DNA from: Thermodesulfobacteriota bacterium
GTDB lineage: Bacteria; Desulfobacterota; Desulfarculia; JACQYL01
Assembly: GCA_963675595.2 (NCBI GenBank)
Contig: CAXXLZ010000002.1
Location: 352,001 to 416,000 of the forward strand
Length of the DNA stretch: 64,000 nucleotides
Direction of reading: 5' to 3'
Position 1 is the first letter of the stretch; the number at the start of each line of letters is the position of its first letter. Shown in pieces: positions 1 to 64,000 of this stretch. The notes below the pieces were generated by a model, which saw only the letters and a program-made list of their open reading frames with translations, did no database searches and was not told the DNA's origin. The position numbers and the translations under genes were made by a program.

Positions 1-1039
1 GCCACATCCAGAGAGCCGCGCCCAAGGCCCCCCCCGCATCCCCGGCCGCGGGTTGAGTCCAGACTCGCTCAAACGGTCCTCGAGCGGCGAGCAGTCCCAC
101 GGCTACCACGTTGAGTGCTACGCCGCCCGCCAGAACCAGATCCGACAAACCGGTTTCGCGATGGACCTTTTCCGCCAAGGCAAGAACCAGATCATTGACC
201 ACCGCCTGAATACTTGCGGCGATGTCCATCTCCTTTTGACCGATTCGGGACTCGGGAACCCTGGGAGGACCGCCGAAAAGCCGATGAAACGCTTCATTGG
301 TCATGGTGAGTCCGCGAGTATAATTGAAATACTTCTGGTTGAGAACGAAAGAACCATCCGGTAATTCTCGGATCAGGCGCTTGCGGATGAGGTCCGCGTA
401 GACCGGAGAGCCGTACGGGGCCAGTCCCATCAATTTGTACTCGCCGCTGTTGATCTTGAATCCCGTATAATAGGTGAAGGCCGAGTACAACAATCCCAAG
501 GAATTGGGAAACCGAATTTCCTCCAGCAGCTCGACTTGGTTATCCGTTCCAACACCGTAAGCCGCCGTAGCCCACTCGCCCACGCCGTCCACCGTAAGGA
601 TGGCGGCCCGGGTGAAAGGAGAGGGAAAGAACGCGCTCGCGGCATGCGACAAATGATGACCGCAGGAAACAACACGCTTCTTGATGCCCATTTCCCGCGC
701 GATGGATCGACCCATCCAGAGTTTCCCCGTGAGCCAAGAAGGCATGGCTTTCAAGTAGCTGCGTAATCCACCGGGCACCGTCCAGTGATACATGGTCAGC
801 AGACGTTCGAACTTGAGCAAAGGGCTTTCGTAAAACACCACTTGGTCCAGGTCTCGCTCATGTATACCGGCCCGTTGGAGGCAAAAACCGATGGCGGCGT
901 GCGGGAAGGAAGCGTCCCCTTTGACACGGGTGAAACGTTCCTCCTGGGCCGCGGCGAGGATCTCACCATCACGGACCAAAGCCGCGGCGGAATCGTGGTA
1001 ATACGCGGATATTCCAAGAATGTGTACGGCTTGACTCAC
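1..1039 (-). CDS. Carbamoyltransferase, NodU/CmcH family (partial, 3' end runs off the window)
   Basis: Translated by hand; absent from the ORF track because there is no stop in the window. GTG at 1039 gives ILGISAYYHDSAAALVRDGEILAAAQEERFTRVK...HHLSHAASAFF...TVDGVGEW...SLGLLYSAFTYYTGFKINSGEYKLMGLAPYG...LAGGVALN...QPAAGDAGGALGAA, all in one frame. Confidence 0.93.
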   Translation of the reverse strand, partial: MSQAVHILGISAYYHDSAAALVRDGEILAAAQEERFTRVKGDASFPHAAIGFCLQRAGIHERDLDQVVFYESPLLKFERLLTMYHWTVPGGLRSYLKAMPSWLTGKLWMGRSIAREMGIKKRVVSCGHHLSHAASAFFPSPFTRAAILTVDGVGEWATAAYGVGTDNQVELLEEIRFPNSLGLLYSAFTYYTGFKINSGEYKLMGLAPYGSPVYADLIRKRLIRELPDGSFVLNQKYFNYTRGLTMTNEAFHRLFGGPPRVPESRIGQKEMDIAASIQAVVNDLVLALAEKVHRETGLSDLVLAGGVALNVVAVGLLAARGPFERVWTQPAAGDAGGALGAALWMW

Positions 1040-1373
1040 GTGCTTCGCCTCGGTTCCATGAGTACCCTCTCTTTGTTTTGGACGGCGGTATCGACCGAAT
1101 ATACCAGAAAGGCAAGCAACCGGAAATCGATTGGCGGAAAGCACACCGTGAACCTCCGGCGCCAACCTCTTCCACAAAGCTCGGCTTCAATCGGTTTCGA
1201 TACATCTTGATCCGGACGCCGGTTCCCTCTATGATCTCGGTAATGGGCACCAACCCACTTTTTTTGAGATATTCCTGATTTCTCCACGTACTTCCGGTTG
1301 TTCTCCAATTTCTCTCCAGTCAACGACTCCGGCGCCGAACGGCCGAAGCGGAAGACAGATAAGGACTTTCTCT

Positions 1374-4300
1374 ATGCCCATAACACGGATCACGGTGGTG
1401 GGATGGTCTCCGACCGACCCCCCTGACTTGGGGACCATTCTTGAGGCCCCGGACTGCCTGGTTGAAACCGTGAACGGCTCGTTGGAGCGGATAACCGTTC
1501 GGCTGCGGGAGAGCCCTCCCGAGGTGGTACTGATTCCTCTGGTCGAAGGACGCCTGACTTGGACTTCCGTTGATTTGCGCCGACTCAGACTCGCGGCGGA
1601 CAACGCCGCCTTGTTGATTGCCGGAAATGCCGAAGACCTGGAGGGTATGGATAAGACGGAAACACTTCTTCCGCACGAGCGGTTCCCCCTGCCCTGCCGG
1701 CCGGACGAACGGGACTTCCGTCTTTCGGCTGCGGCTGCACTGACACGGGAAGCCAGAAGGCGAAAGAAGGCGGAGGATACCCTCCAGGTCGTTCTCGAGG
1801 GCTCAAGGGAGGCCGTCTTTCTGCTCGACGAAAATCAGCGTATCGCCTCAGTCAATCGTACGGCGGAGGACATGACCGGCTATTCGGCGGAACGTATCGT
1901 CGGCATGGAAATGGAGGTGCTGCTGCCCGCAGAGGACCGGACGGCCCTCGCTGCGGCGATGCATCCTTCAAAAGGCGTTTTCCAAAAACCCGGGGTGGTT
2001 TCGCTGCTGCGCCGCTACGGGGAGCCGATCCGCGCCGAATTGAGCGCCGGGCGTCTCCGCGCGGAATACTCCCCGCTTACGGTCATCTTCGTCCGCGACC
2101 TAACGGAATACCTTCGCGCCTTGGACCAACTCCGGACAAGCGAGGCGAGCTGTCGCGAGCTCATCGAACGACTTCCGGAAATCATCTTCGAGATCGATCT
2201 CCAGGGCAGGCTTACCTATGCCAACCGCAGGGCCTTCGAGGCTTTCGGCGTGACTCGTTCAATCCTCGACACCGGACTCAACGTATTCTCCTTGCTGGTG
2301 CCGGAGGATCGGGAGCGAGCCGTGCGGGCCTTCCGGCGGGTACTCGAGGGCTTCGACGTGGGGCGCAACGAATATCGCCTCGTCAAACCCGACGGGACTT
2401 CCTTTCCGGGCCTTTTCCACTCCGCCCCCATCACCCGGGACGGAAGGGCCGTAGGCGTCAGCGGCTTCATCATCGACGTTTCGGAGCAAAGAAAAGCCCA
2501 CCAGGCTCTCAAGCAAAGCGAGGCCGTTCTCAACAGCCTCTTTTCCGCGGCTCCCGTGGGTATCGGGCTCGTTTCCGATGGGGTTTTCGTCAAAGCCAAC
2601 GAACGGCTCTGCCGCATGCTCGGTTACTACCCGGAAGAGCTTCTGGGTAAGCCTACAAGAATGCTCTATGCTTCTGAAGAAGAATTCCTCCAGGGGAGCT
2701 GCGACGGGTGCGACACGGTCGCTCCTTGGGGTACCAAGACGGTGGAAACCCGCTGGCGCTGCAAAAACGGAGCGATCATCGACGTCCTCCTGGGATCGAC
2801 GCCCCTGGACTTGGCGGGCATCAGTGGGAGTCTGACCATTTCCGCTCTTGACATCACGGCCCGTAAACAGATGGAGAACGCCCTGAAAGAGGGGGAAGCG
2901 CTGTACCGAACCGTGGTGGAGTCTTCTCATGACGGCATCCTGATTGTGGACGACCGCTGTCTCTTCACTTTTGTGAACGAGGAGCTGTGCCGGATTCTGG
3001 GTTACGAAAGCGAGGAGTTGATCGGAAAGGACTTCAGAGATTTTCTTTCCGAAGATACTTACGATCTCGTGGTGGAACGGTATCTGAAACGACAGGCCGG
3101 TGAACCCGTGCCTCGGAGTTACCAGTTCGGCGTGGTTCGCAGGGATGGAGAAAAGCGGACTCTGCAAACCAGCACGTCCCTGCTAAAGGATGGGACGGGT
3201 AGGGCTCTCACTGTTTCTCAGCTTCTGGACGTAACCGAAAGTCGGCGCATGGAGGAAGAAAAAGCACGCCTCCAAGCACAGCTTCAGCACGCGCAGAAGC
3301 TCGAAGCCATCGGAACCCTCGCCAGCGGTGTCGCTCACGATTTCAACAACATTCTCCAGGCCATCGGCGGCTACACGCAGCTCATGCGATCCCCGACAAC
3401 CGAGCAAACCCAAAATGAATCTCATCTCGCACAAATCGAGAGAAACATCGATCGGGCTGCTGAACTGGTCAGACGTCTGCTCACCTTCAGCCGCAAGGTG
3501 GAACCGGAACTCAAGCCTTTCGAGCTCAACACGGTTGTAGAGCAGGCTTTGAGCATCCTCGAAAGGACCCTGCCCAAGATGATCCGCGTTGAAAGAAACT
3601 TGGGCGATTCGATGGAACCGATTCTCGGAGATTCCGGACAGGTGGAACAGGCGATTCTGAATCTGGGAGCCAACGCCGGCGACGCAATGCCCCAGGGAGG
3701 AACCCTGCATGTGGAAACGTCCATGACGGAATTGGATGAAGCGGATTGCGGCCGATATTTGGGCGCAGTGCCCGGACCTTGCGCACGCTTGGTCATCAGG
3801 GACACGGGGCAGGGAATAAACTCGGACACGCTGAAACACATCTTTGACCCCTTCTTCACCACCAAGGAAGTCGGCAAAGGCACGGGCCTGGGTCTTTCCA
3901 TGGTCTATGGAATCATGAAATCCCACGGCGGCCATGTTTCCTGCGACAGCCGACCGGGGAACGGAACAACTTTCACCCTGCTGTTCCCCGTCTCACCGAT
4001 CAAAGCTCCGGATGCCCGCAAGACCGACATCCCGAAAACGGAAGCCCTAAAGGGCGACGAAAGCGTGCTGATCGTCGACGATGAAACGGACATCCTGGAA
4101 ATCGCCGGAACGATGCTGGAACGGTTCGGTTATCGGGTGCACACTGCGGTCAGCGGCGAAATCGCCTTGGAACTATACAAAGACAAAAAAACGGGGATTC
4201 ATCTTGTGGTTCTGGACCTCGGCATGCCCGGCATGGGCGGATACCGCACTCTGCTTCGGCTCATCGAATCCGATCCCAAAGCCAAGGTGCTGATCGCCAG

Positions 4301-4427
4301 CGGTTATGTCGCCGGCCCACAGGTGGAGGCGTGCCTCCAGGCCGGTGCTGCGGGATTTGTAGCAAAACCCTACAAACTGACCGACATGCTGAAAAAGGTT
4401 CGTGAGGTCCTTGATTCGGCACAATAA
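1374..4427 (+). CDS. Hybrid sensor histidine kinase: degenerate N-terminal receiver, 4 PAS, HisKA, HATPase, C-terminal receiver
   Basis: H-box LASGVAHDFNNIL, N-box QAILNLGANAGDAM, IRDTGQG, FDPFFTTK, GTGLGLS; receiver LIVDDE...LVVLDLGMPG...KPY; four PAS-like segments. Confidence 0.95.
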   Translation: MPITRITVVGWSPTDPPDLGTILEAPDCLVETVNGSLERITVRLRESPPEVVLIPLVEGRLTWTSVDLRRLRLAADNAALLIAGNAEDLEGMDKTETLLPHERFPLPCRPDERDFRLSAAAALTREARRRKKAEDTLQVVLEGSREAVFLLDENQRIASVNRTAEDMTGYSAERIVGMEMEVLLPAEDRTALAAAMHPSKGVFQKPGVVSLLRRYGEPIRAELSAGRLRAEYSPLTVIFVRDLTEYLRALDQLRTSEASCRELIERLPEIIFEIDLQGRLTYANRRAFEAFGVTRSILDTGLNVFSLLVPEDRERAVRAFRRVLEGFDVGRNEYRLVKPDGTSFPGLFHSAPITRDGRAVGVSGFIIDVSEQRKAHQALKQSEAVLNSLFSAAPVGIGLVSDGVFVKANERLCRMLGYYPEELLGKPTRMLYASEEEFLQGSCDGCDTVAPWGTKTVETRWRCKNGAIIDVLLGSTPLDLAGISGSLTISALDITARKQMENALKEGEALYRTVVESSHDGILIVDDRCLFTFVNEELCRILGYESEELIGKDFRDFLSEDTYDLVVERYLKRQAGEPVPRSYQFGVVRRDGEKRTLQTSTSLLKDGTGRALTVSQLLDVTESRRMEEEKARLQAQLQHAQKLEAIGTLASGVAHDFNNILQAIGGYTQLMRSPTTEQTQNESHLAQIERNIDRAAELVRRLLTFSRKVEPELKPFELNTVVEQALSILERTLPKMIRVERNLGDSMEPILGDSGQVEQAILNLGANAGDAMPQGGTLHVETSMTELDEADCGRYLGAVPGPCARLVIRDTGQGINSDTLKHIFDPFFTTKEVGKGTGLGLSMVYGIMKSHGGHVSCDSRPGNGTTFTLLFPVSPIKAPDARKTDIPKTEALKGDESVLIVDDETDILEIAGTMLERFGYRVHTAVSGEIALELYKDKKTGIHLVVLDLGMPGMGGYRTLLRLIESDPKAKVLIASGYVAGPQVEACLQAGAAGFVAKPYKLTDMLKKVREVLDSAQ

Positions 4428-4580
4428 GAGCACCGGAGAAATGGAAGCGGGCCGCATTCAAGGCGCCTCAACGCCCTTCCGTACAGCACCGGATGAACCG
4501 CCGCCTTCGTGCTTGGGTGGGGTCGAGAAGGTGCATCTCCCGAAATGAGATCGGGGAACGCCTCTCAAAAGGGCTCCCCG

Positions 4581-4632
4581 AAAAAAAAGAAATCCCTATC
4601 AAAGCTGGGGGGCGCTCCAGCCTCGGTAGGGA
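4581..4632 (-). terminator. Intrinsic terminator (candidate end of an sRNA)
   Basis: On the minus strand tccctaccgaggctgg pairs with ccagctttgataggga (with G-U pairs) and is followed by tttcttttttt. Confidence 0.55.
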
Positions 4633-4759
4633 GTATCCGGGCGTTAACAGTCTAAATCCCCTTATTCCGCGCAAGAACCACTCGAACAATCACTCTCTCG
4701 CGCCCGGCGAGAACTCCCATAACCGAGAAGTGAGTTTCGTGTCAAGAACTTTTTTTGAA

Positions 4760-4807
4760 GAAAAGGAAAAACACGAAGGCCGGTGAGGGAATCATCCCGC
4801 ACCGGCC
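4760..4807 (-). terminator. Intrinsic terminator of the flavoprotein gene
   Basis: ggccggtg (4778-4785) and caccggcc (4800-4807) form a stem followed on the minus strand by tttttccttttc, 25 nt past the stop at 4833. Confidence 0.65.
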
Positions 4808-4832
4808 CGAAGCACCTGCTATCCGAGGCGAC

Positions 4833-6173
4833 TTAGCTCCAGGGATACGGACTGTGGGAAACGGGAAACAGCTCACCCGTCCGGTACCGTTCGAAACGGA
4901 AAGGAGTCAGCAGTCTCTGGGGTTCACCCGTGATAAGTTTGGCCACCAGCTTGCCGATTCCGATCATTTTGTATCCGTGATTGGAATCGAGAATCATGTA
5001 GCAGTTATCCCTGAAATGATCGAATATCGGGAAGTTGTCGGGGGTGAAGGCGCCGATGCCGCCCGAAGGCTCCTTGCGATACTTCATCCACTGGTCCTCA
5101 TATCGCTTCTGGGCATGAGCAAGCGCCGAGGTCCACATATGGACGAACTTGGGACCCACGATGAAATCGGGGGAATCGATGCCGTAGGGATCCACGGCCA
5201 CCTCTTCTTTGTCCACGATGTACGGAGACGCGCCGCCCTGGATTCCGTTGAAGTTGGTGTCGGGCTTATAATAGATGCCCCACAGCTTCTCGGTGATCAG
5301 AGAGCCGTCCTCACTGGAATACAACGGAGCGTCCGTGTCCAGGTGGATGACGGGAGGCATTTTCCCGTGGATGTCCAGACCGAAGTCGGGCTCCACGCCC
5401 AACGTACCCTCTTCCAGGCACCAGTAGGTCCACATCTTCAGGTCTTTGTGAATATTGCCTTCAAGGTCCTTCACGTCGATCCTGTTGGGAAGTCCCAGAT
5501 AATCCCAGAAGGTCTTGGCCCACGGACCAGGACCCGCGACGACGAAATCGCACTCGATGTCGCCCTTGTCCGTTTTCACCGCTTTGATGGACTTGGAGGA
5601 CGAATCCTCGGTGAATCCGGTCACGTTGACGCCGGTCATGATTCGGACGCCCTCGGCTTCGGCTTTGTCCGCCAGCCGGTAACACGATTTGGCGTTATGA
5701 GCATACCCGCCCTTCTTCTCATGAAGAACGGAGGTGACGTTCTTGGCCTGCCAGTCGTCGAAGACATTCATGCGCATGTAGTTGAGGCATTCTTTCTCGC
5801 CTTCGATGAACACGGAGGTGTAGCCGATGGCTTTCTGCTGCGCATAAATGGTGGACACGTCCGCATGCATGAGTTCGGGAGAAATCTGCATGTAGCCCAC
5901 CGCATGATAGCCGTAGCCTTCCGCGTCTTCTTCCCAAACCTGTACACTGTGAGCCATCACTTCACGCATGGCGGGCTGGAAGTAGTTGTTTCGGACGACG
6001 CCGCACGCGATACCCGAAGCTCCGGCCGCAATACCCGCCTTGTCCAGCAACAGAATGTCCGCCCCGGTTCCTTTTCCCTTGGCCTTGAGCTCTTTCGCGA
6101 GATGCCAAGCGGTGCTGAGACCGTGAATACCGGCCCCGATGATTACGTACTTCGATTTGTTAGGAAGTGCCAT
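4833..6173 (-). CDS. FAD-dependent oxidoreductase, DadA/SoxB family (sarcosine oxidase beta / N-methylglutamate dehydrogenase-like)
   Basis: YVIIGAGIHGLSTAWHLA dinucleotide fold, GASGIACGVVRNNY, VAGPGPW, AFTPDNFPI, HGYKMIGIGKLVA; RBS aggagg. Confidence 0.8.
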   Translation of the reverse strand: MALPNKSKYVIIGAGIHGLSTAWHLAKELKAKGKGTGADILLLDKAGIAAGASGIACGVVRNNYFQPAMREVMAHSVQVWEEDAEGYGYHAVGYMQISPELMHADVSTIYAQQKAIGYTSVFIEGEKECLNYMRMNVFDDWQAKNVTSVLHEKKGGYAHNAKSCYRLADKAEAEGVRIMTGVNVTGFTEDSSSKSIKAVKTDKGDIECDFVVAGPGPWAKTFWDYLGLPNRIDVKDLEGNIHKDLKMWTYWCLEEGTLGVEPDFGLDIHGKMPPVIHLDTDAPLYSSEDGSLITEKLWGIYYKPDTNFNGIQGGASPYIVDKEEVAVDPYGIDSPDFIVGPKFVHMWTSALAHAQKRYEDQWMKYRKEPSGGIGAFTPDNFPIFDHFRDNCYMILDSNHGYKMIGIGKLVAKLITGEPQRLLTPFRFERYRTGELFPVSHSPYPWS

Positions 6174-6397
6174 TGTTTAACCTCCTGGAGTGTTGTATGG
6201 CTCCCCGTTTAATTCCACGCTCCGACCCCGCCGGAACGATCACGACGCGTTCTAGAGGATCACTCGTCTTCGGCATTGCGTATTCAACGCGAAATACACC
6301 CACACCCGGCGGGTTATCCCGTTTTTCCTAAAAGAGCGCGTCGTTTGTCTTCAACGAATCCGGGCCGCACGGCCCTCCGCGCGGTCCGAAACGATTT

Positions 6398-7612
6398 TCA
6401 GTCGATGAATACTTTGCCGATGTTCGCCGTGGTAAGCGGATCCTCAAGGTACATGCCGAGACCGATCCGCTGGATGGACTCGAATCCCCGTTCATCGTAC
6501 TTGGGCATTTCCACTTCGGGGGCGTCCGCTCCTGTGATGGATTCGGCCATCTCAACGGCTTTCTCCAGTTTCGCAATGGAGAAGTCGATCAGGTATCGGA
6601 GAAACGCGAAGGAGTGGGTGACCATGTGGACTCCGTACTTCAGGCACATAGCACGGGCGATCTTGGCGTCCTCAAAAGCTTTTTCCGTGGGATGCTCCTC
6701 GTGGGTCGCACCGATGCTCTGTCGCGACGGCAGGTCCGTCATGCGGTTGAGGTGACTCATCAGGATGTTCACCAGGAAGTGGCTCTTCAATCCGTAATTG
6801 GGGTTATACTCGATTCTGGGGTCCGCAATGGTGGGAAAACCCGCATGGATGCAGGTTACCCCGGGATTGAGCAACTGGGCGGCGGTGATGCCGAAGAGCA
6901 CTTCCGCCTGCGTCATGGCCAACACGCCGCTGTAGCAGTAGGGAGCACTGATTCCGGCCATGGGCATGGCGGAGATGAACACCGGCAAGCCCGCCTTCAC
7001 CACCTTGACAAAGTGCTCGGAAAAATTCTCACTGACCTCAAGAGGCGGCCTGGTGAGACAGAAAACGATCATGATGTCTTTGCGGCGAGAATAGATTTCC
7101 TGCGCCTTTTCCAGCGACCGGTCCGACGTCACGGCGAAGTATAGCGGTTTCGAGCAGTTTTCATCCATGATGGTCATCTGCTCGACTTCGTCTTTGAGCT
7201 TCACTCCTCGCCCGGTACCGCCCACGGCGGGGCTCTTCTCCGCGATTTGCATGATGGTGCGCACGTGTTCCGGGGTCGGCATGATGCCGCCTACGCCCTT
7301 CGCGTCGTCATAGATATAGGGAGCGGTCCCACCTATCAGAAAACTGTTGAGGGGGACAAAAAAATCGTCGATTCCCGGCGTGGTTTCCAGAGCTCGGTTG
7401 ACCAGATCGCGGGTTACGAAGACTCGGTTTTCATAAATTACGGCCAGTCCCTCTTCCTCATACTTTCGGAAGGCTTCCAGCATGTTCGGTTCGCGGCAAC
7501 CCACACCCAAATTCTCGAGCATCCACAAAGCATCTTCATGGACTCTCAGAAGCATGTCCACCGCGTCATCGCCAATTAACGATCTTGACTCCGCAACCCG
7601 TTTCTCGTTCAC
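6398..7612 (-). CDS. mttB: Trimethylamine methyltransferase (MttB) superfamily protein, non-pyrrolysine, short (404 aa)
   Basis: RVHEDALWMLENLGVG...LVNRALETTP N-terminus; AMPMAGISAP...GVLAMTQAEVLFGITAAQLLNPG core typical of MttB/MtgB; GTG start with gggagagagg RBS. Confidence 0.8.
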   Translation of the reverse strand: MNEKRVAESRSLIGDDAVDMLLRVHEDALWMLENLGVGCREPNMLEAFRKYEEEGLAVIYENRVFVTRDLVNRALETTPGIDDFFVPLNSFLIGGTAPYIYDDAKGVGGIMPTPEHVRTIMQIAEKSPAVGGTGRGVKLKDEVEQMTIMDENCSKPLYFAVTSDRSLEKAQEIYSRRKDIMIVFCLTRPPLEVSENFSEHFVKVVKAGLPVFISAMPMAGISAPYCYSGVLAMTQAEVLFGITAAQLLNPGVTCIHAGFPTIADPRIEYNPNYGLKSHFLVNILMSHLNRMTDLPSRQSIGATHEEHPTEKAFEDAKIARAMCLKYGVHMVTHSFAFLRYLIDFSIAKLEKAVEMAESITGADAPEVEMPKYDERGFESIQRIGLGMYLEDPLTTANIGKVFID

Positions 7613-7805
7613 AACCTCTCTCCCGAACTAGGCTTAAGACGGAGGCCTCAGCCCCCAACATAGTTACGCCTGTCAAAAAGCCCGCCCCCTCATTCTTCTT
7701 CCGGGAAATCCGTACCGGAAACCTCCGAGGTAAGGTCCCATGGCTTTCCAACAGGCTCTCGATTCCGTTCTTTGTGCAAGAACCTTTAACTGATTATGGG
7801 GTTCT

Positions 7806-7834
7806 TTTATAACAACGGAAGACTTTCCTGTCAA
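7806..7834 (-). promoter_or_regulatory. Sigma70-type promoter for the mttB-flavoprotein transcript
   Basis: Minus strand TTGACA (7834-7829), 17 nt, TATAAA (7811-7806). Confidence 0.65.
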
Positions 7835-7854
7835 TAAAAAATTTTCACCGTGGA

Positions 7855-7872
7855 TAAATGATTGGTCATTTA
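7855..7872. promoter_or_regulatory. Palindromic operator candidate
   Basis: Perfect 7-4-7 inverted repeat TAAATGA-ttgg-TCATTTA in the AT-rich divergent promoter region. Confidence 0.5.
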
Positions 7873-8169
7873 GGGTCTGGAAACTCCATACGGATCATGC
7901 TATGAGTTCCTCTTGGATTTTTCGTTCTTATGAAGGAGTGTCGGAGATCTTGATGATCTCCGTAACAAGCGAATTTCTCCGCATGGTCGGTGGGCGATTC
8001 CGTTCGCCGTGGAAGTCTGAAACGGGGGTTTCATCGGAGATTTCCCGGAGGGTGGAGGATCGAAACGAACGACCGTGCGGAAGAGTCTTGTTTAATTAGA
8101 TTGGTGAAAATTTAAGAAGGAGTCAAGTAGAGCATGGAGCAACAGGCAACAGACAAAGGGGAGGAAGAC

Positions 8170-9549
8170 ATGACGGATCATGAGAAGCGAGAGGTAGTCC
8201 GAGCCCAGCTGAAGAAGGAAGGCATCGAGTTTATCCTCGCCCAGTTCGTGGACATCCACGGCGGGCCCAAAGTGAAACAGGTTCCCGTGGAATGCTTCGA
8301 CGACATTCTTGACGGCGGAGCGGGCTTTGCCGGCGCCGCGGTTTGGGGCGTGGGCCAGGGACCCGAAAGCCACGATCTCATGGCGAGAGCCGACATCGAA
8401 ACCTTCAAGCAACTCCCCTGGAGACCCAACGTCGCCATCGTCAATTGCGATCTCTTCGTCGATGATCAGCCTTGGGGGTTCTGTCCCAGAACCAACCTCA
8501 AGCGGATGTTGGACGTCTTTGCGAAGGAAGGCTACCTCTATAACGGCGGGTTCGAGCCCGAGCATTTCCTCGTGATGCGCAATCCCGACGGTTCCATCCG
8601 GGCTTGGGACCCTCTGGGAATCGACACACTGGCCAAACCTTGCTACGACTTCAGGGGCATGTGCCAGGCCATGGACTACCTGCAGGACATTATCCGCTAC
8701 GGCAATCAGTTGGGGTTTGAAATTTATCAGAGCGATCATGAGGACGCCAACGGCCAGTACGAGGTCAACTTCGGGTGGACGGACATCCTTCACGCCGCGG
8801 ACCGGTTGGTGCTGTTCCGGATGTTGGCCGGACAGATGGCCGTGAAATACGGCGCCACATGCACTTTCATGGCCAAGCCCTTCGCCGACAAGACGGGCTC
8901 CGCCGCGCATCTGCACTTCCATGTGGCCGACGTCAACACGGGCGCCAACCTCTTCCCCATGAAGCCCGGCGAAAAAGACTGGAAAGGCATGGGTCTTTCC
9001 AAGACCGCAATCCACTTCGTGGGTGGTCTGCTCAAGCATATCCGGGCCATCACGGCTGTTTCATCACCCCTAATCAACTGCTACCGCCGGATTCAGAGCG
9101 GCGAATTCGTTTACTCCTCCACCTCCGGTCACACCTGGACGCCCTCCATGGCCTCTTACGGGGACAACAACCGGACTCAGCTCTACCGCGGACCGGACGA
9201 CAAACGTTTCGAAGACCGCTCTCCCTCCGCAATGGTCAATCCGTACCTCCTGGGCGCGGTGCACATCGCGGCGGGTCTGGACGGAATCAAGAACGAAATC
9301 GATCCGGGCGACCCCATCATCTCCGAGAACGTGTGGAACCTGAGCATCGAACAGCGGAAGCAACGCGGCATGATCCTTCTTCCCCAAAACCTCTTGGAAG
9401 CCGTCGAGGAACTGGAAAAGGACGAGGTGGTGTGTTCCGCTCTGGGCCCCATTGCCGACGAGTACATCAAGCTGAAAAAGGGCGAGTGGGGAGCCTTTAT
9501 GAAGCACGTCACCCGGTGGGAAACCGATCGTTACCTGACCTTCATCTAA
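8170..9549 (+). CDS. GlnT-type glutamate-ammonia ligase / gamma-glutamylmethylamide synthetase (GmaS)-like
   Basis: AQFVDIHG, GAGFAG, QLPW, GFEPEHF, DHEDANGQYEVNF, TFMAKPF, YGDNNRT, RFEDR; ATG 8170 follows a ggggagga RBS (track start 8134). Confidence 0.85.
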   Translation: MTDHEKREVVRAQLKKEGIEFILAQFVDIHGGPKVKQVPVECFDDILDGGAGFAGAAVWGVGQGPESHDLMARADIETFKQLPWRPNVAIVNCDLFVDDQPWGFCPRTNLKRMLDVFAKEGYLYNGGFEPEHFLVMRNPDGSIRAWDPLGIDTLAKPCYDFRGMCQAMDYLQDIIRYGNQLGFEIYQSDHEDANGQYEVNFGWTDILHAADRLVLFRMLAGQMAVKYGATCTFMAKPFADKTGSAAHLHFHVADVNTGANLFPMKPGEKDWKGMGLSKTAIHFVGGLLKHIRAITAVSSPLINCYRRIQSGEFVYSSTSGHTWTPSMASYGDNNRTQLYRGPDDKRFEDRSPSAMVNPYLLGAVHIAAGLDGIKNEIDPGDPIISENVWNLSIEQRKQRGMILLPQNLLEAVEELEKDEVVCSALGPIADEYIKLKKGEWGAFMKHVTRWETDRYLTFI

Positions 9550-9565
9550 GCCGTCCGCATTAAAG

Positions 9566-9607
9566 AAAACAGGGGGAACCTTTTGGCAAGGTTCCCCCTG
9601 TTTTTTT
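9566..9607. terminator. Bidirectional intrinsic terminator / REP-like palindrome
   Basis: aaaacagggggaacctt-ttggc-aaggttccccctgtttttt between convergent genes. Confidence 0.8.
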
Positions 9608-9647
9608 CGGCCGCCCGTGCACAACGGGGCGGCTCAATCAACCGGTC

Positions 9648-11144
9648 TTACGCCGAGGCCTTGCACACCGCCTCGATGGCCGCGGCCATGGCCTCATCCT
9701 CACGACGGATGTCGTCCAGGGTCTTGGCCAACACTTCCTTCGGTCTTTCTTCCAGGCCGTATTTCCACTTGAGGAACTTCTCTCCGGTGGTGGGATACAA
9801 GGCCACGATCAGAAGATCGTAGTCGTCCTTGGCCAAGTCTTTGTATTTTTCCCGGATACCGTCCAGTTCGGGGTCCAGGTAGTCGGCCGCACGGCCGGTC
9901 ACCGGCTCCTGACCTCGCTTGTACCCTTTCAGCACGATCTTCTGCACTTCGGGATCGATGGCCGTGGGGGTCTTGCCGTACAACCCAAACACCAAGTCCT
10001 TCACCTGATTGGTAACCATCTTGTATTTGCCGAACAGCACGTTGAGCACGGCCTGCACGCCCACGATCTGAGACGTGGGGGTGACCAAGGGCGGCGTCCC
10101 CAATTCCTTGCGCGTCTTGGGCACTTCCGCGTAAACCTCGTCGATCCTGTGCAGGGCTTTGGCTTCCTTGAGCTGGCCCACGAGATTCGAGATCATGCCT
10201 CCGGGCACCTGGTGCACCAGCACGCCCGTATCGATGATGGACATCTTGTGTTTGGACAGGTAGTCCCGGTACTTGGGCGCCACGGATTCCATGTGTTCGC
10301 CCATCTCGAGCAGCGCATTGAGATCCAACCCAGTGTCACGGTCCGTGCCGGCCAGAGTGGCCACGATGGGTTCCACTGCGGGCTGGGAGGTACGCAGCGC
10401 GAAAGGCGCCAGGCAGGTGTCCACAATGTCCACGCCCGCCTGAATGGCCTCAAGGTACGCCATGGAAGCCATGCCGCTGGTGTAATGCGTATGCAGATGG
10501 ATGGGAATGGTGATGGTCTTTTTCAACTCGGTAACCAGCCGCCGGATGTCCAGAGGAGCCATGATGCCCGCCATGTCCTTGATGCACAGCGTGTCCGCTC
10601 CCATGTCCTGAAGCTCTTTGGCTTTGGTCAGGTAGTATTCCATGTTGAACACATCGCCGCCCATGCGGCGTTCGGTGAGGGAATAGCAGATCACCGCTTC
10701 GAAGGTCTTTCCATTGGCCTTGACCCGCTCCACCGCGGTTTCAAAGTTCCGGAAGTCGTTCAGGGCGTCGAACACCCGAAATACGTCGATTCCCACTTCG
10801 GCGGCCTTGTCCACGAACAGCCTTACCACGTCGTCCGCGTAGTTCCGGTAACCCACCAGATTCTGTCCGCGGAGCAGCATGGAAAACGGGGTCTTTTTGA
10901 TGTACTGCTTGAGGGTCTTGACCCGCTCGAACGGATCCTCGCCCAGGAAGCGATGCATGGTATCAAAGGTGGCTCCGCCCCAAACTTCCATGGCCCAGAA
11001 GCCCATGTCGTCCATGCGTTCCGCGATGGGCAGCATATCCTCGGTTCTCATGCGCGTGGCCAACAAAGATTGGTGGCCGTCCCTGAAAGTATTATCTTGG
11101 ATCTTAAGGGGATTCTTGGGTCCCCCTTCCATGAATTCGTTCAT
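9648..11144 (-). CDS. Carboxyltransferase subunit (pyruvate carboxylase B / oxaloacetate decarboxylase alpha / transcarboxylase 5S-like) without biotinyl domain
   Basis: DNTFRDGHQSLLATRMRTEDM, EVWGGATFD, MLLRGQNLVGYRNY, CIKDMAG, HLHTHYTSG, HQVPGGMISN, PLVTPTSQIVG; no AMKM motif. Confidence 0.92.
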   Translation of the reverse strand: MNEFMEGGPKNPLKIQDNTFRDGHQSLLATRMRTEDMLPIAERMDDMGFWAMEVWGGATFDTMHRFLGEDPFERVKTLKQYIKKTPFSMLLRGQNLVGYRNYADDVVRLFVDKAAEVGIDVFRVFDALNDFRNFETAVERVKANGKTFEAVICYSLTERRMGGDVFNMEYYLTKAKELQDMGADTLCIKDMAGIMAPLDIRRLVTELKKTITIPIHLHTHYTSGMASMAYLEAIQAGVDIVDTCLAPFALRTSQPAVEPIVATLAGTDRDTGLDLNALLEMGEHMESVAPKYRDYLSKHKMSIIDTGVLVHQVPGGMISNLVGQLKEAKALHRIDEVYAEVPKTRKELGTPPLVTPTSQIVGVQAVLNVLFGKYKMVTNQVKDLVFGLYGKTPTAIDPEVQKIVLKGYKRGQEPVTGRAADYLDPELDGIREKYKDLAKDDYDLLIVALYPTTGEKFLKWKYGLEERPKEVLAKTLDDIRREDEAMAAAIEAVCKASA

Positions 11145-11172
11145 AAGTTTCCTCCATCATTGGTGGTTGTAT

Positions 11173-12090
11173 TCATCGACTGCGCCTCCCCCAGTGGTAA
11201 CGGTCGGCGATATGTTTAATCCGGGCGTTCAGGTTCAGTAAATAAGCGGCCTCCATTTGCTTGGGACCGGGCAAAGGATCATATTCCTCCTCCTTTACCA
11301 TTGCCGCCACACGGGCAGTGTCTCCATCCTCTGCGAGAAGCAGTTCCTCGAGTCGCGCGCGAAACGTCTTTGCGGAAGCAATGGATCGCGCGAGATAACT
11401 CGACGCGTCCTCGTCCACATGAACGAAAAGATGTCCCTGGCAGCAGATGTCCACTTCCAGGGCGGACAGTCTCTTCAGCGAATCGAGATAAGCGTCGAAA
11501 TCGACGAGGAACTCCGTAAAGATATGGCCCGACATGTCCGCACAGCCGACGGCCTCCGACGCCACCAGTATTTTCCTTTCCGGCACGTAGTAGCTCAGAA
11601 AGTCCCATGTGTGTCCCGGGGTCTCCAGGACCTCTACGGTGACGTTTTCCCCGACGGGAATTCTTCGACCTTCCGACAGGATCATGTCTATGTCGAAAGT
11701 CTCGAAAAGTTCGGAAGTAAGCCGGTCTTTGCTTACCCCCAATTCCATTGAAGCCGCCTGGATATTCAGGTCCCGGATCAACCTGATTGCATTGGGCCTT
11801 TTCAGAATCTCCGCGGCCCTTGCGGACGCGGCGATTTTGAGGCTCGGAAAAACGTTCTTAAGGTGTGCCGCCGCGCCGCAGTGATCGAAATGAGCATGCG
11901 TCAGCACGAGAATTTCAGGGGGGCGATCGCTCAATACCTCCCGAATCGCCTCCTCGTATATTCGGCCGAGACAAGTGAAACCCGCATCGAAGAGCACCGG
12001 GTGATCTCCGTCCAACAGATAGACGGGTACCCCGGGGACTCCCAAAGCGTAAAAGTCACCCCGGACACGTCCTGTCCTTTGAAAAACCAA
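11173..12090 (-). CDS. MBL-fold metallo-hydrolase
   Basis: LTHAHFDHCG (HxHxDH), TPGHT, CQGH. Confidence 0.88.
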   Translation of the reverse strand: MVFQRTGRVRGDFYALGVPGVPVYLLDGDHPVLFDAGFTCLGRIYEEAIREVLSDRPPEILVLTHAHFDHCGAAAHLKNVFPSLKIAASARAAEILKRPNAIRLIRDLNIQAASMELGVSKDRLTSELFETFDIDMILSEGRRIPVGENVTVEVLETPGHTWDFLSYYVPERKILVASEAVGCADMSGHIFTEFLVDFDAYLDSLKRLSALEVDICCQGHLFVHVDEDASSYLARSIASAKTFRARLEELLLAEDGDTARVAAMVKEEEYDPLPGPKQMEAAYLLNLNARIKHIADRYHWGRRSR

Positions 12091-12523
12091 TCTTTGCTCC
12101 CGGGCGAAATCCTATACTACGGAAGGGAGTACTACGGTGTTCTGAGGCGCCGTATCTTCACGGCATTCCGTCAAAACCGGATCCCAACTCTGGTTCACCA
12201 AGTACCGGACCGCAGAATACTCTCCAAACCCGCCCACTGTCAACTCGAACAGGAATGTCACGAATACGCGGAGTGCGGGTCCGGGTTCAGGTCCGTGAAC
12301 CATGACGCCCGATCTCAGGCCCTCCTCGGAACCTCGTTTCCTTCGAAACAGGCAGGTCACATGGCCACCGGGATGGATAGAAAGAAAGCCGGGCAACGTT
12401 CCGCAAGTATTGTCGCTTTTTTCTAAAGAAATAACAAATACGATGAATTTGTGTTAAGCTATGATTCAATATCGCATTCAACAGGCGAGTTGCTCCTTCG
12501 GAAGCGGGATATTGGGAGAACAA

Positions 12524-13564
12524 ATGCGGAATTGCGACGAACCTCATATTCAAGTGTTCATGGACCAGAACAACAAGTGCAACCTAACATGTCGCATGTG
12601 CGGTTTCAGCGACCCGAGGGTCAAGGAACTTCCCAAATACGACATGCCCATGGAGCTGTTCCGAAAGATCGCCGAAGAAGTGTTTCCGCACGCGGAATAC
12701 CTGGCGCTGTCCTGCCTCACGGAACCCCTGATGACCCGGGACTTTCCCCGACGATTGGATTTGCTGGGTCAGTTCAACGTGCCCTTCGTGGAAGTCGTCA
12801 CCAACGCGATGCTCCTCACGGAAACCGTGGCGCACGCCGTCATCGACGCTCCCGTCTCCCGGCCGGCGGTTTCGTTGGACGGGGCTTCGGCCGGCGTTTA
12901 CGAGAAAATTCGCTGCGGATCCAGTTTTGAAAAAGTCCTTTCCAACCTCCGCACCTTCAACCGATTGAAATCCCGGTGGGGGAACGGGCATCCTCAACTG
13001 CGCCTCAACCACGTGCTCACCGAGTTCAACATCCGTGAGTTCGGGGCATTCCTTCAATTGGCCGAGTCGTTGGGGGTCCAATGTATCGACGTCCGCACCG
13101 TGATCCCTTTTCACAACGCCGCCTACCCTGGAAACGGCGACCAAGCCTTCTTCCGGGAAGTCCGCAAATGCCGTGCGCTTCTGGCCCATTGGGTCCAGAA
13201 GACCGGTGTGGAAGACGTTGGGTATCTTAGAGAGCGGCCCGAAGAAATCCGTCCGGAAGATGAGGCCGGGCAAGAACTCACCTGCCGTCAGCCCTGGAAA
13301 TCCCTGGCCATCCATCCCAACGGCGACGCCCAACCCTGCATCACCTGGTCTCGGGCTCCCCTGGGAAACTTCTGTCTGCAAACATTCGAGGAAATCTGGG
13401 AAGGAGAAGCCCTGAAGCAGATCCGCCGTGAATTCGAACTGCGCAAACCCGGACCGAATTGCCTTCACTGCACCGTCCGAAAAAACGAACCGTCGGACCG
13501 GGACGATGATTGCTTTTTCAGGATGTTGTCAAAGCGTCTTCCCAAAGACTGCACATCACACTGA
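12524..13564 (+). CDS. Radical SAM / SPASM-twitch domain protein
   Basis: CNLTCRMC, EPLM, VSLDG, C-terminal CRQPW...GDAQPC...CLHC; ATG 12524 follows a gggag RBS (track start 12461). Confidence 0.88.
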   Translation: MRNCDEPHIQVFMDQNNKCNLTCRMCGFSDPRVKELPKYDMPMELFRKIAEEVFPHAEYLALSCLTEPLMTRDFPRRLDLLGQFNVPFVEVVTNAMLLTETVAHAVIDAPVSRPAVSLDGASAGVYEKIRCGSSFEKVLSNLRTFNRLKSRWGNGHPQLRLNHVLTEFNIREFGAFLQLAESLGVQCIDVRTVIPFHNAAYPGNGDQAFFREVRKCRALLAHWVQKTGVEDVGYLRERPEEIRPEDEAGQELTCRQPWKSLAIHPNGDAQPCITWSRAPLGNFCLQTFEEIWEGEALKQIRREFELRKPGPNCLHCTVRKNEPSDRDDDCFFRMLSKRLPKDCTSH

Positions 13565-13859
13565 CTCCGAAATGAAGGCCTCGATCCGACGCCGTTTCGG
13601 GCTCGGAACGACGAGCAACATTCTCACCCGCCGCATCGGAACCCCAAGAGCGCGGAAATGGAGCGTCTCCGTACACGGGTTATCCTGCGGGGCCGTCGGA
13701 AGACCGGGCCGGTTTCATTCAAGACACCAATGCTCCTCTTGAACCCGATGTCCTACATGCTATGATCAGCCGATAAGAGATCGATTTTGCATTTACCATC
13801 GGCGCATTCATCATAATCCGCCGACGGGGAGTCCCATCCTTACGCGAAATGGAAGCTCC

Positions 13860-14954
13860 ATGCGATCCTCGACTAAGTTGTCGATCCTTTTAGGAATGCT
13901 TTTCGCGTTCCACTGGACTACGACCGGCGCTGAAATCTTCTCCGGCATCTGGAAACCGGCCGATCAAAGCTACAACTTCTACATCCAATCCTATGACACG
14001 GGTTCCACGCTCATCATCGCGTCGGACGGTGCCGACGGATGGTATGTGTTCCTCTATCCGGAAGGGACGGAAAACACCACATTGCCCGAACTGCTGGGCA
14101 GGAATGCTTCACTCGCCATACGCTTCCTCTCCGATGTGCAGGCATCGGCGATCCTCACCGTCGGCGGCATGCCGACGGCCTACGACATCGAGAAGACCTT
14201 CACCGGAGATTGTCGTTCGGCGGGGGACTATGAGAAGCCGTCGGTACTCTTCTTCGCCGCCCATCCCGACGATGAACTCCTTATTGCCCCCTATTTGGGC
14301 AAGCTTTGCGTGGAGGATCGAATGTCCTGCACGTTCGCCGTGCTGAGCCGGGGAGAAAGCGGCCCTTGTCGCCTTGAACAGGGCTGCCTTCCGGACGTGG
14401 GGACCGTCCGAAGTCTGGAACTGATGAATTCGGCGCGCGTGTTCAATGCGGAACTGATCCACTGGGACTTGGGGAATCCTCCGGAAGAGTCTCCCGAAAC
14501 CACCCTGGACTATTGGGCGGCCCGAGCCGGGGACCGGGATTCATTGGAATCTCTGGTGGCCCACGTCCTGAGGATCACGGACCCGGAACTCATCATTACT
14601 TTTGATCCGAGCCACGGCTCCACGGGCCATCCGGACCATCGAGCGGCCGCCATGCTCCTGTTGGACGTTCTCGAAGACATGGACCAAATGCAGCCCAAGG
14701 TACTCTTTATCGAGACGGCCATTCGCGGCGGGCTGGACCACACATTCAGAGGTTTTGAGCAAGCGCCGTCTCAAGGGGACTGCATCAGCTTCGACGCGAC
14801 CCAACAGCTGCAAAGCATCGCCGGCGAGGCATGGGACTACGAATCCCTGTGTGCGGCGCAATACCCCAGCCAGATCGACGAGGAATTGTACCAAGCCATC
14901 GTGGACACGCCGGATGATGGAAAGACGTTCTATTTTCTCGAGTACCGGGATTAG
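13860..14954 (+). CDS. Secreted PIG-L family deacetylase with uncharacterised N-terminal module
   Basis: Signal-like N-terminus; AHPDDE, SRGE, R..E, GHPDH, YPSQ motifs. Confidence 0.82.
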   Translation: MRSSTKLSILLGMLFAFHWTTTGAEIFSGIWKPADQSYNFYIQSYDTGSTLIIASDGADGWYVFLYPEGTENTTLPELLGRNASLAIRFLSDVQASAILTVGGMPTAYDIEKTFTGDCRSAGDYEKPSVLFFAAHPDDELLIAPYLGKLCVEDRMSCTFAVLSRGESGPCRLEQGCLPDVGTVRSLELMNSARVFNAELIHWDLGNPPEESPETTLDYWAARAGDRDSLESLVAHVLRITDPELIITFDPSHGSTGHPDHRAAAMLLLDVLEDMDQMQPKVLFIETAIRGGLDHTFRGFEQAPSQGDCISFDATQQLQSIAGEAWDYESLCAAQYPSQIDEELYQAIVDTPDDGKTFYFLEYRD

Positions 14955-15192
14955 GTGCGTGCCTTGCGGTCTTTTTTCATATTCATTTTCAGGACCGCCG
15001 GAGGACCCATGTTCCCCCGTACCCCCTTGATGCGGGCTTCGTCGCGCTGAAGCGTGACGAAACCGAAGCAGGGAATTTCTTTGCCGATTCGGCAGAGGAA
15101 AGAAACGCTGGAAATCAGTGAGGAAAGCTGTTCCTTCCTCGGCCTCTCCGCCAAAGGCGGTGAGGCCTGCTTGAAACGTTTACAGGGGGGCG

Positions 15193-15226
15193 CACGGGGG
15201 GAATTTTTTCAAAAATTCCCCCCGTG
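15193..15226. repeat. Perfect palindrome, REP-like / terminator
   Basis: cacggggggaattttt-tc-aaaaattccccccgtg (16-2-16) between convergent genes. Confidence 0.75.
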
Positions 15227-15252
15227 AATGATTGCCTCTTTTCCGCTTTGCT

Positions 15253-15930
15253 TCACCCGCGGTACCAGCGAGCGAGAAGCGCGGGGTCGGCGCCCAGCAG
15301 GTAGGCCAGTATGATCCGCTGGTTCAACAGGGTGGTGCGGAAGACTCCCAGGCGCAGCCAACGCCGAGCGGAAGTGCGCACCTGCGCGGGAAGAGTCACC
15401 ACTCGCCCTTCCCGTTTCAGTCTTCGCGCCAGTTCGAAATCCTCCATCAAAGCCTGAACCGGAAAGCCGCCCAAACGCCTGAAGGTTTCCGCACGTAGAA
15501 AAATCCCCTGGTCCCCATAGGGCATCCGCATCAAGGTGCTTCTCAGGTTCGTCATGAATTCCACGGCCCGGAACCGGGCCCCCCGGGCTTCGATACGCAA
15601 GCGAAAGGCCCCGGCGACGACTCCCGGACGGGCCGCCGTGGACCGGATCATGTGTTCGAACCCCACGGGCGGCAAAGTGTCCGCGTGCAGGAACAGCAGC
15701 GTGCGTCCCGAGGCCTCCGAGGCGCCCCGGTTCATCTGTAGGGCCTTTCCCCGTGGGCAACGGACCACGCGCACGCCCGAGTTTAGGGCGATCTCCACGG
15801 TCCGGTCCCGGCTTCCTCCATCCGCCACGACGACTTCCACGTCGGGCGTGCGCGGCAAACGCGCCAGAGTACGCCCCAAACAGGCTTCCTCGTTCAAGGT
15901 CGGTATGATGACGGAGAGTGTATTGTTCAC
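15253..15930 (-). CDS. Glycosyltransferase family 2, TIGR04283-like (rSAM/selenodomain-associated)
   Basis: SVIIPTLNEE, ADGGSRD, LFLHADT, PYGDQGIF, LMED, TSARRW...RTTLLN. Confidence 0.85.
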   Translation of the reverse strand: MNNTLSVIIPTLNEEACLGRTLARLPRTPDVEVVVADGGSRDRTVEIALNSGVRVVRCPRGKALQMNRGASEASGRTLLFLHADTLPPVGFEHMIRSTAARPGVVAGAFRLRIEARGARFRAVEFMTNLRSTLMRMPYGDQGIFLRAETFRRLGGFPVQALMEDFELARRLKREGRVVTLPAQVRTSARRWLRLGVFRTTLLNQRIILAYLLGADPALLARWYRG

Positions 15931-16053
15931 AGGTTGTCGGAAAGACGGCGATGTAGACCGTGACGGTGGAACTGCCCATGCCTGAACAGAAGCGACATGT
16001 TCAGGTCCGCCGGTTCGGTGGCTGGGAGAAGGTATGTACCCCGGCAGGTTCTC

Positions 16054-18741
16054 TCATGTCCCTTCTTTGTATTTCCTGAATCCGTCCATCAGCTCCTTGA
16101 ACGATTTGGGCCGATATTGCCGGAATCCTGCATCGTCCACAAAAACATAATCATACACCACTTTCGACTGCGCCCGATTGACGTCTTCGCACCAGTGCTT
16201 CAACCGCTCCATTTTCGGCGGAACGTCCAAGTCTTCTTGGCCCTTGGTTTCGACAATCACGACGCGTCCATCGGTGAGTCTCACAACAAAGTCGGGATAG
16301 TAGTTCGAGATGTCGCCGTGTGCATTGACATAATCGAGTTTGAAATTCACCATGAGGAAATTTTTCCCGTAGGACGCCACGTCGCCGCATTGCTCAAGGA
16401 AATGTGCGAAGTCCAGTTCGAAGCCGCTGTCGCCGATGATCCTGTTGAAAACGGATTTCTTCGGAGTCAGGTATCTTTGGTCCTTCACCATAAAGGGACG
16501 GGTCAGCCGAAGCTTGATGGTGTCCCGAATCTCCGCATCACCTTTGTCGCGCACGGTGAGTTGGTTGACGGCCCGCTTAAAGGTTTCGATGACGGTCTTC
16601 GTGGCAGCTAGTTCGGACAGGTTCCGCAGTGTGTTCGGCGATTCCAGGTCTACCGTTCTGCCGAAAAGCGCATCCCGGACGAAGGCCTTGATTTTGCCGT
16701 AAAGCACATCATAACCGCCGGCCAGTCGTAGTTCCTTCTTCACCGTCTGAGCGAAGTACCCGATGACGTTGCGGTAGTCGGCGACGCCGGCCCCATCGAG
16801 CAGCGTCGTGTGCGTTATTTCGCCCGTGGTGATATCCCTGAACACAATCTCCCGCTGTTGCTCCTCGCTGAATTGAAGGTAGAGCACCGTCTGAAAACTC
16901 ATCCTCCCGATATCGAGATCCGCCAGGTTCTTGAATTCCCGATAAACCCGCGGCGTCAGCACCGGAACCTCGATATCCAGCGCATTGATGTCCTTGTCTT
17001 TGCTTTCCTCATCGACCTCGATGACGAGCGGCGTCTTCGGCTTCGTTCCCTTGCCCATGGCCGCACGTTCCAGCTCAACGCCTTCGGCTTGAATCGACTC
17101 GACGAAATCCATGAAAGCATCCGTGCCGACCACGCTCACATACTCCTCGGTACCACCCGGATACATCTTGCGCAAACCTCGCCCCAAAGTCTGTTCCGGC
17201 AGCACATTGCTCCTCGCCGAATAGGCGCGCAGCCCGACGATCGTGGTTACGTTGCGCACGTCCCAACCTTCCTTCAGCATCAGCACCGACACGATGGCTT
17301 TGCACGGCCCGGCGGAGTCGTCGATCTCATTCGCCTGCCTGCGAAGCGTTTCCAACTCCTCCTTGGCCTTTCCGGAGGACGCTTCCGAAATTTCCCCGTT
17401 GTTCTTGGTGTGGATGGTCAGCACGCCATGCTTCAGATCGGGATACCGGTTCTCCAGATATTCGGCCACCTCATCGCAGTTCCGGGTGTCGTCCGTCATC
17501 ACGAACAGAACAGCCTTCTTGCCGAGCTTCTTGTGTTCCCGGTACGCCTTGCGCCACTCGATCACCCCCAGATCGAGGTAATCCTCGTACTTCTCGGTGA
17601 ACTTGGCGCTCTGTCGCTCGGCAAGCTTGGCACGGCTCGCCGCATCCGGCAGCACCGGATGCTTCACCACGTTTTGCCAGATCGCCTCCACCAGGGGATA
17701 GTCGGCCACGGTCTGCACAAAGATCGCCCCGTTGTTATGTTTGGGCGTCGCCGTCACATCCACCTGCAAACTCAAGCTTCCGCCTTTCTGCAACAGCCGA
17801 TTGTGAATATCTTCGATCGACTTGAACCAAGCCAGTCTGCCGTCGTGGATGTGGTGCGCCTCGTCGTTGAGCACCATCAGCTCTTGGATGTCCCGCACGA
17901 TCATTCCCAGGTCCACCTTGGAATCCGTCGTTCCCCCTGTGGGGCGCTTGCCGAGAAAATATTCCATCGTGTTTTCGTCATCGGGCGACGGAGGAACGTC
18001 TTCTCCGGAATAGACGCGGTGGATATTGGTCAGAAAGATGTTGCCCGTCGCTTGCGTCACCCGCACCTCGTCCTGCACGTGCAACGTCAGCCGAAAATCA
18101 TCCCGCCAGTTCCGCCCGTCATAGCCGTTCTCGGGAATGACCGGGTCTTCGAAAAAGATTCTCAATCCCTGAAAATCCTTATAGATACGATCCAGAACGA
18201 TAATGTTCGGGGTGATCACGAGAAAGTTCCGCGCCAAGTCGGATCCCGGCTCGTACAGTTTATGGTAGAAACTCCAGGCCAGCACCAAACTCATCACTTT
18301 GGTCTTGCCGCTGCCCGTCGCCATCTTGATCACATAGCGCCGCCAGCTTTCGTCGAACATCCCGGCCGACACCACGCCGCTCGCGTCAAACCGCATGAGG
18401 TCGTACTTGTCCTTCGCGCCTACCGCGTCATAAAGGTAGACAATGGTCTCCATCGCTTCCCGCTGTGCGAAGTAGTACTGGAAATCCACCATGGCGCCAT
18501 TCGCTTTGGGCAACAGGTGGGGCTCCTTGAACCACCATGCAAGGAGGCTTCGGCTCGTATCGCTCGCACTCGCATACCCCCCGTCCCGAAACTCTTTCAC
18601 CCGCCGTCTCAACTGCGCCACGAGCGGAGGCATCAGCTTTTCCATGCCGGATTCGCGCAGGGCTTCATCCGCGGGAAACCAGCGAATCGCCGGGTCCAAC
18701 ACCGTGTGCGGCGAGTGTGGAAAATCGGGATGCAGCGCCAT
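16054..18741 (-). CDS. res: Type III restriction endonuclease Res subunit (SF2 helicase plus PD-(D/E)xK nuclease)
   Basis: KMATGSGKT, LNDEAHH, TATP, LKEGWDV, EQTLGRGLR, YYPDFVV...IVETKG; shares base 18741 with mod. Confidence 0.92.
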   Translation of the reverse strand: MALHPDFPHSPHTVLDPAIRWFPADEALRESGMEKLMPPLVAQLRRRVKEFRDGGYASASDTSRSLLAWWFKEPHLLPKANGAMVDFQYYFAQREAMETIVYLYDAVGAKDKYDLMRFDASGVVSAGMFDESWRRYVIKMATGSGKTKVMSLVLAWSFYHKLYEPGSDLARNFLVITPNIIVLDRIYKDFQGLRIFFEDPVIPENGYDGRNWRDDFRLTLHVQDEVRVTQATGNIFLTNIHRVYSGEDVPPSPDDENTMEYFLGKRPTGGTTDSKVDLGMIVRDIQELMVLNDEAHHIHDGRLAWFKSIEDIHNRLLQKGGSLSLQVDVTATPKHNNGAIFVQTVADYPLVEAIWQNVVKHPVLPDAASRAKLAERQSAKFTEKYEDYLDLGVIEWRKAYREHKKLGKKAVLFVMTDDTRNCDEVAEYLENRYPDLKHGVLTIHTKNNGEISEASSGKAKEELETLRRQANEIDDSAGPCKAIVSVLMLKEGWDVRNVTTIVGLRAYSARSNVLPEQTLGRGLRKMYPGGTEEYVSVVGTDAFMDFVESIQAEGVELERAAMGKGTKPKTPLVIEVDEESKDKDINALDIEVPVLTPRVYREFKNLADLDIGRMSFQTVLYLQFSEEQQREIVFRDITTGEITHTTLLDGAGVADYRNVIGYFAQTVKKELRLAGGYDVLYGKIKAFVRDALFGRTVDLESPNTLRNLSELAATKTVIETFKRAVNQLTVRDKGDAEIRDTIKLRLTRPFMVKDQRYLTPKKSVFNRIIGDSGFELDFAHFLEQCGDVASYGKNFLMVNFKLDYVNAHGDISNYYPDFVVRLTDGRVVIVETKGQEDLDVPPKMERLKHWCEDVNRAQSKVVYDYVFVDDAGFRQYRPKSFKELMDGFRKYKEGT

Positions 18742-21038
18742 CAGTTACCTCCTCCCACATGGATGTCCACAATGGTCATGGTATCGTTGCCGAAGATGTC
18801 CACCACCTTGACCGCGATCTTTCGCCGGCCGGGGGTGCATTCATGGGCCACACTTCTGAGCTCCAGCGAACGATCCCTCTTGGTGCGAAAGCTCTGCCAC
18901 TCGTTCTCGAAAATATAGTCCCCCGACCATTGCTCCACGAACTCCCCGGTCTCCGGGCGCGGCACTCGAATGATTTCCCGCTTGCTCTCGAAGTTGAAAT
19001 CCACCGCCCAATAGTCGATCCAGTCCGTCCAGTTCCGGGTGAGTTGCTCACGCCGGATCACGCCCCGCTTGTCCTTGGATAACTTGACGATGCACCCCTC
19101 TTCCACCACGATCCGGCTGCCCGCCTTGTTGGATTTGCCCAAAGCAGCTTCGGCATGGGCGATGGAATCCTGGGAATAGAAAACGGAGAAATCGGTAAGC
19201 TCCACCGCCACCGAAGGGAGTCGGCCTTTCCGGCCCTTGGCGACATGCGGTTTGACTTCAATGTAGGCCACGTCGTGAAACACCACTTGATTTCTGTCCA
19301 CCGCCCGTTTGTCGAAAACCTCCGCCGGGATGTATTTGGGGGCGATGTCGATGCCTTTGGCCCGGGCCTCGTCCAGCACATTGGGGAACAGGCCCATTTC
19401 GAACTCGAAGCCCAGGATGTCCACTTTGGTGAGGTGCTTCTTCCGACATTCCAGGATGATCTCTTCCACGAAAAGCCGGGTCACCGGCAGATTCACCGGT
19501 CCCACAGCCACCAGACGACCGGCCTTTTTTCCGTGGAAGCAAGCGAAATTAACCACCTTTTCCGCGCGATACGCCTTGAGGATGAGTTCCACGAACGCAG
19601 CCTCTTTTTCCTCCAACTGCTTCCGCTGCTCCTCCTCGCGCAGGTTCGGGTTCACGCCCACAAAGTGCTGCCGTTCGTATTTGCCCAGATTGAGAATCTC
19701 GAAAGCGCGGTAGTCCCTGCCCTCGGACTTGAGCTGCCGCTGCACGCCGATCAGACGTTTGCGCGTGGTGTGAACGGCGAATTTCCCCAAGTCCGTGCAA
19801 ATCCATTTGCGCCCCAACTTCTCCGCCACCGCCGCCATGGTGCCGGAGCCGCAGAAGAAGTCGGCGACAAGGTCGCCTTCGTTGGAGGAAGCGCCGACGA
19901 TACGTTCCAGCAAGGCTTCAGGTTTCTGTGTGGGATATCCAAGTCTTTCCGTGGAGGTGTTCCCAACTCTTCCAATATCGGTCCAGTTCGCTGTGATCCG
20001 ACGCCCTTCCCTCTCTTCGATGAAGACTTTGAATCCATCTAAGCGCGGGGTTCCATCTCGCTTCTTCAGAATACGCCCCTCGGCCCACCATTTCTCGCGA
20101 TCTTCTAATGAAGATCCCCAGCACCTGCCGGGGGACGGTTTTACACCCCGCCACTCGTCCTGACGTCCTGGATTGTTGCCACTAAATGTCAGGTCTTGGC
20201 CTGTGTACAATCTGCCATCCTCGTCCATTTTGTACCGCTTGAGTTGCTCTTCGCTATGCGCTCCCCGCTCTTCGTTGAACGTGAAATTCTCATTAAAGCT
20301 GTATGCCCAGATTGTGTCGTTGGTGCGAAGGAAACCCTTTGTTTTCATATTATGCGCGTTGGTACGTTGCCACACGATCTCGTTCACCAAATGGTTGGAA
20401 CCGAACAGCTCATCCAGTGCTAAACGAATGTGGCTGTTCACTCTCCAATCGCTATGTACATAAATCATTCCGTCTTTAGAGAGCAAATCCCGCATGAGAA
20501 TCAGACGCTCATAGATCATGGCGATAAACGAATCCGCCCCTTTGCCCCAGGTGTCCCGATAGGCGATTTCTTCCAGAATGCCCGGCTTCTTGGTGAAGGT
20601 ATCGTCGCCGATTTCGATATCCATGGAAAAATCCGCGCCTACGTCAAAGGGCGGGTCGATGTAGATCAATTTCAGCCCGCCCTGTGCCTCGATCTCCTCC
20701 CGCATGGGTCCGTTCTTCAGTGACGACAATATGAGCTTGTTGTCGCCCCAGATCAGCTTGTTCGTCCATCCCTTGAGCTGCCGCCCCCGCTCGTCCATAT
20801 CGAACAGGTTCATCTGCACGGACGTTTCGGAAGGCTTTTCCGCGCGGGGCTCGTCCACCTGTTCGATGGTCTGAAAGGGCAGCACTACGTTGCAGACCTC
20901 GTTCGTTTTTCCGTTCCAGACCAGTTCCACCTCGCGCTTGTCCTCGAAAAGAAGAAAGCGGTATTTCTCTGGCAGCTCCCTGTCCGCTTCCAGATACCGT
21001 ATGATCTCCTGTTTTTCCTGGTCCGATAATTTCAGCAT
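18741..21038 (-). CDS. mod: Type III R-M DNA adenine methyltransferase (Mod)
   Basis: LIWGDNK, YIDPPF (motif IV), YPTQKPEALLER, DFFCGSGT (motif I), C-terminal IAVKVVDIFGND. Confidence 0.92.
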   Translation of the reverse strand: MLKLSDQEKQEIIRYLEADRELPEKYRFLLFEDKREVELVWNGKTNEVCNVVLPFQTIEQVDEPRAEKPSETSVQMNLFDMDERGRQLKGWTNKLIWGDNKLILSSLKNGPMREEIEAQGGLKLIYIDPPFDVGADFSMDIEIGDDTFTKKPGILEEIAYRDTWGKGADSFIAMIYERLILMRDLLSKDGMIYVHSDWRVNSHIRLALDELFGSNHLVNEIVWQRTNAHNMKTKGFLRTNDTIWAYSFNENFTFNEERGAHSEEQLKRYKMDEDGRLYTGQDLTFSGNNPGRQDEWRGVKPSPGRCWGSSLEDREKWWAEGRILKKRDGTPRLDGFKVFIEEREGRRITANWTDIGRVGNTSTERLGYPTQKPEALLERIVGASSNEGDLVADFFCGSGTMAAVAEKLGRKWICTDLGKFAVHTTRKRLIGVQRQLKSEGRDYRAFEILNLGKYERQHFVGVNPNLREEEQRKQLEEKEAAFVELILKAYRAEKVVNFACFHGKKAGRLVAVGPVNLPVTRLFVEEIILECRKKHLTKVDILGFEFEMGLFPNVLDEARAKGIDIAPKYIPAEVFDKRAVDRNQVVFHDVAYIEVKPHVAKGRKGRLPSVAVELTDFSVFYSQDSIAHAEAALGKSNKAGSRIVVEEGCIVKLSKDKRGVIRREQLTRNWTDWIDYWAVDFNFESKREIIRVPRPETGEFVEQWSGDYIFENEWQSFRTKRDRSLELRSVAHECTPGRRKIAVKVVDIFGNDTMTIVDIHVGGGN

Positions 21039-21628
21039 CGTCCTTCCTTCGGTTCCCTCGACGAGTCGGCTCGTTTGGGAATCCAGCCATGGGATTCGGT
21101 CTGAGCAAAGGCCGTCGGGAACAGCCCGCTCCGCCTGACCCGGTCATAAGCCTCACGTTCCCCGCCCCGCGTTCCTTGTCCGGCCCTCATCGACACACGA
21201 TTCTCGAGAGGGACCCCCAAGATTGGAGCCGCTCCGTCGCGCCTTACCAAGCTGCTGAAAATCGCGACTTGCGGCAACCCGACTTTCTTGACGGGCTTTC
21301 AAGGACTATTCATTCAAAAAAGAGGCACTGATTCTGAAGATAATCAACTTATCACACGGGCATGTTGGATACAACAGAGCAGGAAGGCTGAAAACTCTTA
21401 AGAATCATCTCAGCTTTAACCTCATCTCCGCGGGAACCCAATCATGCTCTTCGGTGACGGATCAATTTCGGAGTGAAAGATGAAGCTCGGTGAGGAAGTT
21501 CTCGAGCGAGCGGCTGCCACGCTTCGGACGACGGGATGAAGCCGAGCACTTCAGTGGCTTATTGGAGGATGGCCGGCGAATCCCGATGTTGTGGACTGGA
21601 CAAACAGCACAACGTGTCTACAACCTTT

Positions 21629-22384
21629 TCAAGATCGCAACGTTCCCCGCACGATCCACAGGAGCCTTTCCCGGGCGGCCACCCGGGCCGCGGGATACTT
21701 GCGGGCCGCTTGGTCCGGCCGATTCAGCACCTCCTGGAGGACCACGCTCTTGCCTTCCTCGGACACCAGGAACACCACGGTGCGGGCCGCGCGAATCAGA
21801 GGAAGCGTAAAGGTGATCCTGGGGATTTCGGGCGGCAGGCCGGGATTCGGCTCCGCCGTCACCCGGAGGCGGGATTCTTCCAACGTCGGAGAACCGGGAA
21901 AGAGCGAGGCCGTGTGCCCGTCGGGTCCCATGCCCAACAGAATCAGGTCGAAGGCGGGGAAGTCGTCCGCGCCGAGTTTCCCCGCCCCATGGGCGGCGAA
22001 CACACTCCGCAACTCCTCCGCGTAGGCCCGCGCCGCGTTTTCGGCGTCCGCTTCCTCCACGGGGACGGGATGCACGTTTTGGGGTGGGATAGGTACTTTG
22101 GACAGAAACGCCTCCCAAGCCATGCGGAAATTGCTTTCCGGATGGTCCTTGGCGACCATCCGTTCATCCCCCCAGAACACGTGAACGCGATCCCAGGGAA
22201 CGTCTTTCGAGTAGGGAGGCGCTGCAAGGAGCTCATACACCGGTTGAGGCGTCTTTCCCCCGGAAAGGGCCAAAAAGCAAACGCCTCTCCGTGCCGCCGC
22301 TTCCCGGATCATGCTCTCCAGGGCTTCCACAGCCGCATCTTTCCATTGCTCCGGATCGGACCGGATGAGCGTTTCGGTTTTCAT
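21629..22384 (-). CDS. pgl: 6-phosphogluconolactonase
   Basis: LALSGGKTP, FWGDERMV, LLGMGPDGHTASLFP, RITFTLP. Confidence 0.95.
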   Translation of the reverse strand: MKTETLIRSDPEQWKDAAVEALESMIREAAARRGVCFLALSGGKTPQPVYELLAAPPYSKDVPWDRVHVFWGDERMVAKDHPESNFRMAWEAFLSKVPIPPQNVHPVPVEEADAENAARAYAEELRSVFAAHGAGKLGADDFPAFDLILLGMGPDGHTASLFPGSPTLEESRLRVTAEPNPGLPPEIPRITFTLPLIRAARTVVFLVSEEGKSVVLQEVLNRPDQAARKYPAARVAARERLLWIVRGTLRS

Positions 22385-22439
22385 TTTCCCCTATCCATCC
22401 AGCATGATTTCCCACGAGAGAAAACGGGATGCATATTGC

Positions 22440-24017
22440 TCATCCCAGAAGCATCATCCGTTTATCTTCAACTTCGGGCCCCCAACCGCCCGCGGTATAG
22501 AAGCGAAGCCTGGTCGTCTGCTCCCGTTCCGAACACAGTTCACAGGCTTCCAGGATGGGGGTCAGGAATTTCCAGCTGAGTTCCACCGCATCCTGTCTCC
22601 AGAACAGCATCTGATCTCCCAGCATGCAGTCGAGCAACGCCTTTTCATAGGCGTCGAATTTGGGTCCGGAATGGACTCTGTTGTAGCTGAAATCCATGAC
22701 CACGGGGCGCAGGCAGAGTCCGGAGCCCGGCATCTTGGCCTGAAAGGACAAGAAAATGCCCTCCTTGGGATAAATGCCCAGGGTGAGGGTGTTGGGAGTG
22801 ATGCCGTCTCCGATACGGTTCTGAAACATGGAATGAGGAACCTTGCGAAAATGGACCACAATGCTCGTCAGTTTCTGAGCCAACCGTTTTCCGGAACAAA
22901 CATAAAAAGGAACGCCCTGCCAGCGCCAATTATCGATGAAGACGCGCATCATGGCATAGGTGGGAGTCAAGGATCCGGCGTCCACCCCTTGCTCCTCCCG
23001 ATATCCGGGAATCCGCGTCGCTCCGCCGGAGCCCGAGGCATATTGGCCGAGAATGATGTTCTCGTCCAGATGATCCGTTGGGAAGGGTTTCAGCGACCGA
23101 AAGAGTTTGACCTTTTCGTCCCTCACGAACTCGGCCTCGAAACGGGAAGGAGGCTCCATGGCCACCATGGAGAGGAGTTGCATCATGTGATTCTGAAACA
23201 TGTCCCGGACCACGCCGGCCTGTTCATAGTAACCCGCCCGGAGTTCCACGCCCAAGGTTTCGGCGGCCACGATACTTACGTAATCGATATAGTTGCGGTT
23301 CCAGAGAGGCTCGAAGATCGCGTTGGCGAAACGGAACGTCAGGATATTCTGGACCGTGTCCTTGGCCAGGTAGTGATCGATGCGATAGATCTGCGTTTCT
23401 TGAAAATGCTGGGTCAGGCCCTTATTCAAATCCACGGAGGTGGGAAAGTCGTGGCCGAAGGGTTTTTCGATCACCAAGCGGACCCATTCCCGTGTTGCGT
23501 CGCCGGGCTGCGCCATGCCCGACTTTCCGATCATTCCGGCCACGGGTCCGTATAAGACCGGGGGAACGGCCAAATAGAAGACTCGGTTTCCACCGGCGCC
23601 GGTTTCTCTTTCGAGAGCTTCGATATCGCGTTTCAGCGCCTGAAAGGAGTCCAACTCGTCGTATCGGATCGTTCGGTAATGCAGCCTGCCTCCGAAGCCC
23701 GTCCAATCCTCGGAGCCGTCCATGCCCCCCTCTTCCACGGCGCGGCGCATGGTCTCCCGAAAGGATTCGTCATCGAGCGAACTGCGACCGCAGCCCACGA
23801 TCAAGAAACGCCGAGGCAGGGAGTTCGTCCGATACAAGTTGAACAAGGCGGGAATCAGCTTTCTGCGGGCGAGGTCCCCCGATGCACCCATGATGACGAT
23901 GGTGCAGGAATCCAGCTCAAGCCTCAGATTGCAAAGTACATCGTCGGGCTCGGAGCCTCCGTCCTTTCCTCCATTGGGATCGAAGGAGACCCTTCCAATA
24001 TCCACATGCGCCGCCAT
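22440..24017 (-). CDS. zwf: Glucose-6-phosphate 1-dehydrogenase
   Basis: GASGDLARRKL, IEKPFG, RIDHYLAK, RDMFQNH, NWRWQGVPF. Confidence 0.96.
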   Translation of the reverse strand: MAAHVDIGRVSFDPNGGKDGGSEPDDVLCNLRLELDSCTIVIMGASGDLARRKLIPALFNLYRTNSLPRRFLIVGCGRSSLDDESFRETMRRAVEEGGMDGSEDWTGFGGRLHYRTIRYDELDSFQALKRDIEALERETGAGGNRVFYLAVPPVLYGPVAGMIGKSGMAQPGDATREWVRLVIEKPFGHDFPTSVDLNKGLTQHFQETQIYRIDHYLAKDTVQNILTFRFANAIFEPLWNRNYIDYVSIVAAETLGVELRAGYYEQAGVVRDMFQNHMMQLLSMVAMEPPSRFEAEFVRDEKVKLFRSLKPFPTDHLDENIILGQYASGSGGATRIPGYREEQGVDAGSLTPTYAMMRVFIDNWRWQGVPFYVCSGKRLAQKLTSIVVHFRKVPHSMFQNRIGDGITPNTLTLGIYPKEGIFLSFQAKMPGSGLCLRPVVMDFSYNRVHSGPKFDAYEKALLDCMLGDQMLFWRQDAVELSWKFLTPILEACELCSEREQTTRLRFYTAGGWGPEVEDKRMMLLG

Positions 24018-24197
24018 TTATTTTTCCTCTAACAGTCCGAACTTTCAGGTTTTTTCGGTACGTCGTAAACGTAGGCGGGAACGGCGGGCATATCAATTTG
24101 AACGAGCCGTACATGCGATGCACCGCGGTGACGAGGAGTGGGCCGCAACTCCGAGATCGCGTCTTGCAGCAACCCGTCTAAGTCCTATGGCGGAATC

Positions 24198-25115
24198 TCA
24201 TTCGCGGCCGGAGCCCTTCATCACGGCATGGCCTCCGAATTCTCTGCGCAAAGCCGCCAGCATCCGGTCCGCGAAGGAATTGTCCTGTCTGGAACGAAAC
24301 CGCTCCATGAGCGCCAGGGTAATCACCGGAGCGGGGATCGCCGTCTCCACCGCCTCCGTCACCGTCCATCGCCCCTCACCCGAATCCTCCACGTATCCCC
24401 TAAGCTGGGACAGACGAGGGTCTTCGCACAGAGCACTTTCGGCGAGTTCCAGGAGCCAGGATCGGACCACGCTGCCGTGATTCCACAACCTGGCCACCGC
24501 CGCAAGGTCCAGAATTTCACCGTAGGGAGAAGCCTCGAGCAGGGCGAAACCTTCCGCGTACGCCTGCATCATCCCATACTCGATCCCATTGTGAATCATT
24601 TTGACGAAGTGCCCGGAGCCTGAGGGACCGCAGTACAGATACCCGTTCTCCGGCGCCAAGGCCTTGAAGAGAGGCTCAAGATATTTGCAGGCTTGAAAGT
24701 CGCCGCCGCACATCAGACAGTAGCCTTCTTGAAGCCCCCACACTCCGCCGCTCACACCGGCGTCCACGAGTTTCACACCCTTGGCTTGGGCGCGCTCCGC
24801 GCGGTGAATGGAGTCTTTATAGAAGCTGTTTCCTCCCTCGACGATGATGTCGCCCTCGGAGAGCAGTTCCAGGAACCGATCCAGATGCTCGTCCACGACG
24901 GCACCCGCGGGCAACATGAGCCAGACGACACGTGGAGGGTCGAGCAGGGCGGCGACGTCTTCGAGGGAATAGGCTCCCACGGCGCCCTTGAGGGACAACT
25001 CGTCCGTTTTTCTTCGAGTCCGGTTGAAAGCCACCACTTCGTGCCCCCCGGAGAGCAGTCGTCTAGCCATGTTCATGCCCATCCGACCCAGCCCGATGAT
25101 CGCTAAACGCATCAT
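24198..25115 (-). CDS. gnd: 6-phosphogluconate dehydrogenase (decarboxylating, short form)
   Basis: IGLGRMG, DAGVSGG, GHFVKMIHNGIEYG, DSGEGRWT, LRREFGGH. Confidence 0.95.
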   Translation of the reverse strand: MMRLAIIGLGRMGMNMARRLLSGGHEVVAFNRTRRKTDELSLKGAVGAYSLEDVAALLDPPRVVWLMLPAGAVVDEHLDRFLELLSEGDIIVEGGNSFYKDSIHRAERAQAKGVKLVDAGVSGGVWGLQEGYCLMCGGDFQACKYLEPLFKALAPENGYLYCGPSGSGHFVKMIHNGIEYGMMQAYAEGFALLEASPYGEILDLAAVARLWNHGSVVRSWLLELAESALCEDPRLSQLRGYVEDSGEGRWTVTEAVETAIPAPVITLALMERFRSRQDNSFADRMLAALRREFGGHAVMKGSGRE

Positions 25116-25936
25116 TCACCTCGCTTGTCGACCTCAATGAAGTCCAAAAAACTCAAAGTTCGGTCCCCGGTATTATCCGCGTCACCCATAACCGCAATGC
25201 CGGCGGTCACCGGTGGTTCCGAGCCGAAGGTCCTGCGATAGTCCGCCAAGGCATCGACCCGTTCATCAACCCACCGCCCCAGCTCTTTCGGCCCCTGCTT
25301 GAGCAGGATAATACGGGTGTCCTCGGCGTAAGCTCCGACAAAAACGTCTCGATCATAGCTTCTGTTCGCCCAAACGTAGCACAGGGCGCTGTCGGCGGGA
25401 TACCTTCCCAAAATGAATTTGGCGGCCCCGTACTTGCTCCGTTTCAGGAGACTCGACTTCTCGGGATCGAATTTGAACCACACGTAAACCCGGACGGCGA
25501 AATCATCGGTGGATTTCTTTCGCAAATCGGCATGCTCAGGCAGTCTTTCCACTTTCCAACGCCACCGAATCACGGGGTATTCCCGAATGGGAAACTCCCG
25601 ATTCCAGATGAGACTGGAAGCGGAATGGTCGGCCTCGATGCGCAGGACGCCGTTGCCGTCCGGTCGCTCCACGGAGTAACGAGTGTATTTATCGATACTC
25701 CGGAACTTCAAGTGCCACCAATTGTCCAGATCGTCAAAGTCCTCCCTCAAGGATTCAGGAGAACCATCAGCGGGGAACGCCGGAGTGGAACCGGCCGAGG
25801 CCGGCAGGAAAGCGAATATATGGAGTAGGAGAAGGCATGCCGGAACCATCCGCCGAAATCGCCGGATACTGCGGACAATCTGAGCCGAAATTCGAAGACG
25901 ATTTCCATTCCCGGCGAGTTCCTTACGGCACCTCAT
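25112..25936 (-). CDS. DUF3047-like exported protein (true start probably downstream)
   Basis: PVIRWRWKVE, DDFAVRVYVWF, LCYVWAN, WVDERVD..ADY, IAVMGDADNTG; hydrophobic signal segment. Confidence 0.75.
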   Translation of the reverse strand: MRCRKELAGNGNRLRISAQIVRSIRRFRRMVPACLLLLHIFAFLPASAGSTPAFPADGSPESLREDFDDLDNWWHLKFRSIDKYTRYSVERPDGNGVLRIEADHSASSLIWNREFPIREYPVIRWRWKVERLPEHADLRKKSTDDFAVRVYVWFKFDPEKSSLLKRSKYGAAKFILGRYPADSALCYVWANRSYDRDVFVGAYAEDTRIILLKQGPKELGRWVDERVDALADYRRTFGSEPPVTAGIAVMGDADNTGDRTLSFLDFIEVDKRGE

Positions 25937-26021
25937 ACCTTAATATGGTACGCGGTGCGGGGTCGGGATGCAACCCGTCTTCCGGACACCCGTCTTCCGA
26001 ACGTCTCGCCGCAGTCCCTAT

Positions 26022-26171
26022 CAGGCTGTTGAAGAACGCGATCTGCGGCGTTGCGCTTCATCCCTCGTCACTGCGACGTACTCTATGTACGTCTCATTCC
26101 TCAGGATTTGCGCGCCTTGCGTCTCATCGTTTTTCAGCAGCCTGCCGCAACCGGCTTTTTTCAACGGGCTG
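26022..26171. mobile_element. MITE-like non-autonomous element with terminal inverted repeats
   Basis: caggctgttgaagaac (26022) and gtttttcagcagcctg (ending 26144) form an imperfect 16-bp TIR; a second end-like copy ttttttcaacgggctg ends at 26171; internal hairpin gacgtac-tctat-gtacgtc; no transposase. Confidence 0.6.
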
Positions 26172-26215
26172 TATGCATCGGGCGCAACGTAGGAATCGTG
26201 TCCGCAGGAGCCGTG

Positions 26216-27088
26216 CTAGAGCTGAAGCGCTCCCGGACCTTCTGCAAGAAAACGTTTCCCGTCCTCCATCCCGAGGTTAAAGGCGTCCTCGAGACCTTGG
26301 GGATCGGTGTAGTCCCATTTGCTCACCGTGATGGATCGAGACGGCTGGATGTAGGTTCTTCCGCCATGCCCCCGCAATTTGGCGGCGGGGTAGCGTCGCG
26401 TCAGCAGGATCAAAGCGGGATCGTCTCCCGGGCGCAGGGCTTTGACGGGAACATTGTCCACCAGCCCGCCGTCCAATACCAACGCCCCCCGCCAACGCAT
26501 GGCGGGCAGGACAGGAGGGGTGCAGGAAGAGGCCAGGATCAACCGTACCAGATCGTCCGGCCTCGCGCATTCCGATAGGGAGACCGTCAGCGGTCGGAAA
26601 CCCGCAAGCCCGGGGAGACGAGGGTGGAGAGGTTCGGTGAGATGTTTTTCGATCGTGTAGCAGCCGAAACCGAGAAGCGTCCCGAACAAGGGACCGGACC
26701 AACGCGGAGGAAGCGCCAAGAGGACCCTGAACTCCGGGCCTTGTTGCAGAGCCCGGAAAGTCTCTTCCGTTAACAGATTGCGAAGCCCACGACGGTAGAC
26801 CTCGTAATGAGGAAAAACCCGTCTTCCGCTGCGCAGATTCGAGAAATCGAAATTCCGGGAAATGCCGACCGTAAGGTTCTGTATGAATTCGAGGGCGTCC
26901 CGGTTCTTCCCGGCCAAGATGCCGCAGGCCACCGCTGCGCCTGCGCTCACACCCACGACGACTTCAGGCGGATCGATACTCTCTTTCTCCAAAGCGTACC
27001 AGAAACCCGCCTGCCACAGACATCGGTTCCCTCCTCCGGCGAAAACCAAGGAGTGCAAACCGGACATGAATTCCCTGATGGATGCCAT
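26216..27088 (-). CDS. Patatin-like phospholipase
   Basis: AGGGNRC, GVSAG nucleophile, ASSC, LDGG; start taken as ATG 27088 (27067 possible) to avoid overlapping plsB. Confidence 0.87.
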   Translation of the reverse strand: MASIREFMSGLHSLVFAGGGNRCLWQAGFWYALEKESIDPPEVVVGVSAGAAVACGILAGKNRDALEFIQNLTVGISRNFDFSNLRSGRRVFPHYEVYRRGLRNLLTEETFRALQQGPEFRVLLALPPRWSGPLFGTLLGFGCYTIEKHLTEPLHPRLPGLAGFRPLTVSLSECARPDDLVRLILASSCTPPVLPAMRWRGALVLDGGLVDNVPVKALRPGDDPALILLTRRYPAAKLRGHGGRTYIQPSRSITVSKWDYTDPQGLEDAFNLGMEDGKRFLAEGPGALQL

Positions 27089-27098
27089 TTTTAAATTC

Positions 27099-29753
27099 TC
27101 AGGTACTCCGTTCCTCCTGAGGGTTTCCCCACACCCCGGTGCTGCGGCCGCTCTTTCTCGAGAATTCCCGAAGACGCTTTCCCGCTTCCTTGAGGAACTC
27201 ATGTTCTCCTTGGATGATGAGGCGCTCTTCTCCGGAGGACTGGTCCACCGTGATTAGATTCCATGCCTGCAACTGCTTCAACGCATTCTTGAAACACACC
27301 ATGGACAGCGCGCTCGCGTGTTCGACCTGCGCGCGCTTGAGCCATCGCGTTCCCTTGGACTTGATCTTCCTCAGCAGTTCCCGCTCGGAGTGAGGTTTGT
27401 CGTCCAGTCCGCCGAGCACGAGAAAAACGATCCAGTAGGACTCCACAAAGCCTGCAACCAATTCGGTCCATGACTGCAGCACCCCGACTCCGGATGAAGT
27501 GACCTGCAGTTCCCCTCTCTCTCCCTCTTCGCTCTCGCGAACGAATCCCTTCGAAATGAAGTATTTGGAAATCCGGTCCAACTCCTCTTGAGAGAATCGC
27601 TCCGGAGAAATGATGAACTCCTGCTCCATGACGCTTGCCAGGAACTCCACGTCATCCCTCAGCTCGTCCGAGGAACGGGACAGGTTGGGTGCGGAGAGCA
27701 GGGAAAAGGCCGCGAAGGCGGCGGGAACGAAGTGGTGGACAATGTTGTTCTTATAGTATTCGATACCCAATCTACGGTCGTCTTCGATGTTATAGAAGGG
27801 CGGATCGTCGAAGTCGTCGTCTTCCAATTGTTCCAGGACACCTCGCTCTCTAAGAATCTCCAAAGCCGCTTCCAATGAACCGTCGAGATCATCCAAAGTC
27901 TCTAGAACGGGCGCCTGGAACTCCGTGAGGAAGTCCAGGAGTATGCGGGCCGTGGCCATTACATCGTCTTTCGAGAAGCCCTTTCCCGGCATGGTCAACA
28001 GAACCGAGGCAGCCAGGGAAACCGGCGTCACCAGGGTCACCTCGTTGATCGCATGCATCACCTTGAGGGAAAAATCCTTGAACGCCTCCCTCTTCCGCTC
28101 TTCGCCTTCCAGGGATTCGGGTTCTCGACTCGCGAAATACTCGCCCACGGACATGGGCTGCGCAAATCGAATGTAAACCCTTCCGTAACGACGACGGAGG
28201 AACTTGCGGGCACGCAACATCTGCCAGAGCCCTTCTTTCTTTTTTTCCTTGCCGCCGAGCTCCTTTAAATAATACTGCTCCTCCATGATGTGGTCATAAC
28301 CGATGTGAACCGGCACAAAAACCAGTTCGTCACATTTCCCCGCAAGATAGGTGTTCAAAGTAATGGACAGGAACCCCAGTTTGGGCAAGATCATTTTCCC
28401 GCTTCGGCTCCGTCCTCCTTCAATGAAGAACTCGATGGGATAGCCCTGTCCCAGAAGAGTTTGGACATAATGATTGAACACTTTGGCATACAGGGGTATG
28501 CCCTTGAAGGTCCTTCGAAGGAAGAACGCCCCGGAATTTCTGAACACATGCCCGATGGGCCAGAAGGACAGGTTCTTGCCCGCCGCAACCCTTGGAGTAT
28601 GCAGACTGTGTTTGAAGAGCACATAATTGAGGACCAGATAGTCGACGTGGCTCCGGTGGCAAGGCACGTAGACCAGGGTTCCGTTGCGCGCGGCCTCCCG
28701 TATCCTGACCATACCTTCGGCGTCCACTTCCACATCGTCGAAGATCTTCTTGAAAATGAAAGTTAATACATAGACCCAGATATGGATATAGGTCGCATTG
28801 TAGTTGGCCGCAATCTCATCGAAGTACGCCTTGGCCTTTTTTCGAACCGATTTGACCGAACGGTCCTGCTGAAGGGCGAATTCCTCGATCTCTCCTTTCA
28901 TCTCCGGGTTGTCCAGAACCAGTTCCCGTATTTGCTGCCGGGTCTTCACCAGGGGTCCGAGAACCACCCGTCTTTGGCGATCGATATGGTTCAGCAACTC
29001 GTCGCTCAATTGCCTGCTCAGGCCGCGCATGGTCTCATGATCGGCATCTTCCGGAAGCCGATCCTTAAGGTTGATGAAAGGCCCCACATCGATGAAGGCC
29101 CGCCGATAATAGCGAAGAAAAAGTATAATTTTTCGGATTAGTCCCGGGTTGTCCTTGGACCCGAAGAACAAGTCCGATAAGGAAGGCTCCTGCTTTTCGG
29201 GCTGCAATTCGTAGACAAAGGTCAACGGAACCAGAAAGACGGGCCTGTCCATTTCCTTCTGTACTTCCAGCAGCATGAGCAAAGGGGGATCTGCGAATCG
29301 GAGGTATCTCTCATAAAAGGCCTTCTCATCCACCAGAAACAGCAGGGCCGTGGTCCCTTTCGTGACCTCTTCCCTGAAAAATTTCGCCGCTTCCCATTCG
29401 TCTTTCTTTCCACGCTTGAAAAAGTCGCTCACCGCATGCCTCAAGAATCCCCACAGGGTCTTCAAGGGCCACCAAAGAATCATGTTCACCCCCAGAGAAA
29501 CCCTGGGGAATGGAATTCGGTCTTGGCGAAAGCGGAAATGGTACAGCAGGAAATCCAGTTCCCCGCGGTGCTTGATGATGTAGACAACGGTCCCTTCCCT
29601 CCCCGCCTTCCGTAGCCTCTCCTTGACTTCGGGTCGGTATCTCACCCGCTTAAACAGGCTGTACAGCAGCCGCCCCAAGAAGAAACCTGGTTTAAAATCA
29701 AGCACATACGGATAATACTGGGGCGCGTATTTCTCACGAACATTCTTTTTCAT
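27099..29753 (-). CDS. plsB: Glycerol-3-phosphate acyltransferase PlsB
   Basis: PCHRSHVDY (HxxxxD), AAGKNL, GAFFLRRTF, FFIEGGRSRSGK, YYKNNIVHHF; ATG 29753. Confidence 0.88.
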   Translation of the reverse strand: MKKNVREKYAPQYYPYVLDFKPGFFLGRLLYSLFKRVRYRPEVKERLRKAGREGTVVYIIKHRGELDFLLYHFRFRQDRIPFPRVSLGVNMILWWPLKTLWGFLRHAVSDFFKRGKKDEWEAAKFFREEVTKGTTALLFLVDEKAFYERYLRFADPPLLMLLEVQKEMDRPVFLVPLTFVYELQPEKQEPSLSDLFFGSKDNPGLIRKIILFLRYYRRAFIDVGPFINLKDRLPEDADHETMRGLSRQLSDELLNHIDRQRRVVLGPLVKTRQQIRELVLDNPEMKGEIEEFALQQDRSVKSVRKKAKAYFDEIAANYNATYIHIWVYVLTFIFKKIFDDVEVDAEGMVRIREAARNGTLVYVPCHRSHVDYLVLNYVLFKHSLHTPRVAAGKNLSFWPIGHVFRNSGAFFLRRTFKGIPLYAKVFNHYVQTLLGQGYPIEFFIEGGRSRSGKMILPKLGFLSITLNTYLAGKCDELVFVPVHIGYDHIMEEQYYLKELGGKEKKKEGLWQMLRARKFLRRRYGRVYIRFAQPMSVGEYFASREPESLEGEERKREAFKDFSLKVMHAINEVTLVTPVSLAASVLLTMPGKGFSKDDVMATARILLDFLTEFQAPVLETLDDLDGSLEAALEILRERGVLEQLEDDDFDDPPFYNIEDDRRLGIEYYKNNIVHHFVPAAFAAFSLLSAPNLSRSSDELRDDVEFLASVMEQEFIISPERFSQEELDRISKYFISKGFVRESEEGERGELQVTSSGVGVLQSWTELVAGFVESYWIVFLVLGGLDDKPHSERELLRKIKSKGTRWLKRAQVEHASALSMVCFKNALKQLQAWNLITVDQSSGEERLIIQGEHEFLKEAGKRLREFSRKSGRSTGVWGNPQEERST

Positions 29754-30114
29754 GGCGAGCCGCTTTTTGATGGTGGGGATTTCAGGATTTAATGCGGATA
29801 ACGCAAAACGCCGAATATGGCAAGACCAACATTGCCGATGTCGCACCGGGTCGATTAATCGGATCACGGCCGGAAGGCCCGATGGAAGCGGACCTTCCGG
29901 CATTTGGGCGCGATTGGTGAGACTTGGGTGGCTCTTACTCCTCTGGTCCGACTTTCTTGTTCAAAACTTCGACCAAAGAGCTTGCAGCTTTGTCTTCGTT
30001 CCACTAAAGATAAAATGAAGTGGCGTAATGCATTTCTTACTTTGCACCTTCGTTCCCGTGTCCTACCGGGCAGGGCAGTCGACGCGGGGGCGACACGTAT
30101 CCCGGAGGTGGGCG

Positions 30115-31044
30115 ATGCCGAAGAATTGCCTTTCTGAAGAAAGGACGTTGGAAAGAGATGTTTCCAGAAGAGACTTCATGAAGTATTGCGGGCTGTTGAC
30201 GGCGACGTTGGGCTTGCCGTTGAGTATGACCGAGACAGTTGCCGCAGCCATGGAATCCGCTCGTCCGCCGGTTGTCTGGCTGCCTTTCTCGGAGTGCACC
30301 GGCTGCGCGGAATCATTAATTCGAACCACCTATCCGGGCATCGCGCAACTGGTGCTGGACGTCATTTCCTTGGACTACTGCGAGACCCTCATGGCGGCGG
30401 CGGGCCGACAGGCGGAAGAAGCGCTGATGGAATCCGTGGAGAAGAACAAAGGCAAATTTTTCTGTCTCATCGATGGAGCCATACCGACCAAGGAAGGGTA
30501 CGGTATGATCGGCGGCAAACCCATGCTCGAAATCGCACGCGAAGTCACGAGCAAAGCAGCGGCCGTGATATGCGTCGGCACCTGCTCGTCCTTCGGGGGG
30601 CTCCCGGCCGCCAAGCCCAACCCAAGCGAAGCCAAATCCGTCGGAAAGGCCTTGGGGATATCCACCATCAACTTGCCGGGCTGTCCCCCAAACACGGTGA
30701 ATATTGTAGCGCTGGTGGCCCATGCCGTGGTGTTGGGCAAACTTCCCGAACTCGACGACCTCGGTCGCCCATTATTCGCATATGGACAGACCATCCATGA
30801 CACGTGCCCGAGAAGGGCCAATTATGAAGAAGGCAACTTCGCCCAGGCGTTCGGAGACGAAGGGCACTTGAACGGCTATTGTCTTTACGAACTGGGTTGC
30901 AAGGGACCGGAAACGCACAACAACTGCTCCCGGGTCAAGTTCAACCAGGGGACCAGTTGGCCCATCGGGGCGGGTCATCCCTGTATCGGCTGCAGCGAAC
31001 CGGATTTCTGGGACGAGATGACGCCGTTTTACGTTGCGAGCTGA
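30115..31044 (+). CDS. Periplasmic [NiFe]-hydrogenase small subunit (Tat signal)
   Basis: SRRDFMK, ECTGCAES, GTCSSFGG, PGCPP, HDTCPRR, CLYELGCKGP, HPCIGCSEP; ggagg RBS before ATG 30115. Confidence 0.96.
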   Translation: MPKNCLSEERTLERDVSRRDFMKYCGLLTATLGLPLSMTETVAAAMESARPPVVWLPFSECTGCAESLIRTTYPGIAQLVLDVISLDYCETLMAAAGRQAEEALMESVEKNKGKFFCLIDGAIPTKEGYGMIGGKPMLEIAREVTSKAAAVICVGTCSSFGGLPAAKPNPSEAKSVGKALGISTINLPGCPPNTVNIVALVAHAVVLGKLPELDDLGRPLFAYGQTIHDTCPRRANYEEGNFAQAFGDEGHLNGYCLYELGCKGPETHNNCSRVKFNQGTSWPIGAGHPCIGCSEPDFWDEMTPFYVAS

Positions 31045-31090
31045 TTCCTCTCAGTATACCCAAAACGCTTGCCCGATAGGAGGATGATCC

Positions 31091-32728
31091 ATGTCCCAAA
31101 GAGTGGTGATTGACCCGATTACCCGAATCGAAGGTCATTTAAGAATCGAAGTCGAGATTGAAAACGGCAAAGTGAAAAACGCGTGGAGTTCCGGGACCCT
31201 GTTCCGCGGGATCGAAATGATCCTGAAAGGACGCGACCCGAGAGACGCTTGGCTTTTCACTCAGCGAGCCTGCGGTGTTTGCACCTATGTCCACGGCTTG
31301 GCCAGTGTGCGTTCCGTTGAGGACGCTTTGGGCGTCAAAGCGCCCAACATGGCTCGGTTGTTACGTAACCTGATGCTGGGCGCCCAGTTTCTCCATGATC
31401 ATCCGGTCCATTTCTATGCCCTTCACGCCCTGGACTGGGTGGACGTGGTGAACGCCCTGAAGGCGGATCCCAAACGCACCGCCCGGTTGGCCGCTTCGGT
31501 AAGTTCGGCCGCCGCCTCCGGTGCTCGGGACTTCGAAGTAGTGCAGCAGAAGCTCAAATCTTTCGTAGAAAGCGGACAACTCGGTCCCTTTGCCAACGCC
31601 TATTGGGGCCATTCCGCTTATAATTTGACCCCCGAGGCGGATCTGCTGGCCGCCAAGCATTATCTGGACTGTCTGCAAATGCAGGTGAAGGCGGCCCAAT
31701 TGCACGCCGTGTTCGGCGGCAAGAATCCCCACATACAAAGCTTGACCGTGGGAGGCGTCACCTGCGAGAGAGATCTTTCCATAGACCGGGTGGCCCACTT
31801 TCTGTTCCAGCTCAAGGAAGTGAAAAGTTTCATCGACAACGTCTACGTCCCCGACCTTCTGGCCGTGGCGTCCTTTTACAAGGACTGGGGGGCCATCGGT
31901 GGGAACTCCAACTTCATGGCCTACGGTGAATTTCCACAAACCGACAGCGAACCCGACAGCCTATTCCTTCCCAGAGGGGCCGTTTTTGACCGGAATCTGG
32001 GTAACGTGGTTCCCGTCGACCCGTCCAAGATCACCGAGCACGTCAAACATTCCTGGTACGAGGGGGAAGCGGCACTGCATCCTTCAAAAGGTGAAACCAA
32101 GCCCGACTTCACCCCCTTGAATACCGAAGATCGCTATTCCTGGCTGAAGGCGCCCAGATACGATGGTCATGCCATGGAGGTCGGTCCTTTGGCTCGTGTG
32201 CTCGTTGCTTACGCCAAAGGTCACGAACCGACGAAAAAACTGGTGGACCAAGTGGTCGAAACCCTGGCGATTCCTCCTGCCGCGCTGTTCTCCACTCTCG
32301 GTAGGACCGCGGCTCGGGCCATCAACACCAAGGTCATCGCCGACGCCATGATGGACTGGACTACGGAGCTGATCGAACTGATCAAAAAAGGCGACACGCA
32401 GACCTATCAGGCCTATGAATGGAAAGACGGCACGGGAATGGGCCTCAACGATGTGCCTCGCGGCGCTTTGGGACACTGGATCCAAGTCGAGGACAAGAAA
32501 ATCGGTAATTATCAAATGGTCGTGCCTTCGACCTGGAACCTGGGACCTCGATGTTCGTCGGACATCCTCGGCCCTGTGGAGCAGGCATTGATCGGGACGC
32601 CTGTGGCCGATCCCAAGAAGCCTTTGGAGATTCTGCGCACCGTTCATTCCTTCGATCCCTGTATTGCGTGCGCCGTTCATGTGATCGATCCGCACTCCAA
32701 CGAGGTATACAAGATCAGGGTCATTTAG
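31091..32728 (+). CDS. [NiFe]-hydrogenase large subunit, group 1
   Basis: DPITRIEGHL, L1 RACGVC, L2 SFDPCIACAVH plus cleavable tail. Confidence 0.97.
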   Translation: MSQRVVIDPITRIEGHLRIEVEIENGKVKNAWSSGTLFRGIEMILKGRDPRDAWLFTQRACGVCTYVHGLASVRSVEDALGVKAPNMARLLRNLMLGAQFLHDHPVHFYALHALDWVDVVNALKADPKRTARLAASVSSAAASGARDFEVVQQKLKSFVESGQLGPFANAYWGHSAYNLTPEADLLAAKHYLDCLQMQVKAAQLHAVFGGKNPHIQSLTVGGVTCERDLSIDRVAHFLFQLKEVKSFIDNVYVPDLLAVASFYKDWGAIGGNSNFMAYGEFPQTDSEPDSLFLPRGAVFDRNLGNVVPVDPSKITEHVKHSWYEGEAALHPSKGETKPDFTPLNTEDRYSWLKAPRYDGHAMEVGPLARVLVAYAKGHEPTKKLVDQVVETLAIPPAALFSTLGRTAARAINTKVIADAMMDWTTELIELIKKGDTQTYQAYEWKDGTGMGLNDVPRGALGHWIQVEDKKIGNYQMVVPSTWNLGPRCSSDILGPVEQALIGTPVADPKKPLEILRTVHSFDPCIACAVHVIDPHSNEVYKIRVI

Positions 32729-32803
32729 AACCCGAAGGACTCCGACGGGTCGCAACGTGACTGCCGTTTTCGGGCCACGGCGGCCCGACGCGATGGGAAT
32801 ACG

Positions 32804-33361
32804 ATGACGCACTCCGAAGCCGACACCGTGGTTTTGGGCGTGGGGAACGTCCTCCTCCGAGACGAAGGAGTGGGTGTCCACATGATCCATCGACTACGTC
32901 GGAAATATGAGTTCCCGGAACACGTGGACCTCGTGGACGGTGGTACCCTGGGACTCAATCTCCTTTCCGTGGTGTGCGGTTGCCGCAGGTTGGTGGTGAT
33001 CGACGCCGTTCGCAATGGTGGTGAACCGGGAGAGGTGTTCGTACTCCGATTCGAAGAACTTCCTTTTCATGTTCGGGCGAAAAATTCCCTCCACCAGGTG
33101 GACCTGGTGGAGGCGATCACCTTGGCCGGATTGATCTCCGATCCTCCCGAAACGATCATTGTGGGAATCGAACCTCTGGACACGGAAGGTTGGGGCACCG
33201 AGCTCACGCCACCCGTGATGAATCAGATAACGCTGCTGGAAGAACGAGTCCTCGAGCAACTTAAATTCCTGGGCGTGTGCCCACAGGAAAGATGCGGAAA
33301 TTTTGAAGAAGACTCCCGGAGTTTTCCCTTCGGAGAGGGAAAGCTCCCCGGGACCCCTTAG
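32804..33361 (+). CDS. Hydrogenase maturation protease (HyaD/HybD family)
   Basis: LGVGNVLLRDEGVGVH, VDGGT, IDAV, SLHQ. Confidence 0.95.
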   Translation: MTHSEADTVVLGVGNVLLRDEGVGVHMIHRLRRKYEFPEHVDLVDGGTLGLNLLSVVCGCRRLVVIDAVRNGGEPGEVFVLRFEELPFHVRAKNSLHQVDLVEAITLAGLISDPPETIIVGIEPLDTEGWGTELTPPVMNQITLLEERVLEQLKFLGVCPQERCGNFEEDSRSFPFGEGKLPGTP

Positions 33362-33429
33362 TCCAAGCCCTTTAACCCGGACGAGTGCTCAGATCCCCGG
33401 AGCACCGTCGAAACGGTAAGAACCCTATC

Positions 33430-33657
33430 ATGTGTCTAGCCATACCCGCACAGATTATCTCTCTTGAAAACGACTTCGCCCATGTGGACATGGGCGGCAA
33501 TCAACTCAAAATCTCGACTCTGCTGGTTCAGGACCTTCGAGTTGGAGACTTCGTCATCGTGCACGCGGGCTTCGCCATCCACAAGGTGGACGAACGGGAA
33601 GCGCACGAATCCCTCAAACTCCTGCGCCGGATGGCGTCTTCGTTCGTCGGCGATTGA
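33430..33657 (+). CDS. hypC: Hydrogenase chaperone HypC/HupF
   Basis: MCLAIP start at 33430; VGDFVIVHAGFAI. Confidence 0.95.
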   Translation: MCLAIPAQIISLENDFAHVDMGGNQLKISTLLVQDLRVGDFVIVHAGFAIHKVDEREAHESLKLLRRMASSFVGD

Positions 33658-33690
33658 AGGCATTATCCCGCAACCGGCCCCAACCCGACA

Positions 33691-34674
33691 CTATCCGGAC
33701 GCCGATTTCATTGAACGATGCGATATGCCTGATTCTTTGAATTCCCCTCGCGTCAGCTCGATGAGTGTTACCTCCGGCGGACACATGAACCGTACCGGAA
33801 CGCAGGACGAGCCCGCTCCCGCACTGGTGTACCCCCACATGGAACGGTGACGCCAAACACCCGCGGAAAAACGACGTGGACATCTCGCGTTGACCATAGG
33901 AGCGCCCACCAAGGGAAGGCGGACCTGCCCCGCGTGCGTGTGTCCGCAGAGGTAGCAGCGTACCCCCATATCCGCCGCCTCCCGGTACAGCTCCGGGGAA
34001 TGAGCCAACAGTATTGTGAACGCGTCTTTGGGTACTCCCCTCATGGCCGAAGCCAAATCGTGGCATCCGTAATAGTGGGGATCGTCCACCCCCAGGAACC
34101 AGAGAGACGCATCCTTCCGCCGAAGCTCCCACGATCGGTTCAACAGCACGGTGACGCCAAACCGCTCCAATTCCTCGGTCAGTCTCAAGGTATCGTGGTT
34201 TCCCGGAACAGCCGTGGAACCATGACGGGTTTCAACGGCCGCCAACACCGTTTTCATGCCCTCCACCGCCCCGTCGACGGCCCCCCCGAGCTCGAAACGA
34301 AAGTCACCGGTGAGCACGCAAAGGTCGACGTCGATGCCGGCGACCCGAGACGCGATCACCCGGGGAAGATCGGGCAAACCATCGATATGCAGGTCTGAAA
34401 GTTGGAGAATTCGAAAACCATGAAATGCAGGGGGAAGATCCGGAAATCGGAACACGATGTTGGTAAGTTGAAGATTCAGGGCGTTCCGCTCACCCCGGAT
34501 CCGGAGACCGGTCCAAACCAGAAACAGCTTGATCAATCCGCGAAGGAGTGGAACATTCTCCCAGTGAAGAAATCCCTTGCCCCGTCCCGAACGTATTCTT
34601 GGGGTTATCCTCTCGAGACGCAGCCTTTCCCGGCGCAGCTCATCGGCCCTTCGGTCCGGTGTTCCGATGTTCAT
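33691..34674 (-). CDS. Metallophosphoesterase (YkuE-like)
   Basis: SDLH, TGD, GNHD, AHSP, GHTHAGQ. Confidence 0.9.
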   Translation of the reverse strand: MNIGTPDRRADELRRERLRLERITPRIRSGRGKGFLHWENVPLLRGLIKLFLVWTGLRIRGERNALNLQLTNIVFRFPDLPPAFHGFRILQLSDLHIDGLPDLPRVIASRVAGIDVDLCVLTGDFRFELGGAVDGAVEGMKTVLAAVETRHGSTAVPGNHDTLRLTEELERFGVTVLLNRSWELRRKDASLWFLGVDDPHYYGCHDLASAMRGVPKDAFTILLAHSPELYREAADMGVRCYLCGHTHAGQVRLPLVGAPMVNARCPRRFSAGVWRHRSMWGYTSAGAGSSCVPVRFMCPPEVTLIELTRGEFKESGISHRSMKSASG

Positions 34675-34799
34675 GGTCGGCCCCACCCAAAGAGAGGCGA
34701 AAGCGACGGTCGGCGTCCTTCATTCAGGGAGACTCTGAGTCACTGTGTATCGACGACAAGAGAGAGGAACCACCCTTCTCGAATATTAAGCCTCTCCGT

Positions 34800-35165
34800 T
34801 CAGGAAAGAAGTTCCTTGAGGGCGCCCAGGATCTCGCTCCTTTCAAACGGCTTGGCGAAGGCGTGTTTCACGCCCATGGTCTTGACGATCTGCAAATACT
34901 GGGTGGCCTCGATGAATCCTCCTCCCGATATGGCGATGACTTTGGCATTCGGATACTCTTTCTTGAGTTCCAGAATGGTCTGAATACCTTCTTGCTCCGG
35001 CATGATGATGTCCGTGACCACCACGTCCGCCGGTCGGGTTCGGTACTCCTTCATTCCTTCCTTGCCGTTGGAGGCCTCGACCACCTCATGTCCTTCCCTT
35101 TCAAGCATCTTCCGGAGAAAAGCACGGATGGCCTGTTCGTCGTCAATAATCAAAATGCGAGCCAC
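34800..35165 (-). CDS. Single-domain response regulator (CheY-like)
   Basis: ILIIDDE, VVTDIIMP, ISGG, KPF; GTG 35165 after ggaggag. Confidence 0.92.
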   Translation of the reverse strand: MARILIIDDEQAIRAFLRKMLEREGHEVVEASNGKEGMKEYRTRPADVVVTDIIMPEQEGIQTILELKKEYPNAKVIAISGGGFIEATQYLQIVKTMGVKHAFAKPFERSEILGALKELLS

Positions 35166-35415
35166 TTCTTGCTCCTCCCGGTTCTTTCCACGACTTCCCC
35201 AAACGATTCGGAGAGAGCCGTTCAATGCGATGGATTAGCCAATCCGTCGGCCGGTTTCCACATATCCGAAACGCCCGTCCGACTACGGCACGAATATTGT
35301 ATCGCACCAATTGCGCTTTCGGCAACTTCACCTTTTTGGTCGCCGGAAGGGGCGCACAACGCGCCGCCCCCGAAACTCCGTGGATTCTAACACGCCACGA
35401 TCGATCGCGCTATCG

Positions 35416-35446
35416 TGAAAACCATGAGTCCGACTCATGGTTTTCA
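35416..35446. repeat. Perfect 31-bp palindrome
   Basis: tgaaaaccatgagtc-c-gactcatggttttca (15-1-15). Confidence 0.8.
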
Positions 35447-35753
35447 TGAGAAGAAGAGGAGAATGGGTAGATTTGGGACTCGGTGCTCGTCGGCAAACCC
35501 CGGAGGGTCCGGCGATTGTTGGTCCGATGGACCGAGGCCGCGAACCGGCGACCCATCATAGGCCATGAACGTGGGAACGAACCGAAGGAAGGAAAATATA
35601 GAAAGGGTGATTCCTTCGTCGGGCTGTCGCCAAAGGCAACCCGGGCGTTACGCCGGATCTTTCGGCACTGCGGCCGACTGTGCGTCTTTCCGTATTTTTT
35701 TCAGCGGCTTACATAGCTCGGGTTCCTTTTGGGGGGCACGGAACCACTCGGTA

Positions 35754-36779
35754 TTAAGAGTCTTTCGCTCCGGGACGGTAGCGAATTCCGGTTATCGCTT
35801 CCCGGTCCAGATCGAACAGTGTCACGCTTCGTCCCCCCTGTATCAATCGAACCTTGGAATCTCCGGTAACCCGACCGACTTTGTCGGCCGTCACTCCCTT
35901 CGCCTTGAAGAGATCGAGTACGGTATCCGTGTTTCGAGGAGGCACCGCCAAAACAAACCCGAAACTCTGAAAGCACAGGAGCCAATCGGCAAGAGAAACG
36001 GCATCGGGCCGGGGTATCCGATCGAGATGGATGACGGCCCCTTTTCCGGAATTCTCCATCATCACTGCCGCGGTCCCCAGGATCCCCGCGTTACTCACAT
36101 CTTTGGCCGCCACGGAAAGCTCGCTTTCCGCGATCCGGGGCATGGCGTCAAGCCGGTCCAATATTTGCTCCGAGGTCTTGCCGGAATTGGCATCCCAACT
36201 CACCACGGATCGGCAACCGGGCCGACCGTCCAAATCCACGGCCAGAATCAGATCGTCCCCTTCTTCGGCCAGGTGGCTCCTGAGCACCTTCTTCGCCCAC
36301 CCCAGGATCGCCACACTTAGTGAAGGCTGGTCCTTTGGAGCATCCGGGTGCAGGTGCCCTCCCAACATGGGCACCTTCAACTTCATACATCCCTTGGCGA
36401 TGCCTTCCACAATCCCGGCGAGTTGCTCGTCTTCTCCACAGGCCAAGACATTCACCAGTCCCAAAGGTCGGCCTCCCATGGAATATATGTCGTTCACCGT
36501 CACCATGATCGATGCCTTGCCCGCCGCATAAGGTTCGTGAAGCAGCAGACCGGTCATCATGCCGTCCGCGGCCAGAAGCAAAAACCCGTCCCCCCAAGGG
36601 ATGACCGCAGCGTCGTCCCCGTAGCTCGGGAGTTGCTTTCCATATACCTGTGTACAGGACAATGCCCGCACCACATTTTGAATGGGTCGCTTACGCAGTA
36701 CGCCCTCGTAATTCCTTACCCGCTCAATAATCTCATCGATTTCCGACCGCAACGAATTCTCCTTATTCTTCAGCGGCAA
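35754..36779 (-). CDS. AIR synthase-related protein (sll0787 / NitF / methanogenesis marker 2-like)
   Basis: YGDDAAVI, LLAADG, VTVNDIYSMGGRP, GGHLHP, AKDVSNAGILG, WLLCFQSFGFVL. Confidence 0.85.
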   Translation of the reverse strand: MPLKNKENSLRSEIDEIIERVRNYEGVLRKRPIQNVVRALSCTQVYGKQLPSYGDDAAVIPWGDGFLLLAADGMMTGLLLHEPYAAGKASIMVTVNDIYSMGGRPLGLVNVLACGEDEQLAGIVEGIAKGCMKLKVPMLGGHLHPDAPKDQPSLSVAILGWAKKVLRSHLAEEGDDLILAVDLDGRPGCRSVVSWDANSGKTSEQILDRLDAMPRIAESELSVAAKDVSNAGILGTAAVMMENSGKGAVIHLDRIPRPDAVSLADWLLCFQSFGFVLAVPPRNTDTVLDLFKAKGVTADKVGRVTGDSKVRLIQGGRSVTLFDLDREAITGIRYRPGAKDS

Positions 36780-36848
36780 GAAACAAAGGCGTCCGGAACT
36801 CCGGACCGCCCCTCTCGAGCCTTCTCGAAATCGAAACCTCAGATTGAT

Positions 36849-38426
36849 TCAGGTGAGGTCGGCCGCCATCAACTGGTGACGTTTACCACAAATCCAAACC
36901 GGTTCCCCCACGGGCGTCCACCCGAGTTTTCCGAAGAATCGAATGTTCTGCTCCTGAATGTGGGCGGTAAACCGAGTGCATCCTTTTCCGCGCACGTAAC
37001 GAACGGCCTCACGTACCAGCATTTCACCCACCTGAGAAGATCGGTATTCCCTCAACACGGCGAGCCGTCCGCCCACCCAATGCCCGTCATCTTGATTCGA
37101 CCGAAACACGCGCACCGTGCCCACAATGCCGCCCCCCGTTTCCGCCACGAGGTACGTGCTCGCCGCATCGTGATCGTCCACGTCGGAATCTTCAAAAAGT
37201 CTCTGCTCCTCAACGAAGATCCGGCGTCGAATGTCCAAGGCGTCCCGAATCTCACCCGGGGAACGTACTACATGACACGCCACACGGGAGGGAGCCCCTT
37301 CGTAAAGGGACAAAGCCGAGCAAGCGCCGCACCGGACGCAACCCGCCTTGCATTCCCCGGATGACAGTCCCTTCCTGCGAAGGATTTCCGCCACCGCTTC
37401 ATAGATGTTTTCCATGCGCTCGGGAGCGGGGGGCCTTTTCCCGGCCATGAGTGATCCCGGAACCGGTCTCAACGGAACCACGTACGGAAAAACGCCCAAG
37501 TCGGCAAGCAGTTCTCCGCCCCGAATCACCGATTCGTCCGTTTCGCCCAAACCCACGATGACGAAACTGCTCACCTGGTTGGGTCCGAACAACTCCACGG
37601 CTTTTTTCCAGGCTCGTTCATAGCGTTGCATCCCCAGTTCCGACTTGGCCGGAGCCATACGCGCCAGAACGTCGGGATCGAAACTCTCCGCGTGAATACC
37701 GACGGTAGCCACGCCCGATTCCTTTAGTTTCTCCATTCTCCCAAGATCGCCGGGCGGCATAAACTGAACATGCACCGGGAGTCCCGTGCTTTCGACCACC
37801 GAGCGGGCACATTCTGCGAGGCGATCCAGTTCTTCCCCATCCACAAATGCGGTTCCCGACGTGAGCACCACATGGGAAATCGCGCTGGATGCCAAAGCCG
37901 CCCGGGCGACCTCCGCAAGCTGTTCCGGAGACTTGGTTTCAATTGTGGTTCCGTTGCGAGCAGTAATCTCGACGCCACAGAATCGACATCGGCCACCCGT
38001 CCTCCAGAACCTGCACCGCTGAATCACGGTGCAGGCCAAGCAGTCCGTTCCGTGAAGCAGCGCGATCTTTCGATATCCGACGCCGTTCTCATCCGCAAGC
38101 GAGTAAAATTCGGGTTCCGGGACCACCTCCACGGCAAAGAGCTCTTCTCCGCCGACGGTCAGGAGGAACTCTCCGTCTCTAAGAATCAGGGAATAAGGCG
38201 ATTCGGCGGTATATGCCGCAGCGATGGGTACGTTTTTCGGAATTCCCTCAAACAGAACGGCGCGGCCATCCGCCGGACCCGCACCGCCGCTGCGTCCCTG
38301 CAACGTTCCGGCGACGCGGACGCCCAGGCTCTGCAAGTCCGTAACGACCCTGCGCAGATACCGAGGAAACGATCCGTCGGCGCGAGCAGAGATTTCGGAG
38401 TCCGCAATGGGAGATTGAGAATGCAT
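36849..38426 (-). CDS. MSMEG_0568/NitD-family radical SAM fused to C-terminal GNAT acetyltransferase (NitE / MSMEG_0567 N-terminal-like)
   Basis: RSGGAGPADG, KIALLHG, QRCRFWRTGGRCRFC (CX7CX2C), NQVSSFVIVGLGE, AGCVRCGACSAL; then RRRIFVEEQ..DVDDHD..VGTVR..GGRLAV..AHIQEQN; gaggga RBS before ATG 38426. Confidence 0.85.
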   Translation of the reverse strand: MHSQSPIADSEISARADGSFPRYLRRVVTDLQSLGVRVAGTLQGRSGGAGPADGRAVLFEGIPKNVPIAAAYTAESPYSLILRDGEFLLTVGGEELFAVEVVPEPEFYSLADENGVGYRKIALLHGTDCLACTVIQRCRFWRTGGRCRFCGVEITARNGTTIETKSPEQLAEVARAALASSAISHVVLTSGTAFVDGEELDRLAECARSVVESTGLPVHVQFMPPGDLGRMEKLKESGVATVGIHAESFDPDVLARMAPAKSELGMQRYERAWKKAVELFGPNQVSSFVIVGLGETDESVIRGGELLADLGVFPYVVPLRPVPGSLMAGKRPPAPERMENIYEAVAEILRRKGLSSGECKAGCVRCGACSALSLYEGAPSRVACHVVRSPGEIRDALDIRRRIFVEEQRLFEDSDVDDHDAASTYLVAETGGGIVGTVRVFRSNQDDGHWVGGRLAVLREYRSSQVGEMLVREAVRYVRGKGCTRFTAHIQEQNIRFFGKLGWTPVGEPVWICGKRHQLMAADLT

Positions 38427-38881
38427 TGGACTACTCCCTCCGCAGCCCGAGAACACACGATATTCCGTGCCGGATCACCCGTTACCACGGCCGGCGGCGG
38501 GATACGCCTATCGGGCGAAATCCGCGGCACGGGTCCGTCGCTGGTCATCGGGAAATCGCCGGAGGATCGGGTTCGGAGCACTCGCTTCGAATGAGACCGG
38601 ATCGGTGCGTCCATGAGGATTGAGTAGGGCGAGTTCCAGCGATCGACTACGGCGAAGGAGTGATCGTCGCATTCCGCCGCCGGTATGGTCGGTGGGCGGT
38701 TCCACCGGATCGGCGCCGCAGGCTGCGTTCTTGGGCGAACCTCCAAGGACGAGTCGCCCTTGGGACAAAAGATCGATTCACGGACAATCCGACCAAGCGG
38801 CTTACCCCTCGGCGAACCATGGGAACACAGACGATCCACTTCGCCCGCCGATCCGTTCTTCCGGCGGTTGGGGCCGGGGAT

Positions 38882-38915
38882 CCCCGTGTTCGCCTCTCCA
38901 AGAGGCAACACGGGG
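38882..38915. repeat. Stem-loop downstream of the ferritin-like gene
   Basis: ccccgtgtt-c-gcctct-cca-agaggc-aacacgggg; no U-tract. Confidence 0.5.
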
Positions 38916-38949
38916 CCCCCTTTTGCCGGATGGATGGTTGCCGGAGGCT

Positions 38950-39393
38950 CTATTTCAAGCCTTGAACCTTGTTTTTCAGTTTTCCGTTCTCTTTGGCCAT
39001 CTGTTTGTAGACTTTGGAGGCCTCTCTGGAGAGCTCCTTCGCCGTTTCCGTGAGGGCGAGGTAGAACGTCTCGCAACTTTCCTCGACGGCGATGGCCTTA
39101 TCCAGGACCCCGGAATTGTCGGTGATTTCGACGTCGGGCAGATACGCCTCCCGGTCAAGTCCACAAACCGGTTCCAGGATCATCTCATTGAGCTTCTGCT
39201 GGCGTGTTTCCTCAAGAAGCCGGTAGCGTTTCTTGTGAACGTCCGCCAGGGCATTGAGGTCTTCCGCCGCAGAGGGCACGCACTCGGCGGCGCTTCTGTA
39301 GAATTCCTCGACAGCCTCCTCCATGCACAGAGAATACCTGATCACGGAGGAAAACGTCTTCATTTCGGGGAATTTGGAGAAGTCTATAGCCAT
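38950..39393 (-). CDS. Rubrerythrin/ferritin-like four-helix protein
   Basis: Repeated helices ..MEEAVEEFY..LADVHKKR / AIAVEESCETFY..MAKEN; overlaps the mmsA end by 10 nt. Confidence 0.7.
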   Translation of the reverse strand: MAIDFSKFPEMKTFSSVIRYSLCMEEAVEEFYRSAAECVPSAAEDLNALADVHKKRYRLLEETRQQKLNEMILEPVCGLDREAYLPDVEITDNSGVLDKAIAVEESCETFYLALTETAKELSREASKVYKQMAKENGKLKNKVQGLK

Positions 39394-40868
39394 CTCGTGA
39401 TCACAACCTTTCTATCCGTGAAGAAGTTGACCGCATCGTAGCCCTGGCCGTGCAGGTCACCGAAGAAGGAATCATTCATTCCGGCGAAGGGGAAATAGGC
39501 CATGGCGGCAACGATGCCGATGTTGATACCGATGTTGCCGGACGTCACTTCGTATCGGAACTTCCGCGCGTCGGGTCCGGAGGAGGTGTAGATCGAGCCC
39601 GCGTTGCCGAAGGGGCAGGCATTCATGAACTCGATGGCCTCGTCCAGGTCCTTGAAACGCATGACCGAAACCACGGGGCCGAAAATTTCTTCCTTGCAGA
39701 TCGTGTGGTCCGGGTTCACTTCCTCAAAGATCGTGGGACCCACAAAGGCGCCATCTTCGTATCCGGGAACCGTGACGTTTCGGCCGTCCACGAGCATCTT
39801 GGCACCTTCTTTAATGCCGACCTCGATGTAATTCAAGACCTTCTGCTGCGCCTTCTTGGAGACCAACGGACCCATGCTGGTGGATTCATCCAGGCCGTAG
39901 CCCAGCTTCAGATTCTTGGCCATGGCCACGAATTGGTCCAGCATCTCATGGTAGAAATCGTCGCCGCCGACGATGGCCAGATTGGCTCCGGCGAGACATC
40001 GCTGACCGGCGCAACCGAAGAAAGAGGAGATCATGTTGGGCACGGTCTTCTTCAGATTGCAGTCGGGCATAACCACGATGGTGTTCTTCGCGCCGCCCTG
40101 CGCCTGCACTCTCTTCTTATACTCGGCGCTGAGCTTGTAGACATGGTGAGCCACCGGAGTGGAACCCACGAAGGAGATTCCCTTGACGTCGGGATGCATC
40201 ATCAGGTGGTCGGCCAACTCGTGGCTGCCGTTCACCAGGTTGATCACACCGGCGGGAAACCCGGCCTCCTCAATGGCCTCAAACATGATCTGCTGCGTCA
40301 TGGGTACCTGGCTGGAGGGCTTGACCACATAGGTGTTGCCCGTAGCCACGGCATACGGCCAGAACCAATAGGGGATCATGGCGGGGAAATTGTAGGGCGA
40401 AAGGCACGCGAACACGCCCAACGGGCAGCGAATGGCTTCTTCGTCGATGCCGGCCGCAGCCCCGTCTTCGAGAGAGTAGCCCATCTGCATGGTGGTAATG
40501 CCGCTGGCGGTCTCCACATTTTCGATGGCTCTCCGCACTTCACCGCGCGATTCGTCGATGGTCTTTCCCATCTCCTGCACCAGGACCCTGGCGAAGTCCT
40601 CGAATCGCTTCTCCATGAGTTCCTTGAGCTTGAACATGTAACGAACGCGGGTCACGGGCGCGGTTTCACGCCAATCCTGATAGGCTTCTTTGGCGGCCGC
40701 CACGGCGTCGTCGATTTCCGACTTGGGGGACATGGGGACCTGCCCGATGACCTCGTTCTTGGCCGGGTTCACAATGTCCTTGCTTTCGCCTTTGGACTCG
40801 ACCCATTCGCCGTCAATGAAGTTTTTCAGGGTACCGTAGTTGGCTTTAACTTCAGGTAAATGCGACAT
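39384..40868 (-). CDS. mmsA: CoA-acylating (methyl)malonate-semialdehyde dehydrogenase
   Basis: PYNFPAMIPYW, FVGSTPVA, QAQGGAKN, GCAGQRCLA, EEIFGPV, FFGDLHGQG, KVVITRW. Confidence 0.9.
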   Translation of the reverse strand: MSHLPEVKANYGTLKNFIDGEWVESKGESKDIVNPAKNEVIGQVPMSPKSEIDDAVAAAKEAYQDWRETAPVTRVRYMFKLKELMEKRFEDFARVLVQEMGKTIDESRGEVRRAIENVETASGITTMQMGYSLEDGAAAGIDEEAIRCPLGVFACLSPYNFPAMIPYWFWPYAVATGNTYVVKPSSQVPMTQQIMFEAIEEAGFPAGVINLVNGSHELADHLMMHPDVKGISFVGSTPVAHHVYKLSAEYKKRVQAQGGAKNTIVVMPDCNLKKTVPNMISSFFGCAGQRCLAGANLAIVGGDDFYHEMLDQFVAMAKNLKLGYGLDESTSMGPLVSKKAQQKVLNYIEVGIKEGAKMLVDGRNVTVPGYEDGAFVGPTIFEEVNPDHTICKEEIFGPVVSVMRFKDLDEAIEFMNACPFGNAGSIYTSSGPDARKFRYEVTSGNIGINIGIVAAMAYFPFAGMNDSFFGDLHGQGYDAVNFFTDRKVVITRWL

Positions 40869-40991
40869 GTAACCATTTCCTCCTGTTTCTGGTTCTTTCC
40901 TATGCCAATGGCTGGATCTTCTCGTTATGCGATGAACACTCCATCATCCCCTCCGGCTACGGTAGCGACGCCGGAGGAGGATACCAAGCCT

Positions 40992-42083
40992 TCACAGAGG
41001 CGACTCCATTGCAAAGGCCACCTTCTTAATTAAATTGGCGGCGATTCGATACGTTCGATCCGTATCGCCGTCGGCCGTCGGTTCCCCCGCCCTTCTGGGG
41101 TTGAATTCCACCACGTCCATGCCGGCGAGGCGGACACCCTCCTCAAGCAAAGGCATTACGGCGGACGCCGCTGCATAGATCTGGCGTTCTTGAAGGCCCT
41201 GCCAATTGCGAAAACGTACTCCCTCCACTGCGTTGCGCGCCCCGATGTCCATGTCCACGGAGACGTAGACATAGGGAGTTTCCACTTGCCGCAAAATTCG
41301 TTTCAGCTTGGACGGACCAACCAGGCAGTCGCTCTTGGTAATCAGCTGGACTCCCAGTTTCTTCAGATCGGAGTAGATGCCCACGTACGCGGCCACGCGC
41401 GGGTCCTTCACTCGAGTAGCTCTCTTCTGAGGGAAGTCGCTGATTCCCACCACATAGAGGTTCTCGGGAAGCACCACCTCGCTCGACAAAAGGTCGTTCA
41501 AGAAGGAACTGGCGTTGTATGACTCCGGTCTCCCACTCAAAAAAGGATCGTTCGGGTCGTGCAGGGATTTAGGGTTGGTGTCCAAATCGTACTGAATCAG
41601 CCCTGTCATGACGGACATGGGAATCGCATCCGTGTGACTGTCCAGTACAATCAGTGAAAGGTTCTCCGAGCCGTAACGATCGGACACGGCCCGGACCACC
41701 CCGCCGGTCAGAGAGTGGTCCACGGCGATCATGCATGGAATCATCGGAAGCACGCGCTCTCGGACCAGATCTTCGACCTGGGAAGCAAAGGTCCGGCAAC
41801 CGTCGCGATCCAAGAAGGCGACGAATTCGTCCACCACGACCCTTGCGGAATCACCGGGCAACGGCTTGGGCCTCAACCACTCAGGAACATCTATGGAGCC
41901 GCGCTCCTCGAACAGGGATTCCGGGACTTCGTTCCGGATCAATTCCATCACCCGATCGTAAGGATCATCGGTCTCTCCCGCCCGCTTAGATACGGAGAGC
42001 TTTTCCTGAATCGAGTCGTCCTTCTCGTCGCAGTCCAAAGGACATCCGAAGAACACGACCTGTCTGTCATCCGGCGGATTCAT
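40992..42083 (-). CDS. Arginase/ureohydrolase family protein (divergent)
   Basis: VDHSLT, LDSHTD, YVSVDMDI, MDVVEFNP. Confidence 0.8.
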   Translation of the reverse strand: MNPPDDRQVVFFGCPLDCDEKDDSIQEKLSVSKRAGETDDPYDRVMELIRNEVPESLFEERGSIDVPEWLRPKPLPGDSARVVVDEFVAFLDRDGCRTFASQVEDLVRERVLPMIPCMIAVDHSLTGGVVRAVSDRYGSENLSLIVLDSHTDAIPMSVMTGLIQYDLDTNPKSLHDPNDPFLSGRPESYNASSFLNDLLSSEVVLPENLYVVGISDFPQKRATRVKDPRVAAYVGIYSDLKKLGVQLITKSDCLVGPSKLKRILRQVETPYVYVSVDMDIGARNAVEGVRFRNWQGLQERQIYAAASAVMPLLEEGVRLAGMDVVEFNPRRAGEPTADGDTDRTYRIAANLIKKVAFAMESPL

Positions 42084-42122
42084 GAATTCCTCGATCGGGT
42101 AGCCTTTACGGGTCTCCGGATA

Positions 42123-42154
42123 CGTGACCCCGTCCTCGAAGGGGCGGGGTCACG
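42123..42154. repeat. Intergenic stem-loop
   Basis: cgtgaccccgtcc-tcgaag-gggcggggtcacg. Confidence 0.55.
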
Positions 42155-42179
42155 AGGATATCTTACGACGGGGAATGAT

Positions 42180-43208
42180 CTACTTCGCTTTGCTGAAGTA
42201 GTCGTCCCGCGCCTTTCTAAGCTGCATCACGTTCTCAAGGGGAGAAGGCGGCGCAACACCGCAGCCGGGCGTCAAAAAGTCCGTTCCGTTCTCCAACGCC
42301 TGAATCGACTCCTGGTAACACTCTTCAGGCTTCCCCATGAACAGAGTGGTGGCGGTGGCCACGTTCCCGAAGACCCGGACGCCTTTGGCGCGAGCGATTT
42401 CCACGGCGGCCTTCATATCCGCCTTTTCTTCGATGCTGATGCCCGCCACGCCCGAGTCGCACATCAAGGGAATGATCTTGTCCGTGTTGGCGCAAACATG
42501 AAGCACCAGGGGTCCCTTGGACTTGGCGGCGATGTCTTTGATCATGGGAAGCACGAACTTCTCCCAGGTCTTCGGGCTCATGAGGGCCGGCCCGGAAGAA
42601 GGTTCGGCCATGCAGTAGTAATCCGCACCCTGGTCGAAGGACCAGTTGATCACGTCGATCATGGCCTGTTTGGTCACGTCGATCACTTGCTGGACCTTGT
42701 CCTGTTCTTTGAAGGTCCACTTCATGAACTTCTCGGTTCCCACCAGGTTGCAGGCACAGGTCCACGCACCTTCCGATTCGCCGAAGACGACCATGTCGTT
42801 GCCGATCTTATCCTTAATCAGCTTGAAGTGTTCCTTGTAGGCGGGAAAACGCCCCTTTGAAAGAAAGGCCTCGGCTCCGGGGTAGTCCAGTCCATCCAGG
42901 CTTTCGGCGAATGCATGTCCTTTGATGCAATACTGCAGGTCGATCTTGGGCTCTCCCAAAATGCACCCGAAGACCTCGCTCATGGGGGTAATATCCCATC
43001 CCATGGCCTTGACCCACTCCCAACCCAGGTACTTGGGGCCCGCCAGGGCCAGTTCGGTCATGGCGACCGGGTCGGTATCGGCCAAGGGCCGCTCCGCTCC
43101 GCACTTTTTCATGAGCTCCACAATACCGTAGGTGGTAGTACAGCCGACGGGCGTCATATCCACTTCCTTGCCCATCAGGCAGTTCATCACTCGCTCTTTC
43201 AGGTTCAT
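42180..43208 (-). CDS. MtaA/CmuA-family methylcobamide:thiol methyltransferase (URO-D superfamily)
   Basis: Zn motif LHVC (HxC) plus TPGCGVAP.SPLEN; GAWTCACNLVG; AEPSSG; ATG 43208 after gaggagg. Confidence 0.8.
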   Translation of the reverse strand: MNLKERVMNCLMGKEVDMTPVGCTTTYGIVELMKKCGAERPLADTDPVAMTELALAGPKYLGWEWVKAMGWDITPMSEVFGCILGEPKIDLQYCIKGHAFAESLDGLDYPGAEAFLSKGRFPAYKEHFKLIKDKIGNDMVVFGESEGAWTCACNLVGTEKFMKWTFKEQDKVQQVIDVTKQAMIDVINWSFDQGADYYCMAEPSSGPALMSPKTWEKFVLPMIKDIAAKSKGPLVLHVCANTDKIIPLMCDSGVAGISIEEKADMKAAVEIARAKGVRVFGNVATATTLFMGKPEECYQESIQALENGTDFLTPGCGVAPPSPLENVMQLRKARDDYFSKAK

Positions 43209-43335
43209 CGATTCCTCCTCAAAGTCCGAAATGGGCCTCGGCCGTTGGAATGCATCAACACCCGCCCGGACGTGCAACTCATTCGGGCGTGGTGCCCATC
43301 AGCGGTCGGAGTGCTTTCGGCCCCGTCGATAGGGT

Positions 43336-43575
43336 CTATTTGGTTTGTTTGAGCTGCTCAGCGACCTTCCGGATTCGTTTTCTGAACAAGGGTTGATAAA
43401 TCAGCCAGAACACCGCAAGCCACAAGAAAAGGATCACGGTGAGATACTCACTCCCGGCCAACACTTCTTTGAGTGCGTACAGTCCCCCAAACACAATGAG
43501 GACGCCGGCGACGGTGTAGGGAAGACCCGCTTTGAGAAAGACGGTCAGATTTCGTTTCGATTCTTGATTCCACAT
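43336..43575 (-). CDS. Small two-TM membrane protein
   Basis: 79 aa with two hydrophobic stretches; aggagg upstream; co-oriented with the operon. Confidence 0.7.
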   Translation of the reverse strand: MWNQESKRNLTVFLKAGLPYTVAGVLIVFGGLYALKEVLAGSEYLTVILFLWLAVFWLIYQPLFRKRIRKVAEQLKQTK

Positions 43576-43646
43576 ACCGGCGCCCGATCGCCTCCTGTAC
43601 CGGTTCCCGTGCTCTCGGCCCGGAAACCGGCCAAATGGATTCGTTA

Positions 43647-45101
43647 TTACTTTCCGTTCTCTTCCGGGGGATGCGCTTCCCCGTTTTCAATGGCCTTGAC
43701 CGCAGCTTCTTCCGAGGCGCTCTTGTCGATCTGCTTCGGAGTGTAATGCTCCAGGGCAAAGTACATGATCGCACCGATAATCAGGGCCATGGTGGGGCCG
43801 GACCAGAAGGGGCTTCCCCAAAGTTTCACGTAATTGGCCGTGACCAGAACGGCCCCCATGACGCCGGCGATGCCGCGCTGGAGGTTGTTGGTGCACATGG
43901 CGAACGCGATATAGACGCAGAGGTATCCCTGAATCAGCAGGGTCAGACCGAAACCGATCAGCTTGGCCGGAAGAATGATCTGTACGATGGGATGGAAGAC
44001 CATGGCGATGCTCATGCCCCAGAAGATCGAGGTGGCGCCGCCCCAGTATGAGGGTTCCTGTTCCGCCGTGGAGTTCTTATAGCGGTTCACCACCAAGGCC
44101 TGCCCACCGGTCCACTGGGGTCCGCACAGGGGCAGATAAGGCATGGTCACACCTTCAAGCAGATTTCGGAAAGAGGTGATGAGGTGGTTGCGGGATACCT
44201 GAAAAACGATTTTCTCGTCGGGTCGGGCCTTGTCCGATTCGTCGACCAAAGCCTCCAGTACCAGAATATCGCCGAAAGCGAGAACGTAGGCCACAATGGC
44301 CAAAGAAATGGCGGCTCCCCATGCCGTCGCGGAGGGAAAACCGATGGAGAACGCACTGAACGAGTTGAGCATCTCTCCAAAGGGGATGGCGATGATGAAG
44401 CGATCGAAGACACCGACCGGCATCGGGATTTCCCCGGTAATAAGCCCGGCGAGATACCCGATCACGAAGCCCGGGGCGATCCCAAAGCCCGCCACCCACG
44501 CGAACCAGCCGTATCTTTTGCGGAATTCCATGCCGCGGACCGAAAACAGGATGAAGAAACTGCCAAAAGCCGAAACCAAGAAGGCGATGGGCATCTTCCC
44601 GATAAAGGGCTGTCCGGGGTCGAAAACCCGCATCAGGGCGGCGAACCCGGCGCCGAGCAAAATACCCGCCCGCATGGACACCGGGAAGTGTTTGATTACG
44701 GTTTTCGTAATCCCCGTCACTCCAAGCACGAGAAAAATCAGCCCGACCAGGACCTGAAGTGCGATCAACGCCTGAATGCGCTCGGGCCCGGCTTCAAAAT
44801 CGGTCAGGAAGGATATGTATAGCGGAATACCCGCCGTGATCCAGCCGGCGATGGAAGGATCGCCGAATGATGTGTGCAACAGGTACAGAAAATTGTTGAT
44901 CACCACCATGAGGACCGCAACTTCAATGGGAATTCCCAGGACTTTGACCATGGCTGCGGTAATGCCCAAGGGTACGCAGCTTAGAATGGCGCCCTGGATG
45001 AAATCTTGATACTCGATCCGGTAGTGTACGAAGGGTATCCTCAGTTTGAGCGCGCCACCGGCATATGGCTGCTCTTCTCCATACTTGCGTGCGATTGCCA
45101 T
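43647..45101 (-). CDS. Polytopic permease (xanthine/uracil NCS2-like or DUF3360-like)
   Basis: Roughly 12 hydrophobic segments; LRIPFVHYRIEYQDFIQG, GWITAGIPL, AYVLAFGD, RPDEKI, GPQWTG; aggaga RBS before ATG 45101. Confidence 0.75.
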   Translation of the reverse strand: MAIARKYGEEQPYAGGALKLRIPFVHYRIEYQDFIQGAILSCVPLGITAAMVKVLGIPIEVAVLMVVINNFLYLLHTSFGDPSIAGWITAGIPLYISFLTDFEAGPERIQALIALQVLVGLIFLVLGVTGITKTVIKHFPVSMRAGILLGAGFAALMRVFDPGQPFIGKMPIAFLVSAFGSFFILFSVRGMEFRKRYGWFAWVAGFGIAPGFVIGYLAGLITGEIPMPVGVFDRFIIAIPFGEMLNSFSAFSIGFPSATAWGAAISLAIVAYVLAFGDILVLEALVDESDKARPDEKIVFQVSRNHLITSFRNLLEGVTMPYLPLCGPQWTGGQALVVNRYKNSTAEQEPSYWGGATSIFWGMSIAMVFHPIVQIILPAKLIGFGLTLLIQGYLCVYIAFAMCTNNLQRGIAGVMGAVLVTANYVKLWGSPFWSGPTMALIIGAIMYFALEHYTPKQIDKSASEEAAVKAIENGEAHPPEENGK

Positions 45102-45249
45102 TTTTCTCCTACTCCTCCTCCTAAGTGCACTCACTGGATCCTGCCGTACCGTAACTCATACAAACGGCGCGGACAGGATACGTACCTTCGACCTGTCTCC
45201 GATGACCCCTGTTTCCCCCCTCTCCTTATGGACTGTTCCGCCTCAGACC

Positions 45250-45277
45250 AAGGGGAGGGGAATCCCCCTCCCCTTTG
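45250..45277. terminator. Intergenic stem-loop (possible terminator or processing site)
   Basis: aaggggagggg-aatc-ccctcccctt just downstream of the Fe-S gene stop. Confidence 0.55.
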
Positions 45278-45285
45278 AATCCCGA

Positions 45286-46611
45286 TCAGGCCTGCTCGGG
45301 TAGGACTTGATCCACGAGTTCCACCAAATCCACAACCTGCATGCCGCTGCCGATTCGCTTGGCTCCTTCATTGAGATTGAAGTAGCAGAAGGGGCAAATC
45401 GACACCATTTTCTCGGCCCCCGTTTCCATGCCTTCCTCGATTCGCAGGGAAGCATTCTTGGTGGCCCAGTCGCCGAAACCGGTCATCACGCCTCCGCCGC
45501 CTCCGCAGCAAAACGAGTTGGCCCGAATGCGCTCCATCTCCTCGAGTTGAAGCCCCGGAATCGCTTGAAGCAATTCCCTCGGCTCATCGTACAGGCAGTC
45601 GCTCTCATCCACCTCCACATAAGCGCCTTCCCACAGGTCTTTGCCCTCTTTGTCCACCACGAACTTGTTCAGGTGCCGTCCCGTATGACAAGGATCGTGG
45701 TAAGTGACCTTCATGGGCAGTTCGCCGGCGAACTTGAGCTTGCCTTCCTTATACAACCCGTTCAGTAAGTCGGCTGTGTGAATGACTTCGATCCCATCCA
45801 TCACCTCGTCGTACTCGGACGAGAGCACATAGTCCTTCTTGATGGCCCGGAAGCATCCGGCGCAGGACGTGATAATTCTTTTAACGCCCTTTTCGTCGCG
45901 AAGCTTCTTGAAGGTTTCGAGGTTCAGGGTCGCCACGCGCTTGAATTCCTCCGCGTCACCAACTCTCATAGCCGTGGACCCGCAACAGACTTCGTTTTCA
46001 CCCAAGATCCCGAAATCGAGTCCGAGTTTCTGAAAAATGGAGGCCGTGGCCGTGGGTACGGCACGTGCTCCCGTGTTGAAGGCGCCCGTGCAACCCACAT
46101 AGAACAGGTTGGGAGCGGCTTCCTTGTTGATGTCTTTGATGGGCTTGCCGGCTTTCTTAAAGGGCCGTGTCCAATCGGTGCGCACCCTCCGAGGTCCCTG
46201 GTAGGGGTTGTTGTAGTTGCGCATGGACTGAGTCAGGTTCTTGTGAAGCGGCATGGGGCCTTTGCCGGATTTAACCGCCTCGCGGCGCAAGGCTTCGATC
46301 ACTTCCGGAATGTGCGGCTTGTAGTCCACCTGACACTGATTCTGACAACCGGCGCAGATGGTGCATTTGTATATGGCTTCGAGAAACTCGGGGTCGTCGA
46401 AGCTCAGCACTCCGGCGGTCAGACCGCGGGCATAGGCGGCTTTTCCCTTGGAGGAGTAGTACCCTTCAAAGCCGAACTCGGTACCCGCGGGACAGATGGG
46501 CTTGGCCACCGGGGGCGGACCGTACGTATAGGCCGTGCGGCAGGTTCCGCAGGCGGTGCATCGCCAGAAATACCTTTCCAGATCTTTCAGATCCGGTATG
46601 TTCCATTCCAT
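45286..46611 (-). CDS. HdrD/GlcF-like Fe-S oxidoreductase with two CCG domains
   Basis: CTACGTC..ICP, CTICAGCQNQC, VCCG, TSCAGC, YHDPCH, FCCGGGGG, ICPFC. Confidence 0.9.
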   Translation of the reverse strand: MEWNIPDLKDLERYFWRCTACGTCRTAYTYGPPPVAKPICPAGTEFGFEGYYSSKGKAAYARGLTAGVLSFDDPEFLEAIYKCTICAGCQNQCQVDYKPHIPEVIEALRREAVKSGKGPMPLHKNLTQSMRNYNNPYQGPRRVRTDWTRPFKKAGKPIKDINKEAAPNLFYVGCTGAFNTGARAVPTATASIFQKLGLDFGILGENEVCCGSTAMRVGDAEEFKRVATLNLETFKKLRDEKGVKRIITSCAGCFRAIKKDYVLSSEYDEVMDGIEVIHTADLLNGLYKEGKLKFAGELPMKVTYHDPCHTGRHLNKFVVDKEGKDLWEGAYVEVDESDCLYDEPRELLQAIPGLQLEEMERIRANSFCCGGGGGVMTGFGDWATKNASLRIEEGMETGAEKMVSICPFCYFNLNEGAKRIGSGMQVVDLVELVDQVLPEQA

Positions 46612-46682
46612 TCAAAAACCTCCGTATCCGTTGTCCTACAAACGTTTTCGTTGCGCTTATGGTCCTTGAAACCGTGGGACCG

Positions 46683-48128
46683 TCAGATTCCCAGCTTGCC
46701 CGGATTCATGATGTCGTTGGGATCAAGCATTTGCTTGACCTTTTTCAAAAGCATCAGGTAACCGGGATGCGCCCGTTGGTTGATCTCCTTGGCGAAGTCC
46801 ACGGGGGGCTTGTACGGGATGCCGCCCTCGTCCAGGTCCACCTTGAGGCATTCCACGATGGCCCTGCGGGCATTCTCGATGTCGTCGGGATTCTGTTTGT
46901 TGAAGGGAATCATGGCGCGAAGCATGCCGTAATGAACGCCTCGGTACATGGACATGCGCACGGAAGGGGAGAGGTTGGCGTCGATGAGAATCTCTTTCCA
47001 TCTCGAGTATACGGGCGCCCACTTCTTGGCGGGAGTAAAGGTGCCCGGCCAGGAAATGCCGGCCCCCGCCATCTTACAGTAGTTCTTGGTGGAGCCCACG
47101 ATCTGGCTGGGTAATTGGGTCCTCGCTTTGAGCGCTTCTTCGGGATACTGAGTGACCTTCAGGGAAGTACCTTTCTTCTTCTCCTCCTCAACCACCGTTT
47201 CCCACATCTCTTCTTTGGCTTCCTTCTCTTTTTCCGTGAAGGAAGTGGTGTTGGCGAAACTGAACCATTCCGGAGACTCGTCCGGCTTCGCGCGATAGGG
47301 ATAGGGGATGGGTACCTGAGCCAGCCACCACGAAACCGCGGTGAGGTCGTCGCAGATTTCGTAATTGCTCAGATTCAGCATGTAGGAATACATATCCTGC
47401 ACGTTGTCGCAGGACACGGTGAACACCTTGAGGACCGGGGGAATGGGATGGACGCCGACGCCCAGCTTGGTGATCACGCCGGTGCTTCCCAGCCAGCCTT
47501 TGAACAGGCCGTCCATTTGGGGCATGGGGAGTACGCTGTGCCAAGCGTTTTCCTGAATGGCGCAGGACCCTACGCGCACCAGTTCACCGGTGGGCAACAC
47601 CACTTCCATGCTGGTGATTTCCTGGCTGTTGAGACCGTATCGGGCGTTGAGCCCCCCGATGCCGTGGGAAATGGCGCAGGAAGACACGGAAGCCGAGGGG
47701 GGACCCACCGGCCAACCGAATCTCAAATTGTGTTTGTAGAGCGCTTCGGCGAGTTGGGCGTGACTGACGCCGGGTTCGACGACCGCGTAATGGGATTCCG
47801 CGTCGATATCGAGAATCCGGTTCATGCGTTTGAGGTCCATCAGAATGCCGCCTCTTTCCGGAATCGTGAGGCCTCCGATGTTGGTGCCCGCAGTATAGGG
47901 AGTTACCGGGATTTTCTCCTGGTTGGCGAAGCGCATGATCCCCTGGACCTGCTCGACGTTCTCCACCAGAACCACGTAATCGGGCATTTTGGGCTGCACG
48001 AAAGACAAATCGTAAGAGTAGGCGAATCGTACGTGCTTGGCCGCGGTGGCGTTCTTCGCACCCACGATGGACTGCAATTCCTTCAAGACCCTTTCGTCGA
48101 AACGGCCTTCATCGAACATGTAGTGCAC
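46683..48128 (-). CDS. GlcD / D-lactate dehydrogenase-like FAD-binding oxidoreductase
   Basis: PDYVVL, AGTNIGG, DLKRMNRI, VEPGV, EVVLPTGE, GSTGVITK, DPNDIMNPGK; GTG 48128 after aggagg. Confidence 0.88.
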   Translation of the reverse strand: MHYMFDEGRFDERVLKELQSIVGAKNATAAKHVRFAYSYDLSFVQPKMPDYVVLVENVEQVQGIMRFANQEKIPVTPYTAGTNIGGLTIPERGGILMDLKRMNRILDIDAESHYAVVEPGVSHAQLAEALYKHNLRFGWPVGPPSASVSSCAISHGIGGLNARYGLNSQEITSMEVVLPTGELVRVGSCAIQENAWHSVLPMPQMDGLFKGWLGSTGVITKLGVGVHPIPPVLKVFTVSCDNVQDMYSYMLNLSNYEICDDLTAVSWWLAQVPIPYPYRAKPDESPEWFSFANTTSFTEKEKEAKEEMWETVVEEEKKKGTSLKVTQYPEEALKARTQLPSQIVGSTKNYCKMAGAGISWPGTFTPAKKWAPVYSRWKEILIDANLSPSVRMSMYRGVHYGMLRAMIPFNKQNPDDIENARRAIVECLKVDLDEGGIPYKPPVDFAKEINQRAHPGYLMLLKKVKQMLDPNDIMNPGKLGI

Positions 48129-48230
48129 CTTAAACCCTCCTATGAATGATGTGACCGGGGTGCACCTCGAAAGTGCACCCAAGGGGGTTGCCTGCGGCCG
48201 GGAATCAACGGCGTCCGGGTCCACCGGAAT

Positions 48231-48968
48231 TCACACGGACCGGAAACTCTTGAAACTCTCCGGACCTTGCAGGGCGAAGTAGCTGATCAAGCCTTCTTCA
48301 ACCTCCTTGATGTGACGGTACATTTCGACGCGGGCCCGCTCGGGGTCACGCATTCGAAGTGCGTCCAGAATCCTTTTGTGCGCCAGAAAAACGGCGACGG
48401 AAAAGTCATGATCGGTGTGGATCAGATCTTTGATGCCCACAAGCATGTCGCGCACCGAATCCATGACCAGACAGATGATGGCATTCCCGGCAATGGTGGC
48501 GATTTTCTGATGAAAATAGATTTCGAGTTCATGAGAAAATCGACCGTTGTCCAGCGTTTCCTTCATGTCCCAGAGATTCTTTTCCAGCTCGTCGACTTCC
48601 TCGTTGGTTGCGATTTGGGCGGTGATCTCGCAAAGCTGAGGTTCGATGATGCATCGGACCTGGGAGAGCTCCGAGATGGACGGGTTGCGGAAAAACAAAT
48701 AGTTGGTGAGGCAATCCCGGGCCTTCTGCGCGTCCACCTCTCGCACGAAAGCCCCGCCTGAGACTCCCTGCCGTACCTCGAGAAGTCCTAGAGCTTCGAG
48801 GGCTCGAAACGCCTCTCTAAGCGAAGCCTTGCTGACCCCGAAATCGTCCGCCAAGTCTTTTTCCGCAGGCAGCCGGTCGCCGGGCTTGAGCCGACCTTCA
48901 AGGATCGCCTGCCTGATCTGCTGCACGATGTTTTCCGAAATTCGATTGAACTTGGCTGATTTGAACAT
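48231..48968 (-). CDS. GntR/FadR-family transcriptional regulator
   Basis: LKPGDRLPAEKDLADDFGVSKASLREA wHTH; FCD domain FHQKIA..GN, H..ILDAL..RD; aggaagga RBS. Confidence 0.93.
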   Translation of the reverse strand: MFKSAKFNRISENIVQQIRQAILEGRLKPGDRLPAEKDLADDFGVSKASLREAFRALEALGLLEVRQGVSGGAFVREVDAQKARDCLTNYLFFRNPSISELSQVRCIIEPQLCEITAQIATNEEVDELEKNLWDMKETLDNGRFSHELEIYFHQKIATIAGNAIICLVMDSVRDMLVGIKDLIHTDHDFSVAVFLAHKRILDALRMRDPERARVEMYRHIKEVEEGLISYFALQGPESFKSFRSV

Positions 48969-49050
48969 GAGTATCCGCTGCTCCTTCCTGCCGTGGATAG
49001 CTGTTGCCATAGGCGGTCGAGGTTGTCAAGAAATTTTTATAAAGTTTAAA

Positions 49051-49097
49051 ACATCTGATATTTCGCTATTGATTTCCTCGAGGAGATCCGATATAGG
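49051..49097. promoter_or_regulatory. Candidate FadR-type operator pair and plus-strand sigma70 promoter
   Basis: Near-palindromes acatctgatat (49051-49061) and agatccgatat (49084-49094); TTGATT-17-TATAGG at 49069-49097. Confidence 0.4.
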
Positions 49098-49266
49098 ATT
49101 CCTAACATTAGCGGTCTTTTCATGTAACATCCCGGATTTACTAACGATATGTACGAGAAGATTCGCTTTCTCGGTTCCGGATCGCCTCGAAGGCGTATCC
49201 CCCCGCCGGAGGTTTCCGGTTATATAAGAATAAGAATTGTTTCACAAATCCAAACATAAGGGGACG

Positions 49267-49635
49267 ATGAACATGGGAGTTAAAGTTGACGCACTCAAGT
49301 GCATCGGATGCATGGCTTGCGAAATGGCGTGCGGCTACCACAGGGACGACGGGTTCGCCTTCCTTTCCGCATGCATCGTTCTTTATCGCGGCCGTGAGAA
49401 GAAGAACTACTTCGGCGTGCTCCTCAAGGAAGAGGAAGACCTGGTCGTTTTCCGGCCCGAAGGTATGGAAGTGAAGAAAATCGGCGCCACGGACGACGAA
49501 CCCGGGGAGCAGAAGGAAGGGGATGCCTCCGCCAAGCCCATGCTGCTGAGAGAAGCCTGCGACCTCTGCGAAGAGATGGAACACGGCCCCATGTGCGTTA
49601 AGGTCTGCCCCGTGGACGCCATCATCGTTGAATAA
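49267..49635 (+). CDS. 4Fe-4S dicluster protein (AOR-associated type)
   Basis: CIGCMACEMAC ... CDLC ... CVKVCPVDAI. Confidence 0.85.
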   Translation: MNMGVKVDALKCIGCMACEMACGYHRDDGFAFLSACIVLYRGREKKNYFGVLLKEEEDLVVFRPEGMEVKKIGATDDEPGEQKEGDASAKPMLLREACDLCEEMEHGPMCVKVCPVDAIIVE

Positions 49636-49645
49636 GGAGAATGCC

Positions 49646-50956
49646 ATGGAGTATTTGTCGTCCGATAAGATTCTCATTGTGGACCTGGCCGCCGGGGAAA
49701 TCAGCGAAGACGAGCTGAGTGAAGACCTCGTTGCCGAAAAGATCGGCGGCGCGGCCGTGAACAAGGCACTTTATGAACAACACGCCGACGGAGACCCCAT
49801 CGTCATCGGTACGGGCCTGCTCAGCGGCACCCTGTGCCCCGGCTCGTCCCTCGCCGTCCTTACCGGCAAAAGCCCGATTACGGGAAAACTCGCCCACGCG
49901 CCCATCACTTTTCACGTAGGTATCGAGCTCAAATACGCGGGCTTCGATTATGTCGTACTCAAGGGTAAGGCGGATAAGCCGGTGTTTCTTTGGATTCACG
50001 ACGGCGTAGCCGACGTGAACGACGCTTCCGACGTTTGGGGATCCGACGTTTGGCAGAGCACGGATGCCTGGCGCAAGGCCTTGGGCGACGACCTCATCCA
50101 GACCATGGTGATCGGCCCGGCCGGAGAATCCGGTTCCGATGCGGCCCAGGTCTGTTTGAACTACTGGCCGAGCGGAGATCGCTTCGGCTTCGGCAGGCTT
50201 TTCGGCGAAAAGAACCTGAAAGGAATCGCCCTCCGAGGGATGGGACTCCTGGAAATCGCGGACGCCGAAGGATTCGTCGACAAGTGTCTCGAAATCATTC
50301 CCCAGGTAAAAGACGGAGCGCTCAAAGGCAAGAAAGGCGTGGAAGACATCTGCGCGGCCATGGGGCACGCGGACGTCAAGGAGTGGTTGGCTCCCATCGT
50401 ACACCGCCACACGGCCTCCTACAACAGCCCCTATCCCACCCAAACCTTCGTATTTCTGGATGAAGATCCGGCTCTCAAGACCGAATCCGCCGTTGCGGAA
50501 CCCGGCTTCAGACTGGACGATCCCGATGCCGTTCTCGGCTTCAAGAATCTCGGTCTGGAGGCCAAAGAAGCCTGCCGGTTGATGTGTCTTTGCGCCCGGA
50601 AGGGGCTGAGCGCCGCAGCGGTTGCTCAACTCAGCGAAAAAGCCGGCAAGAAGAGCGCTCAGGAAATCGAAGCTTCTCTGGACTCTCTCACCGGAACCGT
50701 GGAACTCGCCGGTCAAGGCATTTTCAGTCCCTGGTGTCCCCGCAGTCCCTTGTTCGGAGATTTCGGCGCGTCCGACGCAGCTTCCTGGTGGGAACGCAGA
50801 CAAGCCGTGGCTTACGTTTTCGGAATCGACCCCATGTTCGCAGTCATGTCTCCTGAATTGACCGAGGAGTTGCTCCTCGAGCTGGCCGGAATCGGAACCG
50901 AAATCGAATTCACTTCCGATACGTTGGAATCCGTTGTGAGCGATCTTCAAGTCTGA
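49646..50956 (+). CDS. Aldehyde:ferredoxin oxidoreductase (AOR)-like protein, short and degenerate
   Basis: KILIVDL, GKSPITG, ELKYAGFD..VLKGKADKPV.LWI, IGPAGE, GEKNLKGIALRG N-terminal domain; only 436 aa; aaggaga RBS. Confidence 0.82.
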   Translation: MEYLSSDKILIVDLAAGEISEDELSEDLVAEKIGGAAVNKALYEQHADGDPIVIGTGLLSGTLCPGSSLAVLTGKSPITGKLAHAPITFHVGIELKYAGFDYVVLKGKADKPVFLWIHDGVADVNDASDVWGSDVWQSTDAWRKALGDDLIQTMVIGPAGESGSDAAQVCLNYWPSGDRFGFGRLFGEKNLKGIALRGMGLLEIADAEGFVDKCLEIIPQVKDGALKGKKGVEDICAAMGHADVKEWLAPIVHRHTASYNSPYPTQTFVFLDEDPALKTESAVAEPGFRLDDPDAVLGFKNLGLEAKEACRLMCLCARKGLSAAAVAQLSEKAGKKSAQEIEASLDSLTGTVELAGQGIFSPWCPRSPLFGDFGASDAASWWERRQAVAYVFGIDPMFAVMSPELTEELLLELAGIGTEIEFTSDTLESVVSDLQV

Positions 50957-51044
50957 AGCTCTTCGCTTGAATACATCGGTCCTTTGCGGGACCCGATCAA
51001 AACTTGATTAGACAAGAACTGTTCCTACCCCAAACCTCCTCCTC

Positions 51045-51073
51045 CCCTCTCCCCTTCGGGGGAGAGGGCTTTC
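51045..51073 (+). terminator. Stem-loop with cUUCGg loop (terminator or REP-like)
   Basis: ccctctcccc-ttcg-ggggagaggg followed by ctttc. Confidence 0.6.
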
Positions 51074-51161
51074 ACCATTCGGCACGCCGGGGAGGTCCGA
51101 GGTCAAGGTATCGAACGGGAAACCCCGGAAGGACCCACAAGAAAGTCTTCCGAGCCGGCAC

Positions 51162-52478
51162 ATGGGTAATCCGTACGAACCGATCATCGCGTCGAATCGC
51201 GCCCTGGCCGATGGGCAACGCGTTTACCTGAGAGTGGGGAACGACGGCCCCCGGCCGAGCTCCACCAACGGAGACGGCGGCCGTCCCCTATCCTACCCCG
51301 CCATCGGAGTTTACGCCGGTGGAGGTTCTTCCCATTCCTGGCTGTGGTTCGCGGAGATTTTCGATCGATTGGGTTTCCATCGCGTCAGGTTTCTTGACGA
51401 ATACGAGGTGGAAAAAGGGGGGCTGAACGGTCTGGACGTGTTCGCGGTGTCCGGCGGGGATACCTTTGCCGTGGCCCGTGCCTTGGGAGCCGCGGGAGCC
51501 GAACGAATCGAAGCGTTCGTCCGGGAAGGCGGCCTCTACATCGGAACCTGCGCGGGCGCCTATCTTCCCCTCCGCTCTTCCAAGGAACACCTCAGGTTAT
51601 TCAACTTCGTCGAAGCCAAGATTTCCAACCTGTCCAGGAACCTTCCGGAACCCAAACACATGGCTCACAAATTCTGCACCTCATACGGATGCGATTTCGT
51701 GTTCCATCCCGTGAGGGAAGACGTGGCTTTGAAGACCACTGGGAGACTCCCCTTTCCCAAAGGCATGGAGGTTGTCGCCCCCATGTACGGCGGTCCGGGA
51801 ATGACGACTTCCGAAGGCACCGAAATCCTGCTGGAATACGGCGGATTCACCCCGCGGACTCAGTTCCTTGTCGACGAGGCCTTGGCGGAGGAAACCCTTG
51901 TTCAAAAGGCCGCCGTCATCCGCTCCGCATTGGGCAAAGGCAAGTTCCTCCTGTTCGGTCCCCATTTCGAGCACCCGCGATTTTCCGAGGCGAACGCCAT
52001 GCTCGCTCACCTAATTTACTGGGATGCCGAAGCCCGCGCGTTTCCGAAAAAGGGTTCCCAAATGGTCGAAGTGGTCGCGCCGGAGGCCGACCGCAGGAAA
52101 TTCGCCCAAGAGCTACGTCGTGAACTGAGTAATTCCCGCATTGTCGCCGCCGGGATGGAGCTGTTGCCGCTCCGATGGAAGATCGGTGCCAAGCTTTACG
52201 AACCTGAGAAATTGCGCGTCTTCCTCGAAGCGCTTTGGTCCAGGCTTCGCCATTTTGAACGAGGACCGTTTCGAGCGCCCGAAGAGGAAACCCGCGGATT
52301 GACGGAGTCTGCGAAGGAAACCACCAAAGCATTACGCCGATTGAAGTCCGAGGTGGACGCGAAAACCGAAACCACGGAGCTCGCGTCGGAGTGTTTCCGC
52401 CTTCTCCATGTGCTTTCAATCGGCCTCCTGAACCTGTACTTCAGGAACCGGTCGGAACTCGGGGCAATCGACACCTGA
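51162..52478 (+). CDS. BPL_N / class I glutamine-amidotransferase-like domain protein with helical C-terminal extension
   Basis: IGVYAGGG, AVSGGD, GGLYIGTCAGAY (nucleophile Cys), YGGP, GPHFE (H-x-E). Confidence 0.75.
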   Translation: MGNPYEPIIASNRALADGQRVYLRVGNDGPRPSSTNGDGGRPLSYPAIGVYAGGGSSHSWLWFAEIFDRLGFHRVRFLDEYEVEKGGLNGLDVFAVSGGDTFAVARALGAAGAERIEAFVREGGLYIGTCAGAYLPLRSSKEHLRLFNFVEAKISNLSRNLPEPKHMAHKFCTSYGCDFVFHPVREDVALKTTGRLPFPKGMEVVAPMYGGPGMTTSEGTEILLEYGGFTPRTQFLVDEALAEETLVQKAAVIRSALGKGKFLLFGPHFEHPRFSEANAMLAHLIYWDAEARAFPKKGSQMVEVVAPEADRRKFAQELRRELSNSRIVAAGMELLPLRWKIGAKLYEPEKLRVFLEALWSRLRHFERGPFRAPEEETRGLTESAKETTKALRRLKSEVDAKTETTELASECFRLLHVLSIGLLNLYFRNRSELGAIDT

Positions 52479-52514
52479 GCCGATTCCCGCCTCACGGCGG
52501 AATTACACGCCTCC

Positions 52515-53456
52515 ATGCGCCGCCGGACACCGGATCAACTCATTGTTTCAAAGGGGTTCACATTGGACTACAAATCGCACTTTCAAACCCGTATCCCGAA
52601 GCATGGAGCACTCCGCCTCCTGCCGAGATTCCTCATTGTGGTTACGGCCCTCGCCCTGTGCGGGGTCCCCGAGGTATGGGCGGACGCTTCCATCGGCTCC
52701 GATTCTTCATGGTTCGTGGACATGAACCGATATGCGGCTTCGGCCCACGGCGCCCTTGCCTGTGAGAAATGCCACGACAACATCATGGAAGACGGGCCAA
52801 ACCACCCGAAAACGGATAACGCTTCCTTATTGGACGAGGCCACTCGTAATTTCGATTACGGACGCTGTGCGGCGTGTCACGCTTCGGCGGTTCAACGTAC
52901 TCGGGAAGGCGCCCACGCCAAGGCTCTCGCGGAGGAACTCGCCCCCCCGGCTGAAGGCGCTGAGGCCTCTGAAAAGAAGAAGGCTCCCACCTGCGGCGAA
53001 TGCCACTCCGCGCATTACGCGCCCTCCGGGCGATCCAGGCTGGAAACCGGCAAGGAGATGACCGAAACCTGCGGCCGATGCCACCCGGCTCACCGGGCGA
53101 GCTATCTGGCCGACTTCCACGGCAGGGCGGCGGTGAAACTGGGGAATACCCGTTCGGCTTATTGCTCCGATTGCCACGGCGCTCACAACACCGTTTCTCT
53201 TAAGGAAAACGACAAAGCCCTGGCGGCCTGCCTCCGATGCCACCCGGATGCCGACGAAGGCTTCTCCCGGGTGGTGATCCATGCCTCCCTGGACACCATC
53301 GAACAGAAAGAGCAGGAGAAGAAGGAATCCCTGATCCTGGTCCATAGGGTTCGCGTCGTAGCCTTTGCCGTGGTGGCCCTGGTGTTGGTGTTCTTTTTCG
53401 GCCACTCCTTTCTTTGGATCATGAGAGAACTCCACGAAAAGTTGAGGAATCGCTAA
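52515..53456 (+). CDS. Multiheme cytochrome c (6 CxxCH) with C-terminal membrane anchor; start uncertain
   Basis: CEKCH, CAACH, CGECH, CGRCH, CSDCH, CLRCH; signal-like segment and C-terminal TM containing His. Confidence 0.9.
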   Translation: MRRRTPDQLIVSKGFTLDYKSHFQTRIPKHGALRLLPRFLIVVTALALCGVPEVWADASIGSDSSWFVDMNRYAASAHGALACEKCHDNIMEDGPNHPKTDNASLLDEATRNFDYGRCAACHASAVQRTREGAHAKALAEELAPPAEGAEASEKKKAPTCGECHSAHYAPSGRSRLETGKEMTETCGRCHPAHRASYLADFHGRAAVKLGNTRSAYCSDCHGAHNTVSLKENDKALAACLRCHPDADEGFSRVVIHASLDTIEQKEQEKKESLILVHRVRVVAFAVVALVLVFFFGHSFLWIMRELHEKLRNR

Positions 53457-53457
53457 C

Positions 53458-54180
53458 ATGCAAAATAAACAGCCCCAAGTCGAGACGGTTCAGCGGTTCA
53501 GCGTCCTGCACCGATTCCTTCATCTGGTGGTGATGATCGGATTTACGGTTCTGGCGGTCACGGGCCTGAGCCTCGCATTCAGTTCACAGTTCTGGGCCCG
53601 GGCGATCATGTGGATACTGGGCGGCCAAGAAAACGCAGGCGACGTGCATCGCTTCTTCGCCGTGGTGACCTACTCCGCAGTTGTGGCGCACCTGGTCTGG
53701 TTTCTATATTACAAGCTGGTCCTGAAAGGCCGGTGGACCGGTCCCCGGTCCCTCCTGCCGAGCATGCGGGACTTCAAGGATATGTCCGAGCACTTCCGGT
53801 TCTTTTTCGCCCGTAGGTCCCGGCCCCCGAAATTCAACAAGTTCTCCTACCTCGAGAAGTTCGATTATTGGGCGTTTTTCCTCGGTATGAACACCATGGG
53901 ACTCACCGGTCTCTTCCTGTGGTTCCCGGAAGCCTTCAGCCGAGTGTTGCCCGGATTTTTCGTAAATCTCGCCCAGGTGCTTCACCTTTACGAGGCCGTC
54001 ATGGCCATCGCACTGAAGCTGGTCCTTCATACGATCACGGTACATTTCCGCCCGTCGGTATATCCCGGAGACACTTCCATTTTTACGGGTAACACGACCA
54101 TGGAGAAGATGAAGCACGAGCATGCCGGCGAGTGGGAGGCTCGGGTCGCCGAGGATATCAACACCACACCGGGCAAGTAG
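53458..54180 (+). CDS. Cytochrome b (FdnI-like / b6 domain)
   Basis: RFSVLHRFLH, LAVTGL, VHRFFA, KFSYLEKFDYWA, HLYEAVMA, H..VHFRP. Confidence 0.88.
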   Translation: MQNKQPQVETVQRFSVLHRFLHLVVMIGFTVLAVTGLSLAFSSQFWARAIMWILGGQENAGDVHRFFAVVTYSAVVAHLVWFLYYKLVLKGRWTGPRSLLPSMRDFKDMSEHFRFFFARRSRPPKFNKFSYLEKFDYWAFFLGMNTMGLTGLFLWFPEAFSRVLPGFFVNLAQVLHLYEAVMAIALKLVLHTITVHFRPSVYPGDTSIFTGNTTMEKMKHEHAGEWEARVAEDINTTPGK

Positions 54181-54208
54181 AGTCCAAGCGCAAGGAATTG
54201 GGGTTCTT

Positions 54209-55639
54209 ATGAAAAAGATGCTCTTGATACTACTGATAGGCATAGCGGGATTGGGCTCGTTCGCCTTGTTCTTTCCCTCCGACGACGGCGTCAAGATGGA
54301 AGGAAGCAAGCGCGAGTGCCTGGACTGTCACCGCCAAAGAAACGTCAACACCAACGAAGGCGTGATCGCGTCCAATGCCTTCTGTATGGAATGTCACGCC
54401 CAGCCGTCCTGCAACCGTACCGAGGACGGCACGGCGGTGTCTCTCCAGGTGCCGGCCGACGCATTCGCCGGCACGCAACACAATTACGCCGCCTGTGTTC
54501 ACTGTCACCGGGACGTGGCCAAGTCTCCGCATCGTTCCGAAGCGGGCGTTCAGTGCCTCGAATGCCATACGGTCCACGGCGAAGAGGCGGCCGGAGATCC
54601 ACACTTGAGAGTCCGGTGCGAAGCCTGTCATACGCAATCCCGTTTCGTGGAGCTGGACCGCGCCGCAGATCGGGTACGTCTCGCAAGCATGGATGATCAG
54701 GGCGTTCCGTTGAGTTTCACCAACCATAAAATGACCGAGGTCTACGACAAGGAATTCTGCGCCAAATGCCATTTCGAGGGGAATTCGGTGGGCGCCGCCG
54801 CCATGGTCCTCCCGGGCAAAAGCGTTCTGTGTATCGTGTGCCACAACGCTCCCGCATCCGTCGGCCATTGGATGTTCAAGGGCGCCTTGGCCGTTCTCCT
54901 CCTCGGGCTGTTCGCCATGATATTCCTCTGGTTCCAGGGCAGCGTAGCCGGAGAGCGGACCTCGACCCATCGCAAAGCCGCTCTTGCCGCCGAGTCGGTG
55001 TGGGGCACGATCTTCTCTCGAAAAATCCTGTCCGTGTTGAGCACCCTGTTCTTCGACGTGTTGCTCCAACGGCGAATTCTGAAGGAAAGCGTCAAGCGCT
55101 GGACCATCCACTCGATGATTTATCTGGCCTTCATCGGTCGCCTCATTTTGAGTCTGATCACCATGATCCTTTACGGGCTGAATCCGGATGGTGAAACGAC
55201 TCTGGCATTGCTGGACAAGAATCACTGGTTCACCGCTTCGGTGAACGACTTCCTCGGACTGCTCATCGTCCTGGGGGTGCTCTGGGCCGCAGCTCAAAGA
55301 TTCGTAAGCCGACCGAAACACGTTCTGTCCGAAGAACAGGACAACTTGACGTTGTTGATCATAGGGCTGTTGACTCTCAGCGGCTTCGCTCTCGAGGGAG
55401 CGAGAATCTACGTCACCGGTGTTCCCGGCGAGGTCGCCTGCTATTCCTTCGTGGGATATTCGGTCGCCAAAGCGTGGGGGGCCTTTTCCTCCGACGCCCA
55501 GCGGGCCTACGGGATTCTCTGGTACGTCCACGGCGCCATGTGGGCGGCCTTCCTCGTCTACCTGCCTTTCAGCAAGCTGAGACACATTATTACGGCTCCG
55601 CTGAACCTTATCATTCGCGGCGATGAGAAGAAGGAGTGA
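54209..55639 (+). CDS. Multiheme cytochrome c (7 CxxCH) fused to NarI/HdrE-like membrane domain
   Basis: CLDCH, CMECH, CVHCH, CLECH, CEACH, CAKCH, CIVCH; then RWTIHSMIY...SGFALEGAR...WYVH...YLPFSKLRH. Confidence 0.88.
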   Translation: MKKMLLILLIGIAGLGSFALFFPSDDGVKMEGSKRECLDCHRQRNVNTNEGVIASNAFCMECHAQPSCNRTEDGTAVSLQVPADAFAGTQHNYAACVHCHRDVAKSPHRSEAGVQCLECHTVHGEEAAGDPHLRVRCEACHTQSRFVELDRAADRVRLASMDDQGVPLSFTNHKMTEVYDKEFCAKCHFEGNSVGAAAMVLPGKSVLCIVCHNAPASVGHWMFKGALAVLLLGLFAMIFLWFQGSVAGERTSTHRKAALAAESVWGTIFSRKILSVLSTLFFDVLLQRRILKESVKRWTIHSMIYLAFIGRLILSLITMILYGLNPDGETTLALLDKNHWFTASVNDFLGLLIVLGVLWAAAQRFVSRPKHVLSEEQDNLTLLIIGLLTLSGFALEGARIYVTGVPGEVACYSFVGYSVAKAWGAFSSDAQRAYGILWYVHGAMWAAFLVYLPFSKLRHIITAPLNLIIRGDEKKE

Positions 55640-55750
55640 TCCGGATTCGAGTCGAGGGCCGGAAACGCCGCCATTGAGTAGTCACCGGGTTCGGTCGTTG
55701 AACGTCCCCGAGGGATGGACCGAACCCGTCAATCCGAAGAGGAATGGATC

Positions 55751-57268
55751 ATGTCGGAAAACGAAAACGTAAACGTTTCTGAAACCGCCGAAGCACCGGA
55801 GAAGGCCGAGACTCCGCCGGAAGAACGCAACGAAGGGGAGAAGGTTCAGGACGACGCTCCCCGGACGGTTTCCGCGTCCCCGAGCCCAACGCCCGAGTCC
55901 AAGCCTTCCGTCAAAAGCGTGAAGGAGCCGCCTCCGGAAAAGAAGATCGCGCGCAGGATTCCCATCGAACGCCTGAGCGCGCATCGTCTCATGCAGTTAC
56001 AGGCCTGCACCCGGTGCGGTGAATGCCTCAACTGGTGCCCCGTATACGACCAAGATCGCAGTGAAAGCGTCATCCCCAGGACCAAGGCCCGGGAATTCCT
56101 CGAAATCATCCGAGGACAACACGGCCTGGCCGCCCGCATCCTGAACAGCTCGGCGACTCCGCAACCACTGAAGGGAATCATCCGGGGTTTGTTTCGGGTC
56201 CCTGAAGTCACCGACGACATGGTACAAAATTTCGCCGCCCACCTGTATGAATGTTCCACCTGCGGGCAGTGCGAAATTGTGTGCCCGGCCAACCTGGACA
56301 CGGTGAACCTGTGGGAAAACATCAGGGAGCTCATCGTGGAGGCGGGCTACGGCCCGTTGGAGAGTCAAACCCCGTTGGTGAAGAGCGTCAAGGCCTACGA
56401 CAATCCGTGGCAACAGCCTCGTCAGGCAAGAACCAAATGGGCCCGTCGAGCCAAAAAGGAAAAACTCATTGAAGACACGCCGCGGGAGATCAAGAAGACC
56501 AAGGGCAAGGTGCTGCTTTTCCTGGGGTGTACGGCGGTTTACGACGCCAACGTGCGTCAGATCGCCATCAACACCATCAATATTCTCGAGGCCTTGGGCG
56601 TGGACTACGGATGCCTGGGAGGAGACGAGAAATGCTGCGGCAGCGTGATGCTCCGCATGGGTGACTCCGAGTTCGAACGAATCGCCAAGGACAACATCCG
56701 GGTGTTCAACGATCTCGGCATCGATACGCTCATCAGTTCCTGCTCCGGTTGTTTTAAAACCATCAAGGAAGATTATCCCAAGGTGGGGGGCCTGAATTTC
56801 GAGGTTCTCCACATGGTCGAGTTCCTTCACCGCCTGCTCAAACAGGGAGACCTCGAGTTCACCCATCGAGTCGAGCGAAAGGTGACCTATCACGATCCTT
56901 GCCATTTGGGCCGCGCCGCCGGCGTATTCGACGCTCCTCGCGAAGTGATGAATGCGATCCCGGGACTCGAGCTGATCGAGATGGAACGAATCCGAAAATA
57001 TTCGAGGTGTTGCGGAGCCGGTGGGGGCGTCAAGGCGGGGTTCCCGGACATTCAGGGAAAGATGGCACAACGCCGTGTCCGCGAGGCCGAGGCCACGGGA
57101 GCTGAAGACCTGGTTTCCGCATGCCCGTTTTGCTTCGCCGGACTTCAGGTGGGCATCAAGGCCGCCGGTTCGCACCTCGTGATGAAAGACGTCACCAGCT
57201 TGGTGGCGAAAGCGTTGCTGGGAGCCAACGCCGAGGAAGGTGGGAGCGAGGCCAAAAAAACCGCTTGA
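55751..57268 (+). CDS. HdrD-like Fe-S / CCG-domain oxidoreductase
   Basis: CTRCGECLNWCP, CSTCGQCEIVCP, KCCG, SCSGC, YHDPCHLGR, RCCGAGGG, ACPFC; low-complexity N-terminus. Confidence 0.92.
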   Translation: MSENENVNVSETAEAPEKAETPPEERNEGEKVQDDAPRTVSASPSPTPESKPSVKSVKEPPPEKKIARRIPIERLSAHRLMQLQACTRCGECLNWCPVYDQDRSESVIPRTKAREFLEIIRGQHGLAARILNSSATPQPLKGIIRGLFRVPEVTDDMVQNFAAHLYECSTCGQCEIVCPANLDTVNLWENIRELIVEAGYGPLESQTPLVKSVKAYDNPWQQPRQARTKWARRAKKEKLIEDTPREIKKTKGKVLLFLGCTAVYDANVRQIAINTINILEALGVDYGCLGGDEKCCGSVMLRMGDSEFERIAKDNIRVFNDLGIDTLISSCSGCFKTIKEDYPKVGGLNFEVLHMVEFLHRLLKQGDLEFTHRVERKVTYHDPCHLGRAAGVFDAPREVMNAIPGLELIEMERIRKYSRCCGAGGGVKAGFPDIQGKMAQRRVREAEATGAEDLVSACPFCFAGLQVGIKAAGSHLVMKDVTSLVAKALLGANAEEGGSEAKKTA

Positions 57269-58020
57269 GGGGAAAGAAGAAGGGAGACGTCATTTCTCAA
57301 TATATCAAATACGCCTACTGGCTCGACGAATCCCGTCTAAAGGAGTTTCTGCGGAAAGCGGAAAGCGAACAACAGGCGGTGGGCGAAGCCCGAAAAGCGG
57401 TGTGCGTCCCTTTGTCCAAAACTTCGGGCATCACGCTGGTGATGCCCGAAGCCTGGCGAAAGACCGAACTCTGCAAACGCCCGTTGTCCTGGTATTGGGA
57501 CTCGCCGTTGGCCGGACACTACCTCGTGATCAGCCCGTCGGACCTGACGTCTTTGGGCTTGAGTGCCCAGATCATCCTGAGGGCGAGCTCTTTTCGTGCC
57601 GGGCGACTTCCTTCGGAAGAAGAAAAGCGAGTCCTGATCCGGAGAGAAAGTTATCTCTCGGCCAAACCCGATGCATGGGACGATCTTTCTTCCGAGGACC
57701 CCGCCTCCCTGGAACGCTGGATGCGGGTCATGGGCGTTCGTGGAATGCGCTACGAGGACCTGTTTCTCTCTCATTGCGCCAACCACGCGAACTTCATCGA
57801 ACCGGTCTTTTTCGTGGTGGAGAATGAAGAAGAAATGCCCTACTCCATTGCCGGCACCAAATTCATTTGTTCCGCTTGCCTTGAATTTTTCAACGTGATC
57901 GGAGCCGAATTTCACAAGAAGCTTGTGGTGCCGTGTCCCGGGGCGGTGCTCTTCGCGGGACTTCCCGTAAACCGTTACGTCGAGGTGGAGACTTTGGGGC
58001 CGCCGTTGATCGACTCGTGA
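57265..58020 (+). CDS. Uncharacterised Cys/His-containing protein; start uncertain
   Basis: Coding-like frame after the HdrD stop; in-frame TTG 57265 overlaps the TGA; HCANHAN, CSAC, PCPG motifs. Confidence 0.65.
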   Translation: MRGKKKGDVISQYIKYAYWLDESRLKEFLRKAESEQQAVGEARKAVCVPLSKTSGITLVMPEAWRKTELCKRPLSWYWDSPLAGHYLVISPSDLTSLGLSAQIILRASSFRAGRLPSEEEKRVLIRRESYLSAKPDAWDDLSSEDPASLERWMRVMGVRGMRYEDLFLSHCANHANFIEPVFFVVENEEEMPYSIAGTKFICSACLEFFNVIGAEFHKKLVVPCPGAVLFAGLPVNRYVEVETLGPPLIDS

Positions 58021-58232
58021 AATCGTTTCGGTCTGCATTCCCCGAAAGTCCGGCAGGCGCCGATGATGGGTTTCCGTCCTACTTGGGCATGGTTGCCGGA
58101 GACCGCACCGAATCGTTGAGATTCGACGAAACCGCTTGCCTCTCCGGCCCCATTCTTATAGAACTTCCAGGCACGATCCTGTAGGCCCCTCCAACTAAGC
58201 ATTGATCGGGCCGCGGGTGAAAGGGAGGAGCG

Positions 58233-59231
58233 ATGTACCGGGTGATCCGCAAGCTGTTCGTTTTGTCGGTGGCCCTCGTCACGATGTTCGGTACGCCCGC
58301 GGCGAGCAACGCGGGCACCGAAGAGGCCAAACCCGTTCGTATGGCCTATCTTCAGAGCGATATTCATCATCTCGCGTTCTGGGTGGCTCTGGAGCGAGGT
58401 TACTTTGAGAAAGAGGGCGTGGCCGTTGACGTCGCCGGCGTGTTCAAGGCCGGACCCGAAGTGATGACCGCGTTTGCGTCGGGTGCTCTGGATATGGCCT
58501 ATGTGGGAGAAGCCCCGGCCACGACCGCCGTTGCCAATGGAGCGGCGCGGGTGGTGGTGGTGTCCCAGGTGAACACCGAAGGCTCCGCCTTGGTCGTCTC
58601 CAAAGAAGATCACACCCTGACCTCCTTGAAGGACCTCCAGGAGAAAACCGTGGCCGTGCCCGGGCATTCCACCGTGCAGGATTTTCTGCTGCGCAGAGCA
58701 CTCGACAAGGCGTTCGAGCCTGAAGAGCTTTCCGATTACCGGGTAAACATCATCGTGATCAAGCCCCCGGAAATGATCGGTGCTTTGCGGACGGGCCAGA
58801 TCGACGCATTCGTGGCATGGGAACCCTATCCCTCCAAAGCCTTCACCATGGGCGTGGGACGGAACTTGGCCACCTCCCACGACATGTGGCCGGAACATCC
58901 TTGCTGCGTGCTGGCGGCGGACTCGAAATTCGCCGATTCCCACCCGGAACGGGTCCGGGCCGTATTGGCGGCACATCTGGCGGCCACGCGATTCATCCAC
59001 GATCATCCCGACGAAGCGGTTCGTATCGGGGTCAAATATACCGGAATGGACGAGGAAACCGTGAAGTCGGCCTTGAAGAACGTCCATTACACCACGAAGC
59101 TCAACGTCGAGGGTGAAAAAGAGTACGTGCGTTTCCTGACGGAACTCCAATACATTCGAGTGAAAAACCCCGACGCCTTTGTGGACCGTTTCATCAATCC
59201 CAAGTTCCTGAGCGAAATCCAAGCTCAATGA
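58233..59231 (+). CDS. ABC transporter substrate-binding protein (NitT/TauT/SsuA family)
   Basis: Signal peptide, GYFEKEG, LDMAYVG, AWEPY, HPCCVL. Confidence 0.9.
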   Translation: MYRVIRKLFVLSVALVTMFGTPAASNAGTEEAKPVRMAYLQSDIHHLAFWVALERGYFEKEGVAVDVAGVFKAGPEVMTAFASGALDMAYVGEAPATTAVANGAARVVVVSQVNTEGSALVVSKEDHTLTSLKDLQEKTVAVPGHSTVQDFLLRRALDKAFEPEELSDYRVNIIVIKPPEMIGALRTGQIDAFVAWEPYPSKAFTMGVGRNLATSHDMWPEHPCCVLAADSKFADSHPERVRAVLAAHLAATRFIHDHPDEAVRIGVKYTGMDEETVKSALKNVHYTTKLNVEGEKEYVRFLTELQYIRVKNPDAFVDRFINPKFLSEIQAQ

Positions 59232-59983
59232 AATGGAAACGTGCTCTTCCCCCATTGTGCCTGATTGTGATTTGGCAGGGGTTGTCTTCTCTGGGACTCA
59301 TTCCGTCCTTTAAACTCCCCTCCCCGAGAGAAGTATTGTGGGGTCTCTTGGATCTCTCAGTGGTCGGCATGCCGCCTGGACGGCTCTTGCACGACCATAT
59401 CCTCCACAGCCTTTACCGCGTATTTTCGGGTTACGGCGCCGCCGCTGTGATCGCAATTCCTCTGGGCATCGCCATGGGCTGGTCCCGGCGCCTCCGAGAC
59501 GCCTTCGAACCCATCGTCGAGATCATCCGTCCCATTCCACCGCTGGCCTGGATTCCCATAGCCATTCTTTGGTTCGGCATAGGAAACCGCTCGGCGGCAT
59601 TCATCATTTTCCTCGGTGCGTTCTTTCCGATTCTTCTGAACACCATTTCAGGGGTGGTTTCCATCGACCGAATTCTCATTGAAGCCGCGCGCACTTTGAA
59701 CGCTTCAAGCCGTGACATCTTTCTGAAGGTATTGCTTCCCGGCTCCGTACCTTCCATCATGACCGGTCTTCGCATCGGTATCGGCATAGGATGGATGACC
59801 TTGGTGGCCGCGGAATTCACGGGTGTACGCCAAGGATACGGACTGGGATACATGATCATGACCGCCCGAGATATCCAGCGCGCCGATGAAATCCTGGCCG
59901 GCATGCTGGTCATCGGAGCCATTGGACTTGCCATCGACGTCTCACTTCAATTCGTCGAAAGAAGGCTCATACAATGGCGATAA
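59228..59983 (+). CDS. ABC transporter permease (NitT/TauT family)
   Basis: LPSP, RPIPPLAWIP, EAA motif LIEAARTL, WMTLVAAE. Confidence 0.93.
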   Translation: MKWKRALPPLCLIVIWQGLSSLGLIPSFKLPSPREVLWGLLDLSVVGMPPGRLLHDHILHSLYRVFSGYGAAAVIAIPLGIAMGWSRRLRDAFEPIVEIIRPIPPLAWIPIAILWFGIGNRSAAFIIFLGAFFPILLNTISGVVSIDRILIEAARTLNASSRDIFLKVLLPGSVPSIMTGLRIGIGIGWMTLVAAEFTGVRQGYGLGYMIMTARDIQRADEILAGMLVIGAIGLAIDVSLQFVERRLIQWR

Positions 59984-59996
59984 GAATGAGAACATC

Positions 59997-60761
59997 ATGG
60001 CGTTAAGCCTTGAACTGGTGGAACTGACCAAGGTCTTCCAGTCCGATCGCGGCGAAGAGTCCGTCGAGGTCATCGCGCCGCTCAATTGTCGGGTGGAGAA
60101 GGGTCGCTTTGTTTCCATCGTAGGGCCCAGCGGGTGCGGCAAGACCACCCTGCTTCGTCTAATCGCCGGGCTCGATAAGGCTTCCGCAGGGAAGATCGTC
60201 CTGGACGGGAAGGTGGTTACACAACGGGATGAACGCGTGGGGCTCGTGTTTCAGGAATTCGCGTTGTTCCCCTGGAGAACGACCATCGAAAACATCGAGA
60301 TGGGCCTTGAGATCAAGCGGGTTCCCGAAAAAAAGCGCAGAGAGGCCGCCCTCGATTACATCCGAGCCTTCGGGCTTTCCGGGTTCGAAAACAAGTACCC
60401 CAAGGAACTCTCCGGCGGCATGAAGCAGCGGGTGGCCATTGCGCGAACGTTGATCATGAATCCCGAGGTGGTATTGATGGACGAACCCTTCGGCGCACTG
60501 GACAGCCAGACACGAAACGATTTACAAAGGTTCCTCCTGGATGTTTGGTCCAGACGTGGGGACACGATCCTGTTCGTGACTCACAACGTGGATGAGGCCG
60601 TGTTCTTAAGTGATCGGATTTTGGTATTGTCCAAACGACCGACCCGAATATTGGCCGGTTTCGAAGTCGACATGCCCAGACCTCGGGACCGGACCGGCAC
60701 CGACTCAAATCGAATTCGAAAGGCAATTCTCCGCCTCTTAGCGGAACCTGGAACCCCCTGA
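59997..60761 (+). CDS. ABC transporter ATP-binding protein (NitT/TauT family)
   Basis: GPSGCGKT, LSGGMKQR, LMDEPF, VTHNVDEA; ATG 59997. Confidence 0.94.
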   Translation: MALSLELVELTKVFQSDRGEESVEVIAPLNCRVEKGRFVSIVGPSGCGKTTLLRLIAGLDKASAGKIVLDGKVVTQRDERVGLVFQEFALFPWRTTIENIEMGLEIKRVPEKKRREAALDYIRAFGLSGFENKYPKELSGGMKQRVAIARTLIMNPEVVLMDEPFGALDSQTRNDLQRFLLDVWSRRGDTILFVTHNVDEAVFLSDRILVLSKRPTRILAGFEVDMPRPRDRTGTDSNRIRKAILRLLAEPGTP

Positions 60762-60762
60762 T

Positions 60763-62244
60763 ATGGCAAAACGCATCCTGCTGTTCTACCCTTCCCTCAC
60801 CCGGGTTCCACCGGCACGCCCTTTTTGGGAGCCCCTTCAGTTACTTCACCTAGCCAGGATGTTCGACGATGAATCGTTCTCCGTGGAGATCATCGACGGA
60901 CGAATCATTCGACATCCCTCGGACCTGAAACCTGCGTTGGACGCCGGCGACGTGCTTTGTTTCGCGGTGACGGCCATGACCAGTTACCAGGTCCTGCACG
61001 GACTGGAGTGGTCCCAATGGGTCAAGTCCCGAAATCCGGAACTTCCGGTAATCTGGGGGGGCTGGCATCCCACTCTTATGCCCTCACAAACCCTTGAGGA
61101 GCCTTGTATCGATATCGTGGTCAGGGGACAGGGGGAAGTCACCTTTCTCGAACTTTGCCGAGTCTTGGACTCCGGAGGAGAAATAAATCATGTCCGGGGC
61201 ATCATGTACAAAGCGGGCAAGGAGATTCGTGAGACGGCGCCACGCCCGCTGGTGGACCCCAACGACTTGCCTCCCGTGAACTTCGACCTGCTTTCGCCCT
61301 TGGATGCCTACCAACTCCGAAACATGCTGTACTACATGTCCAGCGTGGGATGCCCCTACCGGTGCTCCTACTGCTCCATGAACTCTTTTTCCCATCGAAA
61401 ATGGCTGGCGTTGAGCAGCGACCGCGTTGTGCGGGAGATTTCGGCGTACCGAGAGCGGTACGGCTTCCGCCAACTGATCTTCTGGGACAACGTATTCTTC
61501 ACGCGAAGCAAGAGGGCTGCGGAAATCTGCCGCGGCTTCATCGAGGAGAATTTGAACCTCGAATGGTGCGCCCACGGCCGAGTCAATGAAATCATGTCTT
61601 GGGACGACGAGTTTGTGGCGCTCCTGGCCCGCTCCGGATGCCGTAGCTTGTTTGTGGGAGCGGAGTCCGGGAGCCAGGCGATTCTGGATCGGATACACAA
61701 AGACATCAATGCGGAAGATTTTCCCAGGGCCGTGGAAAGACTCAAAAAACACGGGATTCAGCTTGCCGGCAACTGGATGGTGGGATTTCGCCATGAACGG
61801 GTGTCGGACGTGGCGGCCACCATGCGACAGATTTACCGGGGTCTCGCCCAATACGATTTCAACACGGAAGCTTTGGACGTTCATTTGTACCGATTCGTTC
61901 CCATGCCCGGAACCGATGAATACGAAGCACTTCCGCCCAATGAGAAGAAAGAACTGCCACAATCCATGCGGGAGTGGGGAAACTTTTTCGTGGAGGCCAT
62001 CGAGGACGGCATGAATCCGTGGGACGCGGACAAGAATCCCGGATTAGCCACCTCCTCCACTTTCTATTTGTGGTATGGATTCCTCAAACGGGGCGCACCC
62101 CGCGTGTGGAGAGAACGTCTGCTTCGATGGTGTTCGAGGCTTCGAGTGCGCTTTGGTTTGTTCCGCATCCCTATCGAGTGGTATCTTTGGAAACGAACCC
62201 GCGGTGGAACGGCATCTTCTTCATCATCCAAGCCGCGAACTTGA
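60763..62244 (+). CDS. Cobalamin-binding radical SAM protein
   Basis: B12-domain IWGGWHPT...GQGEVTF; SVGCPYRCSYC; WDNVF; GAESGSQ. Confidence 0.9.
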   Translation: MAKRILLFYPSLTRVPPARPFWEPLQLLHLARMFDDESFSVEIIDGRIIRHPSDLKPALDAGDVLCFAVTAMTSYQVLHGLEWSQWVKSRNPELPVIWGGWHPTLMPSQTLEEPCIDIVVRGQGEVTFLELCRVLDSGGEINHVRGIMYKAGKEIRETAPRPLVDPNDLPPVNFDLLSPLDAYQLRNMLYYMSSVGCPYRCSYCSMNSFSHRKWLALSSDRVVREISAYRERYGFRQLIFWDNVFFTRSKRAAEICRGFIEENLNLEWCAHGRVNEIMSWDDEFVALLARSGCRSLFVGAESGSQAILDRIHKDINAEDFPRAVERLKKHGIQLAGNWMVGFRHERVSDVAATMRQIYRGLAQYDFNTEALDVHLYRFVPMPGTDEYEALPPNEKKELPQSMREWGNFFVEAIEDGMNPWDADKNPGLATSSTFYLWYGFLKRGAPRVWRERLLRWCSRLRVRFGLFRIPIEWYLWKRTRGGTASSSSSKPRT

Positions 62245-62358
62245 AGCGCCGCCGGGCCATGCCCGGCGAAAACGCGCCCGACTCGGGCGCCGGACCATCG
62301 TTCCGAAGTCTCACGGTTCGAGAGAGCCGTTTTTTTACATTGTTAAAGGAGGTTCCTT

Positions 62359-62967
62359 ATGCATCGATTGGTTTTTCTTTCCACGGCTTGTTTGCTCCTC
62401 CCTCTCGTTTGCACCCAATGCTTTTCGGGCGACGGGGACAAACAAGCGACGACCACGGAGAAGCCCGTTGTCTTGGTCAAGACTTCCATGGGCGACATCC
62501 GGATCGAGCTGTGGCCCGACAAGGCTCCCGTTACCGTCGCGAATTTCCTCCGTTACGTGGACGAAGGCTTTTTCGACGGCCTGACCTTTCATCGGGTGGT
62601 TCCGGGATTCGTCATTCAAGGGGGGGGCTTTACCCCGGACATGGATCAGAAGTCGACTCACGCGCCCATCAAGAACGAGGCCGCAAGCGACGTGAAGAAT
62701 CTCCGGGGTACCCTGTCCATGGCTAGAACTCCGGTGGTGGACAGCGCCACTTCGCAGTTCTTCATCAATCTCAAAGACAATGATTTTCTGGATCACAAGA
62801 ATGAAACACCGAGCGGTTTCGGATACGCGGTATTCGGCAAGGTGGTCGAAGGAATGGATGTGGTGGACCGAATCGCGGAGGTGAAGACCACGAACAAGGG
62901 TCCGCATCAAAACGTTCCGGCCGAGCCCGTGGTCATGCAGGAGGCCACACTGGTCAAGGCCGAATAG
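62359..62967 (+). CDS. ppiA: Exported cyclophilin-type peptidyl-prolyl isomerase
   Basis: APVTVANF, FHRVVPGFVIQGGG, GTLSMART, SATSQFFIN, YAVFGKV; signal peptide. Confidence 0.95.
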   Translation: MHRLVFLSTACLLLPLVCTQCFSGDGDKQATTTEKPVVLVKTSMGDIRIELWPDKAPVTVANFLRYVDEGFFDGLTFHRVVPGFVIQGGGFTPDMDQKSTHAPIKNEAASDVKNLRGTLSMARTPVVDSATSQFFINLKDNDFLDHKNETPSGFGYAVFGKVVEGMDVVDRIAEVKTTNKGPHQNVPAEPVVMQEATLVKAE

Positions 62968-63004
62968 TCCCACGGCGCCTTCAACGGAGAGTCTCCGTTT
63001 TTCA

Positions 63005-63035
63005 GCCCCCGCGTCGGCGGGGGCCTTTTCGTTTT
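63005..63035 (+). terminator. Intrinsic terminator
   Basis: gcccccgc-gtcg-gcgggggc followed by cttttcgtttt. Confidence 0.75.
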
Positions 63036-64000
63036 CAACCTAGAAGAAGCTTCAATGCCTCCGACAGAGTCCGAACTCCCACCAGGGACATTTCTTTGGA
63101 GCCCGTCCCCCCTCCGAGACTCGAAGCGGGAAGAAAACATTTTCGGAAGCCCATTTTTTCCGCCTCCCTGAGACGGATATCCACCTGGGAAACGCCTCGG
63201 ATTTCCCCACTGAGCCCCACCTCGCCGAAAAGCACCGTATCCGAAGGAATGGTTCGGTCCATGGCGCTTGAAGCAATGGCTCCAACGATCCCCAGATCCA
63301 ATGCGGGTTCGTCCGTCTTGATTCCTCCGGCCACGTTGATGAACAGATCGTGTCCGGCAAGTTGAATCCCCGCCTTTCTCTCCATTACCGCCACCAGGAG
63401 AGACACCCGGGCGGAATCCACCCCGATGGTCACCCGCCTGGGAACTCCCAGGCTGCTGGGAGCCGCCAGCGCCTGAAGCTCCAGCAAAATGGGACGGGTC
63501 CCCTCCATACAGGGGACCACCACGCTGCCTGAAACATCCAGCGGCCGCTCTTCGAGCAGCAGTTGGGAAGGATTGGACACCTCGCTCAATCCCGAGTCCT
63601 TCATCTCGAAGACGCCGATTTCGTTGGTGGAGCCGAATCGGTTCTTTACGGCTCTCAGCACGCGAAATGCGTGTCCTCTGTCTCCCTCGAAATAAAGAAC
63701 GGTGTCCACCATGTGTTCAAGGACCCGTGGTCCCGCAATGGCCCCTTCTTTGGTCACGTGGCCCACCAGGAAGAAGGAAATGCCCGTGCGTTTGGACAGG
63801 TGCACCAGTCGGGCGGCCACCTCCCGCACCTGAGTCAGACTTCCGGGAGCCGACGCCACGCCTTCGGTGTACATGGTCTGAACGGAATCCACCACGACCG
63901 CCGAGGGACGACGTTCCTCCACTGCGCGACGAATTTCCTTGAGATACGTTTCCGTAAGAATGAGAATGGGAAGATCGTGCGCCCCCAGACGCATGCTGCG
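63035..64000 (-). CDS. radA: DNA repair protein RadA/Sms (partial, 5' end outside the window)
   Basis: VVDSVQT, GHVTKEG, AGPRVLEHMVD, KNRFG, GEVGLSGEIR. Confidence 0.97.
   Translation of the reverse strand, partial: RSMRLGAHDLPILILTETYLKEIRRAVEERRPSAVVVDSVQTMYTEGVASAPGSLTQVREVAARLVHLSKRTGISFFLVGHVTKEGAIAGPRVLEHMVDTVLYFEGDRGHAFRVLRAVKNRFGSTNEIGVFEMKDSGLSEVSNPSQLLLEERPLDVSGSVVVPCMEGTRPILLELQALAAPSSLGVPRRVTIGVDSARVSLLVAVMERKAGIQLAGHDLFINVAGGIKTDEPALDLGIVGAIASSAMDRTIPSDTVLFGEVGLSGEIRGVSQVDIRLREAEKMGFRKCFLPASSLGGGTGSKEMSLVGVRTLSEALKLLLG

What the first reader, a model, noticed from the sequence alone, without database searches (positions are those of the whole stretch)
35754..38426. Nit1C core module (NitD radical SAM fused to NitE GNAT, plus NitF AIRS) with no nitrilase
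Seen: an MSMEG_0568-type rSAM (CX7CX2C, AGCVRCGACSAL) continues in frame into a GNAT domain and is followed by an sll0787-like AIR-synthase protein. No nitrilase, nitB/MSMEG_0572, nitG/MSMEG_0570 or nitH flavoprotein is present in the window. Knowledge: these genes normally sit in the Nit1C nitrile/cyanide assimilation cluster, and in M. smegmatis the GNAT is fused to the AIRS domain instead. Inference: NitD/E/F may be an autonomous cofactor-making or protein-modifying unit, reused here for another client enzyme in an anaerobe.
Basis: partly seen in the sequence, partly recalled or inferred. Interest (0 to 1): 0.7.

Follow-up and report, generated by a model that had tools for sequence, protein, structure and literature searches.

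The report
Nit1C enzymes serving a heterodisulfide reductase
In many oxygen-avoiding sediment bacteria, three unexplained enzymes known from the 'Nit1C' nitrile gene cluster occur without their nitrilase, together with an amide-hydrolase-like enzyme and a heterodisulfide-reductase-like protein, and likely build a small sulfur cofactor like the coenzyme B of methane-making archaea.

Summary
In detail: an intact radical SAM-GNAT fusion (motif CX8CX2C, not CX7) is followed by an AIR-synthase-fold gene. The 98%-complete genome has no nitB, C, G or H, and the fusion recurs in 119 of 119 listed homologues.

The partners lie mainly 13-19 kb away. In 401 same-phylum genomes, the AIRS and a Cys-His-Glu hydrolase (BPL_N, 51162-52478) occur in the same 42. 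An HdrD-like protein (55715-57268) occurs in 41 of those 42 and 0 of the other 359; the radical SAM occurs in 41 of the 42. The AIRS lies outside the NitF clade and scores equally with methanogen marker protein 2.

Coenzyme M links recur: a sulfonate-type importer (30 of 41 other carriers), a methylcobalamin:CoM methyltransferase (16), and ComA (14, mostly beside comDE).

Best reading (0.45): the four enzymes build a coenzyme-B-like thiol recycled by the HdrDE-like complex. No chemistry is shown, and kinship to archaeal HdrD is untested. Nine paper searches found no description. The scan reached a similar reading on another genome (e1-9595615).

The parts
36849..38426 (-). Radical SAM (NitD/MSMEG_0568 family) fused to GNAT (NitE family), 525 aa. 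CX8CX2C at C138/C147/C150; extra cysteines C129, C363, C366, C369 (candidate auxiliary cluster). Core.
   Evidence: model pLDDT 90
35754..36779 (-). PurM/ThiL/SelD/HypE-fold protein, predicted ATP-dependent, of a clade between methanogen Mmp2 and NitF (start probably 36752). Core.
51162..52478 (+). BPL_N / class I glutamine-amidotransferase-like protein with Cys130-His268-Glu270. Core: same 42 genomes as the AIRS.
55715..57268 (+). HdrD-like protein (two 4Fe-4S motifs plus two intact CCG domains). Core: 41 of 42 carriers.
52515..55639 (+). Multiheme cytochrome c, cytochrome b and cytochrome c-NarI (HdrE-like) membrane subunits, directly upstream of the HdrD-like gene
   Evidence: recurring
58233..60761 (+). 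SsuABC-type ABC importer; binding protein passes the aliphatic-sulfonate cut-off and has an invariant HxCC
   Evidence: 181.5 vs 163.5; 46 of 46
57286..58020 (+). Unassigned ~244-aa protein, recurring between HdrD and the importer in some loci
   Evidence: no Pfam or NCBIfam hit
49237..50956 (+). Ferredoxin and a protein with an AOR N-terminal domain, heading the HdrD arm
48231..48968 (-). GntR/FCD regulator at the head of the left arm
45286..48125 (-). FAD-linked oxidase (GlcD-like) and a second CCG protein (TfrB/GlcF-like). Accessory client arm.
   Evidence: close orthologue in 17 of 41 carriers, 0 of 13 non-carriers
43647..45101 (-). Unassigned 484-aa hydrophobic protein, probable transporter
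   Evidence: no family hit; 76-84% identity in relatives
42180..43205 (-). MtaA-type methyltransferase passing the methylcobalamin:coenzyme M methyltransferase subfamily cut-off; HxC and GCG motifs present. Accessory.
   Evidence: NF004889, 268 vs 244
38950..42083 (-). Arginase-fold hydrolase, CoA-acylating methylmalonate-semialdehyde dehydrogenase and a short rubrerythrin-like gene, directly upstream of the fusion. Accessory.

Best explanation
The radical SAM-GNAT fusion, the AIR-synthase-fold enzyme and the BPL_N protein travel as a four-enzyme set with an HdrD-like protein, and likely build a small acylated thiol, a bacterial counterpart of coenzyme B, which the HdrDE-like membrane complex would recycle as a disulfide, probably with coenzyme M.

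Inferred steps:
- The GNAT joins an acyl group from acyl-CoA to an amine.
- The radical SAM inserts sulfur into an unactivated C-H of that acyl chain, using an auxiliary cluster held by C363/C366/C369.
- The AIRS uses ATP to phosphorylate the product (as ThiL does) or to activate an amide oxygen.
- BPL_N releases the product or supplies ammonia.
- Coenzyme M, or a sulfonate precursor, would be imported here by the SsuA-type transporter; other carriers have comA-B-D-E.
- The MtaA / GlcD / second-CCG / MMSDH arm would be one client that loads the thiols with methyl groups or electrons.

Shown: the anatomy, conserved residues and co-occurrence. Inferred: all chemistry and the product.
For: Co-occurrence in one sample of 401 same-phylum genomes, cut-offs fixed before each search:
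- AIRS 42; BPL_N the identical 42.
- HdrD-like 41, all among the 42; the miss is an 85%-complete, 650-contig genome.
- Radical SAM 41 of the 42; all 37 over-cut-off hits are carriers.
- Carriers span 14 families, and presence varies inside families (5/12, 1/11, 7/14) with all four genes together.
- Where the fusion is split (10 of 23 classifiable phylum loci), the genes mostly still sit beside HdrD, NarI-like, SsuABC and BPL_N.
- Independent of Dsr: dsrA in only 21 of 41 other carriers.

Coenzyme M links:
- SsuA-family cut-off passed; close orthologue in 30 of 41 carriers, 0 of 13 non-carriers.
- CoM methyltransferase cut-off passed; close orthologue in 16 of 41, 0 of 13.
- ComA in 14 of 41 carriers vs 2 of 37 non-carriers over cut-off; comD/comE beside comA in 10 of 12 fetched loci.

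Sulfur chemistry:
- C363/C366/C369 invariant in 26 of 26 fusions and present in canonical NitD.
- LipS1 and LipS2 use non-motif cysteines for an auxiliary cluster and insert sulfur into an acyl chain (PMC9585515 passages).
- One carrier's second copy follows cysteine-desulfurase, ThiF, TusA and PP-loop genes; DsrE proteins precede some copies.

AIRS: shares R29, D72, D182, D196 and N230 with Mmp2-like rows more than with NitF. An AIR-synthase-like protein is present in all methanogens (PMC4153887 passage). Nit1C mutants show peroxide and NADPH phenotypes (PMC6039565, PMC3901256 passages).
Against: - No product or activity is shown.
- Closeness of the HdrD-like protein to Methanosarcina HdrD is recalled, not tested: four look-ups returned no named archaeal HdrD, and CCG proteins have many uses.
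- 8 of 41 carriers have no importer orthologue, ComA or MtaA orthologue.
- 8 of the 14 ComA carriers are one family. No comC or final thiol-forming gene was identified in those operons. This genome has no ComA, ComD or cysteate synthase.
- An obligate glutaminase-like partner fits PurL/PurQ amidine chemistry, which coenzyme B does not need.
- The AIRS fold is near-tied among PurL, HypE, ThiL and SelD (Z 26.3-23.7).
- The GNAT is closer to ElaA/YjcF-type acetyltransferases (TM about 0.9) than to the N-acyl amino acid synthase FeeM (0.65).
- The LipS2 match is weak (32.7 vs 270 bits).
- The two methanogen controls lack the radical SAM, so Mmp2 works without it.
- Whether this AIRS clade is nearer Mmp2 or NitF differs between trees.
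- Related genomes are not independent samples.
Confidence: 0.45

Rival explanations
1. The set finishes or derivatises coenzyme M itself. It inserts sulfur into an imported or ComABDE-made C2 sulfonate, or makes an N-acyl-taurine-type thiol, and the HdrD-like complex reduces the homodisulfide.
For: comA-B-D-E operons with no final step identified; sulfonate-type importer in 30 of 41 carriers; ComA and MtaA carriers do not overlap, which fits make-or-import.
Against: 8 carriers have neither route. A GNAT, an ATP enzyme and a hydrolase are more than one thiolation needs (inference). Earlier scan notes, unchecked here, place Nit1C-type genes beside an already complete CoM pathway in actinobacteria.
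Confidence: 0.18
2. AIRS plus BPL_N form a PurL/PurQ-type amidotransferase. With the radical SAM-GNAT (Elp3-like domain order) they make a non-thiol cofactor or modify HdrD or a carrier protein.
For: Cys-His-Glu triad in 17 of 17 BPL_N; BPL_N is homologous to type 1 glutamine amidotransferases (PMC3641634 passage); PurL is the best sequence and fold match; Elp3 appears in the fold search.
Against: Elp3 match is poor (TM about 0.3, rmsd 15-17). PurL leads HypE, ThiL and SelD by under 3 Z. No small carrier protein recurs in all loci. It does not explain the CoM links.
Confidence: 0.17
3. The whole island is a catabolic route for a methylated sulfonate or thiol from the sediment, such as methyl-CoM or CoM-S-S-CoB shed by methanogens, and the four enzymes act on that substrate.
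For: GntR regulator, importer, MtaA, oxidase, arginase-fold hydrolase and MMSDH in one island; corrinoid, activator and MtrH-like genes nearby in some loci.
Against: That arm is in only 16-17 of 41 carriers while the core is in nearly all. 14 carriers have ComA, which points to synthesis.
Confidence: 0.12
4. A leftover or ordinary part of Nit1C nitrile assimilation, with the rest of the cluster elsewhere or lost.
For: Radical SAM and GNAT pass the Nit1C family cut-offs; 40% and 36% identity to canonical NitD and NitF.
Against: No nitB/C/G/H in the genome; NitB, NitG and NitH absent from 140 neighbourhood loci; near-exact linkage to a different gene set.
Confidence: 0.03

Closest known systems
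Nit1C cluster (nitBCDEFGH; sll0783-0787; MSMEG_0565-0572 'gpr')
   Same: NitD-family radical SAM and NitE-family GNAT over their cut-offs, then an AIRS, in the same order; function of D/E/F unassigned in the passages read.
   Different: No nitrilase, NitB, NitG or NitH; D and E fused; AIRS outside the NitF clade; C129 where canonical NitD has Val; partners are BPL_N and an HdrD-like protein.
Methanogenesis marker protein 2 (TIGR03267)
   Same: Best-scoring model for the AIRS (299.6 bits); shared K30, D56, D97, H142, D227, S229 and several pocket residues.
   Different: Below the 365 cut-off in all 42 carriers. In methanogens mmp2 clusters with markers 3, 5, 6, 15 and 17 (PMC12978539 passage), and the two methanogen controls lack the radical SAM.
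HdrDE of Methanosarcina with coenzymes M and B
   Same: 2x4Fe-4S + 2xCCG protein beside a NarI-type membrane subunit; CoM methyltransferase, sulfonate importer and comABDE in carriers.
   Different: Bacterial, with added multiheme cytochromes; orthology to archaeal HdrD untested; substrate unknown; mcr not searched.
LipS1/LipS2 lipoate route serving sHdr
   Same: Radical SAM with extra cysteines in a system with an Hdr-like enzyme (analogy; PMC9585515 passages; the sHdr link from a search-listing abstract).
   Different: CX8CX2C instead of CX3CX2C; one radical SAM; LipS2 model 32.7 vs 270 bits; no lipoyl-carrier or ligase recognised among the recurring neighbours.
PurL/PurQ amidotransferase
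   Same: PurM-fold enzyme plus class I GATase-like partner with an intact triad.
   Different: Single AIRS module; BPL_N has an extra conserved C-terminal helical region; the genome has its own PurL-sized and PurM-like genes.

Membership tests
Nit1C cluster | NitD-family radical SAM (TIGR04043 over cut-off) | tested here: met
   350.6 vs 303.7
Nit1C cluster | NitE-family GNAT (TIGR04045 over cut-off) | tested here: met
   124 vs 68.45
Nit1C cluster | NitF-family AIRS (TIGR04049 over cut-off, inside NitF clade) | tested here: not met
   290.3 vs 321.3; outside the 96*-supported NitF clade
Nit1C cluster | Nitrilase NitC in cluster or genome | tested here: not met
   39.9 vs 502.6 bits; 0 of 46 carriers over cut-off
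Nit1C cluster | NitB, NitG, NitH | tested here: not met
   0 hits in 140 loci; only a distant DsrE protein in 6 loci
Methanogenesis marker 2 | TIGR03267 over cut-off | tested here: not met
   299.6 vs 365; best carrier 329.4
Methanogenesis marker 2 | Sister or nested position relative to Mmp2 | tested here: inconclusive
   FastTree groups it with Mmp2-like rows; the quick IQ-TREE with outgroups joins it to NitF at 87, unstarred
Sulfur-inserting radical SAM (LipS/BioB type) | Conserved cysteines for an auxiliary cluster | tested here: met
   C129, C363, C366, C369 in 26 of 26 fusions; absent from the 23-25% relatives
Sulfur-inserting radical SAM (LipS/BioB type) | Second cluster bound and sulfur transferred to a product | not testable with these tools
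   needs biochemistry
Class I glutamine amidotransferase (BPL_N) | Cys-His-Glu triad | tested here: met
   GxCAG and HxE invariant in 17 of 17
Methanosarcina-type HdrDE | Two 4Fe-4S motifs, two intact CCG domains, NarI-type partner | tested here: met
Methanosarcina-type HdrDE | Orthology to archaeal HdrD | tested here: inconclusive
   no named archaeal HdrD retrieved; sources' label 'heterodisulfide reductase subunit D' is automatic
Methanosarcina-type HdrDE | Turns over CoM-S-S-CoB | not testable with these tools
   needs enzyme assay
Coenzyme M biosynthesis (this genome) | ComA, ComDE or cysteate synthase | tested here: not met
   ComA present in 14 other carriers

The most novel reading that the evidence does not exclude
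These bacteria run a methanogen-style coenzyme M / coenzyme B heterodisulfide cycle. The four enzymes are a radical SAM route to coenzyme B or a close analogue. The AIRS, and with it the universal methanogen marker Mmp2, is the ATP-dependent finishing enzyme of coenzyme B synthesis, and aerobic Nit1C makes the same class of thiol.
Probability: 0.2. Interest if true: 0.92.

Novelty: new variant of a known kind. Interest (0 to 1): 0.72.

Why it matters
NitD, NitE and NitF have lacked a function since Nit1C was described in 2005, and marker protein 2 is in all methanogens with no known reaction. Here their homologues are tied, genome by genome, to one hydrolase-like protein and one HdrD-like reductase, with coenzyme M genes in the same lineages. 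That gives a four-gene set to express and a defined product class to look for. If the product is a coenzyme-B-like thiol, it would show heterodisulfide bioenergetics with a dedicated cofactor in bacteria (about 10% of the sampled genomes of this phylum). It would also name a candidate for a late step of coenzyme B synthesis, which I recall has no assigned gene.

Tried and rejected
- Complex prediction of an AIRS dimer with BPL_N gave no answer (score 0.16, mark 0.32).
- Archaeal HdrD could not be retrieved for a tree.
- The single-protein scan of named genomes gave two real loci and one chance hit (L005).
- The [NiFe]-hydrogenase genes at 30.0-33.7 kb, a tempting HypE-like client, matched in none of the 92 related loci; rejected.
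- A link to sulfate reduction rejected: dsrA in 21 of 41 carriers.
- SelD role not favoured: no Cys in the stretch around the conserved K30 (SelD motif recalled).
- Promoter and terminator counts were at chance level.
- The profile comparison was uninformative, because both profiles share their first sequence.
- The careful tree did not finish; the quick tree is reported.
- Paper searches found no description of this gene set or of a function for Mmp2 or NitD/E/F. The library lacks most subscription journals, and no supplements were read.
Full report
OBSERVATION. The minus strand carries one 525-aa frame at 36849-38426. It passes TIGR04043 (350.6 vs 303.7 bits) over residues 29-376 and TIGR04045 (124 vs 68.45) over 383-524. 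The SAM motif is CX8CX2C (C138, C147, C150), not CX7. The next gene (35754-36779) has the AIRS fold and falls below both neighbouring families: methanogenesis marker 2, 299.6 vs 365, and sll0787/NitF, 290.3 vs 321.3. All 119 other listed homologues are the same fusion at 52-59% identity (only the best 120 of 2514 hits were shown). The genome is 98% complete and has dsrA. It has no NitC (39.9 vs 502.6) and no NitB, NitG or NitH. Named homologues are Desulfobacterales and other Thermodesulfobacteriota.

NEIGHBOURHOOD. The two genes end a minus-strand arm that runs from a GntR regulator through a GlcD-like oxidase, a CCG protein, a probable transporter, an MtaA-type methyltransferase, an arginase-fold protein and MMSDH. 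A divergent plus-strand arm holds a ferredoxin, an AOR-N protein, BPL_N, three cytochrome/NarI subunits, an HdrD-like protein and an SsuABC-type importer. In 92 related loci, many on short contigs, my ORF filter found the AIRS in 79, the binding protein in 34, a flavoprotein absent from this window in 29, MMSDH in 23, the arginase-fold gene in 21, MtaA-like in 18 and HdrD-like in 16; a few of these are distant paralogues. In relatives the fusion often sits directly behind the importer, so both arms belong to one system. Canonical NitB, NitG and NitH hit none of 140 neighbourhood loci (1.67 Mb); NitC hit two, one full-length at 33%.

CO-OCCURRENCE. The same 401 same-phylum genomes (at least 85% complete) were searched four times. 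AIRS at 1e-30: 42. BPL_N at 1e-30: the identical 42. HdrD-like at 1e-95: 41, all carriers; the miss is an 85%-complete assembly (only the top four candidates per genome were scored). Radical SAM at 1e-30: 67 genomes. These include 41 of the 42 carriers (the miss has its AIRS at a contig edge) and 26 non-carriers with weaker relatives (at most 177 bits); all 37 over-cut-off hits are carriers. Carriers fall in 14 families, and within three mixed families (5/12, 1/11, 7/14) the four genes go together. Kin are not independent, so I give no p-value. Of 46 carriers, 0 reach the NitC cut-off; three score 431-441 bits, and those nitrilases have no Nit1C gene beside them. dsrA is in 21 of the 41 other carriers.

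ACCESSORY GENES POINT TO COENZYME M. The binding protein passes the aliphatic-sulfonate family cut-off. It has a close orthologue (1e-60 or better) in 30 of 41 carriers and 0 of 13 non-carriers, and keeps HxCC in 46 of 46 full-length copies. MtaA passes the methylcobalamin:CoM methyltransferase subfamily cut-off, with close orthologues in 16 of 41 and 0 of 13; the oxidase follows it, 17 of 41 and 0 of 13. ComA is in 14 of 41 carriers and over cut-off in 2 of 37 non-carriers. Of 12 carrier comA loci fetched (of 14), 10 have comD and comE alongside and 8 show all of comA, B, D and E. One representative of each was checked: ComA and ComD pass their cut-offs, ComE is just below (206.7 vs 221.5), and ComB passes Pfam only. 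Against this: 8 of the 14 ComA genomes are one family, 8 carriers have none of the three links, and this genome has no ComA, ComD or cysteate synthase.

ENZYME ANATOMY. Besides the SAM motif, C129, C363, C366 and C369 are invariant in 26 fusions. Canonical NitD keeps the last three and has Val at 129; relatives at 23-25% identity lack them. LipS1 and LipS2 bind an auxiliary cluster through non-motif cysteines and insert sulfur into an octanoyl chain (PMC9585515, passages), but the direct match is weak (32.7 vs 270). The model (pLDDT 90) matches ElaA/YjcF-type GNATs and HydE/PylB-type barrels; Elp3 shares only the domain order. One carrier's second copy follows cysteine-desulfurase, ThiF, TusA and PP-loop genes. 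The AIRS model (pLDDT 95) is near-tied among PurL, HypE, ThiL and SelD (Z 26.3, 25.6, 24.7, 23.7). It keeps K30, D56, D97, H142, D227 and S229 with both Mmp2-like and NitF rows, and shares R29, D72, D182, D196 and N230 more with Mmp2-like rows. A quick IQ-TREE of 56 rows left out 12 of 27 NitF rows and 10 of 29 Mmp2-like rows at random, and all intermediate rows. NitF is one clade (96, starred), 17 of 18 carrier rows form a separate group (92), and the two join at 87, unstarred. FastTree on all 115 rows put the carriers with Mmp2-like rows. Only 'outside NitF' is supported. BPL_N keeps GxCAG and HxE in 17 of 17; the family is homologous to type 1 glutamine amidotransferases (PMC3641634, passage).

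MECHANISM (inferred). An acyltransferase, a probable sulfur insertase, a predicted ATP-dependent phosphoryl-transfer enzyme and a cysteine-hydrolase-like protein are tied to a double-CCG reductase-like protein, so they most simply make that reductase's thiol. Coenzyme B is 7-mercaptoheptanoyl-threonine phosphate (PMC11619418, passage): a mercapto-acyl amide phosphate that would need these kinds of step. An AIR-synthase-like protein of unknown function is in all methanogens (PMC4153887, passage). I put 0.45 on a CoB-like partner thiol, 0.18 on finishing or derivatising CoM, 0.17 on PurL/PurQ-type or protein-modifying chemistry, 0.12 on catabolism and 0.03 on a Nit1C remnant. That the set is an autonomous unit tied to BPL_N and HdrD rather than to nitrile use is much firmer, about 0.9. 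The peroxide sensitivity and NADPH shifts of Nit1C mutants (PMC6039565, PMC3901256, passages) fit a thiol but were explained otherwise by their authors. The main gap is that resemblance to Methanosarcina HdrD is recalled and could not be tested.

LITERATURE AND EARLIER NOTES. Passages of PMC1199592, PMC7815647 and PMC11049912 describe Nit1C as a conserved seven-gene unit and give D/E/F only family labels. PMC12978539 (passages) places mmp2 among other markers. PMC7278568 (passages) added nothing. I read no whole text and no supplement. Nine searches found no description of this system; subscription journals are mostly missing. I had formed the thiol-cofactor reading before consulting scan notes. 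Note e1-9595615 reached the same reading on another genome, and notes on actinobacterial Nit1C-CoM islands prompted my ComA test. These notes are unchecked and are not counted as evidence.

VERDICT. A real, widespread and apparently undescribed variant: the Nit1C core with BPL_N and an HdrDE-like complex in place of NitB/C/G/H. It makes the functions of NitD/E/F and of Mmp2 directly testable. Interest 0.72.

Noticed in passing
L045:6961-11216; also L047-L050: In five genomes of one genus, a divergent radical SAM-GNAT fusion (35-39% identity) lies directly after hgcA-hgcB (both over cut-off in L045) and before a ThiF gene, with AOR and ThiS/MoaD genes nearby in four of the five and no AIRS in the stretch. 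Several copies have lost SAM-motif or C-terminal cysteines.
   Followed up: partly
L232-L243: A QueH (epoxyqueuosine reductase) family gene directly precedes comA-comB-comD-comE in 10 of 12 carrier loci; a candidate for a missing redox or thiolation step of CoM synthesis.
   Followed up: partly
L058, L062, L072, L075, L086, L118: Glycine/sarcosine/betaine reductase A and C subunits with a thioredoxin-like gene, and corrinoid, activator and MtrH-like methyltransferase genes, follow the AIRS in several metagenome loci.
   Followed up: no
P0272 and P0431 clusters: A GNAT-AIRS fusion (one member labelled Clostridia) and an HdrD orthologue occur on contigs of the same three lengths, hinting that the system extends beyond this phylum with another fusion order. 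Circumstantial.
   Followed up: no
L220-L222: Distant (23-27%) radical SAM relatives without the C-terminal cysteines sit in clusters with ThiF-like, JAB and PLP cysteine-synthase-like genes.
   Followed up: partly
L164:6580-7254; L176: A ferredoxin-dependent bilin-reductase-fold gene is inserted between importer and radical SAM in one carrier; a similar-sized gene in a second was not checked.
   Followed up: no
L169:10309-11649; L175: A threonine synthase gene directly follows the AIRS in two genomes of one genus; threonine is part of coenzyme B, but this may be chance.
   Followed up: no
window 60763-62244 (+): B12-binding radical SAM gene right after the importer; only distant (25-28%) relatives appear near other copies.
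   Followed up: no
window 30028-33657 (+): [NiFe]-hydrogenase small and large subunits, maturation protease and HypC-like gene (read by eye); not conserved near relatives.
   Followed up: partly
plasmid collection: NitD-family radical SAM genes are on 511 plasmid records, 370 from Klebsiella; many listed rows overlap a Nit6803-family nitrilase.
   Followed up: no
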